A DNA stretch of 64,000 bases from Psilocybe cubensis (taxonomy: Eukaryota). This document shows, piece after piece, positions 1 to 64,000 of the stretch (its first letter is position 1; every line of letters starts with the position of its first letter). The notes beneath the pieces were generated by a model. That model saw nothing but the letters and a program-made list of their open reading frames with translations. It did not search any database and was not told the origin of the DNA. The stretch is from the NCBI GenBank assembly GCA_017499595.2, contig CM038998.1, forward strand, positions 3,658,001 through 3,722,000, written 5' to 3'. Both the position numbers and the translations under genes were made by a program.

Positions 1-291
1 GTGAGATCTACATTAATAGGCTTACACCATTTACTGTGTGCTCAACTGGTTGTTTCACTTAGTCGCCCCTCCTCCAAAGTGCATTGTCATTTACTGTAAC
101 AATGCCAATGCCATGGTCCTTTAGTCTTTTTGGGCTTTGCCAGATTTGAACCTTATTGTTCTATTTTGTGCAAATTTATTAATGTATTTCAATTGTCAGC
201 TACACTTGGTCCATATTTTTGGCAAACAAAATATTGTTGCAGATGCCCTATTGTGTTTTGACAATTTTTGTGCCCTTCACTATCAACCCAC
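1..291 (+). pseudogene. DIRS/Ngaro-type retroelement RNase H C-terminal fragment (degenerate), interrupted by copia A
   Basis: Translation LHLVHIFGKQNIVADALLCFDN resembles the HIPG.xN.vADALSR RNase H motif. The frame continues in register on the minus strand at 48605 (QPTLSISFFNPP). Confidence 0.7.
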
Positions 292-639
292 TGAAGGAAC
301 CTTAAGTACACAGTATACAAATCAGTCTGTAAGTTAAATCAGCCTCTGTAAAATAACAATAAAGCAAATGAATGTACCTCAGCAGAAAGAGGAAAAAGGC
401 TGAGGTACGAGAAAAAAAAAATTCCAGTATAAGTGAAGAGTCTCATAGCTACAAGAGGTGCAAAGAAGTTGATCTATTGACTACAAAGGTGATGCATTAT
501 ACAAGGTCAGCAGTACAACTACTTGAATTGAACAAGAACAGGGGCTTTTGGATAAAGAGTGGTGATAAGATAATAACTAGATAACGAGTGAAATGAAAAG
601 CAAAGAAGAAAAGATGAAGATAAATAAAATATACCAACA
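292..639 (-). repeat. Copia A1 3' LTR (348 bp)
   Basis: Direct repeat of 5499-5906 lacking one ~60-bp internal unit. Preceded on the minus strand by PPT TTGAGGGGATG. Confidence 0.93.
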
Positions 640-646
640 CATCCCC

Positions 647-3600
647 TCAATGCTTCACCTTTGTAACAACTTTGGGTGCAATTAGTCCAAGACGCTCAAC
701 CGCTTCAACAAATTTGACGCATTGTAGAGGTTTGGTAAGGATGTTGGCAGGGTTGTCCTTCCCAGGAATGTGGAGGATGACAAAGGTTTTGTTTTCAATG
801 TGAGAGCAGATGAAATGGTACCGGATATCTATGTGTTTCACTTTCAAATAAGAGGAATCATTCTCACATAGTGATTTGGCCCCCTCGTTGTTGGTTGCAA
901 CAATAAGAGGATGTGGGCAGCAAATGTGGAGATGGGATAGAGAAGAGCTCAACTACAGGCCTTCTTGCACAGTGTGGGTTAGTGCAATATATTTGGATTC
1001 AGTAGAACTCATAGAGATGCATGTTTGTGTTTTGGCCAACCAGCTCAAAGGGCCTCTAGCCACCATCTAGAGAAAACCCAATATAGAGGCACATGACTCT
1101 TTATTCCTGGCCCAGTCTGCGTCGGAGTATCCTTGCAAGACTTTTGATTTTTTATTGCCGCCGTAGTGCAAACAATAATTGCAAGTGCTACTTAGATAGT
1201 GTAGAACACACTTTGCAGTAGCATAGTGTCAAGGTTGAGGGTTAGAAGCATGCTGTGAGAGTAGCAGGATAGCAATTGAGATATCCAGCCGCAAGTGTCA
1301 TTGAATGAATAAAAGAAAACTAATGAGACGTTAGAAAGTAGATTTGATGTTGGGAATTTCTAGAAATGTGTCGGTGTCATGGCCAAAAAGATAGGTAGTG
1401 TTGATTGGAGTGAAAACAGGGCTGTAATTGAGAAGATTGTACTTGTCAAGAACATTTGCAATGTATGGTTCTTGATGGATCCATAATTCTTGAGTCTTAA
1501 GATTCCTTTTGTACTATACACCCAAGTATGATTGTAGGGGCCTAAGGTTCTTGATTCCGAACCTTTTATTGACTTCTGCCTTGGTGTAATTGAGGAAAGA
1601 TTTGGAGTTCAAAGAACCTAAGCCATTGTCAACATGAATGCAAAGCCAGTACTGTACGTCTTTGCCATTCCATACTCCTTCAAATACAAAGGTTGCATAA
1701 TCTTTCTTCGACCATTTGAAACCTAAATCTTGGAGGATAGAATGAATAAGAATGTACCATACGCTGCTAGCTTGTTTAAGGCCATATAGTGACTTTACCA
1801 ATCTCCATATTCCCTTTGTAAATGGCGAAGAGTATCCCGGAGGGCATCTCATATAGATCACTTCTAATAAACATAGAAAGGCTCGTGTGGCGTCAAAACA
1901 TTCAATGTGCCATCCATTGAGAGTGGCGTGAATTACAATGGCGCGAGTGCTGACCAATTTTGAGACAGGAGCAAATGTATTGTGGTAGTTGACAAGGTAT
2001 TTTTGAGAAAATTCTTGCGCTACAAGCCTTGCTTTGTATACAAGTTCTCTACCATCTTCTAATACTTTGAATTCAAATACCCATCGACAACCAATGATGT
2101 GTGCGCCATCTGGAAGTTCCTTGTCAATGTAAATCTTCATTGATTTCAGCATGTTGAGTTTTTTTTCAATGACAATCTTCCACTGTTCAGCATTTGAGCG
2201 TTGCACTGCTTTTTGGTATGTGGCCGGAGGAATTTTGAGGTCATAGTTGGGGGCAAGAGGATTCCTCCTATGATCACTTTGTACTGAGAGTAGCATTGCC
2301 TCAAATATTGCCTCTGTATCCCTGGCAAGGTAATCCTTAATGTCTAGCAACACAAAAGATGTTTTGGCATTGTTGGAAAAAGTCAATGGAGAGCAAAAGT
2401 CATCTAACATTCCAACAGAGCATAATGAAATGAAAGGATTTTTGTCACCCCCTTAGTCGTTAGAATGTGACAATATTGAGGATGCTTGTTTGCTATTGGC
2501 TTTGCGTGATTTGATGATTGATTGACTTTTGGCCTTTTCCACATCATGGAGTTGATTATAGAGAAAACCGCAGGCAAAAGGATGACGTTCACGCAATAAA
2601 GATTGAGGAGGCAGTAGAGTATGTCAAGCAATGGGTGTGGGTGGTGGATTAGAAGAGGTGAATTGTTGAACGGGTGTTGAAGGAGGAATAATGTTGATAT
2701 CTACGGAAGGAACGAAAGATGATGAAAAAAAGGAATTCAAAAGTTTGGGAGCATCTAAGTCAGAAGGAGTAGCAACAAGATTTTGTACAAAATTTGAATT
2801 GGAAAAAGCAGAAGACAAATTGTTAGAAGAAATGTTGGAACAAGAAGAATCAGAGGAATAAAATGGGTTAAAAACATTGGGGAAAAAAATAAGAGAAGAG
2901 TAATCTAATGGAGTGGAAGAGAAATGAATTGTAGAAATAGAGGGCATGTTTTCATCAAATATGGCATTAGAAGAGTCAAAAAAGTGTCCAGTCTCAATAT
3001 GTCAGAAACGATATCCTTTTCCACTGGGTGAGTAGCCCATAAATCTGCACTGAACAGATTTTGCTCCCATTTTTGATTGCTACTCTTCTGGTATGTGGAC
3101 AAAGACTTGACAACCCCAAACACAAAGGTGGGATAAGTTTGGCGGACAATGGTACATGTTCTCAAAAGGGATTATTCCTTCCTCGTTGGTACTGGTGATG
3201 TTAAGCAGATATGAAGCAGTGAGTGCAGCCTCATCCAATAAGTTAGAGGAAGCTGGGCCATGGTAATCATTGCCAACATCCGGCCCTGAATGGTACGCAT
3301 GAATCGCTTGATTTCCCTATTCATCCAGTGTTCCTGCGCTGGTATTACTTCTTGTTCTATACCTTGGGTGAGTAGGTAAGCAGAGAAGACACCTTTCCAC
3401 TTGGGTCCCCTATTACAGCAAAAGTGTTGAATCTTGCAACCAGTGTGTGTTTTCTATTGAGCCTGTACAATCTTAAAAGCCTCAAACATTGTTTTAGCAG
3501 TTTTATCTACGGTAAGCTGTACATTGCTAACCTTCATACTAGCACAGCAAAATGCAACAAAGTACTCCTTGTGATGAGAAGTTTTGACAGGAAACGGACC

Positions 3601-4058
3601 GCACGTATCAGCGACAACAAGTTCCAGTGGTTGATAGGCACGCTGGCCAAGCAAGCTTGGTGGATGTGGGGTAGCAGTATGCTTGGCAACAATGCAAGGT
3701 TTGCATTTTATATTATCATCTTTGATATGGGCTTTCATGACTTGCTTTACCAGAATACATGTTGTCTGCTTTCCTGGATGTCCCAAACAAAGGTGGTGGA
3801 GGTACATTGTTTCCGGCACTTTGACAAACATGATACATTCATTGAGTACGGGCGCTCCCTTTACTCTTGGTACAAATATGGTGTTGTCCATAGCAAATAG
3901 GCCGTTGATCAACAATATAGATGCAAAGATAATGTCTTCTTTAGAGAGTAGTACCCCAACACCAGGTACAAAGTTGCAGCCAATTCCAGCAATAAAGAGT
4001 CTGCTAACAAATAGTAGATTGACTGCGGTGCTGGGAGCGTGAAGACAATTGTTGAGTT
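647..4058 (-). pseudogene. pol: Copia A1 pol remnants (GAG-pre-integrase, integrase, RT, RNase H)
   Basis: Fragments HHLCLGH..CKPC, YKARLVAQ, KSLYGLKQA, KHIDIRYHF, NPANILTK are broken by stops and frameshifts. Confidence 0.9.
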
Positions 4059-5354
4059 TTAAATGGATTGATTTTCCTTGATACTGTACATGACATTGAT
4101 GATGCAGGTGCCGCCACCTTGCGTGCGAAGTGTTCTAAGATTGGCCGTTGTAATGTTTTGCGTGTCAGCCTCAGAGTATGTATGAAAGAGTGCGCGCGAT
4201 TTGATGATGTACAAAGTTGCACCCAAGTCAAGTAAGATGGAAGTCGATAGCAAAGAGGTTGTGGTGGTCAAAGGTGTGTTTGGTGCGCTGTCATTAATTT
4301 CTTCCATTAATACACATGATATTTCACTGCTGTCTAAAGAGGTTGACTCCATTGCAACCGATGCCATCTCTGTTCTCTTGGCTGCGACTGCTACATGGTA
4401 AGCAGGGCCTTGACCTTCCATCCCGCCACCTTTTGCCCAGCAGTGGTCCTTGTCGTGTGACCAATTTTTGCAGTTAGTGCATCTAACCCCGTTCGGGTTA
4501 TTTGCATATTTTGCAATGGGTCTATTGTCATTCAAAAAGTTGGAATACTCGGAGCCAGGTGGGTGACGCTTGCCAGTAGATTCAGCTTCCAGACACTGAC
4601 ATTCAATGGTTAGGCAAGAAGTGATCCTTTCAAGGGCAGTATTTGGAGCAAAGGGTGTGCGTCCTTCATCTTTAGCCATCTTATTGCGATCTAAGGTGTC
4701 TTGATACAGCTGTATCATTAGTTGCTTAAAGTTTGGCCATGCGTCCGTAAAAGGAAGGCTGTAAATTATGTGATGTATGATGTCACTCTTGGGGTAGTTA
4801 ACTCCCATGTCCTTGAGTTGTTCTTTGCCCATGCGGAACTCTCCCAGGTATTTCTCAATCTTGGTGTAGTCTTTAAGTTTCATTGACGCAAGCTTTTCTT
4901 TAATGGCAAATTTTGCATTAATGTTGACACAAGCATATCTTGTCAGGATTTGATTCCAGACTATCCGTGCGGTGATGTCTTGACCAATGTTGAGGTTTGA
5001 CTTGACAAGTGCCGACACTTTCCAAGTGATTAGAATTTTGATGCTGTTGTCATCACTCCACCATTTGCAATATACTGCTATAATATTGTCAAACACGTCT
5101 ACGGCTGGTTTGTTGGGTTTGGGGAAAACAGGATATTTTGCAGTCCTGTTTTCAGATCCTTCAATGTGTCCGTAGACTCCACAGTCTTTCAAGATGTTTT
5201 GCATGTTGTCCCTCCATGCAATGAAATTGGAAGTCCCTTTGAGATTGACAATATGGTCTACCTTGGCATTTGCTGGTGTGACTTTTGTGCTTATCATTAT
5301 ATTGTTAATGGTCGTATGAGTGGGGTTTGGAATTTGCCTCATTGTGGACAACAT
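4059..5354 (-). pseudogene. gag: Copia A1 Gag plus start of protease
   Basis: 431-aa ORF with CCHC knuckle CTNCKNWSHDKDHC, then WAKGGGMEG, then a mutated protease site LLDLGAT. Confidence 0.88.
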
Positions 5355-5486
5355 TTTGATGCAGAGATTTCTGGATTGATTGAATTTGAGATATGTGAAT
5401 CTGGAGTATCAAGAAATTATAAAAATGATCTAGTGAGCCTTTTGCGTTGTTGAGTATATTGTGTCTTTTGTTTTCAGGCACAATCG

Positions 5487-5498
5487 GGGCCCATAACC
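5487..5498 (-). promoter_or_regulatory. Primer-binding site GGTTATGGGCCC (half-tRNA-iMet type)
   Basis: Lies immediately 3' of the 5' LTR and resembles the Ty5/copia anticodon-loop PBS. Confidence 0.85.
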
Positions 5499-5906
5499 TG
5501 AAGGAACCTTAAGTACACGGTATATGAATCAGTCTCAGCAGGAAGAGGAAAAAGGCTGTTTGTGGACCTTAAATACACAGTATACAAATCAGTCTGTAAG
5601 TTAAATCAGCCACTATAAAACAATAATAAAGCAAATGAATGTACCTCAGCAGGAAGAGGAAAAAGGCTGAGGTACAAGGAAGAAAAAAGTCCAGTATAAG
5701 TGAAGAATCTCATAGCTACAAGAGGTGCAAAGAAGTTGATCTACTGACTACAAAGGTGATGCATTGTACAAGGTCAGCAATACAACTACTCAAATTGAAC
5801 AAGAACAGGGGCTTTCGGATGAAGAGTAGTGATAAGATAATAACCAGATAATAAGTGAAATAAAAAGCAAAGAAGAAAAGATGAAGATGAATAAAATATA
5901 CCAACA
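5499..5906 (-). repeat. Copia A1 5' LTR (408 bp)
   Basis: TG..CA termini, adjacent PBS, and an internal ~60-bp duplication. Confidence 0.93.
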
Positions 5907-5993
5907 CATTTTACATAAAATGTGGAAATCAAGGTCGTCATAACAAATATTGCCTCGGCCCAGAAGGCAGCTCTTGCTGGTGGTAAGATTTAC

Positions 5994-6316
5994 TGTTGAA
6001 CGACTATTATTAATGAAGATCACGTTTGTCGACCGTGTGACTCTCAGAGTCATATAATAAGTCATGTGAATAGATTACTAAGTAGATAGATGACTAAGTA
6101 CTATACAGTAGTTACTGTCACTAGTCACATGTAACGCACTCTAGGTGTATATAAGGGCGACGCTAGTGCCCTCTAAATGACAAGCGGTTTTCACAACCCA
6201 CTCGAGTAGCTACAACTCAAGTAACACAACCCAAAGGGTAAGTATTAAGTCAAGTCCTTGGCCACTGCGTACATAGACTGTGTAGAGTAGTCTTGGGCAC
6301 ATTATGCTGCTTAACA
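5994..6316 (+). repeat. Copia B 5' LTR
   Basis: TGTTGA...TTAACA with TATATAAG inside, followed by the PBS. Confidence 0.96.
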
Positions 6317-6602
6317 GGTTATGGGACCCGTAGCCATAACGACGCAGGCTTGTTAGCCTTGCTGTCGATGGCACTGGCCTAGGAACAATACTTGCCCCTA
6401 TGCTGCTCTGAAAGATAACACTTATTTTAGCAATCTAGATGAGTGTGCAAAAGATCTTAATCTTGATTGGATCTTAGATCTGATCTTAAGATTGATCGGG
6501 CCTGACCAGCCCAACTGTTTCCTTTCTATTCTAAGTTCAGGATGTGAGAAAAGCCTTGCTGACTTATTCTTGTCACAGGCTCAAACTTTAAGCGCACTAA
6601 GA

Positions 6603-9600
6603 ATGTCTTCCAAAGCAACCGTATCCGTTTCCAAATTCCCCAAATTCGATGGTTCCAACTATTGTAAATGGGCTGACAAAATGCTTCCCATATTCCTCCT
6701 GATTGGCGTTGATGGGGTTATTTCTGGAGATGTCATGGCCCCTTCTTCAATTGAAATAGAGCCTGCATTCCCATCCCCCGTTGCTCTGGCAACAACTGTT
6801 AACGCAGCTCAAATTGAGCTGTGGAAAATCCAATTCCAATGCTGGTTGCAAAGATCTTCGTCGTTTAAAAAAGCGATGAAAGATTTTAAGGAGCAGAATT
6901 TTAAGGCACTAGGTGTCATTGCAAATTCCTTAATCCCATCTATTTGGGAAACAGTCAAGGGAAAGACCGCGAAGGGGGCATGGGATAATCTGAAAGCAAA
7001 ATACAATAAAGTTCAATTTGTTGAAGTAATGGAGGACTTTAAACGTCTGACTACCTTCAAATTTGATCTTTCGGATCCTACCCCTCAGCTGGCCCGTTTC
7101 AGAGCCATCTACGAGCATGTCAAAAAGGTTGAAAATGCAGATCTAGTATCCGAGACCATGGCATGTCTCATCTTATTCTCACGTTTACCCCTTGCGGTAT
7201 TGCCCAATCAACCGCCCTCCATATATCAAGACCTTATTAATAATTATGGAGACAAGACCAAGATTGACGACATGAAGCTGGAGGCTATTTCCGCTGATAT
7301 CCGCAATCGTTGGGGAGCGCGGTTTGGTAATCTGGATGACAGGCAAAAACCTAAAAAGGGTACGACATATGACCCTAAGCCTGCACCAAAGACCGGCCCT
7401 TCCCGGGCACCGCAACAGTCGGCTGAATGCAATACTGCGATCCGACCAAAAGGGGAACACCCCCACTATCATCCTTCAAAGACCCCTAATCAGGGACAGT
7501 CTCAGGGTGATAATCAGGAGAAGAAAATTTGTAAGCGTGCCCCACGAGGCAAAGGCAAGCAGTGTGCACAAGGCAATACAGCCTTAGCGGATGATGTCTT
7601 TATGGCATCAACATTGACGGTTCTTGAACCGGCAATTCCAGCTCCCACCATGTCAAGAATCATCGAGATCAACGGTAGAGGAAGTATCTCCTCCTGTACC
7701 TCTGCTCCGGCTGGGCCCTGGAGAAATCCGGACACATGTATGGCGCCATACCCGGCTCCTGCTGCCGCACGCAGCCTAGCTTCCAGAATTGGTGTAAAGC
7801 CTACTTCACAGGCACTCCAGATTATGGAAAGCGTTGCCACAAGCAGCTTGCAAATTCCTTTGGATGTCTCCCTTGCAGAGAGGTTGAAGACTCCGCCCGT
7901 CAACTCTGAAACTATTGACAATCACATGGTCGTTAATGGTGAGATCACATCTCCGGAGATCGAAAAGCTTAATAATGAGCTATTCGGACCGGAACCAAAG
8001 CAATGGGGTGATATCCCAAACTTTGATGATCAGAGAGAACGGTTTCCTGATGTTCCTATTGAGGAACGTGTGGATTACGGAGAAGACGATGAGGATCTCT
8101 ATGACGGTTACTACGATGACCATTTTGTTGATAGGCAAGTAAGTTCTAGTTCTAGCAATTGGACCATAAATAACGCTGAGATTCCCACAGGGACTACCCC
8201 ATCTAGAGACGACAACGACTCAACAGTCAACCGGCCGGAGGAGGAGGAGTTCCCTGTAGATATTTACTACTCATTTGTACATGATGTATACCAAAAATAT
8301 CTATCTCATTTTGCGTGTTGTCCAGATTGCAAAGGAAAAGGAACTGAAAAACCCAAAAAGGGGAAAGAAGCCATAACGGCTTGGTTAATGGACAGTGGTA
8401 CTAGCGTGCACTTTACTGGCGATAAGTTTGATTTCGCAAGTTACCAAGACTTTGCTGAGAATAATTGACCTATTTCGCAAACTGCCACTACCACGGTGCC
8501 TATCACCGGTTTTGGAACAGTCTTTGTAGAAGTGGTTTCACACTCCAAGGATCCGGGACATGAAGTCCGCCGACTCCATCCTGTTCTATACATGGAACAA
8601 TTACATGTCCAATTAATGTCAATGGGACAACTCCTGTTGTCCGGCATGACTATAGAAGGAACAGCTAAAGTCCTTTGGTTCTTTGATTTGCCTGAGAAAT
8701 CATATGGCCTGCAAGCCAGGGCAGATTTAATTGAATCGAACAAACATCCAATATATTGGGTGCATACGCGCATTGTTTCTGGAGAAGACATTAGCACGTT
8801 ATCTTCAATTCTTCAAGAGTCAAGTAACCTTTGGCATCGACGCCTTGGTCATCCCTCTGACGATGTTCTAAGACATTTTAGGGACTCCACTAAAAACTTT
8901 CCCAAAATAAGTGTACCCAAGGACAAAAATGTCTGTGAAGGCTGCGCGAAGAGTAAAATGACTGATAAGTCATATGACAAAAACCCCAAACGCGCAAAGA
9001 AGCCTTTTGATTATATCCATTGTGATCTCAAGACGTTTTCCGTTTATTTCTACCAGAAGTGTAAATACTTCATGTCCTTTTTGGACGATCACACCCCACA
9101 CGTATGGCTCTACTTTCTTAAAAAGAAGAGTGATGCCGCTGCGGCTGTGAATTCTTTTGAGAATATGGTGGAAAAACAGTATGGTACCTCCGTCAAAGAA
9201 TACTTCTTTGATAATGGCAGAGAATTTGTTAGTATTGAGTTCTTGGAACGGCTACAAAATGCTGGTACACGTGCCTGCTTTACAGCTCTTTATGCTCATC
9301 AGAGCAATGGTCGAGCTGAAAGACTAAACAGGACAATTATGGAAAAGTCTGAAGCGATGAGGCATTACGCCTGTCTACCGGATAGCTGGTGGCAATTTTG
9401 CTGTGCCCACGCTGTTTTCCTATACAATAGGACTCCGGTAAAACGCATTGAGTGGAAGACACCCCATCAGGCCCTTAAGGGGGAGTTACCTGATGTGTCT
9501 AAAATTAAAACTTTGGGATGCGCAGCTTATGTGTACCTACACAAGGAGCAGCATAAAAATAAGTTATCACCGCGTTCCGAGTTGATGACATTCCTCAGCT

Positions 9601-11855
9601 ACAAATCTAATTCGGTGATGATCTTTATGAGATCTCCAAATAATGTGGTCTTTCGTGTGAACAAGGCCCTATTCGATGAAACCTTATTCCCAAAGTGTGA
9701 ATCTAAGAGGAAGATTCCACCCAACACACGCTTTAATCCTCCAAAACCAAAGGGACCCTCCTTTGAAATCGGCTATGGAAGTGAGTCGACTGATTCCGAT
9801 AATGACGACTTTCCAATGCCACCTCTGCCGAAAGAGACAGGCGATCAACCGAGCCCACGGTCCGCCAGTCCTCCAAGTTCTATGCTAGGGCCTAGTTCAC
9901 GTCCTCCTCGTGACAATGACAATGATCAGAATGACGATCAGGGATATGTAACACCTCCCACGTCAGGTCAAAAACCAAAAATGCCTGATACACCTGTCAA
10001 GCCTCCACCCAGAAGGTCGGATAGAACTCGGAAAGTACCAGAGCGGGAAGGCAATGTTTACCGACCCGGAACAACAACCGATAAAGATCAACGTAAAAAG
10101 TTGCAGACTGTTTCACACGGAGTGGCATCCGTCCCTGATTACGTGCCACTTACTCGATCTAGTAGCAATCGCAATGTTGAATCTGGTATCCCTAATTCAG
10201 GGACGGAAGGGGGAGTAGTAAACAGTCTTTTTGCGACATTACTTTCCAAACGGGTTTGTAAAATCATCTGTGCTACTGATTATGGTCTAACAAAGGATGT
10301 CCGTGACTGGACCCTGCGTGATTTGCTGAAATTACTAGCTGACCAACAGAAGGAATAGAGACAAGCCATAAAAGACAAGTTAGAGGTCCTCGTCAAAAGA
10401 GAGGTCTATGAGCTTGTTGATCTCCCTAATGGCCGAAAAGCCATCAAATGCAGATGGGTCTATGACATCAAAACTGATGGTTGGAAAAAGGCTTGTCTGG
10501 TAGCCAAAGGCTTTTTACAGATAGAAGGCCTAGACTACGATGATTTATTCTTACCCGTGGTCATGCTACCAAGTGTTTGCACAATATTTGCCCTTGCCGT
10601 ACTCAAAGGGTGGAAAGTCTGGTCCCTTGACGTTATATCGGCCTTCCTTTATAGGCCATTAGACGAGGAGATATATATAGAACAGCCTGAAGGCTTTGTT
10701 CTAAAGGGACAGGAGAAAAAAGTACTCCGGCTTAAAAAGGCAATTTATGGGCTCAAACAAGCTGCACGAGCATGGTGGTTCGAGCTAGACAGAAGTCTAA
10801 AAGAGCTCGGAATCACTAGACTATACTCGGACGCCGGCATCTTCATCTCACGTCATACTGACGGCACATTAGCAATAATGTTTGCCTATGTTAACAACAT
10901 CCAGATCACCGGACCCAACTCCGAACTCTCACAACAGAAGAGAGATCTCTTTATGAAGAAGTGGGATTGCCGGGATCTTGGAGAATCACGGGAGTTTCTC
11001 CGCATAGCTATTGATTACAAAGATGGCAAAATCCTCTTGAGTCAAGCCAACTATTTGGAAAAGGTTCTAACCCGGTTTGGCATGAGCGATGCTAAAGCTG
11101 CTAGAACTCCCTTACCCACGGGCTATCACCCAATGCCGTACAAAGGTACTAGTTCGGCATCTCTTTGCTCACAGTACCAATCAGTGATTAGTTTCTTGCT
11201 TTACCTAATGCTTGGAACTAGACCTGACATTGCCTATGCAGTGACTCAGATGGCGAAGTTTGCTTCCAATCCATCTGAAGACCACATGAACAAGGCTAAA
11301 TATATTATGCGGTATCTTGTTGGCACACGCAAATATGCCTTAGTTTATGATGGGAAGTCTCGCGCTGGCCTATATGCCTATTGTGACGCCTCTTATGGAG
11401 ATGACCAATCAGAGCTCGACCTTAAGCGTCGGTCTGCACAAGGCTACTTCTTTAGCTTGGCAAATGCCGCGGTCATGTGGAAATCACAGATACAGAAGTT
11501 AGTCTCAATGTTGTCTACTATGAGTAAATACATGGCACTCTCCGACTGCGCCAAAGATTGCGCATGGATTAAAAATCTATTTGCAGAACTGGCAAAACCA
11601 ATTTCCCACGTCCCAGTCTATGCGGACTCACATGGTGCAATATTCAACGCGCAGAATCCCGTGACACAAAAAGGTATCAAGCACGTGGAGATTCGCTATC
11701 ATTACATACAAGAACAAATAGAGCAAGGCACACTCAAGTTATATGCAGTTCCGACTGCTGATAACGTTGCCAATATGTTTACCAAGAATCTAGGTCCTGA
11801 TCTATTCTTGAAACATAGATCTGCTCTTGGCCTTGAGTTTTACCCGCTAGATTAG
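6603..11855 (+). pseudogene. gag-pol: Copia B gag-pol polyprotein (single frame, in-frame stops at 8466 and 10356)
   Basis: ORFs 6492-8468, 8496-10358 and 10557-11855 are in the same frame. Motifs WLMDSG, WHRRLGH..CEGC, NGRAERLNR, KKAIYGLKQA, YVNN (decayed YVDD), YCDAS. Confidence 0.92.
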
Positions 11856-11914
11856 TCCGTTTATGAAAACAAATAGAGTCCCACCTTATGGCGCGCGCAC
11901 CACTTGAGGGGAAG

Positions 11915-12237
11915 TGTTGAACAACTATTATTAATGAAGATCACATTTGTCGACCGTGTGACTCTCAGAGTCATATGATAAGTCATGTGAATAGATTACT
12001 AAGTAAATAGATGACTAAGTACTATACAGTAGTTACTGTCACTAGTCACATGTAACACACTCTAGGTGTATATAAGGGCGACGCTAGTGCCCTCTAAATG
12101 ACAAGCGGTTTTCACAACCCACTCAAGTAGCTACAACTCAAGTAACACAACCCAAAGGGTAAGTATTAAGTCAAGTCCTTGGCCACTGCGTACATAGACT
12201 GTGTAGAGTAGTCTTGGGCACATTATGCTGCTCAACA
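11915..12237 (+). repeat. Copia B 3' LTR
   Basis: Direct repeat of 5994-6316. Confidence 0.96.
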
Positions 12238-14459
12238 TTTACTTCAGAGAGTGTAAGAGACAGAGCTGATGTAAGCATGTGCATTGTGCTCTGTAACTGC
12301 ATATATTCTTCACTGGCAACATGCTTGTGCTCATTGGTGTCAATTAAACTAAATTTGTTGCTGTAAAAAAGTGTAAAGTTAGCCAGTGCCCTAAAAGTGT
12401 CTTTAGAAGACAATATGAATGTTACTTATACAGTACAAATTTCTTTGGCTGCAACAGCCATAGCTTGCTGAGGTGAGATTGCTACAAATTTTTTCAAGGA
12501 TCTTGCTTTGACCGGACTTTTCTTCTTCCAAGTCATTAATAAGGGCTTGAAAAACTTCTACCTCACTAACATCATTGTCTAATTGTGCTTCCAGTTCCTT
12601 GGCTTTACCAATCTTTTCCAACTCATCATCAAACCACAATCAAATGCTTGGTAGCTCCAGCCTGGAATTATAAGGCTGTGATTGATGTAGCATGTTGGCA
12701 TTGACTCCAAGCAATCCGCTCAGAATCAGAAGGGAACATTAACAGTCCATGTAGGCCCAGTTCTTTGTTGTCAAAATACATATGTGTGAGAGTAGCCTGA
12801 GACCCTTGCCTTTCCATTAGCTGATTTGCCTCAAAGAATAGTCTTGTGTAGCTTGATACATAGTTTTAGAACCATATAAATGAAGTCAAGAAAGGTGAAG
12901 TCTTTTACAATCTGCCAAGCTTCTCCAAAAATATGCTCACAGGCTTTGCTAGAATAAAGCCATGGGAGCAATGGGATGTGACCTAAAAAGTTATTGCAAT
13001 GGATGATGATGAGAAAAATCAATCCCTCAATAATGATGCAGAGAATGTTGTTTGCCTTGCATAAAATAAAATGTTGATCTTTTTGATATCCACAAACAGA
13101 AAGATACAATTCCCAGGAATCGAGAAAGTAGCATGTATAAAGTGCAAGCTTGATGCATTCAAGGTGAGGCATGTTACAATTTTGATAGGCATTGATCAAG
13201 TTTCTAAAGATGAAGAAATAAATGGCGGTGCCAACCATTTCTGAATGATGATCTAATATGTATTTAAGAGTGTCAGCAGAGAAAATTTGAGTAGCTGCAT
13301 TGTTATTCTGGCAATCAGTCCTATGGACATTCCAATTGAATAGTGACGCCCCATTTTCTGTGGCAATTGTCACAATGTGCACAAAAAGTGCCACAAAATT
13401 CCCAAAGATAAGAAGTCTTGCATCTGAAAACAAATTGTTATGCATGGTTTTCAATGCATGCTTGGAATCTTGAACCATACAGATATGTTGACCTCAATAT
13501 ACTCCATAGACCACAGTAGTTGCAGCACGTCCACAAGAAGGACTTGGAATTGTATATTCAATCTGTTGGTCTTCTAGTTGGGTGAGAAATAATTGCTGCA
13601 CTGCTTGTTCCACCTTGGTACCATCACAGGCATATGAGACAATCAAAATTCTCTTGTCAATCAACCCATCCAATATGCTTTTAAACATGGACAAAAGTTC
13701 AGTTCCATTCAACAAGGTAATTGGTACAGCAGCAACCAAAACTGGGGCTAGACCAGGGTATGGCAAAGTGGCAAGATACAATTAAATCTGAATTATCATT
13801 GTAAGCTTAAAGCACGCCAAATGTAAATGAATATTGTGTACCTTGGTGGCCTTGGAAGCTTGAGCCTAAGCAATAACTCCCCTCACATTTTCTGGATCCT
13901 TGACTCTGATGGGAGCTTTTGTACTCCCAACAAGAAAATGTGCCTGTTCTTCCTTATCCCAAAAAAGTCAAAAAGTGGCAAACAGTTTGGTATCATCGCA
14001 GCTCAAGGCAATAGGACCATTGTAATTGAGTGACTTTAGGTGGAAACCAGTAAAAACAACTAAAAACTGAATTTTCCATCAAAATTAGCTTATAAAAGCA
14101 TCCCTAAATATGGCATATTCTCAATTCAAACTTGGAATTCCATAACAAATCACGCTTTGAAGACTGGCTTGCTTCTAACTACACCATATTGGAGCATAAA
14201 AAGGTGAGATTATTTTACCTTTTGTAGTTTAATACCTCACTGTCTACAGACAAAAAAAATAAGATTGTTGACCAGAATGCAGAGACAGCAATACAAGAAG
14301 GATAGGATGAGGGCATGGCAAAGAGTGTGGAAAGACAAATACTGGTTTGTCAAAGGGGGCAGAACAACACAAATTATGTCATACATTCTATTTATAGATT
14401 GTAACACGCTATTATACATTATACCACATGTAACACTGCCTTAAGGTTACAATGCATTT

Positions 14460-17078
14460 CTATAAATAATCAGTTGGCATGCAACACTTAGAGTAACACT
14501 TGCCTAATCCATTACAATGGGTCGGAACGGGACATTGGCATTGGAACTCAATTATAACTGGACGTTGGCATTGGAACAGTGTTAGAATTGGTTCCAATAG
14601 TATTGGAACAATGCCATCTAGGGGCAGGGGTGGCTGGTTATTGGCGCTTCTAGACTGCAAGGAATCTAGAAATAGACTATGGTAGAGCTCTGGTTCTATA
14701 CTAGAAGGGCTGGGACCTGAGACTTGAAGAGTCCTAAGTTGGAAAACAACTGTTACTGTGGCTTTGTCCAACTCTGTCTGCTTATCCCAGTAGCCATGAT
14801 TATCTAGTTTTTCCTCTGAACTAGTACTTGCTTCAAATAATTCAGCTTCTTCCATGCAAAGATGTTTAGATTCTGTAAATAAGAAGACCCATCTATTCCA
14901 CCATGCAAATAGCTTTTGGATATGCTTTTTGCTGGCTGAGTTTATTAAAAAGGACTTGAAGTACATGTACCACCGCTCATATGGTATTCCAGATGCTGCT
15001 CCAATAGATGCAAACTCTCTGTCAGGTGAGTGAAAAAATATAGCCTAATTTTTGTAAGTTACTTGTATTGAAATCTTGATATTAAAATCTACCCAAACTG
15101 CCATCAGGGCAATAGCGCTTGGCGTCACTACAGAAAGACCTACATTTTTCCTTGCGTTCTTCTTAAAGGCTTTTTTTTTTAAATTCAACAAAGATAGACC
15201 AGATAAGACTATTTTGAGTATTTATGAAGAAACCTGGTAAGTAATGTTCTTTATAAAAGTAATCCACCCTCAAATAGTTAACTCACTTTGGCCAAATTAG
15301 AAGATCAAAAGATATATTTCATGTCTTTTATCTGGGAACAACAGTGGCGCAAACTTAGAGTAGTGTGTCTTTCTAGGAAACTTTAACAAATTTTGAAATT
15401 CTTGTAGATTTTTACAGTCGTAATCAACATAATAGTAGGACTGTGGAAAGCCAAAAATTTGGCTTGCTGTGGTGGACCTGAATTAATGAATCATGCTGCA
15501 ATGGCAACTATGAAGACCATGTAGAAACAGCCTTTATTAGTATTAGATACAGAAATATATTGATAGGTACTTATAGTCTTTCTGAAATCCGGAAATCCTT
15601 TCAAGTCTTCGTGTAGATCCTTTGGTATCTCTTCAAACAACTCTGTGATTATTTTATTTAGCTGCAAAGTTTCTGACTCATATTATCCTAAATCTGTGCT
15701 AAAGTTTGGAGGCTTTTCTGTCATAAATACAGCTGGAAGAACAAATGGCTCATTTATTATGCCAAACTATTGTCCCAACTATGCAATATGCTTGTCTTTG
15801 TTGGATAGCTAGGAGGTTTTGGATTTCAGGGTCTTTTTCTGCTTTTTGAACCGCATGACATAGGTTGCCAGCTCAACATTTCTGATATACAGTTTACAAA
15901 TAGTAACTTGCAATTCCCTGATTTTAATCTGCGCTTTATTTAATGCCTGAAATCAAAAGTATGTCAACAAATTATGCAAACACAATTAGTTCAAGGCTCC
16001 TTGGTATAGTCATTCCTTTTTTCCTTTTCAAGATTCACAGAGAAAAATACCCAGTTATCAACCTGGGAATTTTTTGCAGCCGCAATCTTCTCAGAGAGCT
16101 TTTGTTCATCCATGTCCAAAGAGGCATCCACTTTCTCCTTGGAGTCCAAGCTTTTGGTATGTAATTCATTGCTGCTGAATGTGTCATGTTGTTTTCTCAT
16201 AGGACCTGTTTTTCTTTGCCAAAGCCTACAATTTTGAGGAATGTCTGGCATAAACACCTTCTGATCTACCTCCTGCTGGTATAATCTTTTACTAGATTGT
16301 CAAAACTATAGAACATATATGACTTAAAAGATTACTCACTTTCCAAAGGGATGCTTATTAGTAATACCTATGTTTAATCTGGTGTCCACTGTTTCAAGCT
16401 TGCCTCTATGTATGGGGTTTTGGTATATACCGTCTGGCTAAATCAACCTAGAGAGCATGACCAGTGCAACAGCGGCATCAATAGCATTAGCAGTCTTAGC
16501 AGCAGCCTCAATTCCATTAAAATTTATTTCTTCTGGAGAGTTTGGAGGTGAGAAAGGCATAGGAAAGCCAGGCTTAAGTGTGTCATACTCATTCTCAAAA
16601 TTTACAGCTTATTTGTCGGGAAGAAGAGATCTGCCACCACAAGGTATGACTGTTTGGTTGCGGTTGTGGGAACTGCTATCACCATTGTAGTTGTTGCCAT
16701 CACGGTAGGTGCAGTCGCTAATAAGTTCTTGATTGCAGTAGTTTTTATAGTAGTCACAGTAGCAGTAGCAATCACAGGGATTAGAATATTTGGCATATGG
16801 ATTATAAAGCGCTATTGGTCCTCCAGCCAGTACCTTGAGCTAGAGGTATTCTAAAAAAATTACAGATGTAGGTTGATTGTTTTTAATCCTTGGCAGGAAT
16901 TTTCTGAAAGATTTGATGGTAATAGAAGGAGGCCGGCAAAATTTGTTTGTCTGACTATGGGTCTCTCTGATTCCAGGTCTTTTGCATTGCTGGTTAAATC
17001 TTCTCCTATTGAGGAATGAACGTGGTGTTTATTATAATTAAAAAAAATGTTTGTACCATCTTTAGACATGATTTCTGG
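14460..17078 (-). pseudogene. Decayed multi-exon hypothetical gene (possible transposon cargo), C-terminal part reminiscent of basidiomycete TE-associated DUF6698-like proteins
   Basis: Coding-like fragments VTPSAIALMAVW / FHSPDREFASIGAASGIPYERWYMYFKSFL..LFAWWNRWVF are separated by short GT-AG intron-like gaps. The family resemblance is from memory, not from a search. Confidence 0.45.
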
Positions 17079-17934
17079 CATTGAAGCTTTTATTAAGAAG
17101 AAGCAGAGTGTGATAAGAGGGTTTAAAGGTAAATAGTACAGTAAAAAAGTGGTATAATAGGAATCCAGAAGAAAATAGACACTCAGCAGTTGAATAGAAG
17201 TTTGGTCACGAGGCATCTTCCTACTCATGCTTCCTCTATTATACTACCTAAATTACAGAACTGACTAGATATATAGATACTCAAATCAGAATGCAAACAA
17301 TATCAGCCAAATAGTCAGTCCCGAATCCAATACAAACTTTTCAATACCTATCTAGAGTGACTGTGAGTGTCTATAATCTAATCTACTAGTTAGTCATGAG
17401 AATCTATACTAAATAAAATAAGTCGTCAGTAATCAAGCAAATCATCACAGAACACCTATGCCGTTATTACAGATTAGAAAACCATTGGGATCCTGAATGT
17501 AAATATGCTAAGAAAAATGAGAAAAAAGCAATGGGTAAATACAATAGTAAGCTCATCGGATGATTTCCAGGCTCAGCAAGAATATGATGACCTTTTTTAC
17601 AGTATAGTAAGTGACAATAGTGACACTGAGGATTTTTACTAAATCCCTCACACTCCGTTGACGCTTTGTATTAAAGGGGGATACACTCAGTATTAACAAA
17701 AAGAGTTATAGAATTAAAATTGATGACTCAGCTCACAAAGTGTCACGAAAAATCAGACAAAAATTGGCAAAACTGTTAACAGCTTATACACAAAAATGTG
17801 CAAGTTGATGAAAAAAAAGGGCATTATTTTGAAAAAAATATATGGCTAAACCAAATGGATGTTCCTTTTTAGATTCTAAAGCAATAGAAACTTGGGTATA
17901 AATTAACAATTGTCAAGACAAGGCCATACCTATT

Positions 17935-18311
17935 TGTTGAAGCAGGCGAGCTCGGGCAGTGTGAGCTACTCGGCGACCTAGTTATAGAACGTAGGGCGCA
18001 GGGATAAGCGAGCACGAAGCGTCTGAAGTCCGAAGTGAGTAACTAAGTGAATTGAGCAAAGTGCTAACAAACTAACCTGAAGTCCGAAGTGAGTAACTGG
18101 GGACTTCAGGATGTAAACTAGAGTGACTATATACTGTGTAAACTCAAGTACTCTGGTCTACCTAGGTTTACTCTGGTCCAGTCCAGACCAGTCTATGGAC
18201 TGATAAATATCATGTGTCTAGAATGGTCTGGAGAGCAAATGAAGATAAGAAGAAAGTAATCTAATCTGATAGGATAGCAAAGTGAGGGAGACATAGAGAG
18301 CAGTTTTAACA
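17935..18311 (-). repeat. Copia C0 3' LTR (377 bp)
   Basis: Shares older variants (GAGCTACTC, GTAACTAAGTG, CAGGATG) with 35569-35911. Confidence 0.95.
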
Positions 18312-18374
18312 CTCCCCCCTGTTCTGACAAGTCTCCAGAATAAAGAAAAATAAAGCAAAACAGAGAAAGAAAGA

Positions 18375-20486
18375 TTAAAGTTTGAGACCCATTTTATCTT
18401 TACAAAAGTCCACTTTAGGAGGTGAGAGAGGTTTGGTAAGAATATCAGCAGCTTGCTGATCAGTAGGAATATAAGAAGGAGAAATCTTTCCAACACCAAC
18501 AGCATCCCTCAGCCAATAATAGCGCAAATCAAGGTGCTTCATCCGTCCATGGTGCTCTGGATTCTTGGAAACACTGATAGATGACTGGTTGTCCATATGC
18601 AGCACAGAGGGCTCAGTGACTGTGTAGCCAAACTCCTCAAGGATATTGCGCATCCACACAATCTCCTTGGCTGCCTCCACCGCAGCAATGTACTCTGCCT
18701 CAGTAGTAGACAGAGTTACAACAGTTTGGAGTTTGCTTGCCCAGCCAATAGCACCTCCAGCTAGAACGGTCAAATAACCACTCGTAGAGCGTCCAGTATC
18801 TACACAATCACCATGTGCAGCATCAGTGTAGGTGACAAAGTTATCATGGCCCACAGCGCCAGAATAAGTCAACTTGTAATCCAGAGTGCCTCTGAGGTAG
18901 CGGAATAAATGTTTAACCGCAGCCCAATGCTTAGGCCCAGGATTGGAGTTGAAGCGTGCCAGATAGGACACAGTAAAAGCAATGTCAGGACGGGTCATGG
19001 TGGCTAGATATTGCAAGGAGCCAACTGCATTGAGGTAGGGAACATTTCGCATAAATTCCACCTTATCTCCATTCTGAGGTCCATCTGCCTTGGACAGAAC
19101 AGTGCCCACAGCCATAGGTGTTTTGACCGGATTAGAATCAGTCATGCCATATGTATCAAGCATATCGAGGATATACTGACGCTGATGCAAGGAAATGGTT
19201 TTAGCAGCCATATCTCGCTCAATGGCAACACCAAGTAAATACTGTGTAGGACCCAGATCACGGAGTTCAAAACGCGCAGCTAGCTGCTTAACAGCTCTAT
19301 CTATGGCAGCGTCCGATTTGGAGGCAAAGGTAATGTCATCAATGTAAATGGGAACAATAATCTTCACATCTCCATCTGAATAGATGTAGACAGAGCAATC
19401 TGATTCTATACGCTTGAACCCCATATCTGACAATGCCTCATGCAACTTGAGGTTCCATTGACGTGCAGACTGCTTAAGACCATAGAGCAACTTTTTAAGC
19501 TTCAAAACCATGTTAGGACCACCTTGGTGAAATCCTTCAGGTTGTAACATGTAAATCTCCTCGTCTAGGTCACCTTTAGTGAAAGCAGCTGTAATATCAA
19601 CAGAGCGCAACTTCAAGTCTCCAATGGCGGCCAGAGCCACAATCAAGCGGAAAGTAGCAGGGCGGAAAGTAGGAGCAAAGACCTCATGGTAATCAATGCC
19701 AGGGCGCTGACTGTAGCCCTTGGCGACGATACGAGCCTTGTAGCGCTCTATACTGCCATCTGCATTTCGCTTGATTTTAAAGACCCAACCACAGCCAATT
19801 GCCTTTTGACCCGGAGGGAGCTCAACTCGCTTCCAAGTTTGATTGTGCTGCAACAGATTGAATTCTGTGTTAGCAGCCTCTTCCCACATGTGCGCATCAG
19901 GCGCTTTCATTGCCTGTTTGAATGTGCGCGGATCTGCGTTTGAAACAAGCCCAGCAAACTCCACCTCTTCAAATCCAGGATCATTAGCTTCCGGTGGTTC
20001 AGGATCATGTGAGACCTTCCACCATTCACCAGGCTGCTTAGGAACGCGAGTAGTGCGTCTCAACGTTGCAGGATCAACTGGAGCACGCTGGCGGCGTGCA
20101 GGCTTCGGAGGAGGTGCAGGAACGGCCTCAGGCTGTGGCGGTTCAGCTGGCTGTTCAGGAGGCGCAATAGGCACTTCTGGCTCAATGACAGGACTTGGAG
20201 TAGAGTCATCCTCATCATCATCAAAATTGAAGCCATTAGAGTCCCCCCCTGAATTGGGAGGTGGTGTACTTGCAGAAGAAGTGGGAAGAAGGTCAAACTT
20301 TGGCATAGGGCCAGTGGACACCCCAGGGAAGCACCTTTTGTCGAAATCAGCTCTCTCAGAGATAATGAACCTTTTGGTGACTGGGTTGTAAAACTCCCAG
20401 CCCTTGTACCCAGTAGGATACCCAACAAAGATACACTTTTCCATATGAGGCTACAACGATTTGCGCTTATCTCCCTGAGCATAAAC
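18375..20486 (-). pseudogene. pol: Copia C0 integrase C-terminus, RT and RNase H
   Basis: 689-aa ORF nearly identical to the C-terminus of the C2 polyprotein (YIDD, TDAAHG, AADILTK). Confidence 0.93.
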
Positions 20487-20864
20487 TGTTAAAACTGCTC
20501 TCTATGTCTCCCTCACTTTGCTATCTTATCAGATTAGATTACTTTCTTCTTATCTTCATTTGCTCTCCAGACCATTCTAGATACATGATATTTATCAGTC
20601 CATAGACTGGTCTGGACCGGACCAGAGTAGACCTAGGTAGACCAGAGTACTTGAGTCTACACAGTATATAGTCACTCTAGTTTACATTCTGAAGTCCCCA
20701 GTTACTCACTTCGGACTTCAGGTTAGTTTGTTAGCACTTTGCTCAATTCATCCAGTTACTCACTTCGGACTTCAGACGCTTCGTGCTCGCTTATTCCTGC
20801 GCCCTGCGTTCTATAACTAGGTCGCCGAGTGGCTCACACTGCCCAGAGCTCGCCTGCTTCAACA
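20487..20864 (+). repeat. Copia C1 5' LTR
   Basis: TGTTAA...TCAACA followed by GGTTATGGGCCCC. Confidence 0.96.
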
Positions 20865-21267
20865 GGTTATGGGCCCCGCGCTCTAAGCGCTCCAATTCCG
20901 TGTTTTGCGAACCAAGTTGCTTTCTGCATAGTTTTCACAAAACGGTCATTTTAGTCTTTTTTGCTTTTTATCCTCTACCAGGCCCGGCCATACATTGCCG
21001 CTGCTAGTAGGGTTGAACGAGCACGCCTTACGCGACTTGTTAACCTCGGTTGAGCGGGCCCCCGTCGCCTAATCCCCGAGTTATTTCTAGTTAAAAGTAA
21101 CCCTTTTAAATTAGGCTAGTTTAACTTCGTCTTTTCCACTTGCGTTCGCATCGCACCCCGAGCTCCGGGTAACGCCTAGTTCGTTTCCACACATCATTAC
21201 ACATCCCCACATATTACTACCAACACTCGTATCCATCCGCTTACGCGTTCCTTCGCAATTCGCAATA

Positions 21268-21787
21268 ATGACTTCTGATCCCCAAATCACTCCATTGAAC
21301 TCAACCAACTACAACACCTGGGCAGGCCAGATGACCGCCTATCTCCAGTCTAAAGGGATATGGCGCATTGTCAGCGGTGCTAGAGCACAGCCAACGCTCT
21401 CAGACAAGCCTACTGCTCAGGAGGAAGCTTTGCTTGAAACCTACTTTGAGCAGAGAGACAAAGCATGTGGTTTGATCTATCTCAGTTTGGAGAATGATCA
21501 GAGGGTTCATGTGGAAGCCATCAAGGATGATCCTATCAAGATGTGGGATGCCCTCGCCGCTGTACATCAGCAAAAGCGCCCTGGCAACCGCTTTAATGCA
21601 TATGATGATCTGTTCTCCATCCGAAAGGAGGAAGGTGAAAACCTTCAAACCCTGATCAATAGAGTTGAGCAAGCCATATTGCTAATTCAGCAGCTTCGCC
21701 CTAAGGGGTTTGATCTGGCTAAGCTTGATGAAGAGCTTGCTTCGCTTGCTCTGGTCAGGGCACTCCCAGAAGAGTACAGTTCATTTG
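21268..21787 (+). pseudogene. gag: Copia C1 gag N-terminal part (interrupted by C2)
   Basis: Matches the N-terminus of the 1382-aa ORF up to PEEYSSF. Confidence 0.95.
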
Positions 21788-24700
21788 TGTTGAAGCAGGC
21801 GAGCTCTGGGCAGTGTGAGCCACTCGGCGACCTAGTTATAGAACGCAGGGCGCAGGAATAAGCGAGCACGAAGCGTCTGAAGTCCGAAGTGAGTAACTGG
21901 ATGAATTGAGCAAAGTGCTAACAAACTAACCTGAAGTCCGAAGTGAGTAACTGGGGACTTCAGAATGTAAACTAGAGTGACTATATACTGTGTAGACTCA
22001 AGTACTCTGGTCTACCTAGGTCTACTCTGGTCCGGTCCAGACCAGTCTATGGACTGATAAATATCATGTATCTAGAATGGTCTGGAGAGCAAATGAAGAT
22101 AAGAAGAAAGTAATCTAATCTGATAAGATAGCAAAGTGAGGGAGACATAGAGAGCAGTTTTAACACTCCCCCCTGTTCTGACAAGTCTCCAGAACAAAGA
22201 AAAATAAAGCAAAACAGAGAAAGAAAGATTAAAGTTTGAGACCCATTTTATCTCTACAAAAGTCCACTTTAGGAGGTGAGAGGGGTTTGGTAAGAATATC
22301 AGCAGCTTGCTGATCAGTAGGAATATAAGAAGGAGAAATCTTTCCAACACCAACAGCATCCCTAAGCCAATAATAGCGCAAATCAAGGTGCTTCATCCGT
22401 CCATGGTGCTCTGGATTCTTGGAAACACTAATAGATGACTGGTTGTCCATATGCAGCACAGAGGGCTCAGTGACTGTGTAGCCAAACTCCTCAAGGATAT
22501 TGCGCATCCACACAATTTCCTTGGCTGCCTCCACCGCAGCAATGTACTCTGCCTCAGTAGTAGACAGAGTTACAACAGTTTGGAGTTTGCTTGCCCAGCC
22601 AATAGCACCTCCAGCTAGAACGGTCAAATAACCACTCGTAGAGCGTCCAGTATCTACACAATCACCATGTGCAGCATCAGTGTAGGTGACAAAGTTATCA
22701 TGGCCCACAGCGCCAGAATAAGTCAACTTGTAATCCAGAGTGCCTCTGAGGTAGCGGAACAAATGTTTAATTGCAGCCCAATGCTTAGGCCCAGGATTAG
22801 AGTTGAAGCGTGCCAGATAGGACACAGTAAAAGCAATGTCAGGACGGGTCATGGTGGCTAGATACTGCAAGGAGCCAACTGCATTGAGGTAAGGAACATT
22901 TCGCATAAATTCCACCTCATCTCCATTCTGAGGTCCATCTGCCTTGGACAGAACAGTGCCCACAGCCATAGGTGTTTTGACCGGATTAGAATCAGTCATG
23001 CCATATGTATCAAGCATATCAAGGATATACTGACGCTGATGCAAGGAAATGGTTTTAGCAGCCATATCTCGCTTAATGGCAACACCAAGTAAATACTGTG
23101 TAGGACCCAGATCACGGAGTTCAAAACGCGCAGCTAGCTGCTTAACAGCTCTATCTATGGCAGCGTCCGATTTGGAGGCAAAGGTAATGTCATCAATGTA
23201 AATGGGAACAATAATCTTCACATCTCCATCTGAATAGATGTAGACAGAGCGATCTGATTCTATACGCTTGAACCCCATATCTGACAATGCCTCATGCAAC
23301 TTGAGGTTCCATTGACGTGCAGACTGCTTAAGACCATAGAGCGACTTTTTGAGTTTCAAAACCATGTTAGGACCACCTTGGTGAAATCCTTCAGGTTGTA
23401 ACATGTAAATCTCCTCGTCAAGGTCACCTTTAGTGAAAGCAGCTGTAATATCAACAGAGCGCAACTTCAAGTCTCCAATGGCGGCCAGAGCCACAATCAA
23501 GCGGAAAGTAGCAGGGCGGAAAGTAGGAGCAAAGACCTCATGGTAATCAATGCCAGGGCGCTGACTGTAGCCCTTGGCGACGATACGAGCCTTGTAGCGC
23601 TCTATACTGCCATCTGCATTTCGCTTGATTTTAAAGACCCAACCACAGCCAATTGCCTTTTGACCCGGAGGGAGCTCAACTCGCTCCCAAGTTTGATTGT
23701 GCTGCAACAGATTGAATTCTGTGTTAGCAGCCTCTTCCCACATGTGCGCATCAGGCGCTTTCATTGCCTGTTTGAATGTGCGCGGATCTGCGCTTGAAAC
23801 AAGCCCAGCAAACTCCACCTCTTCAAATCCAGGATCATTGGCTTCAGGTGGTTCAGGATCATGTGAGACCTTCCACCATTCACCAGGCTGCTTAGGAACG
23901 CGAGTAGTGCGTCTCAACGTTGCAGGATCAACTGGAGCACGCTGGCGGCGTGCAGGCTTAGGAGGAGGTGCAGGAACGGCCTCAGGCTGTGGCGGTTCAG
24001 CTGGCTGTTCAGGAGGCGCAATAGGCACTTCTGGCTCAATGACAGGACTTCGAGTAGAGTCATCCTCATCATCATCAAAATTGAAGCCATTAGAGTCCCC
24101 CCCTGAATTGGGAGGTGGTGCACTTGCAGAAGAAGTGGGAAGAAGGTCAAACTTTGGCATAGGGCCAGTGGACACCCCAGGGAAGCACCTTTCGTCGAAA
24201 TCAGCTCTCTCAGAGATAATGAACCTTTTGGTGACTGGGTTGTAAAACTCCCAGCCCTTGTACCCAGTAGGATACCCAACAAAGATACACTTCTCTATAT
24301 GAGGCTGCAACGATTTGCGCTTATCTCCCTGAACATAAACATATGCAAGGCAACCCCAAACCCTCAAATGACTAACATCAGGTTTGCGCTTGTTCCAGCT
24401 TTCATACGGAGTCTTGTCCGGTAGAGGAGCTGTAGGAACACGATTCCATACATGCATGTATGCTGCAACACAGCGACCCCAAAACGAAGGTGGAACACGA
24501 GCCTCATTGAGCATGGAAGTAACATGTTCTGCCATGGTGCGATTTGCACGCTCTGCAACTCCGTTCTGTTGTGGGCGATTTCGCGTTGTATGACGACGCT
24601 CAATGCCACACTGGTCAGTGAATTTGATGAAAGCATTTGACATGTATTCACCAGCTTTGTCATCCTGCAGTGCTTTGATCTTAAAGCCTAATTTGTTCTC

Positions 24701-27158
24701 AGCCCATGCTTTGTACGTTTGAAACGCACTGAATGCATCGCTTTTGCGCTTAAGAAGCACAGCAGCTCTACTCTTTGTATGGTCATCAATAAAGGTTATC
24801 CAGTAGCGATAGCCTTCAGGAGTAGGGGGCGAGATAGGATCTTTCAGATCTGAGAAGATAAGCGCAAGCGGAACATCTGACATGCTGGGTGAAGAAGGAA
24901 ATGGGTTGGAATGCATCTTGCCTGCAAGGCAAGGTTCACAAATGGGGTCAGGCTGTTGCTGTGAATTCAGCTTGAGTCCGGTGACCATACCCTCTCTAAT
25001 CATCTTCTGGATGTCAGTGTAGCTATGATGAGCAAAGCGACGATGCCAGAGACTGATATCAAGGGGTAGAGTGGAATTGGAGGAAATGAAGGCAGATTCC
25101 GAAATAGGAACTGTATAACCGTTCAATAAAGCGCAGTTTGATGTACTAACATCTGCAGAGAAGAGACAAGCTCCTTTGCGATAAAACTCCATCAGATTAG
25201 CATCAATGGTGATTTTGAAGCCTTTGTGCTTTGTGAGGTATAGAACAGACAGTAGATTGTTTCGGAGATCTGGTACATGTAAAACTCTAGTTAACTCGAC
25301 GCCTCTTGACTTTATTCCATTTACAACTGGTTCAAAGAACACAGTGCCCACCCCTGCAGAATAAATAACTCGTTCATCTGCTAATCGGATTGGAATGCGA
25401 AGGGGGGTGTAATTTCTAACCCAATTGCGATGGGGCGTCATATGAGAAGTCGCCCCTGTGTCTGCAATCCAATCGTCATTAGTTTGGGGTGAAATGGAAG
25501 AGGGAACATCGGTATTAAGAGCACTTGCATTTCCAGCAAATTCCATGTCCTTGGACTCTTTTTCCTCACTGGATGCCTCTGAGGCCTTGTGCGCTCTATT
25601 GCCTTTGCGAGCCGCTTTGACACGCTCCTTCACATCCTTTTGCGCAGCAATGAACTTGTGACACTTGTCCATTGCATGATTGGTCATATCACAAAATGCG
25701 CACTTGGGCTTGGATGCAGAAGGGGCTGGAGCGGTCTGGAACGCGGTGGCGAGTGCAGGCAACTCCGAAGCGCGGCGACGTCGCTGTATGTCCTCTGTGA
25801 CAAAGGCTTGATGAATTGTAGCCTTGTCCAACTTGTCCAAAAGGAGAAGTGAGGATGCAAATGAACTGTACTCTTCTGGGAGTGCCCTGACCAGAGCAAG
25901 CGAAGCAAGCTCTTCATCAAGCTTAGCCAGATCAAACCCCTTAGGGCGAAGCTGCTGAATTAGCAACATGGCTTGCTCAACTCTATTGATCAGGGTTTGA
26001 AGGTTTTCACCTTCCTCCTTTCGGATGGAGAACAGATCATCATATGCATTAAAGCGGTTGCCAGGGCGCTTTTGCTGATGTACAGCGGCGAGGGCATCCC
26101 ACATCTTGATAGGATCATCCTTGATGGCTTCCACATGAACCCTCTGATCATTCTCCAAACTGAGATAGATCAAACCACATGCTTTGTCTCTCTGCTCAAA
26201 GTAGGTTTCAAGCAAAGCTTCCTCCTGAGCAGTAGGCTTGTCTGAGAGCGTTGGCTGTGCTCTAGCACCGCTGACAATGCGCCATATCCCTTTAGACTGG
26301 AGATAGGCGGTCATCTGGCCTGCCCAGGTGTTGTAGTTGGTTGAGTTCAATGGAGTGATTTGGGGATCAGAAGTCATTATTGCGAATTGCGAAGGAACGC
26401 GTAAGCGGATGGATACGAGTGTTGGTAGTAATATGTGGGGATGTGTAATGATGTGTGGAAACGAACTAGGCGTTACCCGGAGCTCGGGGTGCGATGCGAA
26501 CGCAAGTGGAAAAGACGAAGTTAAACTAGCCTAATTTAAAAGGGTTACTTTTAACTAGAAATAACTCGGGGATTAGGCGACGGGGGCCCGCTCAACCGAG
26601 GTTAACAAGTCGCGTAAGGCGTGCTCGTTCAACCCTACTAGCAGCGGCAATGTATGGCCGGGCCTGGTAGAGGATAAAAAGCAAAAAAGACTAAAATGAC
26701 CGTTTTGTGAAAACTATGCAGAAAGCAACTTGGTTCGCAAAACACGGAATTGGAGCGCTTAGAGCGCGGGGCCCATAACCTGTTGAAGCAGGCGAGCTCT
26801 GGGCAGTGTGAGCCACTCGGCGACCTAGTTATAGAACGCAGGGCGCAGGAATAAGCGAGCACGAAGCGTCTGAAGTCCGAAGTGAGTAACTGGATGAATT
26901 GAGCAAAGTGCTAACAAACTAACCTGAAGTCCGAAGTGAGTAACTGGGGACTTCAGAATGTAAACTAGAGTGACTATATACTGTGTAGACTCAAGTACTC
27001 TGGTCTACCTAGGTCTACTCTGGTCCGGTCCAGACCAGTCTATGGACTGATAAATATCATGTATCTAGAATGGTCTGGAGAGCAAATGAAGATAAGAAGA
27101 AAGTAATCTAATCTGATAAGATAGCAAAGTGAGGGAGACATAGAGAGCAGTTTTAACA
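21788..27158 (-). mobile_element. Copia family C copy C2, structurally intact, inserted antisense into C1 gag
   Basis: LTRs at 21788-22165 and 26781-27158, TSD ATTTG (21783-21787 and 27159-27163), PBS at 26769-26780, PPT at 22166-22175. Confidence 0.97.
22229..26377 (-). CDS. gag-pol: Copia C2 Gag-Pol polyprotein, 1382 aa
   Basis: Uninterrupted ORF with CAFCDMTNHAMDKC knuckle, WIADTGATSH protease, HRRFAH..CEPC, DDE integrase (DLKD where the other copies have DLKG), YIDD RT and RNase H. Confidence 0.97.
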   Translation of the reverse strand: MTSDPQITPLNSTNYNTWAGQMTAYLQSKGIWRIVSGARAQPTLSDKPTAQEEALLETYFEQRDKACGLIYLSLENDQRVHVEAIKDDPIKMWDALAAVHQQKRPGNRFNAYDDLFSIRKEEGENLQTLINRVEQAMLLIQQLRPKGFDLAKLDEELASLALVRALPEEYSSFASSLLLLDKLDKATIHQAFVTEDIQRRRRASELPALATAFQTAPAPSASKPKCAFCDMTNHAMDKCHKFIAAQKDVKERVKAARKGNRAHKASEASSEEKESKDMEFAGNASALNTDVPSSISPQTNDDWIADTGATSHMTPHRNWVRNYTPLRIPIRLADERVIYSAGVGTVFFEPVVNGIKSRGVELTRVLHVPDLRNNLLSVLYLTKHKGFKITIDANLMEFYRKGACLFSADVSTSNCALLNGYTVPISESAFISSNSTLPLDISLWHRRFAHHSYTDIQKMIREGMVTGLKLNSQQQPDPICEPCLAGKMHSNPFPSSPSMSDVPLALIFSDLKDPISPPTPEGYRYWITFIDDHTKSRAAVLLKRKSDAFSAFQTYKAWAENKLGFKIKALQDDKAGEYMSNAFIKFTDQCGIERRHTTRNRPQQNGVAERANRTMAEHVTSMLNEARVPPSFWGRCVAAYMHVWNRVPTAPLPDKTPYESWNKRKPDVSHLRVWGCLAYVYVQGDKRKSLQPHIEKCIFVGYPTGYKGWEFYNPVTKRFIISERADFDERCFPGVSTGPMPKFDLLPTSSASAPPPNSGGDSNGFNFDDDEDDSTRSPVIEPEVPIAPPEQPAEPPQPEAVPAPPPKPARRQRAPVDPATLRRTTRVPKQPGEWWKVSHDPEPPEANDPGFEEVEFAGLVSSADPRTFKQAMKAPDAHMWEEAANTEFNLLQHNQTWERVELPPGQKAIGCGWVFKIKRNADGSIERYKARIVAKGYSQRPGIDYHEVFAPTFRPATFRLIVALAAIGDLKLRSVDITAAFTKGDLDEEIYMLQPEGFHQGGPNMVLKLKKSLYGLKQSARQWNLKLHEALSDMGFKRIESDRSVYIYSDGDVKIIVPIYIDDITFASKSDAAIDRAVKQLAARFELRDLGPTQYLLGVAIKRDMAAKTISLHQRQYILDMLDTYGMTDSNPVKTPMAVGTVLSKADGPQNGDEVEFMRNVPYLNAVGSLQYLATMTRPDIAFTVSYLARFNSNPGPKHWAAIKHLFRYLRGTLDYKLTYSGAVGHDNFVTYTDAAHGDCVDTGRSTSGYLTVLAGGAIGWASKLQTVVTLSTTEAEYIAAVEAAKEIVWMRNILEEFGYTVTEPSVLHMDNQSSISVSKNPEHHGRMKHLDLRYYWLRDAVGVGKISPSYIPTDQQAADILTKPLSPPKVDFCRDKMGLKL

Positions 27159-29063
27159 ATTTGCATCCTCACTTCTCCTTTTGGACAAGTTGGACAAGGC
27201 TACAATTCATCAAGCCTTTGTCACAGAGGACATACAGCGACGTCGCCGCGCTTCGGAGTTGCCTGCACTTGCCACCGCGTTCCAGACCGCTCCAGCCCCT
27301 TCTGCATCCAAGTCCAAGTGCGCATTTTGTGATATGACCAATCATGCAATGGACAAGTGTCACAAGTTCATTGCTGCGCAAAAGGATGTGAAGGAGCGTG
27401 TCAAAGCGGCTCGCAAAGGCAATAGAGCGCACAAGGCCTCAGAGGCATCCAGTGAGGAAAAAGAGTCCAAGGACATGGAATTTGCTGGAAATGCAAGTGC
27501 TCTTAATACCGATGTTCCCTCTTCCATTTCACCCCAAACTAATGACGATTGGATTGCAGACACAGGGGCGACTTCTCATATGACGCCCCATCGCAATTGG
27601 GTTAGAAATTACACCCCCCTTCGCATTCCAATCCGATTAGCAGATGAACGAGTTATTTATTCTGCAGGGGTGGGCACTGTGTTCTTTGAACCAGTTGTAA
27701 ATGGAATAAAGTCAAGAGGCGTCGAGTTAACTAGAGTTTTACATGTACCAGATCTCCGAAACAATCTACTGTCTGTTCTATACCTCACAAAGCACAAAGG
27801 CTTCAAAATCACCATTGATGCTAATCTGATGGAGTTTTATCGCAAAGGAGCTTGTCTCTTCTCTGCAGATGTTAGTACATCAAACTGCGCTTTATTGAAC
27901 GGTTATACAGTTCCTATTTCGGAATCTGCCTTCATTTCCTCCAATTCCACTCTACCCCTTGATATCAGTCTCTGGCATCGTCGCTTTGCTCATCATAGCT
28001 ACACTGACATCCAGAAGATGATTAGAGAGGGTATGGTCACCGGACTCAAGCTGAATTCACAGCAACAGCCTGACCCCATTTGTGAACCTTGCCTTGCAGG
28101 CAAGATGCATTCCAACCCATTTCCTTCTTCACCCAGCATGTCAGATGTTCCGCTTGCGCTTATCTTCTCAGATCTGAAAGGTCCTATCTCGCCCCCTACT
28201 CCTGAAGGCTATCGCTACTGGATAACCTTTATTGATGACCATACAAAGAGTAGAGCTGCTGTGCTTCTTAAGCGCAAAAGCGATGCATTCAGTGCGTTTC
28301 AAACGTACAAAGCATGGGCTGAGAACAAATTAGGCTTTAAGATCAAAGCACTGCAGGATGACAAAGCTGGTGAATACATGTCAAATGCTTTCATCAAATT
28401 CACTGACCAGTGTGGCATTGAGCGTCGTCATACAACGCGAAATCGCCCACAACAGAACGGAGTTGCAGAGCGTGCAAATCGCACCATGGCAGAACATGTT
28501 ACTTCCATGCTCAATGAGGCTCGTGTTCCACCTTCGTTTTGGGGTCGCTGTGTTGCAGCATACATGCATGTATGGAATCGTGTTCCTACAGCTCCTCTAC
28601 CGGACAAGACTCCGTATGAAAGCTGGAACAAGCGCAAACCTGATGTTAGTCATTTGAGGGTTTGGGGTTGCCTTGCATATGTTTATGTTGAAGCAGGCGA
28701 GCTCTGGGCAGTGTGAGCCACTCGGCGACCTAGTTATAGAACGCAGGGCGCAGGAATAAGCGAGCACGAAGCGTCTGAAGTCCGAAGTGAGTAACTGGAT
28801 GAATTGAGCAAAGTGCTAACAAACTAACCTGAAGTCCGAAGTGAGTAACTGGGGACTTCAGAATGTAAACTAGAGTGACTATATACTGTGTAGACTCAAG
28901 TACTCTGGTCTACCTAGGTCTACTCTGGTCCGGTCCAGACCAGTCTATGGACTGATAAATATCATGTATCTAGAATGGTCTGGAGAGCAAATGAAGATAA
29001 GAAGAAAGTAATCTAATCTGATAAGATAGCAAAGTGAGGGAGACATAGAGAGCAGTTTTAACA
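27159..29063 (+). repeat. 1905-bp tandem duplication unit: C1 gag-integrase segment (27159-28685) plus an extra minus-strand LTR (28686-29063)
   Basis: 27159-28685 repeats at 29064-30590. The extra LTR is flanked by GTTTA on the left and ATTTG on the right. Confidence 0.9.
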
Positions 29064-32000
29064 ATTTGCATCCTCACTTCTCCTTTTGGACAAGTTGGAC
29101 AAGGCTACAATTCATCAAGCCTTTGTCACAGAGGACATACAGCGACGTCGCCGCGCTTCGGAGTTGCCTGCACTTGCCACCGCGTTCCAGACCGCTCCAG
29201 CCCCTTCTGCATCCAAGTCCAAGTGCGCATTTTGTGATATGACCAATCATGCAATGGACAAGTGTCACAAGTTCATTGCTGCGCAAAAGGATGTGAAGGA
29301 GCGTGTCAAAGCGGCTCGCAAAGGCAATAGAGCGCACAAGGCCTCAGAGGCATCCAGTGAGGAAAAAGAGTCCAAGGACATGGAATTTGCTGGAAATGCA
29401 AGTGCTCTTAATACCGATGTTCCCTCTTCCATTTCACCCCAAACTAATGACGATTGGATTGCAGACACAGGGGCGACTTCTCATATGACGCCCCATCGCA
29501 ATTGGGTTAGAAATTACACCCCCCTTCGCATTCCAATCCGATTAGCAGATGAACGAGTTATTTATTCTGCAGGGGTGGGCACTGTGTTCTTTGAACCAGT
29601 TGTAAATGGAATAAAGTCAAGAGGCGTCGAGTTAACTAGAGTTTTACATGTACCAGATCTCCGAAACAATCTACTGTCTGTTCTATACCTCACAAAGCAC
29701 AAAGGCTTCAAAATCACCATTGATGCTAATCTGATGGAGTTTTATCGCAAAGGAGCTTGTCTCTTCTCTGCAGATGTTAGTACATCAAACTGCGCTTTAT
29801 TGAACGGTTATACAGTTCCTATTTCGGAATCTGCCTTCATTTCCTCCAATTCCACTCTACCCCTTGATATCAGTCTCTGGCATCGTCGCTTTGCTCATCA
29901 TAGCTACACTGACATCCAGAAGATGATTAGAGAGGGTATGGTCACCGGACTCAAGCTGAATTCACAGCAACAGCCTGACCCCATTTGTGAACCTTGCCTT
30001 GCAGGCAAGATGCATTCCAACCCATTTCCTTCTTCACCCAGCATGTCAGATGTTCCGCTTGCGCTTATCTTCTCAGATCTGAAAGGTCCTATCTCGCCCC
30101 CTACTCCTGAAGGCTATCGCTACTGGATAACCTTTATTGATGACCATACAAAGAGTAGAGCTGCTGTGCTTCTTAAGCGCAAAAGCGATGCATTCAGTGC
30201 GTTTCAAACGTACAAAGCATGGGCTGAGAACAAATTAGGCTTTAAGATCAAAGCACTGCAGGATGACAAAGCTGGTGAATACATGTCAAATGCTTTCATC
30301 AAATTCACTGACCAGTGTGGCATTGAGCGTCGTCATACAACGCGAAATCGCCCACAACAGAACGGAGTTGCAGAGCGTGCAAATCGCACCATGGCAGAAC
30401 ATGTTACTTCCATGCTCAATGAGGCTCGTGTTCCACCTTCGTTTTGGGGTCGCTGTGTTGCAGCATACATGCATGTATGGAATCGTGTTCCTACAGCTCC
30501 TCTACCGGACAAGACTCCGTATGAAAGCTGGAACAAGCGCAAACCTGATGTTAGTCATTTGAGGGTTTGGGGTTGCCTTGCATATGTTTATGTTCAGGGA
30601 GATAAGCGCAAATCGTTGCAGCCTCATATAGAGAAGTGTATCTTTGTTGGGTATCCTACTGGGTACAAGGGCTGGGAGTTTTACAACCCAGTCACCAAAA
30701 GGTTCATTATCTCTGAGAGAGCTGATTTCGACGAAAGGTGCTTCCCTGGGGTGTCCACTGGCCCTATGCCAAAGTTTGACCTTCTTCCCACTTCTTCTGC
30801 AAGTGCACCACCTCCCAATTCAGGGGGGGACTCTAATGGCTTCAATTTTGATGATGATGAGGATGACTCTACTCGAAGTCCTGTCATTGAGCCAGAAGTG
30901 CCTATTGCGCCTCCTGAACAGCCAGCTGAACCGCCACAGCCTGAGGCCGTTCCTGCACCTCCTCCTAAGCCTGCACGCCGCCAGCGTGCTCCAGTTGATC
31001 CTGCAACGTTGAGACGCACTACTCGCGTTCCTAAGCAGCCTGGTGAATGGTGGAAGGTCTCACATGATCCTGAACCACCTGAAGCCAATGATCCTGGATT
31101 TGAAGAGGTGGAGTTTGCTGGGCTTGTTTCAAGCGCAGATCCGCGCACATTCAAACAGGCAATGAAAGCGCCTGATGCGCACATGTGGGAAGAGGCTGCT
31201 AACACAGAATTCAATCTGTTGCAGCACAATCAAACTTGGGAGCGAGTTGAGCTCCCTCCGGGTCAAAAGGCAATTGGCTGTGGTTGGGTCTTTAAAATCA
31301 AGCGAAATGCAGATGGCAGTATAGAGCGCTACAAGGCTCGTATTGTTGCCAAGGGCTACAGTCAGCGCCCTGGCATTGATTACCATGAGGTCTTTGCTCC
31401 TACTTTCCGCCCTGCTACTTTCCGCTTGATTGTGGCTCTGGCCGCCATTGGAGACTTGAAGTTGCGCTCTGTTGATATTACAGCTGCTTTCACTAAAGGT
31501 GACCTTGACGAGGAGATTTACATGTTACAACCTGAAGGATTTCACCAAGGTGGTCCTAACATGGTTTTGAAACTCAAAAAGTCGCTCTATGGTCTTAAGC
31601 AGTCTGCACGTCAATGGAACCTCAAGTTGCATGAGGCATTGTCAGATATGGGGTTCAAGCGTATAGAATCAGATCGCTCTGTCTACATCTATTCAGATGG
31701 AGATGTGAAGATTATTGTTCCCATTTACATTGATGACATTACCTTTGCCTCCAAATCGGACGCTGCCATAGATAGAGCTGTTAAGCAGCTAGCTGCGCGT
31801 TTTGAACTCCGTGATCTGGGTCCTACACAGTATTTACTTGGTGTTGCCATTAAGCGAGATATGGCTGCTAAAACCATTTCCTTGCATCAGCGTCAGTATA
31901 TCCTTGATATGCTTGATACATATGGCATGACTGATTCTAATCCGGTCAAAACACCTATGGCTGTGGGCACTGTTCTGTCCAAGGCAGATGGACCTCAGAA

Positions 32001-32697
32001 TGGAGATGAGGTGGAATTTATGCGAAATGTTCCTTACCTCAATGCAGTTGGCTCCTTGCAGTATCTAGCCACCATGACCCGTCCTGACATTGCTTTTACT
32101 GTGTCCTATCTGGCACGCTTCAACTCCAATCCTGGGCCTAAGCATTGGGCTGCAATTAAACATTTGTTCCGCTACCTCAGAGGCACTCTGGATTACAAGT
32201 TGACTTATTCTGGCGCTGTGGGCCATGATAACTTTGTCACCTACACTGATGCTGCACATGGTGATTGTGTAGATACTGGACGCTCTACGAGTGGTTATTT
32301 GACCGTTCTAGCTGGAGGTGCTATTGGCTGGGCAAGCAAACTCCAAACTGTTGTAACTCTGTCTACTACTGAGGCAGAGTACATTGCTGCGGTGGAGGCA
32401 GCCAAGGAAATTGTGTGGATGCGCAATATCCTTGAGGAGTTTGGCTACACAGTCACTGAGCCCTCTGTGCTGCATATGGACAACCAGTCATCTATTAGTG
32501 TTTCCAAGAATCCAGAGCACCATGGACGGATGAAGCACCTTGATTTGCGCTATTATTGGCTTAGGGATGCTGTTGGTGTTGGAAAGATTTCTCCTTCTTA
32601 TATTCCTACTGATCAGCAAGCTGCTGATATTCTTACCAAACCCCTCTCACCTCCTAAAGTGGACTTTTGTAGAGATAAAATGGGTCTCAAACTTTAA
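29064..32697 (+). pseudogene. gag-pol: Copia C1 remainder of gag-pol (open 1203-aa frame lacking the N-terminus)
   Basis: ORF 29086-32697 matches C2 from LDKLDKAT to the stop. Confidence 0.95.
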
Positions 32698-32760
32698 TCT
32701 TTCTTTCTCTGTTTTGCTTTATTTTTCTTTGTTCTGGAGACTTGTCAGAACAGGGGGGAG

Positions 32761-33138
32761 TGTTAAAACTGCTCTCTATGTCTCCCTCACTTTGCTATCT
32801 TATCAGATTAGATTACTTTCTTCTTATCTTCATTTGCTCTCCAGACCATTCTAGATACATGATATTTATCAGTCCATAGACTGGTCTGGACCGGACCAGA
32901 GTAGACCTAGGTAGACCAGAGTACTTGAGTCTACACAGTATATAGTCACTCTAGTTTACATTCTGAAGTCCCCAGTTACTCACTTCGGACTTCAGGTTAG
33001 TTTGTTAGCACTTTGCTCAATTCATCCAGTTACTCACTTCGGACTTCAGACGCTTCGTGCTCGCTTATTCCTGCGCCCTGCGTTCTATAACTAGGTCGCC
33101 GAGTGGCTCACACTGCCCAGAGCTCGCCTGCTTCAACA
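32761..33138 (+). repeat. Copia C1 3' LTR
   Basis: Preceded by PPT CAGGGGGGAG and followed by TSD TAAAC. Confidence 0.96.
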
Positions 33139-35168
33139 TAAACATATGCAAGGCAACCCCAAACCCTCAAATGACTAACATCAGGTTTGCGCTTGTTCCA
33201 GCTTTCATACGGAGTCTTGTCCGGTAGAGGAGCTGTAGGACAACGATTCCATATATGCATGTATGCTGCAACACAGCGACCCCAAAACGAAGGTGGAATA
33301 CGAGCCTCATTGAGCATGGAAGTAACATGTTCTGCCATGGTGCGATTTGCACGCTCTGCAACTCTGTTCTGTTGTGGGCGATTTCGCGTTGTATGACAAC
33401 GCTCAATGCCACACTGGTCAGTGAATTTGATGAAAGCATTTGACATGTATTCACCAGCTTTGTCATCCTGCAGCGCTTTGATCTTAAAGCCTAATTTGTT
33501 CTCAGCCCATGCTTTGTACGTTTGGAACGCACTGAATGCATCGCTTTTGCGTTTAAGAAGCACAGCAGCTCTACTCTTTGTATGGTCATCAATAAAGGTT
33601 ATCCAGTAGCAATAGCCTTCAGGAGTAGGGGGCGAGATAGGACCTTTCAGATCTGAGAAGATAAGCGCAAGCGGAACATCTGACATGCTGGGTGAAGAAG
33701 GAAATGGGTTGGAATGCATCTTGCCTGCAAGGCAAGGTTCACAAATGGGGTCAGGCTGTTGCTGTGAATTCAGCTTGAGTCCGGTGACCATACCCTCTCT
33801 AATCATCTTCTGGATGTCAGTGTAGCTATGATGAGCAAAGCGACGATGCCAGAGACTGATATCAAGGGGTAGAGTGGAATTGGAGGAAATGAAGGCAGAC
33901 TCTGAAATAGGAACTGTATAACCGTTCAATAAAGCGCAGTTTGATGTACTAACATCTGCAGAGAAGAGACAAGCTCCTTTGCGATGAAACTCCATCAGAT
34001 TAGCATCAATGGTGATTTTGAAGCCTTTGTGCTTTGTGAGGTATAGAACAGACAGTAGATTGTTTCGGAGATCTGGTACATGTAAAACTCTAGTTAACTC
34101 GACGCCTCTTGACTTTATTCCATTTACAACTGGTTCAAAGAACACAGTGCTACCCCTGCAGAATAAATAACTCGTTCATCTGCTAATCGGATTGGAATGC
34201 GAAGGGGGGTATAATTTCTAACCCAATTGCGATGGGGCGTCATATGAGAAGTTGCCCCTGTGTCTGCAATCCAATCGTCATTAGTTTGGGGTGAAATGGA
34301 AGAGGGAACATCGGTATTAAGAGCACTTGCATTTCCAGCAAATTCCATGTCCTTGGACTCTTTTTCCTTACTGGATGCCTCTGAGGCCTTGTGCGCTCTA
34401 TTGCCTTTGCGAGCCGCTTTGACACGCTCCTTTGCATCCTTTTGCGCAGCAATAAACTTGTGACACTTGTCTATTGCATGGTTGGTCATATCACAAAATG
34501 CGCACTTGGGCTTGGATGCAAAAGGGGCTGGAGCAGTCTGGAATGCAGCGGCAAATATAGACAACTCCAAAGCGCGGCGATGTTGCTGTATGTCCTCTGT
34601 GACAAAGGCTTGATGCATTGTAGCCTTGTCCAACTTGTCCAAAAGAAGAAGTGAGGATGCAAATGAACTGTACTCTTCTAGGAGTGCCCTGACTAGAGCA
34701 AGCAAAGCAAGCTCTTTATCAGGCTTAGCCAAATCAAACCCCTTGGTGAAAAGCTTAGCAACATGGCTTGCTCAATTCTATTGATCAGGATTTGAAGGTT
34801 TTTATCTTCCTCCAACAGATCATTATATGCATTAAAGCGGTTGCCAGGGCGCTTCTGCTAGTGTAAAGTGGTGAGGCTATTCCACATCATGATAGAATCA
34901 TTCATCCAGGATTGATGGTTTCCACATGAACCCTCTGATCATTCTCCAAACTGAAATAGATTAAACCACATGCTTTGTCTCTCTGCTCAAAGTAGGTTTC
35001 AAAAAAAGCTTCCTCCTAAGCAGTGGGCTTGTCTGAGAGCATTGGCTGTACTTTAGCACCGCTGACAATGCACCATATCCCTTTAGACTGGAGATAGGCG
35101 GTCATCTGGCCTGCCCATGTGTTGTAGTTGGTTGTATTCAAAGGAGTAATTTGGGAATCAGAAGTCAT
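33139..35168 (-). pseudogene. gag-pol: Copia C0 gag, protease and integrase N-terminal part (frameshifted)
   Basis: ORFs 33108-34145, 34124-34732 and 35016-35309 are diverged versions of C2. Confidence 0.92.
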
Positions 35169-35568
35169 TATTGTGAATTGCAAAGGAACACATAAGTAGA
35201 TGGATACAAGTGTTGGTAGTAATGTGTACAAATGTGTAATAATGTGTGGAAACAAACTAGGCATTACTCGGAGCTTGGGGTGTGATGTGAGCGCAAGTTG
35301 AAAAAACAAAGTTAAACTAGCCTAATTTAAAAGGTGTACTTTTAACTAGAAATAACTCAGGGATTAGGCAACGGGGGCCCGCTCAACTGAGGTTAACAAG
35401 TCGCGTAAGGCGTGCTCGTTCAACCCTACTAGCAGCGGCAATGTATGGCCGGGCCTGGTAGAGGATAAAAAGCAAAAAAGACTAAAATGACCGTTTTGTG
35501 AAAACTATGCAGAAAGCAACTTGGTTCGCAAAACACGGAATTGGAGTGCTTAGAGCACGGGGCCCATA

Positions 35569-35911
35569 TGTTGAAGCAGGCAAGCTCGGGGCAGTGTGAG
35601 CTACTCGGAGACCTAGTTATAGAACGTAGGGCGCAGGGATAAGCGAGCACGAAGCGTCTGAAGTCCGAAGTGAGTAACTAAGTGAATTGAGCAAAGTGCT
35701 AACAAACTAACCTGAAGTCCGAAGTGAGTAACTGGGGACTTCAGGATGTAAACTAGAGTGACTATATACTATGTAGACTCAAGTACTCTGGTCTACCTAG
35801 GTCTACTTTGGTCCGGTCCAGACCAGTCTATGGACTGATAAATATCATGTGTCTAGAATGGTCTGGAGAGCAAATGAAGATAAGAAGAAAGTAATCTAAT
35901 CTGATAAGATA
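35569..35911 (-). repeat. Copia C0 5' LTR (truncated)
   Basis: LTR sequence stops at CTGATAAGATA. The adjacent PBS has lost 3 nt. Confidence 0.9.
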
Positions 35912-38050
35912 CATAGCTGCTTTGCAAGAGACTAATGGTTTGGTTTTTGCAATCTTGTGTGATTTGAATACCAAGAATCCAGCTGATGGGTCCTAAGTCC
36001 ATCATAGTGTACTTGTCATTGATGTAAACCTTGTAAGTGTCAAATAGTTTTTGAGATGCTTCCATGATTGTGCAGTCATTGATATGGATGGCAAAAATGA
36101 CAGAATCTTGTGGTCTTTTTGCCAAAAAAATCCTATTGTCATATTCAGTTCATTGAAACCCAAGATTGTTAAGTGCAGTATATGAAGATTTGTACTAAGT
36201 ATAGCCTCTTTGTTTGAGGCCATATAATGCTTTCTTGAGTTAAGCAATATGTTTTTAAGTATTGAAGTCAAAACCAGATAGTAAAGCCATGTATATTTCC
36301 TCCCCAAGTTCTCTGTTGAAAAAAGCACTGTTAAAGTCAAAGATCTTGATAGGCCAGTTTTTGCAAGCGGCAATGGTAAAGATAGTGTGTAAACTTGCCC
36401 TTTTGGCAACTAGTGCAAAGGTTTCTATGTAATTGACTCCATAGACTTGAGTAAAGCCACAAGCAACAAGTCATGCTTTATATTTTTTGATACAGCCAGC
36501 TGAGTCCTTCTTGATGCAAAAAATTTACTTGCACCCAACAATGTTCTTGCTATTTGGGTGTGAAACAATGGTCTAGGTGTTGATAGCACTGAAAGAATCC
36601 AATTCCTTTTTCATTGCCTCCTCCCACATTGGCCAGTCTAATCTTTCCCTTGCTTTTTCCACAGTCCTTGAATCCAATTTTTCTGCCCCCATCATTGCTA
36701 TTCTCATAGCAAATTATGCTCCCTCTAACTCTAAGTCTTTTTTGTCATCCAAGGTGGCTGCAACTTTGTAATTCTTGTGTCTATTTTCCTTGTAGCTGAC
36801 TCAGCCGTTTTGATAATTGGGGTCACTTTGAATGTGTCCAGAACAATGAGGTTTGGCAGATAATAGTGTAACAGGTAGTGATATAGGTAATGGAGATTGT
36901 GATGCAGATTCTGGTGATGGTTTTATGACAGGAGAGTTTGAATTTTCATCAATCCCCCCTCAAACAGAGTGTTATTAGTATTAGAAATGATGGCTTTGTT
37001 CATGTCAAATTTGATGTTGTATTCAATAGAAACAGTATGCTAAGATGGCCAGTATATGCAATGCGCATATGTATTTTCTTCATCAAATCCTACACATTTT
37101 CTAACATCCAACTGCCCCTCCAATTTTCCGTTATTCTTCTTGTGTACCCATACTTTCTTTCTCCACTCCAGTAGGTTGGCCAAGTTGGGTTTGCAACCAT
37201 TAAATGCCTCAAATGGTGTCAAATCTTTGAGAGCTTGTATTAATGTTTGATTTTTTAACCAGATGGCATGCATGATAGCTTTTCCCCATAGATTTTTAGG
37301 GAGACCACTCTGGTAGAGCATGGCATGCACACATTTGAAGAGTTGACAGTTTAAGGACTCCGCAATACTATTGTGCTCAGGAGTATTGTGAGTAGTAAAT
37401 TGGTGCTTGGTCTCTTTTGACTTAAGATGGTTGCAAAATTTGCTGCTGAGATATTCTCCTCCACAATTGCTATGTAATTGTTTGATTTTTGTGCTATATT
37501 GAGTTGCCGCTTATGCTTTGAAATCTTTGTACGCCTGAAAAGTATCATTTTTTCCAGCAAGCAGCACAAGTTGGGTGTATTGGGTGCTATCATTGGTAAA
37601 TGAGACATAATATTTTTTGTGCTTGATGGTCTGTATTTCAACCGGTCTTTATATGTCCAAGTGGATCTCATCTCTAAATTTCTTTGCCTGTTTCTCCACC
37701 CTTGCCTTTCTAATTGTCTTCCATGTTGTTTTTGTATACTTGCACAAATCACACATCTTTATATTCTCCTCATCTACCAATTCTACCCCTATAAATTGCT
37801 TTTCCTTCACCAGCCTCTTCATGGTGTTCTGCAAGATGTGATCCATCCTGCAATACATTTATATCAAAATAACTTTGTGGTTAGTGTAATGGCACTGGAA
37901 ACGGACTCTTTGTGATCCACGCAATAGAGGCTGTTTGATGTAACATGTATGTATCCAATCCAGGTTTGCTTGTTATAAAAAATATAGCAAAAGTTAGAGC
38001 AAAATAATGTGGAATAATTGGCTGCTTTTAACATGAATTTTAAGTTCACT
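35912..38050 (-). mobile_element. Degraded Ty1/copia fragment, family D (integrase to RT)
   Basis: HAMLYQSGLPKNLWGKA, MCDLCKY, IHIND, MDLGPISWILGIQI. No LTRs recognised. Confidence 0.8.
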
Positions 38051-38569
38051 TGGGTTTCACCAGATAGTCAAATATTGAGTTATTCTAGTTATTCAATGAA
38101 TTCAAGATTTTAATCAATTTGTTATGTTTTCCACAAGTTTCCTCAAGTGCAAATAGAGGCAGGTATGTTTGGGAATATTGGAAATGTGTTTTGAAGAAGT
38201 TAATCTGAAAAAAATATTTATTAGTAATTTATATGTTTGAGTTACACACCTAAAGCTTGTATTTAGAGTAGCAATTTGACGGGCGGTTTAGACTATTGAA
38301 TGGAACTGACAGACGGAATTGACGGACAGACAGATGGTTAGACTGAACTGACTGAAAGTTTAAACAAGCTGATTGCTTTAGAAAGAAATACTGTATTTAT
38401 AATGATTCAATACTCTTTATAACAGACAAGCAGAGTTTAGGTAGTATAAGTATATTGCAAAAAATAACTAGCAATTACAGGGTTTGAGCAAGTTTGGGGT
38501 GCTATTAAAAAGGGAAACTTCACTACTGCCCAAAAATTTCTGAGCCTTTATATACCTTTTCCTATGCTT

Positions 38570-41500
38570 ACATAATTATAATAGCAATTTCTATATAGGG
38601 ATAGGCTGACTAAACTCTAAACCTCATTACCAATCCATTTCTATTGTTCTGGCTAATTTTGGCAGAGTGCATAAGCATTGGGTAGTTGTTTATAAGTATT
38701 TCTATTGTGTTCACTAAGCACTAAGCAGGAGATTACTAATATGTGTCATTGTCCTGGTAGAGCCTAGCCAGACCCTCAGCTGTAATGGTTTTACGGCAAG
38801 GGATAATACAAACCATCTTACTAAGTCTGTCCACTACAACAAAGATTGCTATATAGCCTGATAATCTGGGAAAGTCAACAATGAGGTTGACCAAGATAAC
38901 ATCCCAGTTTCAATCCAAAATGGTGTTTGGTATTAGGAAGCTGTGGGGTTTTTGACAAAGTGGCTTGCAACATTGATAGGCTACACAGCTGTCTACATAG
39001 CAGTGGGCGATACTATCACAGCTACTTCAAGTACCAAGGCCCCTAAACCCGTTCATAATGCTTTTTTTTTGAAACCCATAAATCCTTTTCATTCCCACTT
39101 CATTAATAAATTTCCTACACTTCCTACACCCTTTTAAACAAGCCTTTGACAACTCCTTTAATATATATAAAACCACCTTCATAAAAATATCTATATATTT
39201 TTGTTTATTTTACCACTCATTTAATCTTTAACTACCCTTCTACGAGTAATCCGAGTACTACCCATGTCACCATCTTTCTCAATCTAGTCAATGCGACTCA
39301 AAATACGTGCACACAAAACATGCATGCGGTTTAGATCACACGTATACGAATCAAGACATACACGCACTAATCAACATCAGATTACCAAGCCAAAGATCGG
39401 ACATTAGCGGCGGACTTGGAAATTGAAAAGCTTTATTCCCACAAGCACTGAACTTGCACATACAAACACAAACTTGGCCATAATTCTATCCTCAAGCTTG
39501 CGTAAGGCGCTCTACTCAAGTCAAAAGCTACTAGCACTTATGACTCCATCCCCAATGGCCGAGTAAGTCTAAGACAAAGGGCAGTAAATGTAGCTATACA
39601 TCCCCAATCTGCTTAAATACAGAGCATGTATCTAGTTAGAGAATACATCTTTTCACAACTCAAAACAAGTCGATCACCAATAAAACCTTTAGTATATTTT
39701 TGTAACTTACTGCTTCGTGCTAAGTCAAAACTACTATAAACCCGATAGTCTTTCTACTGCTTTGCACTAGAAACACTACGGTTGAAGCACTCCATATATC
39801 CTATTAGGCAGCCTATTTTGCTCTCAGAGGGAACAAACTACTCAAACTCTTCAAACATAGCTCTCGTACTTTATGCTTGATCATTCATTCAGATTGCTCA
39901 TAATACACAGTTTACAACAAGAGTCGGCCACTAGTAGTTCCGGAGCACTAATTTGACTGTCTTTGCACAACCAGGATGACCTGCAGAGATGGCATTGTGG
40001 TTAGCCTGGAGAACACGTTGATGGAGATTGCCTTTGTCCGGCACATAGATCCTGTTGTGCCAGATAATGACACCATTGACAAATGCCCAGCCGTTGGAAT
40101 TATAGTGACAATTGTACATCTTAGAGAGCTGGTGTTTGTGCTGTTTGATCTTGGTCAGGAATGGGGAATCGGATAGGTCAACATGGGTCTGGCAGATGAG
40201 GTGCACTTTTAAAAGGGTCACATCAGCATTGTCATCGTGACCCTTCTCATAGTTAGGACAATAAGATAGGGCGTTGGCGCACATCATCCTGGCACCAGGT
40301 TTGTGGACAAGAATGAAGTTGTATTCCAAAAGTTTGAGGAACCAACGGGCCTGACAATGGTTGAGCTTCTGGTTGGTCATGAAATATTGCAGGTTGCAGT
40401 GGTCAGACAAGATTTCAATAGGAGTAAGTGAGCTATGCAAATAATAACGCCAATTTTCCAACAAGCGCATAATGGATAGCAGTTCACAATTGTGAATGTT
40501 GTAGTTGTGTTTAACTTCTGAAAGCGACTTAAAGGAGAAAACAACGGAGCGCCATATAGAATCTTGCAGTTGGAAAAGGACCGTACCTATTGCAAACTCA
40601 GAACTATCTGCCTCGATGCAGAATGGGTATGGTTGAGGGGGAGGGCAAGTACAGGACTCGAAGTGGCTGCGGAACGTAGCTGGTCAAAGGCAAGGTTGTG
40701 TGAGTTGGACTACTCCCAAGTTGATTTCCAACAGAGACAGTTGAGGAGAGCCGCCAGCTTTGCAAACAAGCAGATGAATTGGCAATAAAAGTTGCAAAAT
40801 CCAAGGAATTGTTGGACATCCTTCTTTGACTTGGAGACCGGCTACTCTTTGATTGCAACAACCTTCTTTAGGTCCATGTAAAGGCAGCCTTCAGAGACAA
40901 TAATGCACAAAAACTCTACTTCCGACTTCTCAAACTTGCATTTTTCTGGCTTTAGATAGAGGTTGTTGTCTTTCAGTATCTGCAGCACTTTGTTGACCAG
41001 ACATCAATGTTCCACTAGGTCGTTAGAGAAAATTAAGATGTCATTCATGTAGATTATGACATGCCCTTTGTTGATGAGTGTTTTAAAGAGATCATTTATC
41101 ATGTTTTGAAATGTGGCCGGAGAGTTGCACAGTCCAAAATATATAACCAAGGGTTCAAAAAGACCGCAGTTGGTAATAAAGGCCACGTTATGTTCATTGC
41201 CCTTGCAAATGCAAACATTGTTGTAGCCCCATCTGATGTCAAGCTTAGTAAAGTACTTTGCCCCCTTGAGCTTGTCTATTAGCTCCAAGATGAGAGGCAG
41301 CAGATAGCAATTACGGATGGTCATCTCGTTAAGCTTGCAATAATCTTGGAAAGAGCGCAGGGAACCGTCTTTCTTCTTGACAAAGAAGAAGGGCAAAGCA
41401 AAGGGTAATATTGACGGCCGGATTCTACCTATGCATAACTCTTTGTTAAGAAACTCATTGGTAGCGGTGGATTCAACTGGAAAAAGGGGGTAGATTTTAG

Positions 41501-42134
41501 CCTTGATGGTCTGGGCATCCGGTTGGAGGTTGATGGTATGGTCTCAGGGACATTGGGGTGGCAGTCTATCAAATTCGGACTTCTCAAACACTGGGGCAAA
41601 GTGTGTGTAGTTTTGTTAGCTCATTAATGTTGACACAAAGCAACTTGTTGCTAGGGTCAATGGACTCACTCACAGATAGCTCTTGCCCATTCCTCCACGG
41701 TTGGCGCATCTTCCTTGGGGGCAGCCTTATCATCGTCATCACAGCCGTCATCATGCTCCGCACAGGAGGCAATGCAACACTGCACGTTAGCATCAGGATG
41801 GGCCTGACAAACAATATCAGAGCCACAGGACAGGGGACAGTGGGAGAAATACAGTCTGGCAAGCTTCCAGTCAATGTTTGGGTTGTGGAAGCGGAGCCAC
41901 AAGAGGCCGAGAATGACATTGGAAGAGCCTGTATTGGTGATAGAGAGGCACAGATTCTTGACATGGTCTCCAATAGTGATTTGGAGTGTAACTGTATGCG
42001 TGATTGAACCTGCACTATTGTGTGAACCATCAACATTATAGACTGTGATGGGGTGAGGCAGGGGCGTGAGTTCAGTATTGAGGTGAGCAGCAAATTTGGA
42101 ATCAATGTAGCAGCCAGAAGCACTGCTGTTAAGC
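38570..42134 (-). mobile_element. pol: Degraded Ty3/gypsy pol, family E (PR-RT-RH-INT)
   Basis: PFFFVKKKDGSLR, KLDIRWGYNNV, YMNDILI, ILSDHCNLQYF, GHPG, VVVDRLSKM. Cut at the protease active site by the foldback element at 42135. Confidence 0.9.
39000..39900. other. Unassigned ~0.9-kb non-coding insertion in the gypsy E integrase (possible solo LTR)
   Basis: The integrase frame (..WPTLVVNCVL / YVDSCVA..) is interrupted here. No clean TSD found. Confidence 0.5.
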
Positions 42135-44807
42135 CACTAGTACCTACCACTTTTTATGATAAAATATAAGCAGATGCTAGCACCCTCATATTTATTTTTC
42201 TAGCCAAGGGTTAATTAATATAAAATTCTAATAACAAGTTATGATATGAATTAAATTTTTCTTTTCATTCTTGTCAGACAGATTTATCATATTTTGCTAT
42301 AAATCTATCATAACTTGCCATAAATTTATCATATATAGATAGATATTAGATATGGAAATTAATGATATATATCATTAAACACATGGCAATATTATGATAT
42401 AGAATGATATGAAAATTATGATATAGGGTCTATTAGACAGATTTATCATTATTTGCCATAAAATATATCATTAGCAAATGATATAGCCAATATTAGCTAA
42501 ATTATACTTATCTTATCTTAGATTATCTATCAGATAATGATTATCTAACAGGCTATCTTATTAGATAGTACCTAGTTATTTTTATAAAGATCTGATCTAG
42601 GCATCTATATCAATGACATCACTGCTTAGCCTTCTCTTTTGCTCCAGCCCCTGGCTCTATAAATAGAGCTCATCCTATGCTACTTTTGGGCATTGCTGGC
42701 AATAGATTGGGCGCTTTTGGGAGCATTTCTGGACCATTTTCCTTGGTTTTTTTTGGTAGACCTATAGTTTTAAAGTGTTCCAATCCAATTCTGAAATTAG
42801 AATTGCAATATCTTTGCTCATTACTATGTAATTAAGCGTACAATGTTTTATTCAAAAAGCGCACTTTGAATAGCACCCTCCAAGGGCTGGCATGTACCTT
42901 TTTGACTATGCCATTATTTATTATTTATGTTGGACGGAGTACATGCCAAGTTACAGCTCAATTGGAGCACTGAAACCTATTGAACTAAGATATGCACCCT
43001 ACCCCTCCTCCTACCCCTTGTACAAATGCCTTCCTGATCAGATAAATTTATGCCCAACCAGGGCTGGGTAGGCGTCCATTATACCAATTTTTAGAGTCTA
43101 AAATCTTGGTGCAATTCCAAAATTTAAGAGTACTATCCCCTATCCTCTCTAGAATTTGTATGTTTTATTATGGGATAGAATGGCCATTTCTAGCACATAT
43201 AGGTATGTAAATCTGCTCTATATAGTACCACAGACGTAATACATATCTTTGAAACATTCAGAATGAAGGAGAACACCTTGGTGATAAGGCTAATAAGATA
43301 GTATTGGATATGCAACATAATATGACCATATCACTGCTTATACTTCACCAAAATGCACATATCTTACATTCACAGATAGCTACTAAGGTTCCCTACATAT
43401 TATATTCATCCTGTTAAATGGCCAGAACGCTTAACAAGATGGTACAAGAAGAATAAGCATTATTGTTCAAAAATGGAGAAAAAGCAAAATTGATGTAAAA
43501 AATAACATTTATAAAATACATAAACTATACAGCTGTGTAGCCCTAAATTACGCCTATCTGTGGTATATAGACTCATGGAAATCCAATGAGTATAAGCTGA
43601 GATATATCAAAATGTATCTCGGAGAAAGGCCAAAGAGGTGATCACAAACAAAGCATAAATAAAGGCCAATATCCATCTGGGTCTCTGATGGGTTCTTCAA
43701 TACCTTTCTTTCCATATTTCAACAACCACTGGTCCGATGCACAACATCCTTGATGTTTTAGATAGCTACAATTTGAGGCTATACTATTCTGCTTTTATAT
43801 TTCCTAATCATAAACATTTATTTATGGTAAATGCAAAAATACTGTGCATTTTAATAAAGAATGATATTCTCTCTACAGTATCTCATCTGATGGATGGATC
43901 TTTTTGAGCACTAAGAATGATATTTAGGAGGCGTTTATAGGTATATGTAGACATCAAGAATATAATTTATGATGAAGTATTTATAGAAATATGGCCTGAT
44001 CAATAACCTACCATACTTCTTCTCATACCCTCTCTTAAATCAGTATGTTTCCTTGTTGAAGATGGCTTTCAAGGCTAAATTCTGTATTTTATATACTGTT
44101 AGTAGTAGATCTACATGTCTTTCAATGGTCTAAGAGTCTATCCTATCCCATAATAAAATACACAAGTTCTGGAGGGAGTGGGGAGTAGTACCCGTAAATC
44201 TTAGAGTTGCACCAAGGTTTTAGGCTCTAAAAATTAGTATAATAGGCTCATAACCAATACTAGCTGGGCTTGAATTTATCTAATCAGGAAGGCATTCATA
44301 CAAGGAGTAGGAGGAGGGGTAGGGTGCATATTCTAGTTCAATAGGTTCTAGTGCTCCAATTGAGCTGTAACTTGGCATGTACTCCGTCCAACATAAATAA
44401 TAAATAATGGCATAGTCAAAAGGGTACATGCCAGCCCCTGGAGGGTGCTATTCAAAGTGCGCTTTTTGAACAAAATATTGTACGCTTAATTGCACAGTAA
44501 TAAGCAAAGATATTGTAATTCTAATTTCAGAATTGGATTGGGACACTTTAAAACTATAGGTCTACCAAAGAAAACCAAGGGAAACGGTCTAGAAATGCTC
44601 CCAAAAGCGCCCAATCCATTGCCAGCAATGCCCAAAAGTAGCATAGGATGAGCTCTATTTATAGAGCCAGGGGCTGAGGCAAAAGAGAAGGCTAAGCAGT
44701 GATGTCATTGATATAGATGCCTAGATCAGATCTTTATAAAAATAACTAGGTACTATCTAATAAGATAGCTTGTTAGATAATCATTATCTGATAGATAATC
44801 TAAGATA
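42135..44807. mobile_element. Foldback (long-TIR) non-autonomous DNA element, copy FB1 (right arm truncated)
   Basis: Starts CACTAGTACCTACCACTTTTTATGATAAAA. Arm 42514-43048 is inverted at 44273-44807. Inner arms and core are homologous to FB2. Confidence 0.85.
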
Positions 44808-45023
44808 CAGTGGGCAAAAAAACTGTTTGAGTGTTGGTCACATATGAAAAGATTAATTTATAACTTTGAAATTAAAAATGTTAAAAATATGAGATTATTC
44901 ACAGATATACTATATGGTATTAGCTAAAGGATGGCACACTGATCATGTGATTTTTCCAAGAATTGACCAAACAGGAGCATATACAGTTTGCTAAGTCATT
45001 CGAACAGTTTTTATCTTCCATTT
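44808..45023. mobile_element. Possible Tc1/mariner-like terminus or MITE truncating FB1
   Basis: TA|CAGTGGGCAAAAAAACTGTTTGAGTG, with a weak inverted match CATTCGAACAGTTTTT at about 44997-45012. Confidence 0.35.
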
Positions 45024-45584
45024 CAAGCAAGCTCTACGCCCTGACTTGCTAAGGGAGTGCACTTGAGTCTTTCCTGCCCCCACAATCTGGGCGGAATGGC
45101 ACAGGGTTGCTCTTAAACAATCTTATCGCTTGTTGGAATGGAAGTTGATGCAACCCTTGCACATGCACAACGCAACACGTACCGCCCTCCACATCTCAGA
45201 AATGCCTCCACAACTTCCACCCTCACCAACACCACCCCACCCTCCTTTGCCCCAGCTAAACCATCTGTTATTACCAACAATCCTATCCTAACCCCACATG
45301 CAACTCTACCTCAACCAACCACCGCCACTAACACCTTGCGCCTCCACGTTGACCCGGCAACTGTCAACTGCCACAACTGTGGCACCCAGTGCCACTTTGC
45401 TCGTAACTGCCCCCGCCTTTACAATGCCCAATTTTATCGCAACGCCTGCAACCGTCTCTTGCAAGCCCGCAACCTCATTGAAGAGTTTGCTTCACTCCCA
45501 GACAAGGAGAGAGAGGAGATTTTTAAAGCCGTCAAGGATGAGGAGAAGGAGGTCACTCCCAAGGATTTTGTACAAGCTGCCGAG
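45024..45584 (+). pseudogene. gag: Ty3/gypsy gag C-terminal fragment
   Basis: MEVD motif, CHNCGTQCHFARNC zinc knuckle, and a KDF end. Confidence 0.8.
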
Positions 45585-45816
45585 TGTTAGATATGTTTTT
45601 GACAGTTAATGAGTTCCTGTCTGTATGTCATGCCACAATACAATGGTTTCCTCACCATCAAACCACATTACCCTCTAAGATAAACCTTCCTATTCCTTCT
45701 ACCCAATGTCATGTAGACCCCATTCCTCTTTTTCCTACTCTTCCTTGTGCTGTATGTATAAAAAATATCTGTGGTGGTCTTGCCACCACAATAATGACAA
45801 GGTGTGTAATTCAACA
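45585..45816 (-). repeat. 3' LTR of degraded copia family G
   Basis: TGTTAG...TCAACA with adjacent PPT (CTCCCCCTCA on plus, 45817-45826). No partner LTR found. Confidence 0.65.
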
Positions 45817-47550
45817 CTCCCCCTCAAACCAAAGTTAATTTTGGTGTATAAAGTTGTACTTGTATGGAAAACAAGAGTATTATGCTCCTAAGACTAATAC
45901 CAAATAGTGGCCAGATTACGTGCAAATCATACACAGCATATGTAACCCTATAGTATTAGTCTTGGGCATGCTTTTTTGATAAGAATTATATTCTTTTTGT
46001 TATTTATTTTTGACTGCATACTATATATTCCAAATAATAAGATATGCTTTAACCAAACCTAATTTCTTTGATTCATAATTTTGTCTATATTCTCAACAAC
46101 ATGTAGGATAGTAGAAGCTTGGAGTATCAAATAACTAAAATCCTATCAATTCTTTAAAAAAAATTATTGGATGTTTTTAATCATCTCTATTTGCATGGGA
46201 TGTAATATTAAAAGAGGATGGAGTTAGGAATACTTAATATAGTATTTAGATCACACCTACTCATACCAATAGAAAGTAATACTAGTGTCATGTAAGAGCC
46301 ACTATTGATTAATACCAACTTATTCAATAACAACAATACCTCCATTATATTGCAAAAAATGTTTTTTTACATACTAATAGATTTAAGCACTTATCTGCTT
46401 GTTTAACTATTGCATTTGTAAATGCTTGTGGCATTACCAAAATCTTAAAAGATTTTATTCTTATTATGCTTACAGATTGACAAAACTTGTTTTTTGTTTT
46501 TTCTGCTTTATGTGCATCTCTTAAGCCTATATAGATTAAATCAAAAACCACTATATTTCCTTTATTGTCTACCAAAAAGGATGATAATTTTAATTTTCTT
46601 TCTATTGTCTATTATTAGCTTTTAAAAAAATTGAACAAGAGCTTGAAAGATGCTTATGTATATTTTTTTATATTTAAGGCTTCACAAATGACCATGAGCA
46701 TTAGGGCATGGTTAGTTTTTAACTATACTTCTTACATTAATTATTTATTTTTCTACTGTAGGATTTAATTTTAAAATGTTTTGGCCAAACCTAGCAAGTA
46801 ACAAACACCAACTTTTCAACCTAGATTTGACTTAAGTAGATAGTTGTAAGTTAGGCACAAGCTAATATATTTTGAATAATACTCAAATAAATCAATAAAT
46901 TTGTGTTGACCTCATTTTTCTTCTATATAGTATTGAAGTCATAACAGATCTAGCTTTTGAACTGCCTTTTGACTTGCTATATAATAAATTTGGCAATGTT
47001 GGAATAAATAATTATTTAGAATATAAGCTTCACACAAGTGTTATATATTAAGAGTATAATATAATACTTTTATGATGCAAAAATAGCAGATTATATTATT
47101 AAGTTGTGCTGCATTTAATATAAAGATGACATGTATTGGCTTGGTATCTTGATATTACATAATAAATCTTATATAAAACTTTTATTCCCATTTGTATCCA
47201 AAACACACCAAGAGTCAATTGCATGCACTTATTTATGAATAAACTATACTAATTTTCATAGTTAAAATAGCTAGCACTCTCTCTTTAAATATATTCAGAT
47301 GAAGTTTATCACATAAATTACATTGATTAATACTAAGAAGCTACATATATTAGCTAATTTTATCTATAAATACTGGGTTTGAGTCTAATACCATTGATTG
47401 TTTTTAACTTAATCTTTTGAAATTTTCTTGTTTGTAATATAAAAGTGTCACATGCTGGCATATTACATAAGCAGTAATGTTGCTTTGAATTTTGTAAATG
47501 ATTTGCAACTTATTTTGCTAGATTTGATAAAAAACTGGCTGTTATACACT
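45817..47550 (-). mobile_element. Extremely AT-rich relic, probably copia RT/RNase H
   Basis: Lies next to the PPT and LTR. Only faint motifs remain and boundaries are approximate. Confidence 0.45.
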
Positions 47551-47779
47551 TATTTTAAATTATAAAACATTTGTTTTAAAAATATATATTAATAATGTAA
47601 TATCCGTCAAGATGGACACTTTTAAGGTCTTTGTTTTTATGGATATTGGGGCTAAGTGGAGCTAGATTTTAAATTTTGAGTCATGTGGTTCTAATCATTT
47701 CTTGGGTACACATGTTTGCCTAGGCATTTTGGGAAGTTGTAAAAGAAAAGGCAAAAAATCTTTTTAGGAGAAAAAACAC

Positions 47780-48610
47780 AGTTCTGTCCTAAAGTCAGCA
47801 GCAGAACCTGTTAAAAAATATATTATTGTCACAAGAGGCAATGTATTTGCTAAAACAGTTGATAACAGTAGCTCTAGCCACAATCTTTGTTATTTGAATT
47901 TTGTTTTCCTTGTACAGACAATTAGCCTTGTGTCTAGGTAATAAAAAAGAAAAATTTGAAGCAGAAAGAGATACCAATGCGCATTAAATAGTTTTGCAAA
48001 ATTTCTGGAGCTCCAGTTTGTTGAGCCACATGTCCTTGCTAATGCGCATTAGGCTATGGAAAGAAACCAAACATAAAGTAACAAAAAGGATGTTATTGTA
48101 ATTGGGGGAAAGAAAAAAGTGTTGGACAGTTCCACCAACTCCAAGGAGGTAATAGCATAAGCTTGAGAAGTGGGCATAGCCCTGAGCTTTGTGCATCCTA
48201 TTAGTGTTTTAACAACAAGAAGATGTTTTTTCATGTTGCAAATCAATAGGTAGTAAGGCTCCAAATGATTAACAATGCCTGAAAAATAGGACTTTACAGA
48301 AAAAGATTTAATGTGATGGCATATATAGACAATAAAGAAACTTAAAGTATCTGGGGAAGGATTGGTGGCAAAATTATATGAATAGTAGAAAGAGAGATAA
48401 GAATTAAGCATAAATAAATAAGAGGCTGAAGAAGAGAAAGAAAGTTCAATAGTATGGCCCAGAGCAATGACATGGTATTGTTTAAGCTTGGAGAGGGGCT
48501 ATGCATCCCTAATAGGTTGTTGGGGTGGAACCAAAACAGCTGACATGTCAATCTTCTTCATACTTTAGTATCAAATGTGGTGGGTTGAAGAAAGAGATGG
48601 ACAGGGTAGG
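47780..48610 (-). pseudogene. DIRS/Ngaro-type element: end of RNase H and N-terminus of tyrosine recombinase
   Basis: QQPIRDA*PLSKL..IALGHTIE..LNSYLSF..PSPDTLSFFIVYICHHIKSFSVKSYFSGIVNHLEPYY..LVVKTLIGC resembles the basidiomycete YR N-terminal (SAM-like) region. Confidence 0.75.
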
Positions 48611-48749
48611 TGTTAGTATATTTTATTCATCTTCATCTTTTCTTCTTTGCTTTTCATTTCACTCATTATCTGGTTATTATCTTATCACCACTCTTCATCC
48701 AAAAGCCTCTATTCTTATTCAATTTAAGTAGTCATACTGCTGACCTTGT

Positions 48750-50338
48750 TGTTAGGAATTGACTTAAGTCAAGAAAGAAGAATGCCCAAAGACTAAGTTG
48801 ATATTGAAGCTGGGGTCTGACTACTGACCCTAGGACCCTATATATATATGGAAACCAGAGTAATTATTTCCCGGACCAGAGTACTCAACATACAACAACT
48901 ATCAATAGATGAAACAGGAGAACAATAAACATGGGACCAAACACAAAGATAGAACAAGGCATGACAGCATGGGACCGTAACAGATAACAATAATGGATAG
49001 GGGTGGCACCAATACGTACCCTGACATCACCTCCCCTCTAAAGGTTGGTGTCCCAACGACCTGGTCTTTACCATGGACGGTTTGCACCAAAGACACGAGA
49101 CGGTCCACCGCCACAATGCGCAATCTGAATTCCCTTTCTAGGCTGAACAGGCCCGGGGTAAGAGTAACCGTCAGAGTGTTGCTGCGGAGCCCTGAGAGCG
49201 TCCACCTCCATAGGCAAACCAGAGGCGAGCGACAAGGATGGGCTGGAGCAAGTGTCAACAGCCATAGGAGTGGGCAAGTGCGGAGAAGCAGTCCTGGAAC
49301 GGGGTGTCTGCATACTAGTTGGGGTAGGTAGAGCTCGAGATTGGAGTAGGAGAAGGAGGTTCAATGACAAGGGTAAGAGGGGCGGCAGTGGGCGCAGGAG
49401 GCTGTTTGGGCTTCTTGGACCTAGGGTTGCAGATGCAACAATGGGCAATCCGCTTGCCAATAGCAGAGAGAGCATTACCAACTTCACAAGCAGTATCTCT
49501 GATAGTGACAGCACGCAAACCAGAGGTGACAACAGGGGAGACCGAGATCTTTGCATGCAAGATGTCGTGGATTTGGTGTAAGCTAGTTCCCGCGTGCCCT
49601 ATGATGTGGCCAGCCTGTTTGTCTGCAATAGACAGGGTAGCAACAATCTTCTCAAGGGCGGCTTTGGTAGTAGTAGAGCAGATGGATTGAGTGTGCGGGG
49701 GCCCTGTAGTAGGGGTAGAGGTAAGTGCAGCCAGGTGTTCCTTCCTAGAGGTGCGTCAAGCGCGAGGTGCGCAAGCAGAGGAAGTGGGAGCGGCAGGCAG
49801 TTTAGGTAGGGAGGCTGCAAGGCGTTTGAGTTTAGACTCAATGGCAGACAGTCGGTCGTCAATCTTTTTATTGGCATCAAACTGGACTTGCTGCGCCCTA
49901 AAGAGGAAGGTGAAACGGTCCTCAAGAGACATTGTCATAAACCCATCGTAAGGCAAAGGAGGGTTGGCCATGGAGTATAGTAGGTGGGGGCAAGGTAGAG
50001 TAGAGTAGACAAGTGCTGCAGTGGATAGAGTATCATGGCAATGTTGGGTAGCTTCAATATGCTGTTAGGAATTGACTTAAGTCAAGAGAGAAGAATGCCC
50101 AAAGACCAAGTTAATATCAAAGCTGAGGTCTGACTACTGATCCCAGGACCCTATACATATATGGAAACCAGAGTAACTACTTCCCGGACCAGAGTACTCA
50201 ACATACAACAACTATCAATAGATGAAACAGGAGAATGATAGATGTGGGACCAAACACAAAGATAGAATAAGGCATGATAGCGTGGGACCGTAACAGATAA
50301 CAATAACGGATAGGGTGGCACCAATACATACCCTGACA
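48750..50338 (-). mobile_element. Small non-autonomous LTR retroelement (1589 bp) carrying a KH-domain ORF
   Basis: LTRs at 48750-49026 and 50063-50338 (about 21 transitions and 1 indel), TSD CTTGT/CTTAT, PPT TAGAGGGGAGGTGA, self-complementary PBS at 50050-50060. No RT, INT or PR. Confidence 0.93.
49068..49971 (-). pseudogene. KH-domain protein with coiled-coil N-terminus, Pro/Ser/Thr linkers and PMEVD tail (one stop at 49756-49758, one frameshift near 49325)
   Basis: In-frame translation IVATLSIADKQAGHIIGHAGTSLHQIHDILHAKISVSPVVTSGLRAVTIRDTACEVGNALSAIGKRI (about 49447-49647) fits the type-I KH pattern, with the IIGxxG loop at 49588-49599. Confidence 0.8.
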
Positions 50339-50760
50339 CTTATACAACACATCACCTTTGTAGTCAGTAGATTAACTTCTTTGCACCTCTTGTAGCTATG
50401 AGATTCTTCACTTATACTGGACTTTTTTCTTCCTCGTACCTCAGCCTTTTTCCTCTTTCTGCTGAGGTACATTTATTTGCTTTATTGTTATTTTACAGAG
50501 GCTGATTTAACTTACAGACTGATTTATATACTGTATACTTAAGGTCCACAATATAGCTTTTTTTCTCTTCCTGCTGAGACTGATTTGTATACTGTATACT
50601 TAAGGTTCCTTCAGGTTATGGGCCCTGATTGCGCCTAAAAACAAAAGACACAATATACTCAATAATACAGAAGGCTTACTAGATCATTTTTATAATATTT
50701 TGATACTCCAGATTCACATATCTCAAATTCAATCAACCCAGAAATCTCTGCATCAAAATA

Positions 50761-52053
50761 TTGTCCACAATGGGGGAAATTCCAAACTCTACTCATACGA
50801 CCATCAACAATATAACAATGAGCACAAAAGTCACACCAGCAAATGCCAAGGTAGACCATATCATCAATCTCAAAGGGACTTCCAATTTCATCGCATGGAG
50901 GGACAACATGCAAAACATCTTGAAAGACTGTGGAGTCTACAGACACATTGAAGGGTCTGAAAACAGGACTGCAAGATATCCTGTTTCCCCCAAACCCAAC
51001 AAACCAGCCGTAGACGTATCTGACAATATTATAGCAGTATATTGCAAATGGTGGAGTGATGACAACAGCATCAAAATTCTAATCACTTGGAAAGTGTCGG
51101 CACTTGTCAAGTCAAACCTCAACATTGGTCAAGACATCACCGCACGGATAGTCTGGAATCAAATCCTGACAAGATATGCTTGTGTCAACATTAATGCAAA
51201 ATTTGCCATTAAAAAAAAGCTTGCGTCAATGAAACTTAAAGACTACACCAAGATTGAGAAATACCTGGGAGAGTTCCGCATGGGCAAAGAACAACTCAAG
51301 GACATGGGGGTTAACTACCCCAAGAGTGACATCATACATCACATAATTCACGGCCTTCCTTCTATGGGCGCATGGCCAAACTTTAAGCAACTAATGATAC
51401 AGCTGTATCAAGATACCTTAGATCGCAATAAGACGGCTAGAGATGAAGGACGCACACTCTTTGCTCCAAATACTGCCCTTGAAAGGATCACTTCTTGCCT
51501 AACCATTGAATGTCAGTGTCTGGAGGCTGAATCTACTAGCAAGCGTCACCCACCTGGCTCCAAGTATTCCAACTTTTTGAATGACAATAGACCCATTGCA
51601 AAATATGCAAATAACCCGAACGGGGTTAGATGCACTAACTGCAAAAATTGGTCACACGATAAGGACCACTGCTGGGCAAAAGGTGGCGGGATGGAAGGTC
51701 AAGGCCCTGCTTACCATGTAGCAGTCGCAGCCAAGAGAACAGAGATGGCATCGGTTGCAATGGAGTCAACCTCTTTAGACAGCAGTGAAATATCATGTGT
51801 ATTAATTGAAGAAATTAATGACAGCGCACCAAATACACCTTTGACCACCACAACCTCTTTGCTATTGACTTCCATCCTACTTGATTTGGGTGCAACTTTG
51901 CACATCATCAAATCGCGCGCACTCTTTCATACATACTCTGAGGCTGACACGCAAAACGTTACAACGGCCAATCTTAGAACACTTCGCACGCAAGGTGGCG
52001 GCACCTGCATCATCAATGTCATGTACAGTATCAAGGAAAATCAATCCATTTAA
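50761..52053 (+). pseudogene. gag: Copia A2 Gag plus start of protease
   Basis: 430-aa ORF nearly identical to 4059-5354, with the same premature end ENQSI*. Confidence 0.9.
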
Positions 52054-52491
52054 AACTCAACAATTGTTTTCACGCTCCCAGCACCGCAGTCAATCTACTA
52101 TTTGTTAGCAGACTCTTTATTGCTGGAATTGGCTGCAACTTTGTATCTGGTGTTGGGGTACTGCTCTCTAAAGAAGACATTATCTTTGCATCCACATTAT
52201 TGATCAACGGCCTATTTGCTATGGACAACACCATGTTCGTACCAAGAGTAAAGAGAGCGCCCGTACTCAATGAATGTATCATGTTTGTCAAAGTGCCGGA
52301 AACAATGTACCTCCACCACCTTTGTTTGGGGCATCCAGGAAAGCAGACAACATGTATTCTGGTAAAGCAAATCATGAAAGCCCATATCAAAGACGATAAT
52401 ATAAAATGCAAACCTTGCATTGTTGCCAAGCATACCGCTACCCCACATCCACCAAGCTTGCTTGGCCAGCGCGCCTATCAACCACTGGAAC

Positions 52492-55259
52492 CACTAGTCT
52501 CTACCACTTTTTATGATAAAACAATAGCAAGTGTTAGCACACTCTTTTTATAACTGTTGATGGTTTTATCACAAAGCAAAATAATAAGAAGACTGGTCTA
52601 TTTCTCATAAGTTTACTTTGCTTTTTCAAAGCCTTTTTCATTAGATAATACCCTTCTTTCTCATTATCTTTAGGGCGCTTTTTCATTACCTTTTGATTAG
52701 ATACTAGCCTGGTTATTTGATAAGATTGTTCTACATTAATATATCTTATCTTTGCTTGGTCATTTCTGATGCCATGCCATCAAATCAGGAACACTGTGGG
52801 TACTTCTAGGCCATGTCTATCAATCCATCAAAGCTATTATTAAATAAACTTTTCTCTCCTTGGCCCCTTGGTCTATAAATAGTGCTCATCCTATGCTACT
52901 TTTGTGCATTGCTGGCAATGGATTGGGCGCTTTTGGGGGCATTTCTAGACCGTTTCCCTTGGTGTTTTTTGGTAGACATATAGTTTTAAAGTGTTCCAAT
53001 CCGAATATGAGATCAGAATTGCAATATCTTTACTCATTATTGTGCAATTAAGCGTATGATGTTTTGATCAAAAAGTGCACCTTGAATAGCACCATCCAGG
53101 GGCTGGTATGCACCATTTTGACCATTTCATTATTTTTTATTTATGTTAGACGGAGTACATGCCAAGTTTCAGATCAATTGGAGCAGTGGAACCTATTGAA
53201 CTAGGATGTGCACCCTACCCCTCCTCCTACCCCTTGTACAAATGCCTTCCTGATCAGATAAATTCAAGCCCAACTAGGATAAAGTAGGCGCTTATTATAC
53301 CAATTTTTAAAGCCTAAAATATTGGTAAAACTTCAAGATTTAAGGGTACTACCCCTACTCCCTCCAGAACTTGTGTATTTTATTATGGGATAGGATGGGC
53401 TCTCAGACCATTGAAAGACATGTAGATCCACTACTAACAGTACATAGAGTCCAAAATTTACCCTTAAAAGCCCTCTTCAACAAGGGAACATACTGATTTA
53501 AGGGGGGTATGAGGATAGGTATGGTAGGTTATTGATTAGGCCATATCTCTACGAATACTTCTTTGTAAATCATATTCTTGACGTCTACAGATACCTATAG
53601 TTGCCCCCTAAATATCTTTCTTAGGCTGCAAAAAGACCCGTCCATTAGCTGAGATGCTGCAGAGGGAATACCATTCTTCATCAAAATGCATAGTATTTTC
53701 GCATTTACCATATATAAATGATTATAATCAGAAAATATAAATGCAGGATAGTATAGCCTCAAAATGCAGCTTTCCAGAACATCAAGGATGTTGTGCATCG
53801 GACCAGTGGTTGCTGAGATATGGAAACAAAGGTGTTGAAGAACCCATCAGAGACCCAGATGGATATTGGCCTTTATTTATGCTTTGTTTGTGATCACCTC
53901 TTTGGCCTTTCTCCAAGATACATTTTGACATATCTCAGCTCATACTCATCGGATTTCCATGAGTCTATATACCACAGATAGGTGTCATTTAGGGCTACAC
54001 AGCCGTATAGTTTATGTATTTTATAAGTGTTATCTTTTACATCATATTTTGCTTTTCCTCCATTTTTGAACAACAATGCTTCTTCTTCTTGTACCATCTT
54101 GTTAAGCGTTCTGGTCATTTGGAAGTATGAATATAATATGTAGAGGACCTTAGTATCTATCTGTGAATGTAAGATATGTGCATTTTGGTGAAGTATAAGC
54201 GGTGATATGGTCATATTATGTTGTACATCCAATACCTTTTTATTAGCCTCATAACCAAGGTGTTCCCCTTCACTCTGAATGCTTCAAAGATATGTATTGC
54301 GTCTGTGGTACTATATAGAGCAGATTTACATACCTATATGTGCTGGGAATGGCCATTCTACCCCATAATAAAATATACAAATTCTGGAGAGGATGGGGGG
54401 TAGTACCCTTAAATCTTAGAATTGCACCAAGATTTTGGGCTCTAAAAATTGGTATAATGGACGCCTACCCAGCCCTGGTTGGGCATAAATTTATCTGATC
54501 AGGAAGGCATTTGTACAAGGGGTAGGAGGAGGGGTAGGGTGCACATCCTAGTTCAATAGGTTCCACTGCTCCAATTGATCTGAAACTTGGCATGTACTCC
54601 GTCTAACATAAATAAAAAATAATGAAATGGTCAAAATGGTGCATACCAGCCCCTGGATGGTGCTATTCAAGGTGTGCTTTTTGATCAAAACATCGTACGC
54701 TTAATTGCACAATAATGAGTAAAGATATTGCAATTCTGATCTCATATTCGGATTGGAACACTTTAAAACTATAGGTCTACCAAAAAACACCAAGGGAAAC
54801 GGTCCAGAAATGCCCCCAAAAGCGCCCAATCCATTGCCAGCAATGCACAAAAGTAGCATAGGATGAGCACTATTTATAGACCAAGGGGCCAATGAGAGAA
54901 AAGTTTATTTAATAATAGCTTTGATGGATTGATAGACATGGCCTAGAAGTACCCACAGTGTTTCTGATTTGATGGCATAGCATCAGAAATGACCAAGCAA
55001 AGATAAGATATATTGATGTAGAACAATCTTATCAAATAACCAGGCTAGTATCTAATCAAAAGGTAATGAAAAAGCGCCCTAAAGATAATGAGAAAGAAGG
55101 GTATTATCTAATGAAAAAGGCTTTGAAAAAGCGAAGTAAACTTATGAGAAATAGACCAGTCTTCTCATTATTTTGCTTTGTGATAAAACCATCAACAGTT
55201 ATAAAAAGAGTGTGCTAACACTTGCTATTGTTTTATCAAAAAGATGGTAGGTACCACTC
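52492..55259. mobile_element. Foldback (long-TIR) non-autonomous DNA element, copy FB2, complete (2768 bp)
   Basis: Near-identical inverted arms at 52492-53264 and 54488-55259, plus about 135 bp of diverged inner arm. 7-bp TSD CTGGAAC (52485-52491 and 55260-55266). The empty site is visible in A1 (about 3605-3635). Confidence 0.92.
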
Positions 55260-57378
55260 CTGGAACTTGTTGTCACTGATACGTGTGGTCCGTTTCCTGT
55301 CAAAACTTCTCATCACAAGGAGTACTTTGTTGCATTTTGCTGTGCCAGTATGAAGGTTAGTAATGTACAGCTTACCGTAGATAAAACTGCTAAAACAATA
55401 TTTGAGGCTTTCAAGATTGTACAGGCTCAATGGAAAACACGCACTGGTTGCAAGATTCAACACTTTTGCTGTGATGGGGGACCCAAGTGGAAAGGTGTCT
55501 TCTTTGCTTACCTACTCACCCAAGGTATAGAACAAGAAGTAACACCAGCGCAGAAACACTAGATAAATGGGGAAATCAAGCAGTTCATGCGTACTATTCA
55601 GGGCCGGATGTTGGCAATGATTACCATGGCCCAGCTTCCTCTAACCTATTGGGGTGAGGCTGCACTCACTGCTTCATATCTGCTTAACATCACCAGTACC
55701 AACGAGGAAGGAATAATCCCTTTTGAGAACATGTACCATTGTCCGCCAAACTTATCCCACCTTTGTGTTTGGGGTTGTCAAGTCTTTGTCCACATACCAG
55801 AAGAGTAGCAATCAAAAATGGGAGCAAAATCTATTTAGTGCAAATTTATGGGCTACCCAACCAGTGGAAAAGGGTATTGCTTCCAACATATTGAGACTGG
55901 ACACTTTTTTGACTCTTCTAATGCCATGTTTGATGAAAACATGCCCTCTATTTCTACAATTCATTCCCCTTCCACTCCATTAGATTACTCTTTTCTTCTT
56001 TTTTTCCCCAATGTTTTTAACCCATCTTGTTCCTCTAATTCTTCTTATTCCAACATTTCTTCTAACAATTTGTCTTCCGCTTCCTCCAATTCAAATTCTG
56101 TACCAAATCTTGTTGCTACTTCTTCTGATTTAGATGCTCCCAAACTTTTGAATTCCTTTTCTTCATCATCTTCCGTTCTTTCTGTAGATATCAACATTAT
56201 TCCTCCTTCAACACCCGTTCAACAACCCACCTCTTCTGATCCACCACCTACACCTATTGCTTGACGCACTCTACCACCTCCTCAATCCTCATTGCATAAA
56301 TGTCATCCTTCCACCTGCGGTCTCCTCTACAATCAACTCTGTGATGCAAAAAAAGCCAAAAGTCAATCAATCATTGAATCACACAAAGCCAATAGTGAAT
56401 GAGCATCCTCAATGTTGTCACATCCCAACGAGCAAGGGGGTAACAAAAATTCTTTCATTTTGTTATGCTCTGTTAGAATGTTAGACAATTTTTGCTCTCC
56501 ATTGACTTTTCCCAACAATGCCGAAACATCTTTTGTATCACTAGACATTGAGGATTACCTTGCCAGAGATAAAGAGGCAATATTTGAGGCAACGCTACTC
56601 TCAGTACAAAGCAATCATAGGAGGAATTCTCTTGCCCCCAACTACAACCTCAAAATTCCTCCGGCCACATACCAAGAAGCAATGCAACACTCAGATGCTA
56701 AACAGTGGAAGATTGTCATCAAAAAAGAATTCAATATGCTAAAATCAATGAAGGTTTATATTGACGAAAAACTTCCAGATGGCGCACACATCATCAGTTG
56801 TTGATGGGTATTCAAATTTAAAGTATCAGAGGATGGTGGGGAACTCATATACAAAGCAAGGCTTGTAGCGCAAGAATTTTCTCAAAAATACCTTGTTGAC
56901 TACCACGACACATTTGCTCCTGTCTCAAAATCAATCAGCACCCGCGCCATTATAATTCACACCACTCTCAATAGATGGCACATTCAATGTTTTGATGCCA
57001 CGCGAGCCTTTCTATGGGGTGATTTGTCAGAAGTGATCTACATGAGATGCCCTCTGAAATACTCTTTGCCATTTTCAAAGAGAATATGGAGATTGGTAAA
57101 GTCGCTATATGGCCTTAAACAAGCTAGCAGCGTATGGTACATTTTCATTTGTTCTACCCTCCAAGATCTAGGTTTCAAATAGTTGGAGAAAAATCACGCA
57201 ACCTTTGTGTTTGAAGGAGCATGGAATGGCAAGGACATACAGTGCTGGCTTTGCATTCACGTTGACAATGGCTTAGGCACTTTGAACTCCAAATCTTTTT
57301 TCAATTACACCAAGGCAGAAGTCAATAAGAGGTTCGGAATCAAGGACTTTGGGCCCCTACAATCATACTTGGGTGTAC

Positions 57379-57827
57379 TGTCAGGGCAACACTATAATCA
57401 GTGTGACAAGGCCACCAACAAAGATTAAGCAAGAGAGAGAGAGAGAGAGCAGAGGGAGAGTAAGAGAGCAAGAGAGAATAAGAGAGTGAGAGAGATTCAA
57501 TGGTTCTAAGAGATCATACCAATGATAGTGGATATCCTAAGAGATTGAAGCTGAAGCTACAGCTACCTACAAGTCCAGTATTTATACTCTACAGCTATTC
57601 TAGAATATTCCCTACATTACATTATAAAGGAAGGTTAAAGAATAAAAGTGACATCATATAGAAAAAGGATGAGTAAGACTAGGAATCATATAGAATTTAC
57701 TAGAAAGAAGTGGAGCAAGAAGGCTGTGATGAAAGAAATAAACTATCTAATCAGATAATTAATAAGATAATGAAAGGATAAGATAATTCTGTGAAGATAA
57801 AGAGGGGAAACTGGAGAAACCCTGACA
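57379..57827 (-). repeat. Chromovirus F 3' LTR
   Basis: TGTCAGGG...CCCTGACA inverted termini, with a GA-rich tract inside. Confidence 0.97.
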
Positions 57828-60800
57828 TCACCCCCTCTCTAAGGCACATTTTCCACAATGTGCACATGGATGGGTTAGTTTAGAGGGTTTAAGAAGAGGA
57901 GGAGGTTCAGTAAAGTTAATAATAGGAGTAAAAGAAAGTCTATCAAAGGTCACAGCAGAAATCTTTCTAGGTGCTGAAGGATGTTTGGTATGGAAGTCCT
58001 TGATAGCCTTAGAAGCATTTTTCAAATGCTCTGCAGGCTCCCAAGTGCATTCTTCATTAGGATAGTTCTTCCACTTGACCAAATATTGAAGTTTGTTTCT
58101 AAAAAGTCTGCTGTCCTTGATAAATTCAACTTCCCACTCAGGATTTTCTCCTTGAATGACAGGAGGTGGTCTAGAAGGAGGCTTTCTTCCTACAATATCT
58201 GGGTGATAAGGTAGAAGTTTAACCACATTGAACACTGGATGGATTTTCATGGTAGATGGCAGCTTAAGCTCATAGGCATTAGGGCTAATAACTTTGGTAA
58301 TTTTGTAAGGCCTATATCTTTTATCATCCAATTTCTTGGAGGGCCTATCAGTTTTGAGGTCCTTGCCATCCAACCATACCAAATCCCCAACTTTGTACTG
58401 AGTTAGAGTACCTCTGTGTCTATTATAGAATTTAGCCATATCATCAGCAGCTTTTCTAAGTGCAGACTCTGCTTCTTTCCTAGCTTCTTCCATATTTTTC
58501 ACAAAGGTATCCACAGTGTCCATTTTACTATCTCTAAGGGGTTCAGTGCCCATTCTGGGATGTCTGCCATTATTGAGCATGAATGGTGTCTGCCTGGTTG
58601 AAGCCTGAACTCTATTGTTATAAGAGAATTCAGCTAGAGCTAACCATTCAACCCAATCATCTTGTCTATGGTTTATAAAGAGTCTAAGATACTGCTCAAT
58701 TTCTTGGTTAACTCTTTCAGTCTGACCATCAGTTTGGGGATGGTAGGCTATAGATGAGGCTGTCTGGATACCAAGTATTGAGTTGAGTTCTTTCATAAAC
58801 CTTAAGACAAACTGTGGACCTCTATCACACAGAATTTTAATGGGTAAGCCATGGTGTTTCCAGACATAATCTCTGTATAGTCTGGCTGTCCCTTCAGAAG
58901 TGACTTCATCTGTAGTAGGGATAATGTGGATCATTTTACTAAGTCTATCCACAACCACCATAATGGCATTATACCCTTGACATTCTGATAACCCCATAAT
59001 AAAATCCACAGAGATGCATTGCCAGACATCAGAGGGAATCTCAGTAGGAATTAAAAGGCCAAGAGGTTTGGCTGGAAAGGTTTTGGTTCTGTTACATCTA
59101 TCACAACCTCTGGTATAGGCTGCAATAAAATGTGACATTCCTGGCCACCAATAATTCCTAGAGACTAGCTCAATTGTCTTCCATTTCCCTGGATGTCCAG
59201 CAATGAAGGCATCATGGTGCAGTTCCACAATCTTTCTTCTAAGATCTTTGTCCTTGGGAACATACACCTTCCCCCTGTAGAGAATAAGGCCTTGTTCTTC
59301 TGACCATTCCTGTCCTTCAATCTTCTTGGTAGAAGATTTCTTGAGCTCCTGAACTGCCTTGACCACCTTTTCATCCATCTCCTTAGCTTCTCTAATCTTC
59401 TTAAGAAGATCATTTTCTGCACCAGTAATGGTAGCATGACCCTGCTTGAGAGCCTGGATTTTAAAGTAGGAAGGTTTGAGGAGAACTACATTTTGGTTAT
59501 CATTCTCTCCCTTTTTATGATCTGGTCTCCTAGACAAAGCATCTGGCTTGAGAGATCTTTTACCAGGCCTATGATAAAGAGTAAAATCAAATCTGGACAG
59601 GAAGAGTGACCATCTGGCTTGCCTTCTGCTGAGCTTTTGGGCAACCATAAAGTACTCTAAGTTTTTGTGGTCTGTCCAAATCTCAAAGGAATGTTGGGTT
59701 CCTTCAAGATAATGTCTCCATTCATCTAGTGCTCTGATAATAGCCAGCATCTCTTTGTCATGGATTTCATAATTCCTTTCTACTTCAGATAGACTCTTAG
59801 ACATAAAGGATACAGGATGCCATTTCCCATCTGATCCTTCCTGAGATAAAACAGCCCCAGTAGCATAATCTGAACTGTCTGCTTTAACTTTATATGGCTT
59901 GTTATCATCAGGGAAAATCAAGACAGGTGAAGAAGTGACTTTCTTCTTTAACTGGTCAAAGGCTTCCTGCTGTCTAAGACTCCATCTCCAGACTGTTCCT
60001 TTCTTTGTCAATTCATGAAGGGGCTTAGCAATGTCTGCAAAATCCTCTATGAACCTTCTATAAAAATTAACAAATCCCAAGAATGATTGGACATCCTTGA
60101 CATTTTCAGGTTCAGGCCATTTAGAAACTCCCTCTACCTTGACAGGATCCATCTCAATCCTGCCTTGTGAAATGATTAGTCCAAGATATTCAATTTTTTC
60201 CTTTTCAAATTCACATTTCTCTGCTTTAAGGTAGAGTTTATTCTGTTCTAGGATTTGCAGAACTTGCTTGACTACCTCTCTATGATGATCAAGAGTCTCA
60301 GTGAAAATTAAAATGTCATCCATGTAGACAATGACAACATTTCCATCAATGAGCTCAATAAAGATATCATTCATTATAGTTTGGAAGGTAGCAGGACTAT
60401 TGGTTAAACCAAAGAACATGACCAATGGTTCAAACAGCCCTCTATTGGTTCTAAAGGCTGCTTTCCATTCATCTCCCTTTTTGATTCTGACATTGTTAAA
60501 TCCCCACCTAACATCAAGTTTGGTGAAGTATTTGGCTTTGCTGAGTTTGGTGATAATGTCAGAAATCAATGGAAGGGGGTAGGAGTTCTTGATGGTCATT
60601 TCATTTAGTTTCCTATAGTCCTGGACAAGCCTAAGAGATCCATCCTTCTTCTTGACAAAGAATACAGGGGAGGCCATAGGTGACTTGGAGGGTCTAATCC
60701 TGCCAGACTTCAGATTTTCCTCTAAAAAGGCATCAAGTTCCTTTTGTTCATTGGGAGAAAGAGGATAAATCTTGGATCTGTAAGGTTCAGAACCAGGTTT

Positions 60801-61601
60801 CAGCTCAATAGCATGATCCCAAGGCTTTCTGTCTGGTAGCCTATCAAAAGATTCCTTTGAAAAAACACCTTTAAACTGATGATAGTGCTTAGGAACAGTT
60901 TCTTCAAAGGTTTTCTTAGGGGAATCAGCTTGCTGATGAGACTCTTCTGCTAATCTTCGAGACATAGTAGAAGTAGCATTAATAGACTGCTTCTGAGGAT
61001 GAAGGTATGAGATAAAAATTCTATCCTCAGGCTCAATCTCAGAATCAGAAGAATCTTCAATAGAATCTTCTTCTTCTTCATCAAATTGAGGGAGTTTCCT
61101 CCTTTTGACTGCAGCTATTCTCTGCCTCTTTCTTCTGGCTCTTTTGGCTTCCATTTGGCAGTCAGAGGGACATCTAATAAACTGGACATCCCCTGTCTTC
61201 CAATCAACATCTGGATTATGGTGCCAAAGCCAAGTATGTCCAATGATAGCAGATTTGTCTCCCAAGTCACAAACAGCAAAGGTGGCCCTTTCTGTATGGT
61301 TTTTGTGTACCATAATTAAGTCTACTTCCTCATGGATAGAGCCACTCTTGTTGAGAGTACCATCAATATTATAGACTGGAATGGCTCTAGGAAGTTTCCT
61401 TGTGTTGAGATTATGATACTTGACAAAACCAGAATGCAGAAAGAGGCCAGTAGCTCCAGAATCAAGCAAAGCATCAACAGATAACCTTTTCTCTGTGTCC
61501 ATTGTCTTTAAGATGACAGACAAATGGGTAGAGGTTTTAGGATTATGGTTGAGGATGTAGATCTTTTCAGGGAAGGTAGAAAGAGAGGAAGAAGAAGACA
61601 T
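57828..61601 (-). CDS. pol: Chromovirus F Pol (PR-RT-RNase H-INT-chromodomain), 1257 aa
   Basis: LLDSGA, YMDDILI, DSSDYATGAVL, HHD..GHPG..CDRC, DRGPQF, QTDGQTER, and chromodomain WEVEFIKDSR..YLVKWKNYPNEECTWEP. Confidence 0.96.
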   Translation of the reverse strand: MSSSSSLSTFPEKIYILNHNPKTSTHLSVILKTMDTEKRLSVDALLDSGATGLFLHSGFVKYHNLNTRKLPRAIPVYNIDGTLNKSGSIHEEVDLIMVHKNHTERATFAVCDLGDKSAIIGHTWLWHHNPDVDWKTGDVQFIRCPSDCQMEAKRARRKRQRIAAVKRRKLPQFDEEEEDSIEDSSDSEIEPEDRIFISYLHPQKQSINATSTMSRRLAEESHQQADSPKKTFEETVPKHYHQFKGVFSKESFDRLPDRKPWDHAIELKPGSEPYRSKIYPLSPNEQKELDAFLEENLKSGRIRPSKSPMASPVFFVKKKDGSLRLVQDYRKLNEMTIKNSYPLPLISDIITKLSKAKYFTKLDVRWGFNNVRIKKGDEWKAAFRTNRGLFEPLVMFFGLTNSPATFQTIMNDIFIELIDGNVVIVYMDDILIFTETLDHHREVVKQVLQILEQNKLYLKAEKCEFEKEKIEYLGLIISQGRIEMDPVKVEGVSKWPEPENVKDVQSFLGFVNFYRRFIEDFADIAKPLHELTKKGTVWRWSLRQQEAFDQLKKKVTSSPVLIFPDDNKPYKVKADSSDYATGAVLSQEGSDGKWHPVSFMSKSLSEVERNYEIHDKEMLAIIRALDEWRHYLEGTQHSFEIWTDHKNLEYFMVAQKLSRRQARWSLFLSRFDFTLYHRPGKRSLKPDALSRRPDHKKGENDNQNVVLLKPSYFKIQALKQGHATITGAENDLLKKIREAKEMDEKVVKAVQELKKSSTKKIEGQEWSEEQGLILYRGKVYVPKDKDLRRKIVELHHDAFIAGHPGKWKTIELVSRNYWWPGMSHFIAAYTRGCDRCNRTKTFPAKPLGLLIPTEIPSDVWQCISVDFIMGLSECQGYNAIMVVVDRLSKMIHIIPTTDEVTSEGTARLYRDYVWKHHGLPIKILCDRGPQFVLRFMKELNSILGIQTASSIAYHPQTDGQTERVNQEIEQYLRLFINHRQDDWVEWLALAEFSYNNRVQASTRQTPFMLNNGRHPRMGTEPLRDSKMDTVDTFVKNMEEARKEAESALRKAADDMAKFYNRHRGTLTQYKVGDLVWLDGKDLKTDRPSKKLDDKRYRPYKITKVISPNAYELKLPSTMKIHPVFNVVKLLPYHPDIVGRKPPSRPPPVIQGENPEWEVEFIKDSRLFRNKLQYLVKWKNYPNEECTWEPAEHLKNASKAIKDFHTKHPSAPRKISAVTFDRLSFTPIINFTEPPPLLKPSKLTHPCAHCGKCALERG

Positions 61602-61705
61602 GATTTCTGCACCAGAATCTGAAGACTGAGGATCAAGTTTGTCAATTTCATTTTCTAGTACATTAAATCTATTCTATTGGGACATGTCTTTCACCAATGG
61701 TGCTT

Positions 61706-62809
61706 CTAAAAATTTTTCTTTTCCTCATCTTTCTGCTCCTTGCCTTCCAAGATTAATTTTCCAAAGTAGTCAGCCAGTTCTTCATGGGTCATAGCATTGA
61801 TGTTAACTGATGACCTGCAGTTTACAGCCTTATGACCAGGCTTTCTGCACTTGAAGCAAACAATTGGCTTAACTGACTTCCATCCAGAGTCAACCTCCAT
61901 GGGAACTATATCTGGTTGCTTTGCCTGAGCACCAAAGGTCCTAGAGCTGCTATTGGAAAAGACTGGAGGATTTGGAGTAGGCTTAGGAACAGCCTTGGGA
62001 GTTGGGGCTTTAAGGAAGGGAGAAGAGGAGGAGGAGGAAAGAGACTTGGTAAAGGCCTCACTCTGTCTCCACTGCCTATCTAGCCTAGTACTCCATTTAA
62101 TCCATCCATCCAAGGTTTTGGGCATGTCAGGAACATAGTAGACTGCATTCCTGAGATTTTCATTTAGCCCAGCCTTGAATTGATCTACCAAAGCAGCATC
62201 ATTATACCCAGTATCTGAGATCAGAGCCCTGAAGCTAGCAACATACTCATCAGCAGTCTGTCTGCCTTGCTTGAGCATGTGCATTTTATGCTTAGCTGTG
62301 TTGGAGGGGTCTGGATCTGCAAACACTTCCCTAAATTCATAAACAAAGTCAGCCCAAAGACCTTCTTGGGACTGAGCATTGTCTATTACTTTAGTCTTCT
62401 CATATGCCCACTTCCCAGCAGTACCTCCTTTCATATGAGATAGAGCACAAATAACTTTCTGAAAGTCATCTGTAATCCCTTTCCCATAGAAATATAATTT
62501 AAGCTGACTGAGGAAGTTTTCTGCCTTTTCCATAGAACCATCAAATGGATCTGGAGGTGAGACTTTAATGGCAGAGTGTGAACAGGAAGGGGCAACATGA
62601 GGGGTAGGGAAAGAGTGAATATCTAGAGCAGCAGGTGGTGGTGGTGGTGGTGGTGATGGTGACTGACTGACTGGTTGCTGAGGGTATGGTGGAGTGGATA
62701 ATGACTGCTGCTGCTGTCTAAGAAAATTCAACTCTTGGGTAAGGAGCTGGACCTGATGCATGAGCTCTTCCACAGAAGGAGTGGTGGGAGGCAATTGGGA
62801 GGGGTCCAT
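61706..62809 (-). CDS. gag: Chromovirus F Gag, 367 aa
   Basis: PDPFDG, LKQGRQTADEY..F, PMEVD and CFKCRKPGHKAVNC knuckle. Confidence 0.95.
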   Translation of the reverse strand: MDPSQLPPTTPSVEELMHQVQLLTQELNFLRQQQQSLSTPPYPQQPVSQSPSPPPPPPPAALDIHSFPTPHVAPSCSHSAIKVSPPDPFDGSMEKAENFLSQLKLYFYGKGITDDFQKVICALSHMKGGTAGKWAYEKTKVIDNAQSQEGLWADFVYEFREVFADPDPSNTAKHKMHMLKQGRQTADEYVASFRALISDTGYNDAALVDQFKAGLNENLRNAVYYVPDMPKTLDGWIKWSTRLDRQWRQSEAFTKSLSSSSSSPFLKAPTPKAVPKPTPNPPVFSNSSSRTFGAQAKQPDIVPMEVDSGWKSVKPIVCFKCRKPGHKAVNCRSSVNINAMTHEELADYFGKLILEGKEQKDEEKKNF

Positions 62810-63306
62810 GTCTATGGGTAGGGGTAGGTAGACTCTCTGATGTGTGTGTGGGAGAAGCTATCTACTGAAAGTGCCCTTGAAACTATACTAAGTATTCTAA
62901 AAAAATATCTATCTACTGGATATCCAGTTGTCACACCACTCAGGGCTCTAAACCTAGGATCACAGGGTTGCTGGATATTTCCTAGACCACCAAAAACAGA
63001 ACACTAGTAGGACTGTGTCTGCCCCAATAGTTGGTATCCCTATCTACTAAGCTCACACACAGCACACAACAGAGAGTAGGAAAGATGATAAGCCAAAGGT
63101 CTTGAGGAAAGGTCTTGAGGAAAGGTTTTGAGGAGGATGTTGAAGATTGGTGGAGATGTAGAGATTGGTAAGAAGATTGGTGAAGAGGTTGATGAAGAGG
63201 TTGGTGGGTTGGAAGTGGAGGAAGAAGGTTGAGGTAATGGTGTTGAAGAGGTTGAAGAGGTGAAGAGTTTGGTGTTGAAAGAGAGATGGTGGAGTTGTCT
63301 TGAGAG

Positions 63307-63317
63307 AGCTTCAATCT
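63307..63317 (-). promoter_or_regulatory. Self-priming PBS AGATTGAAGCT
   Basis: Complementary to LTR 63483-63493, which begins 34 nt downstream of the start of TATAAATA (63520-63527, minus). Confidence 0.8.
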
Positions 63318-63319
63318 TC

Positions 63320-63768
63320 TGTCAGGGCAACACTATAATCAGTGTGACAAGGCCACCAACAAAGATTAAGCAAGAGAGAGAGAGAGAGAGCAGAGGGAGA
63401 GTAAGAGAGCAAGAGAGAATAAGAGAGTGAGAGAGATTCAATGGTTCTAAGAGATCACACCAATGATAGTGGATATCCTAAGAGATTGAAGCTGAAGCTA
63501 CAGCTACCTACAAGTCCAGTATTTATACTCTACAGCTATTCTAGAATATTCCCTACATTACATCATAAAGGAAGGTTAAAGAATAAAAGTGACATCATAT
63601 AGAAAAAGGATGAGTAAGACTAGGAATCATATAGAATTTACTAGAAAGAAGTGGAGCAAGAAGGCTGTGATGAAAGAAATAAACTATCTAATCAGATAAT
63701 TGATAAGATAATGAAAGGATAAGATAATTCTGTGAAGATAAAGAGGGGAAACTGGAGAAACCCTGACA
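63320..63768 (-). repeat. Chromovirus F 5' LTR
   Basis: Direct repeat of 57379-57827. Confidence 0.97.
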
Positions 63769-64000
63769 TGTACAGTACAAAAGGAATTTTGAGACTCGAG
63801 AATTATGGATCCATCAAGAACCATACATTGCAAATGTTCTCGATGAGTATAATCTTCTCAATTGCAGCACTGTTTCTACTCCAATCGACACTACCTATCC
63901 TTTTGGCTGTGACACCAACACATTTCTAGAAATTCCCAACATCAAATTTACTTTCCAACATCTCATTGGTTCTCTTTTATTCATTCAATGACACTTGCGG

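Follow-up and report, generated by a model that had tools for sequence, protein, structure and literature searches.

A small LTR retroelement with a KH-domain reading frame in Psilocybe cubensis: a decayed copy from a family that is likely non-autonomous and mobilised in trans

Two kinds of non-autonomous LTR retrotransposon are generally recognised, those without genes (TRIM, LARD) and those that keep gag (TR-GAG). A 1589-bp element on the minus strand of a Psilocybe cubensis contig fits neither description, and it raises the question of what an LTR unit does with a single ORF for a KH-domain protein and how such a unit could be copied. We analysed it within a window of 64,000 nucleotides, by which we mean the whole stretch of DNA under study (contig CM038998.1, positions 3,658,001 to 3,722,000); the element lies at 48750–50338, and all coordinates given here are window positions.

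Anatomy of the element and its reading frame

An earlier note, made from the letters of the window, had described a complete LTR-PBS-ORF-PPT-LTR unit with a target-site duplication (TSD), and all of these parts, with their boundaries, were recovered (Table 1). The two direct repeats that form the LTR pair differ by 21 substitutions, all transitions and no transversions, and by 1 indel; in element orientation they run from TGTCAGGGT to CCTAACA, with TG..CA termini. The element was inserted into a Ty1/copia element, and uninterrupted paralogues of this target are present at 5740–5810 and 470–540, each with a single CTTGT. We concluded from these two empty sites that the insertion is real. LTRs, a TSD with its empty site, a PBS and a PPT, the structural marks of an LTR retrotransposon, are thus all found in the mini element. 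When the mini element was compared with the window by blastn, the sole match was the element itself, with no second copy, and tblastx of the internal region detected no protein-level relative elsewhere in the window. The 21 LTR transitions, sorted by context with G/C taken as ancestral, comprised 12 in CpA, 6 in other contexts and 3 in CpG, numbers too few to name the process; CpG deamination alone was rejected as their cause.

Table 1. Positions in the window of the parts of the mini element and of the neighbouring chromovirus
Feature	Position	Strand	Remarks
3' LTR, 277 nt	48750..49026	-	direct-repeat comparison with 5' LTR
5' LTR, 276 nt	50063..50338	-	direct-repeat comparison with 3' LTR
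TSD, left copy, CTTGT	48745..48749	.	single CTTGT in empty-site paralogues
TSD, right copy, CTTAT	50339..50343	.	one transition off CTTGT
Polypurine tract (PPT) AGAGGGGAGGTGA	49027..49039	-	abuts 3' LTR
TATA-like run in 3' LTR	48839..48849	-	~28-30 nt upstream of PBS-pairing segment
TATA-like run in 5' LTR	~50152-50162	-	same box
PBS ATATTGAAGCT, self-priming type	50050..50060	-	2 nt downstream of 5' LTR; complement of LTR segment 48801-48811
Presumed R start in 3' LTR, AGCTTCAATAT	48801..48811	-	exact 11-nt PBS complement
Presumed R start in 5' LTR, AGCTTTGATAT	50114..50124	-	two transitions off exact complement
ORF start, ATG	49969..49971	-	
Long N-terminal helix (predicted)	49810..49926	-	residues 16-54 of intact paralogue, pLDDT 85-91
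In-frame TGA	49756..49758	-	at Arg72 position of intact paralogues
KH_1 domain, type I	49459..49638	-	degraded copy
Frame change and small deletion breaking ORF	49312..49330	-	5-residue gap
C-terminal ORF piece, shifted frame	49068..49330	-	disordered Pro/Ser-rich tail; stop codon 49068-49070
PMAVD motif	49254..49268	-	
PMEVD motif	49200..49214	-	
Candidate helper, intact Ty3/gypsy chromovirus	57379..63768	-	gag 383 aa, pol 1281 aa, LTRs 99.3% identical
Chromovirus PBS AGATTGAAGCT, self-priming	63307..63317	-	

In its intact form the ORF encodes about 300 residues: a long N-terminal helix and a single type-I KH domain are followed by a patch of Arg and Lys and by a disordered tail of Pro and Ser. 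The same note had ascribed the broken frame of the window copy to a TGA and one frameshift, and both were found: the TGA falls where the intact paralogue has Arg, and the frame changes near 49312–49330. Genomic reads differ from the window copy at this break, with indels at 49312–49325 and a loose end at 49327 (agreement 0.97). Beyond it, the C-terminal piece is 78% identical to residues 208–297 of an intact paralogue (P0003), and the tail motif is kept across the family as (S/T)PM-x-(V/I)-D. A complex prediction with two copies of the N-terminal 62 residues scored 0.02 against a mark of 0.32 and counts neither way. Neither gag nor protease, RT or integrase was found in the mini element, and a Pfam search of the ORF returned KH_1 alone; the set that defines an autonomous Ty3/gypsy chromovirus (Gag, protease, RT/RNase H, and integrase with chromodomain) is lacking. 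With its TGA, its frame change and many transitions of the C-to-T type, the window copy is dead.

The ORF carries a KH domain of type I, akin to those of PCBP and hnRNP K. Pfam KH_1 (PF00013) matched the degraded window copy at 23–24.1 bits (cut-off 21.5), the intact paralogue at 35.7 bits, and intact relatives at 35.7–42.1 bits. In the AlphaFold2 model of the intact paralogue the domain forms a beta-alpha-alpha-beta-beta-alpha unit with pLDDT 83–92, and DSSP gave the elements in type-I order (E108–116, H117–124, H126–138, E141–144, E152–160, H161–179); the GxxG loop joining the two helices is GRAG in the intact copies, and in the window copy it is GHAG. The best Foldseek match of this model was the third KH domain of PCBP2 (TM 0.91, rmsd 1.1 Å), and the family profile matched KH3 of PCBP1 at E 5.4e-8. 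Pfam, AlphaFold2 and Foldseek therefore agree on the type-I fold with a GxxG loop that the earlier note had proposed, together with profile and structure comparisons as checks on it, and the KH residues which it had restored by reverting transitions are those of the natural intact paralogues. A spurious KH match was rejected, as the profile score is above the cut-off and the fold matches. Two Basidiomycota KH clusters in a protein atlas had scores of 0.84 and 0.79, below the threshold of 0.9, and were not used. Binding of single-stranded RNA or DNA by the KH protein is predicted from its family membership.

Copy number, distribution and selection

Psilocybe cubensis has 11 intact paralogues of 298 residues, 94–99% identical, on contigs of 7 distinct sizes. 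A protein search returned 12 relatives, among them the gene model at the window locus, and relatives were present in other Agaricomycetes as well; a broader search gave 144 representative clusters at E ≤ 1e-3 and 43 at E ≤ 1e-10. None of the 144 representative matches was longer than 875 aa, and no fused or longer form of the ORF was found at E ≤ 0.001 among 7999 candidates, which is weak evidence; multi-KH proteins entered the list of relatives solely at E ≥ 5.6e-8. Genomic reads carrying the same species label covered the internal region at a depth of about 350–470 and the LTRs at 900–1000, and the loose read ends at the outer edges of the LTRs were diverse (agreement 0.38–0.41), as would be expected with many insertion sites. 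Copy counts derive from gene models together with read depth scaled to an assumed genome size. Two sequencing runs guessed to be RNA gave nothing on the mini element at 80% likeness, a result that says nothing on expression.

Metagenome contigs yielded 18 loci encoding a relative, and an LTR hallmark was present beside the ORF in every one of them. Direct repeats flanked the ORF in 6 loci. The junction of PPT and TGT was found in 16; in 14 of these it lay just downstream of the ORF, in L004 it was downstream by way of the wrap-around of a collapsed contig, and in L016 it was upstream of the 5' LTR. The remaining 2 loci had an upstream LTR with a PBS. No LTR-free copy of the ORF was encountered among the 18, and full elements of the family measure about 1.55–2.0 kb. 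The homologues are therefore multicopy and LTR-flanked, two properties that the earlier note had named for checking. Decay after insertion was seen in the window copy and in a broken metagenome copy (L012).

The dN/dS ratio, also named in advance as a check, was 0.35, 0.42 and 0.36 for the whole ORF in three unsaturated pairs, and 0.13, 0.00 and 0.10 for the KH block in the same pairs. Judged by these ratios, the ORF is under purifying selection across divergent element lineages. Selection of this strength indicates that some function exists; it does not tell which.

A self-priming design and a candidate helper

The PBS of the mini element has its complement in a segment of the element's own LTR and not in a tRNA; this segment lies about 30 nt downstream of the TATA box, and in RNA both of its changed positions in the 5' LTR would pair as G-U. 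The position of the TATA box supports this AGCTT segment as the probable start of the transcript. An exact complement of at least 10 nt, 0–3 nt after the LTR, was found in 8 of the 18 metagenome loci, with 1 mismatch in 2 more, and is present also in the window element and in the chromovirus described below; no clean self-primer pairing was recognised in L004 or L007, both of which include the 5' region. Among 9 aligned sequences, 97.9% of the PBS/LTR cells pair, with compensatory change in 6 of 11 pairs; none of 500 shuffles reached the covariation score, and slid registers were 23–46% paired. From its sequence, then, the mini element has a self-priming design of the Tf1 type, in which PBS and LTR segment co-vary. 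Two reports (PMC4600332, PMC2864245) describe this mechanism for Tf1 and Tj1, in which the PBS pairs with the 5' end of the RNA made from the element itself, so that an LTR segment takes the place of the tRNA.

The window also contains an intact chromovirus (57379–63768), in which Pfam detected Gag, protease, RT/RNase H, and integrase with a chromodomain. The earlier note had likened the cis signals of the mini element to those of a neighbouring chromovirus, and indeed a 14-nt PPT/LTR junction and the priming design are common to both. The 14-mer GGTGATGTCAGGGT occurs twice in the window, in the mini element and at 57819–57832 in the chromovirus, against a chance expectation of 0.04 and with two matches in 0 of 100 shuffles. 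The primers of the two elements differ at one position, for which the PBS compensates, and the PBS spacing is equal. Outside these short motifs the chromovirus LTR is unlike that of the mini element (blastn against the window). The PMAVD and PMEVD motifs of the tail had been compared to gypsy Gag, and exact PMEVD occurs elsewhere in the window solely in the chromovirus Gag, at 61889–61903, before the zinc knuckle; the match is of five residues and was noticed post hoc. With 1 CpG in 6390 bp the chromovirus is practically CpG-free, whereas the mini element has an observed/expected ratio of 0.47, and the two therefore have no shared mutational history. Sense RNA contains 33–37% C in four of the five elements examined and 28% in the fifth, compared with 21% for the chromovirus. 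This richness in C follows from coding rich in Pro, Ser, Thr and Ala and need not mark a binding site.

Picked by short cis motifs alone, the chromovirus is a candidate helper. The earlier reading of the mini element as a satellite of self-priming chromoviruses is supported because it has neither pol nor gag and its self-primer pairing co-varies; that part stood, and the identity of the helper we infer.

Mobilisation, rival readings and known systems

We consider it likely that the window element is a decayed copy of a non-autonomous family of Agaricomycete LTR retrotransposons which is mobilised in trans and whose KH protein aids its own RNA. A larger retroelement probably supplies the enzymes by which the mini element is copied. 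In the mechanism that we propose, the RNA would start at the AGCTT segment, and its first 11 nt would fold back on the PBS and, once cleaved away, serve as primer; a self-priming chromovirus would act in trans for reverse transcription and integration. The C-rich RNA of the element would be bound by the KH protein, which might help it to compete for helper particles and enzymes, by analogy with ORF1p and LINE RNA, and the Gag-like PMEVD tail could be a docking or protease site. A more detailed account can be offered only tentatively: an old and widespread Agaricomycete satellite lineage would have discarded gag-pol, and its KH protein would act in cis on its own C-rich RNA as an ORF1p-like RNP and packaging adaptor, with a tail that mimics the capsid-nucleocapsid linker of the helper Gag (PMEVD). 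The RNA would in this way enter chromovirus particles and there complete the cycle through self-priming in the manner of Tf1 and through the RT and integrase of the helper.

The same element and the same trans-mobilisation would fit a KH protein that protects or regulates instead, by shielding the RNA from silencing or decay, by controlling translation, or by damping the helper so that the host survives. Purifying selection leaves room for such a role, the nearest solved relatives are KH domains of the PCBP/hnRNP K type, from proteins that act in mRNA stability and translation control, and homology to Gag is undetectable; however, nothing specific speaks in favour of it, and the tail motif in common with the helper Gag linker and the layout of a helix plus an RNA-binding domain are no less compatible with a role in particles or RNPs, and we regard a protective or regulatory role as rather doubtful. 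That the ORF is a much-altered Gag, comparable to TR-GAG, in which the N-terminal helix, the Pro-rich arm and the linker between capsid and nucleocapsid were kept and a KH domain replaced the capsid core and zinc knuckle, appears unlikely. The order of parts is alike in chromovirus Gag and KH protein (N-terminal helix, Pro-rich stretch, folded domain, Ser/Pro linker, PMEVD), the pentapeptide is in both, and where the capsid region begins the two align weakly over PPxP(Y/F)DG (E 0.2); but comparison of the ORF with the chromovirus Gag gave no homology (best blastp E 0.2, hhalign probability 1.1%), no Gag, capsid or zinc-knuckle profile matched at E ≤ 10 or, in a second search, at E ≤ 0.01, and the N-terminal similarity is missing in more distant family members.

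Two further readings concern host KH genes. A KH gene family beneficial to the host might ride LTR elements for its amplification, selection then acting for the host and not for the element, and the gene models are indeed annotated as ordinary proteins and conserved over the long term across lineages. Yet the ORF always occurs with its own co-evolving LTR, PBS and PPT, never free of LTRs in the 18 loci, and copies lie in TE nests and decay after insertion, as the window copy and L012 did, which makes a benefit to the host very improbable. The broken and hypermutated window copy, with no second copy in the window, might even be a neutral retro-copy of a host KH gene captured once and without a family. 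We rejected this reading as hardly credible, contradicted as it is by the 11 intact paralogues in the same species, by the LTR hallmarks that all 18 of the unrelated contigs show, by a KH-block dN/dS of 0–0.13, and by the covariation of PBS and LTR across lineages.

If the tentative account given above, with the KH protein as a packaging adaptor, is true, no earlier LTR-class parasite would have had a non-Gag protein of its own for recognising RNA. Full-text searches gave no description of such an architecture; TE catalogues that accompany Psilocybe or Agaricomycete genome papers, or Repbase, might list the family under another name. The parasite family keeps one strongly conserved non-Gag protein of the RNA-binding type across divergent fungal lineages, and the 'K Homology domain-containing' and 'hypothetical' proteins that we examined in mushroom genomes are transposon genes. 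The KH-ORF family makes the competition of non-autonomous RNA for helper particles directly testable, and among basidiomycetes it offers a clean natural series in which the covariation behind self-priming of the Tf1 type can be followed.

Among known systems, the TR-GAG elements of plants are non-autonomous LTR retrotransposons in which gag is the sole remaining ORF. The mini element, likewise an LTR element, resembles them in being short, in having one ORF and no pol, and in being presumably mobilised in trans by an autonomous relative; in contrast to theirs, its ORF is not Gag by any profile, capsid and zinc knuckle included, and carries a KH domain, the host is a fungus, and priming is of the self-priming type. 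With TRIM and LARD elements, whose internal regions are non-coding, it has in common a small, helper-dependent LTR-PBS-internal-PPT-LTR structure without enzymes, whereas its family keeps an ORF of about 300 aa with dN/dS below 1. As in Tf1 of Schizosaccharomyces pombe, Tj1 of S. japonicus and other self-priming Ty3/gypsy elements, the PBS pairs with a segment of its own LTR, and the covariation supports a fold-back primer; Tf1 and Tj1 are autonomous, with Gag, PR, RT and IN, none of which the mini element has. LINE-1 ORF1p, which consists of a coiled coil, an RRM and a C-terminal domain, binds its own RNA in cis, and the KH protein may be analogous to it in being encoded by a retroelement and in having a predicted long N-terminal helix followed by a domain of the ssRNA-binding type and a basic region; the two differ in fold (KH vs RRM) and in element class (LTR vs LINE), with no homology between them. 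The best matches of the mini-element KH domain, in sequence and in fold, are to KH3 of PCBP1/2 and hnRNP K; these cellular proteins, each with three KH domains, are encoded by single-copy host genes, whereas the mini-element protein consists of one KH domain with element-specific arms.

Structure and decay of the window copy

The mini element was a complete LTR retroelement whose LTRs, read in the element's orientation, started with TGTCAGGGT and finished with CCTAACA. The flanking pentanucleotides were CTTGT and CTTAT, and the element's insertion host was a Ty1/copia element; the flanking ORF contained Retrotran_gag_2 and Pol_BBD domains. Two other copies of this host element in the window (at ~5740–5810 and 470–540) were uninterrupted at the site and contained a single CTTGT, and thus provided two independent empty sites, indicating that the flanks represent a target duplication of 5 bp in which one transition arose later. 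The element therefore has all the structural features that define an LTR retrotransposon, and the complete LTR-PBS-ORF-PPT-LTR unit with target duplication claimed in the earlier note was confirmed.

Positions of the mini element, its parts and the neighboring chromovirus in the window
Feature	Position	Strand	Detail
Mini element	48750-50338	minus	1589 bp
5' LTR	50063-50338	minus	276 nt
PBS	50050-50060	minus	ATATTGAAGCT, 2 nt past 5' LTR
Polypurine tract	49027-49039	minus	AGAGGGGAGGTGA, abuts 3' LTR
3' LTR	48750-49026	minus	277 nt
Chromovirus	57379-63768	minus	intact Ty3/gypsy element

The two LTRs differed by 21 substitutions and one indel, and all 21 substitutions were transitions; taking G/C as ancestral, 12 were in CpA and 3 in CpG context. 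The LTRs of L012, a metagenome locus encoding a relative of the KH protein, were likewise just 90.4% identical, and its ORF was broken. These observations point to hypermutation of repeats from C to T, in which case LTR divergence would overstate insertion age.

The ORF began with an ATG at 49971 and was open until a TGA at 49756–49758, beyond which it continued to 49318 and then in another frame down to a stop at 49068–49070. In the intact 298-aa P. cubensis paralogue P0003 the TGA position is Arg, and the frame change fell between residues 204 and 208, with a 5-residue gap, so that the ORF was indeed split by one stop and one frameshift, as had been claimed. The first 204 residues were 83% identical to P0003, and the last 90 were 78% identical. 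P0002, the gene model of this locus, has predicted introns that skip both the stop and the frame change, and it assigns the window to Psilocybe cubensis. Genomic reads labeled P. cubensis differed from the window sequence around 49312–49327, and differences between window and reads (window base > read base) were A>G 84 and T>C 67 against C>T 40 and G>A 35. As these are mostly A/T in the window against G/C in the reads, the window copy is the mutated one; it is a dead copy.

The KH protein and its family

Pfam searches of the ORF gave KH_1 as the sole match, at 23–24 bits for the window copy and 35.7–42.1 bits for intact relatives (cut-off 21.5 bits), and Gag, protease, RT and integrase were absent from the mini element by the same searches. 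An AlphaFold2 model based on an alignment of the family that had P0003 as its first sequence contained a confident helix at 16–54, a disordered linker, a β-α-α-β-β-α unit at 108–179 (pLDDT 83–92) and a tail disordered from about residue 188. With Foldseek the folded unit matched PCBP2 KH3 (TM 0.91, rmsd 1.1 Å) and hnRNP K KH3, and the family profile matched PCBP1 KH3 (E 5.4e-8). Intact copies had GRAG as the GxxG loop, and the window copy had GHAG. The KH domain with GxxG loop, which had been proposed from the sequence, was thus upheld by profile, model and structural match. The domain was followed by an Arg/Lys patch, then by a stretch rich in Pro and Ser, and by the motif (S/T)PM-x-(V/I)-D, which was conserved. 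The C content of the sense strand was 33–37% in four of five elements and 28% in the fifth; that of the chromovirus was 21%.

A protein search with the ORF gave 12 relatives. The 90% cluster of P0003 had 14 members, all from P. cubensis, of which 11 were full 298-aa proteins, 94–99% mutually identical and located on contigs of seven different sizes, showing that the gene is multicopy. Additional gene models were broken or chimeric, and that of P0013 extended into translated LTR sequence. In P0009 and P0016, both from P. cubensis, unrelated N-termini preceded the last two thirds of the KH protein, the N-terminus of P0009 resembling, by eye, the C-terminal part of integrase; these are probably annotation chimeras across nested insertions, and they show the family being annotated as ordinary host genes. 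When raw genomic reads labeled P. cubensis (1631.7 million letters) were mapped at 80% likeness, summed depth was ~350–470 on the internal region and ~900–1000 on the LTRs. With a genome size of about 46 Mb, this corresponds to roughly a dozen internal copies with about two LTRs each, only a rough figure but one in agreement with the gene-model count. Loose read ends at the outer LTR edges were heterogeneous (agreement 0.38–0.41), matching the expectation for many insertion sites.

Named relatives beyond P. cubensis came from Psilocybe cf. subviscida, Agrocybe pediades and Sphaerobolus stellatus. An exhaustive representative search gave 144 clusters at E≤1e-3, of which 43 reached E≤1e-10. Most had one matched stretch and a length of 250–400 aa, and multiple matches (three to five stretches per protein) appeared solely from E 5.6e-8 upward. 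Among 19 non-P. cubensis representatives examined, one lay on a 396-kb Sphaerobolus contig and 18 on contigs of 960–5151 bp, 13 of these being 1.1–1.7 kb, the size expected for a collapsed repeat unit. Three distant relatives of 759–781 aa (P0068, P0101, P0128) had a single KH domain at ~225–290 followed by a low-complexity extension of ~450 aa, similar among them at its C-terminal end; these could represent either host genes or a distinct branch of the family with longer proteins.

A metagenome scan yielded 18 loci encoding relatives with 36–70% identity, and no pol gene was present in any of them. Direct repeats flanked the ORF in six: L012, a 1551-bp element, had a complete LTR pair (304–593 and 1564–1854) and flanking sequence at either end, L006 had 1–174 repeated at 1332–1505, and L001, L004, L005 and L009 had terminal overlaps, as from assembler collapse of an LTR-internal-LTR unit. 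A polypurine tract joined to TGT(C/T/A)A was found by pattern match in 10 of the 18 loci, and a variant of the junction was seen by eye in L001, L002, L003, L005, L012 and L017. The junction lay directly downstream of the ORF in 14 of the 16 loci having one; in L004 it did so via wrap-around of the collapsed contig only. The L016 junction preceded the 5' LTR, as it would in a tandem or collapsed structure. L008 and L018, whose ORFs ran off the contig, had an upstream LTR segment and PBS. An LTR hallmark therefore accompanied the ORF in all 18 loci, and full elements reconstructed from coordinates were about 1.55–2.0 kb.

Seven metagenome loci had open frames, and dN/dS by NG86 is given for the three pairs with unsaturated dS. 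For L001/L002, L003/L005 and L006/L007, respectively, values were 0.35, 0.42 and 0.36 over the whole ORF and 0.13, 0.00 and 0.10 over the KH block (73–74 codons); the arms outside the block gave 0.21 to 0.83. These low values indicate that selection between element lineages preserves the protein, and most of all the KH domain. Single insertions decay, as exemplified by the window copy and L012. The evolutionary interpretation of the earlier note was supported, as was the structural one.

Probable self-priming and the candidate helper

The exact complement of the PBS, AGCTTCAATAT, was located within the LTR (48801–48811 in the 3' copy), and a TATA run lay ~28–30 nt upstream of it. In the 5' LTR, the corresponding segment had two transitions, at positions that in RNA would still pair, as G-U. 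Self-priming of the Tf1/Tj1 type is described as relying on complementarity between the PBS and the 5' end of the mRNA that the element itself produces (PMC4600332; general description in PMC2864245), and, judged by sequence, the arrangement in the mini element is this layout. In an alignment of the R-start-to-PBS stretch from the window element and eight metagenome elements, 97.9% of cells paired and 6 of the 11 pairs had changed on both sides. Co-varying primer/PBS pairs included AGCTTTGAAAT/ATTTCAAAGCT, ACCTTGATAT/ATATCAAGGT, ATCTTGATAT/ATATCAAGAT and ACCTTTGAATTT/AAATTCAAAGGT. The covariation score was reached by none of 500 shuffles, and sliding the partner by 1–3 columns reduced pairing to 23–46%. 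Twelve of the 18 metagenome loci had the region on the contig, it being off-contig in the other six; pairing was exact over at least 10 nt in eight (L001, L002, L005, L006, L012, L013, L016, L018), had one mismatch in L008 and L009, and was not recognized in L004 and L007. A further exact ATTGAAGCT, the core of the PBS, occurred at 17080–17088 (plus strand), outside both the mini element and the chromovirus, and could be due to chance or be a remnant of another self-priming element.

Among the Ty3/gypsy elements of the window, only the chromovirus was intact. Its LTRs were 99.3% identical, its Gag contained Ty3_capsid, Retrotrans_gag and zf-CCHC domains, and its Pol contained RVT_1, RNase H, rve, SH3_Tf2-1 and Chromo domains. 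As had been noticed earlier, its polypurine tract, LTR start and PBS closely match those of the mini element: the two had in common the 14-nt PPT/U3 junction GGTGATGTCAGGGT (two matches in the window versus 0.04 expected) and the 2-nt spacer ahead of the PBS, and the chromovirus primer pair, AGCTTCAATCT/AGATTGAAGCT, differed at one compensated position. Outside the mini element, the one meaningful PMEVD in a six-frame translation of the window lay just ahead of the zinc knuckle in the chromovirus Gag, and no link between the KH protein and this Gag was found by blastp (best E 0.2) or hhalign (probability 1.1%). Beyond short shared motifs the LTRs were unlike, and the chromovirus had 1 CpG in 6390 bp (o/e 0.00 at 40.7% GC) versus an o/e of 0.47 in the mini element. 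The chromovirus is therefore a plausible candidate for the helper type.

The o/e was 0.71 and 0.60 for copia elements at 5994–12237 and 21788–27158, respectively, and 0.43 for the whole window. The gag and pol frames of the chromovirus were open despite near-zero CpG, and a coding-competent, practically CpG-free element suggests long-term avoidance of CpG-directed methylation or mutation. Positions 17935–35911 were occupied by a single Ty1/copia family (378-nt LTRs; RVT_2, rve and Retrotran_gag_2 domains) in a nested or rearranged array, where near-identical segments occurred in inverted orientation (e.g., 21784–25862 versus 33142–29064, 99.8%); with the other elements, this array makes the window a dense transposon nest.

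Proposed cycle and relation to known elements

We propose that transcription, directed by the TATA box of the LTR, would start at the AGCTT segment, and that the first 11 nt of the RNA would fold back onto the PBS and be cleaved off as primer by helper RNase H. Reverse transcription would take place within helper particles, and helper integrase would insert the copy, giving the 5-bp duplication. The RNA would also be translated into the KH protein, which may bind this RNA and promote either its entry into helper particles or its stability.

We found no description of a KH-carrying non-autonomous LTR element in the full-text literature, subscription journals, Repbase and supplements being outside the scope of the search. 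The window locus itself is a dead copy; interest for transposon biology is high. The element is not an autonomous chromovirus, because it has no enzymes; not a TRIM or LARD, because it is coding and under selection; and not a TR-GAG, because its ORF is not a Gag. With Tf1-type elements it shares, in sequence, the self-complementary primer arrangement, and in its helix-plus-RNA-binding-domain layout the KH protein is like LINE-1 ORF1p, by analogy and not by homology.

Follow-up and report, generated by a model that had tools for sequence, protein, structure and literature searches.

DNA methylation is usually viewed as a defense that transposons cannot escape by changing their sequence, because CpG is so common. 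In vertebrate viruses CpG depletion is partial and attributed to RNA sensing, and CpG-free vectors are man-made. Among fungi, published work describes a strong CpG preference of methylation in Basidiomycota (review PMC13297926, relevant passages), and a preprint reports Dnmt5 to be inactive on DNA lacking CG (10.1101/149385, relevant passages). Avoidance of a defense's target motif by transposable elements (TEs) has so far been proposed, in the passages drawn on here, as no more than a weak statistical tendency: in Microbotryum, which has TpCpG RIP-like hypermutation, the TCG target is scarce at nonsynonymous positions of TE lineages (Hood et al. 2005, as cited in Horns et al. 2012, PMC3318451). 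For an Agaricomycete, the same passages of Horns et al. report finding no RIP-like process (PMC3318451). A literature search returned no chromovirus of the Tf1/sushi group reported as CpG-free. Tf1, the namesake of that group, uses a self-priming mechanism and encodes a single gag-pol ORF.

How does a chromovirus from an Agaricomycete compare with these systems? The element analyzed here lies in a 64,000-nucleotide stretch of Psilocybe cubensis contig CM038998.1 (the window; all positions are window positions). Named homologs of the element and of a neighboring copia likewise point to an Agaricomycete host.

Anatomy of the element and of this copy

In structure this is a complete Ty3/gypsy chromovirus (Metaviridae, chromodomain clade), lying on the minus strand, with the following features:

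63320..63768, minus strand: 5' LTR, 449 bp, TG...CA, 0 CpG
63522..63527, minus strand: TATAAA motif in the 5' LTR (LTR 242-247)
63483..63493, minus strand: 11-mer AGCTTCAATCT in the 5' LTR (LTR 276-286), putative transcript 5' end
63307..63317, minus strand: primer-binding site (PBS), 2 nt past the 5' LTR, perfect complement of the LTR 11-mer
62810..63306, minus strand: 5' untranslated leader, 0 CpG, differing by indels between copies in run X18
61706..62809, minus strand: gag ORF, 367 aa, Ty3 capsid-like, CCHC zinc knuckle, TAG end, 0 CpG
61709..61715, minus strand: putative -1 frameshift heptamer A AAT TTT, directly before the gag stop, pol frame open across it
61674..61676, minus strand: in-frame TAG of the pol frame in the Gag-Pol linker, Trp (MSQW) in 17/26 relatives
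57828..61601, minus strand: pol ORF, 1257 aa counted from ATG, 1 CpG
60958..60959, minus strand: sole CpG of the element, in a CGA codon (Arg215 of pol), Gln in relatives
57828..57841, minus strand: polypurine tract AGAGAGGGGGTGA, adjoining the 3' LTR and overlapping the pol stop
57379..57827, minus strand: 3' LTR, 449 bp, 0 CpG
57374..57378, no strand: target-site duplication TGTAC, second copy at 63769-63773

Pol carries protease (DSGA at aa 47), RT (YMDD at aa 426; Pfam 316-477) and RNase H (540-671), followed by integrase Zn and core (784-955), SH3 (1072-1133) and, at the integrase C-terminus, a chromodomain (aa 1156-1205, 57987-58136; PF00385, E 2e-15). Pfam matches comprise Ty3_capsid, zf-CCHC, RVT_1, RT_RNaseH, Integrase_H2C2, rve, SH3_Tf2-1 and Chromo. 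The LTR pair is identical at 448/451 positions, in line with the roughly 99% given by an earlier sequence-only reading of this DNA, and its differences are three transitions. An uninterrupted, empty-site paralog of the target lies at about 1500-1540 of the window. The insertion sits within another retrotransposon, which fits chromodomain-guided targeting.

Pairing of the PBS with the LTR 11-mer suggests Tf1-like self-priming. The 11-mer, where sequence context would place the transcript start, follows the TATA box by about 28 nt. In a predicted fold of 63290-63493, the two 11-mers pair and the stem is extended (-39.1 kcal/mol), with a z score of only -1.74 and 9/200 shuffles as good. The heptamer lies within the gag/pol overlap, as expected for a -1 frameshift, and frameshifting there is predicted. 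GGATTTT occupies the equivalent overlap in three of the 11 relative loci inspected (L092, L027 and L012); its zero-frame phase (G GAT TTT) was derived by hand from context for L092 only.

The sequence-only reading had called the element coding-intact, which slightly overstates its condition: gag and pol are each open, whereas the passage between them is not. Pol lies in the -1 frame relative to gag, and the TAG falls 11 codons past the slippery site, ahead of the protease, so that the Gag-Pol fusion is interrupted in this copy. Judged by an uninterrupted Gag-Pol path, this copy is thus not autonomous. It also carries 11 substitutions, mostly G>A/C>T, at positions agreed in at least 27/29 relatives. 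Together, the premature TAG and these substitutions indicate that freedom from CpG gave the copy no protection from other damage.

The family is nonetheless young and multi-copy, as high read depth and many insertion sites indicate. Raw reads of run X18, from another organism, cover the element at a depth of about 1300-1700, against at most 60 over most of the flank. Loose read ends at the two LTR edges are heterogeneous there (440 reads at one, 1255 at the other, with a consensus agreement near 0.34); 29988 reads are at least 99% alike and 36721 are 95-99% alike. The element is present in 15 runs from 7 studies, and near-identical copies occur under nine organism labels, several of which may be related species or strains.

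Extent and origin of the CpG loss

Across 57379-63768 (6390 bp, 40.7% GC), an exact count found a single CpG against 262.5 expected, an observed/expected ratio (o/e) of 0.004. The Poisson probability of one CpG or fewer is 3e-112, and still 5e-14 at the lowest o/e among 80 metagenome relatives (0.13). GpC stands at an o/e of 0.82, which shows that the deficit is not a mere separation of C from G. Every compartment is affected: LTRs 0/449 and 0/449 bp, leader 0/510, gag 0/1104 and pol 1/3774, with about 258 expected overall. The purge also spans all codon phases. Arginine is encoded by 88 AGA/AGG codons and 1 CGA (88/89 AGR), TCG, CCG, ACG and GCG codons are absent from the element's ORFs, and codons ending in C number 0/461 before G-starting codons versus 302/1163 (26%) before other codons. 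As to the lone CpG, pol residue 215 is Gln in the consensus of 29 relatives, making CAA>CGA its likely origin. From 886 TpG/CpA sites at the LTR-derived divergence of 0.33%, our arithmetic gives about 2.5 new CpGs expected since insertion, and a single one therefore fits post-insertion mutation. The sequence-only reading had anticipated much of this by eye: one CG at 60958-60959 where a few hundred would be expected at roughly 40% GC, a CGA recently derived from CAA, and Arg written as AGA/AGG. It had staked its case on the computed CpG count proving exceptional, as it did.

Two intact neighboring copia elements in the same window have CpG o/e of 0.71 (5994-12237) and 0.60 (21788-27158), whereas older TE remnants have fallen to 0.15-0.48 with TpG/CpA excess; the contrast drawn earlier between a CpG-rich copia and CpG-decayed older elements thus stands. 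CpG is the most mutable context among the window's TEs: between paralog pairs, transition divergence at CpG exceeds that at other sites by a factor of only about 6-24 (0.25 versus 0.03 when pooled). The element's ratio of 1 CpG to 886 TpG+CpA would require a CpG decay bias of about 900-fold, and old TEs plateau at 0.15-0.48, so passive decay is too weak. Outside CpG, too, transitions strongly outweigh transversions between TE pairs of the window (up to 154 transitions : 8 transversions), a process that lacking CpG would not evade.

Is the CpG-free state derived, and was it reached with the proteins preserved? All nearest homologs are chromoviruses of the same clade, from fungi or soil metagenomes. 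A tree of 90 sequences places the element in a clade (SH-like support 0.98) in which nearly all other members are rich in CGN (CpG o/e 0.44-1.2). Its closest relatives with DNA have a CpG o/e of 0.6-1.2, and CGN:AGR ratios at shared Arg positions are 38:11 in L092, 21:3 in L038, 19:3 in L004 and 37:9 in L021. Because these nearest relatives are CpG-rich and mostly use CGN for Arg, the CpG-free state is derived. Of the Arg positions conserved in at least 27/30 relatives, 42/42 are still Arg in the element, every one AGR; at the 35 of these shared with L092, that relative has 26 CGN and 9 AGR. CGN>AGR is impossible via C>T or G>A, so transversions were needed at these sites. The age and spread of the state rest on K/(H+Q), a weak proxy based on amino acid exchange (3.0 versus 1.82 in an intact-ORF control of the CGN lineage), with close relatives (60-84% amino acid identity) compared at the protein level.

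A methylation-decayed or RIP-like mutated repeat looks quite different, and we reject that identity for the element. A gypsy family found by chance (G001) shows what mutational purging leaves: CpG o/e of 0-0.18 among its loci (2 CpG versus 367 expected in L094, which has no ORF of at least 150 aa), and TGA, CAA, CAC or TGC at the element's conserved Arg positions. Such wrecks carry 12-25 TGA stops per pol, with Cys, Gln, His or stop at conserved Arg sites and TpG/CpA o/e of 1.3-1.6. The element has no TGA in its frames, and its TpG and CpA o/e (1.1-1.2) do not exceed the background (window average 1.23-1.24; most decayed TEs 1.3-1.5). With Arg kept throughout, relatives CGN-rich and no TpG/CpA excess, the core proposal of a lineage that purged CpG under purifying selection is supported.

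Competing explanations

We lean toward the view that a young, multi-copy, Tf1/sushi-like chromovirus lineage in an Agaricomycete evolved complete CpG avoidance as evasion of methylation or mutation. Going by literature in which methylation in Basidiomycota falls almost exclusively on CpG, such evasion would be the selective agent, and lack of CpG probably makes the element invisible to the host's CG-specific DNA methylation. Basidiomycete 5mC would be set almost only at CpG by DNMT1-RFD and DNMT5, concentrated on transposons, and CpGs that carry it would be this genome's most mutable sites; a CpG-less retroelement would offer no substrate and so would incur no CpG methylation, no methylation-based silencing and no CGN>TGN/CAN deamination. 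Lineages favored on this account would have exchanged CGN for AGR by transversion and NCG for NCH, lost C|G codon junctions and purged LTR promoter and leader likewise, until a master copy stood at zero CpG. The element would otherwise live as a standard chromovirus, with a TATA-driven LTR transcript, self-primed reverse transcription, a -1 frameshift to Gag-Pol and integration with a 5-bp duplication. A bolder version, plausible though we hold it more tentatively, is that the lineage beat its host by deleting the whole CG-methylation substrate (promoter, leader and about 1,600 codons) while its chromodomain still lands it in heterochromatin, and that its rise to many copies across several related organisms follows directly from this.

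The strongest competitor, which we judge unlikely, invokes mutation only: long heavy CpG methylation, or a nearly fully efficient CpG-directed RIP-like mutator in a host it passed through, erased CpG while selection merely kept the proteins, with no selection for CpG loss and no present benefit. CpG is indeed the most mutable context here, CpG-biased transitions are documented for Agaricomycotina repeats (passages of PMC3318451, PMC4014442 and PMC4352252), and the G001 gypsies show that complete mutational purging exists in nature. Related chromoviruses, moreover, form a continuum of CpG o/e from 0.05 to 1.2 that includes a whole AGR-rich clade, so strong mutation pressure with purifying selection alone clearly goes far. 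However, the measured ratio of decay to creation predicts an o/e of about 0.15-0.4 rather than 0.004, conserved Arg codons changed family by transversion instead of decaying, TpG/CpA excess is absent, and the young copia elements at 0.6-0.7 show that no efficient CpG mutator acts now. AGR variants would also still be selected for robustness, at which point this account merges into evasion.

Selection at the RNA level, or otherwise apart from methylation, is a much weaker contender. Here a host factor would sense CpG in transcript or cDNA, as ZAP does in vertebrate retroviruses, some of which are CpG-poor, or a structural or packaging constraint would act. Depletion that is uniform over the transcribed unit and independent of codon phase agrees with this, but the 275 bp of U3 upstream of the putative start are CpG-free although outside the RNA 5' end (they are transcribed at the 3' end), and we know of no CpG-RNA sensor in fungi. 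CpG-specific TE methylation, by comparison, is well documented in the phylum (PMC13297926, relevant passages). Least probable of all is recent horizontal transfer from a donor with extreme CpG suppression, the composition being the donor's and not an adaptation here. In composition the element stands far outside the other TEs of the window, and near-identical copies span nine labels; several of those labels may, however, denote related species or strains, and the nearest homologs all belong to the same clade. We know of no genome with an o/e of about 0.004 in functional coding DNA, and transfer would leave the purge itself unexplained.

If evasion is correct, the element would be a natural "unmethylatable" transposon, and a functional 6.4-kb zero-CpG element beside CpG-rich, equally young copia elements of the same genome would be an extreme and clean natural experiment. 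It raises the questions of whether CpG methylation limits transposition in Agaricomycetes, which back-up silencing (H3K9me, RNAi) acts on unmethylatable DNA, and how quickly selection can rewrite some 90 Arg codons along with some 120 codon junctions. Fungal genetics would also gain from it a promoter and a set of ORFs that are naturally free of CpG. Where TE ages are estimated or methylomes analyzed on the assumption of CpG decay, the element counsels caution.

Comparison with known systems

The element shares the PR-RT-RH-INT-chromodomain order of Tf1/sushi chromoviruses (Tf1 of S. pombe, MAGGY), matches Lyophyllum shimeji proteins annotated as "tf2 type 1-like" at 54-56% identity, and resembles Tf1 in the candidate self-priming complementarity between its 11-nt PBS and an LTR-internal 11-mer. 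Tf1 has a single ORF, whereas in this element and most of its relatives a slippery heptamer precedes pol, which is read in the -1 frame. Like CpG-decayed or RIP-like wrecks (old window TEs, G001), it has a CpG content near zero; unlike them, it keeps its ORFs and all Arg, without TpG/CpA excess. Microbotryum offers a parallel, in the passages drawn on, as TE lineages depleted of a defense's target motif where mutation is nonsynonymous. There, in Pucciniomycotina, one trinucleotide is statistically scarce at nonsynonymous sites, whereas here CpG has been eliminated from synonymous and nonsynonymous sites as well as from non-coding DNA. Retroviruses with suppressed CpG and vectors engineered to be CpG-free are likewise retroelements or vectors that gain persistence or expression without CpG, and abstracts describe CpG-free synthetic DNA used to avoid silencing. 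In contrast to the vertebrate viruses and vectors, the purge seen here is natural, essentially complete and found in a fungus.

Extent of CpG loss in the element

How complete is the loss of CpG from the minus-strand Ty3/gypsy chromovirus at 57379-63768? A direct count over its 6390 bp (40.7% GC) finds one CG (60958-60959) vs 262.5 expected, an observed/expected ratio (o/e) of 0.004, in line with the near-total absence claimed by the sequence-only reading; CpG o/e of the whole window is 0.43. The Poisson probability of at most one CpG is 3e-112, and it is 5e-14 when the null is 0.13, the minimum CpG o/e of the 80 metagenome relatives listed. Simple segregation of C and G is ruled out by a GpC o/e of 0.82 in the element. 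An effect of codon usage is also ruled out, because the noncoding parts are purged equally: there are no CpGs in either LTR, the leader (510 nt), gag or the gag-pol spacer, and one in pol. Nor is the pattern a sequence artefact, as independent raw reads reproduce it at about 1500x.

The coding regions avoid CpG within and between codons. Arg is written as AGA/AGG 88 times and as CGA once, a bias already noticed by eye, and TCG, CCG, ACG and GCG are absent from the 499 tabulated Ser/Pro/Thr/Ala codons. None of the 461 codons ahead of a G-starting codon ends in C, vs 302 of the 1163 ahead of A-, C- or T-starting codons. The sole CGA encodes pol residue 215; 29 relatives have Gln as their consensus there, in agreement with the proposed origin of this CGA as a recent change from CAA. 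Given 886 TpG+CpA sites and an LTR-derived divergence of ~0.33%, simple arithmetic predicts ~2.5 new CpGs since insertion; therefore, the progenitor of the window copy probably had none.

Structure, damage and copy number

The element and its flanks comprise the following features:

57379-57827 and 63320-63768, minus strand: LTRs, 449 bp, TG..CA ends
57828-61601, minus strand: pol, 1257 aa, with RVT_1, RNase H, integrase zinc and core, SH3_Tf2-1 and Chromo matches and DSGA and YMDD motifs
61706-62809, minus strand: gag, 367 aa, with Ty3-capsid and CCHC matches
Adjoining the 3' LTR, minus strand: polypurine tract
Flanking the element, duplicated on both sides: target-site duplication TGTAC

By all structural tests applied, this is a Ty3/gypsy chromovirus. 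Its LTRs are identical at 448/451 aligned positions, matching the earlier estimate of about 99%, and the three differences are all transitions. A copia-like repeat at ~1500-1540 is a paralog of the target that carries no insertion; it equals the joined flanks except for one C/T difference. An 11-mer 2 nt past the 5' LTR is the perfect complement of an LTR-internal 11-mer (LTR 276-286) with TATAAA about 28 nt upstream, and the 11-mers base-pair in the predicted fold, within an extended stem (-39.1 kcal/mol, z -1.74). This arrangement resembles the layout of Tf1, which is self-priming through a primer-binding site complementary to its own LTR, and the element probably belongs to the self-priming Tf1/sushi group.

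Is this copy coding-intact, as first proposed? Both gag and pol are open, but an in-frame TAG interrupts Gag-Pol. The pol frame is -1 relative to gag, and a putative frameshift heptamer, A AAT TTT in the zero frame, lies directly 5' of the gag TAG with the pol frame open across it. GGATTTT occurs in the equivalent gag/pol overlap of 3/11 relatives with DNA inspected (L092, L027 and L012), its zero frame worked out by hand for L092 only. Just downstream of the heptamer, the pol-frame peptide APLVKDMSQ- is conserved among relatives; thus, translation passes through the gag-pol linker. In the window copy the codon right after this peptide is TAG (Trp in 17/26 relatives covering the site), and therefore this copy cannot make a normal Gag-Pol. 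It departs from at least 27/29 relatives at 11 positions, eight of which are G>A or C>T in type by our own codon reading. For one of the 11, Ser598 (Ala in relatives; place 59810), reads of the public sequencing run X18 carry the other letter (595/596 and 656/656), so at least this change is restricted to the copy or strain in the window.

How many copies does the family contain? The element's 31-mers appear in 15 public runs from 7 studies under nine coded organism labels, with a best word share of 0.76. Mapping raw genomic reads of X18 on the window (1.63 Gb read) placed 70388 reads, 29988 at least 99% alike and 36721 at 95-99%. Depth was about 1300-1700 over the element, roughly double over one LTR and at most 60 across most of the left flank. 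Heterogeneous loose ends at both LTR edges (440 reads at 57379, 1255 at 63768; consensus agreement about 0.34) point to many insertion sites, and we infer tens to over a hundred copies if the genome is 40-150 Mb. None of the substitutions listed in X18 reads (59810, 60195 and 60342) creates a CpG. The leader (62829-63260) is polymorphic in X18, with a 13-bp deletion at 63115 in 703/1636 reads and an A insertion at 62898 in 585/1374, so there are at least two subfamilies. In another run, X13, contigs over 59608-61488 diverge by 13-17% from the element and reach a word depth of about 3200-3300, so this sample contains a related family in extreme abundance. The element is also matched by five short contigs from what is guessed to be an RNA run, which says nothing on expression.

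Relatives and origin of the CpG-free state

Among 8000 candidates scored, 5941 were Pol homologs at E<=0.001, the best being 84% identical. Most are 5-6-kb metagenome or Logan contigs, and those with names are "Tf2-like" proteins from Lyophyllum shimeji (54-56% identity); the neighboring copia has named homologs in Sparassis, Taiwanofungus, Mycena, Trametes and Agrocybe. These names make an Agaricomycete host very probable. We compared 101 loci with DNA (29-60% identity to the element; metagenome relatives among the matches listed, 43-60%; viral_contigs and genome_contigs scans, at most 58%), and 30 closer relatives (P0001-P0030, 60-84%) as proteins only. CpG o/e spans 0.13-1.22 across the 80 metagenome loci listed and 0.05-1.21 across the remainder, with one outlier, L094, at 0.005.

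A 90-sequence tree places the element inside a clade with SH-like support of 0.98, its exact sister having support of only 0.17. The other members of this clade are almost all rich in CGN codons for Arg (CpG o/e 0.44-1.2), and a separate large clade is AGR-rich (0.05-0.64). At Arg positions common with the element, CGN:AGR counts in the most similar loci are 38:11 (L092), 21:3 (L038), 19:3 (L004), 17:4 (L093) and 37:9 (L021); thus, on codon comparison, the element's CpG-free state is derived. To reach it, conserved Arg sites had to switch from CGN to AGR, a change that involves a C>A transversion and is not a deamination product. Five metagenome/IMG-VR loci in a fungal chromovirus clade apart from the element (L099, L086, L058, L063 and L065) use 0-2 CGN vs 61-82 AGR codons at CpG o/e 0.05-0.19, and therefore strong CpG avoidance arose more than once among chromoviruses. 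As an amino-acid proxy for Arg codon family we used R exchanges, scored as K/(H+Q), which is 0.32 in the CGN-rich clade vs 2.16 in the AGR-rich clade and 3.0 in the protein-only close relatives. An intact-ORF control of the CGN lineage reached 1.82, so the value of 3.0 is only suggestive; the proxy hints weakly that the 60-84% relatives may share the CpG-free state.

Could passive decay in this genome have produced such a sequence? Retrotransposons lie nested in the window. The copia elements are CpG-rich, as the sequence-only reading held for copia C, and older elements are CpG-decayed, as it also held:

21788-27158: copia, LTRs 100% identical, 1433-aa ORF, 178 CpG, o/e 0.60
5994-12237: copia, 218 CpG, o/e 0.71
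Elsewhere in the window: older TE remnants, CpG o/e 0.15-0.48, TpG/CpA o/e 1.3-1.5

Across 12 paralogous TE pairs (21,074 aligned sites) there were 147 CpG<->TpG/CpA changes at 587 CpG sites (0.25), 634 other transitions (0.030 per site) and 131 transversions, and the ratio per CpG dinucleotide was about 6-24 in the three youngest pairs. A neutral equilibrium at 1 CpG to 886 TpG+CpA needs a loss-to-gain ratio of about 900. This is far above the measured ratio, and old TEs level off far higher in CpG o/e; therefore, passive decay in this genome cannot yield the element's state. A purely mutational purge is what G001 displays, a 6.7-Mb record whose title names an actinobacterial MAG chromosome. 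Its last ~2.3 Mb hold 105 gypsy-pol matches at about 40% GC; this tail resembles repeat DNA of a eukaryote after CpG>TpG hypermutation, either fused to a bacterial genome or labelled as one in error. The seven loci examined there (L094 and L102-L107, at ~4.38-6.65 Mb) have 0-47 CpGs (o/e 0-0.18) and TpG/CpA o/e of 1.1-1.6; in the best-scoring matches each pol contains 12-25 TGA stops, and L094 has no ORF of at least 150 aa. At 42 conserved Arg positions (Arg in at least 27/30 sequences of our Pol alignment with relatives), the G001 copies mostly have TGA, CAA/CAG, CAC/CAT or TGT/TGC, whereas the element has 42/42 Arg, all AGR; L092, an intact relative, has Arg at 35/42, with CGN at 26 of them. 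The element thus does not look like a purely mutational purge, and the difference supports the original proposal of a lineage that lost CpG under purifying selection.

Another gypsy family, distinct from that of the element, has left a remnant at 38751-42133 (minus strand; RT 55% identical, RNase H Pfam match) with a CpG o/e of 0.42, so the CpG-free state is not general to gypsies of this genome. TE paralogs 1517-3627 vs 55260-57377 and 42647-44674 vs 52863-54889 differ almost only by transitions (in an example pair, 27 CpG and 154 other transitions vs 8 transversions). Per-site C<->T differences in the TE pairs rank CpG (0.139) > CpA (0.098) > CpC (0.067) > CpT (0.051), CpA being the second most affected context; the transition bias suggests a RIP-like or deaminase process wider than CpG. 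Copia copies and 378-bp LTRs at 17935-35911 form dense direct and inverted duplicates of 98-100% identity (21784-25862 vs 33142-29064, 99.8%; 26781-28689 vs 28686-30594, 100%), reflecting either recent recombination/duplication or an assembly artefact. AT-rich stretches at 46001-48700 and 36001-37000 (26-37% GC; CpG 3 vs 58 and 2 vs 35 expected) have no overlapping ORF of at least 180 aa and no match to the element's Pol.

Possible role of CpG methylation, and known systems

Read at the sequence level, these results show a functional lineage driven to zero CpG in every sequence class, counter to its nearest relatives' habit and beyond neutral decay in the same genome. Host CpG-specific methylation, with its attendant mutability, would be the most economical explanation, and the benefit could lie in avoiding silencing, in avoiding mutational load, or in both. 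A 2026 review (PMC13297926) describes Basidiomycota as having mostly CpG methylation via DNMT1-RFD and DNMT5, concentrated on TEs; a preprint reports Cryptococcus Dnmt5 to be inactive on DNA without CG (10.1101/149385).

How does the element compare with systems already described? Our full-text literature search, with most subscription journals outside its coverage, returned no description of a CpG-free natural transposon. Horns et al. 2012 (PMC3318451) describe a CpG bias among transitions in repeats of Agaricomycotina; they also cite the scarcity of TCG, the target motif, in TEs of Microbotryum as a possible counter-adaptation. The chromovirus structure itself is already known; the novelty is that a young, multi-copy family has been purged of CpG completely.
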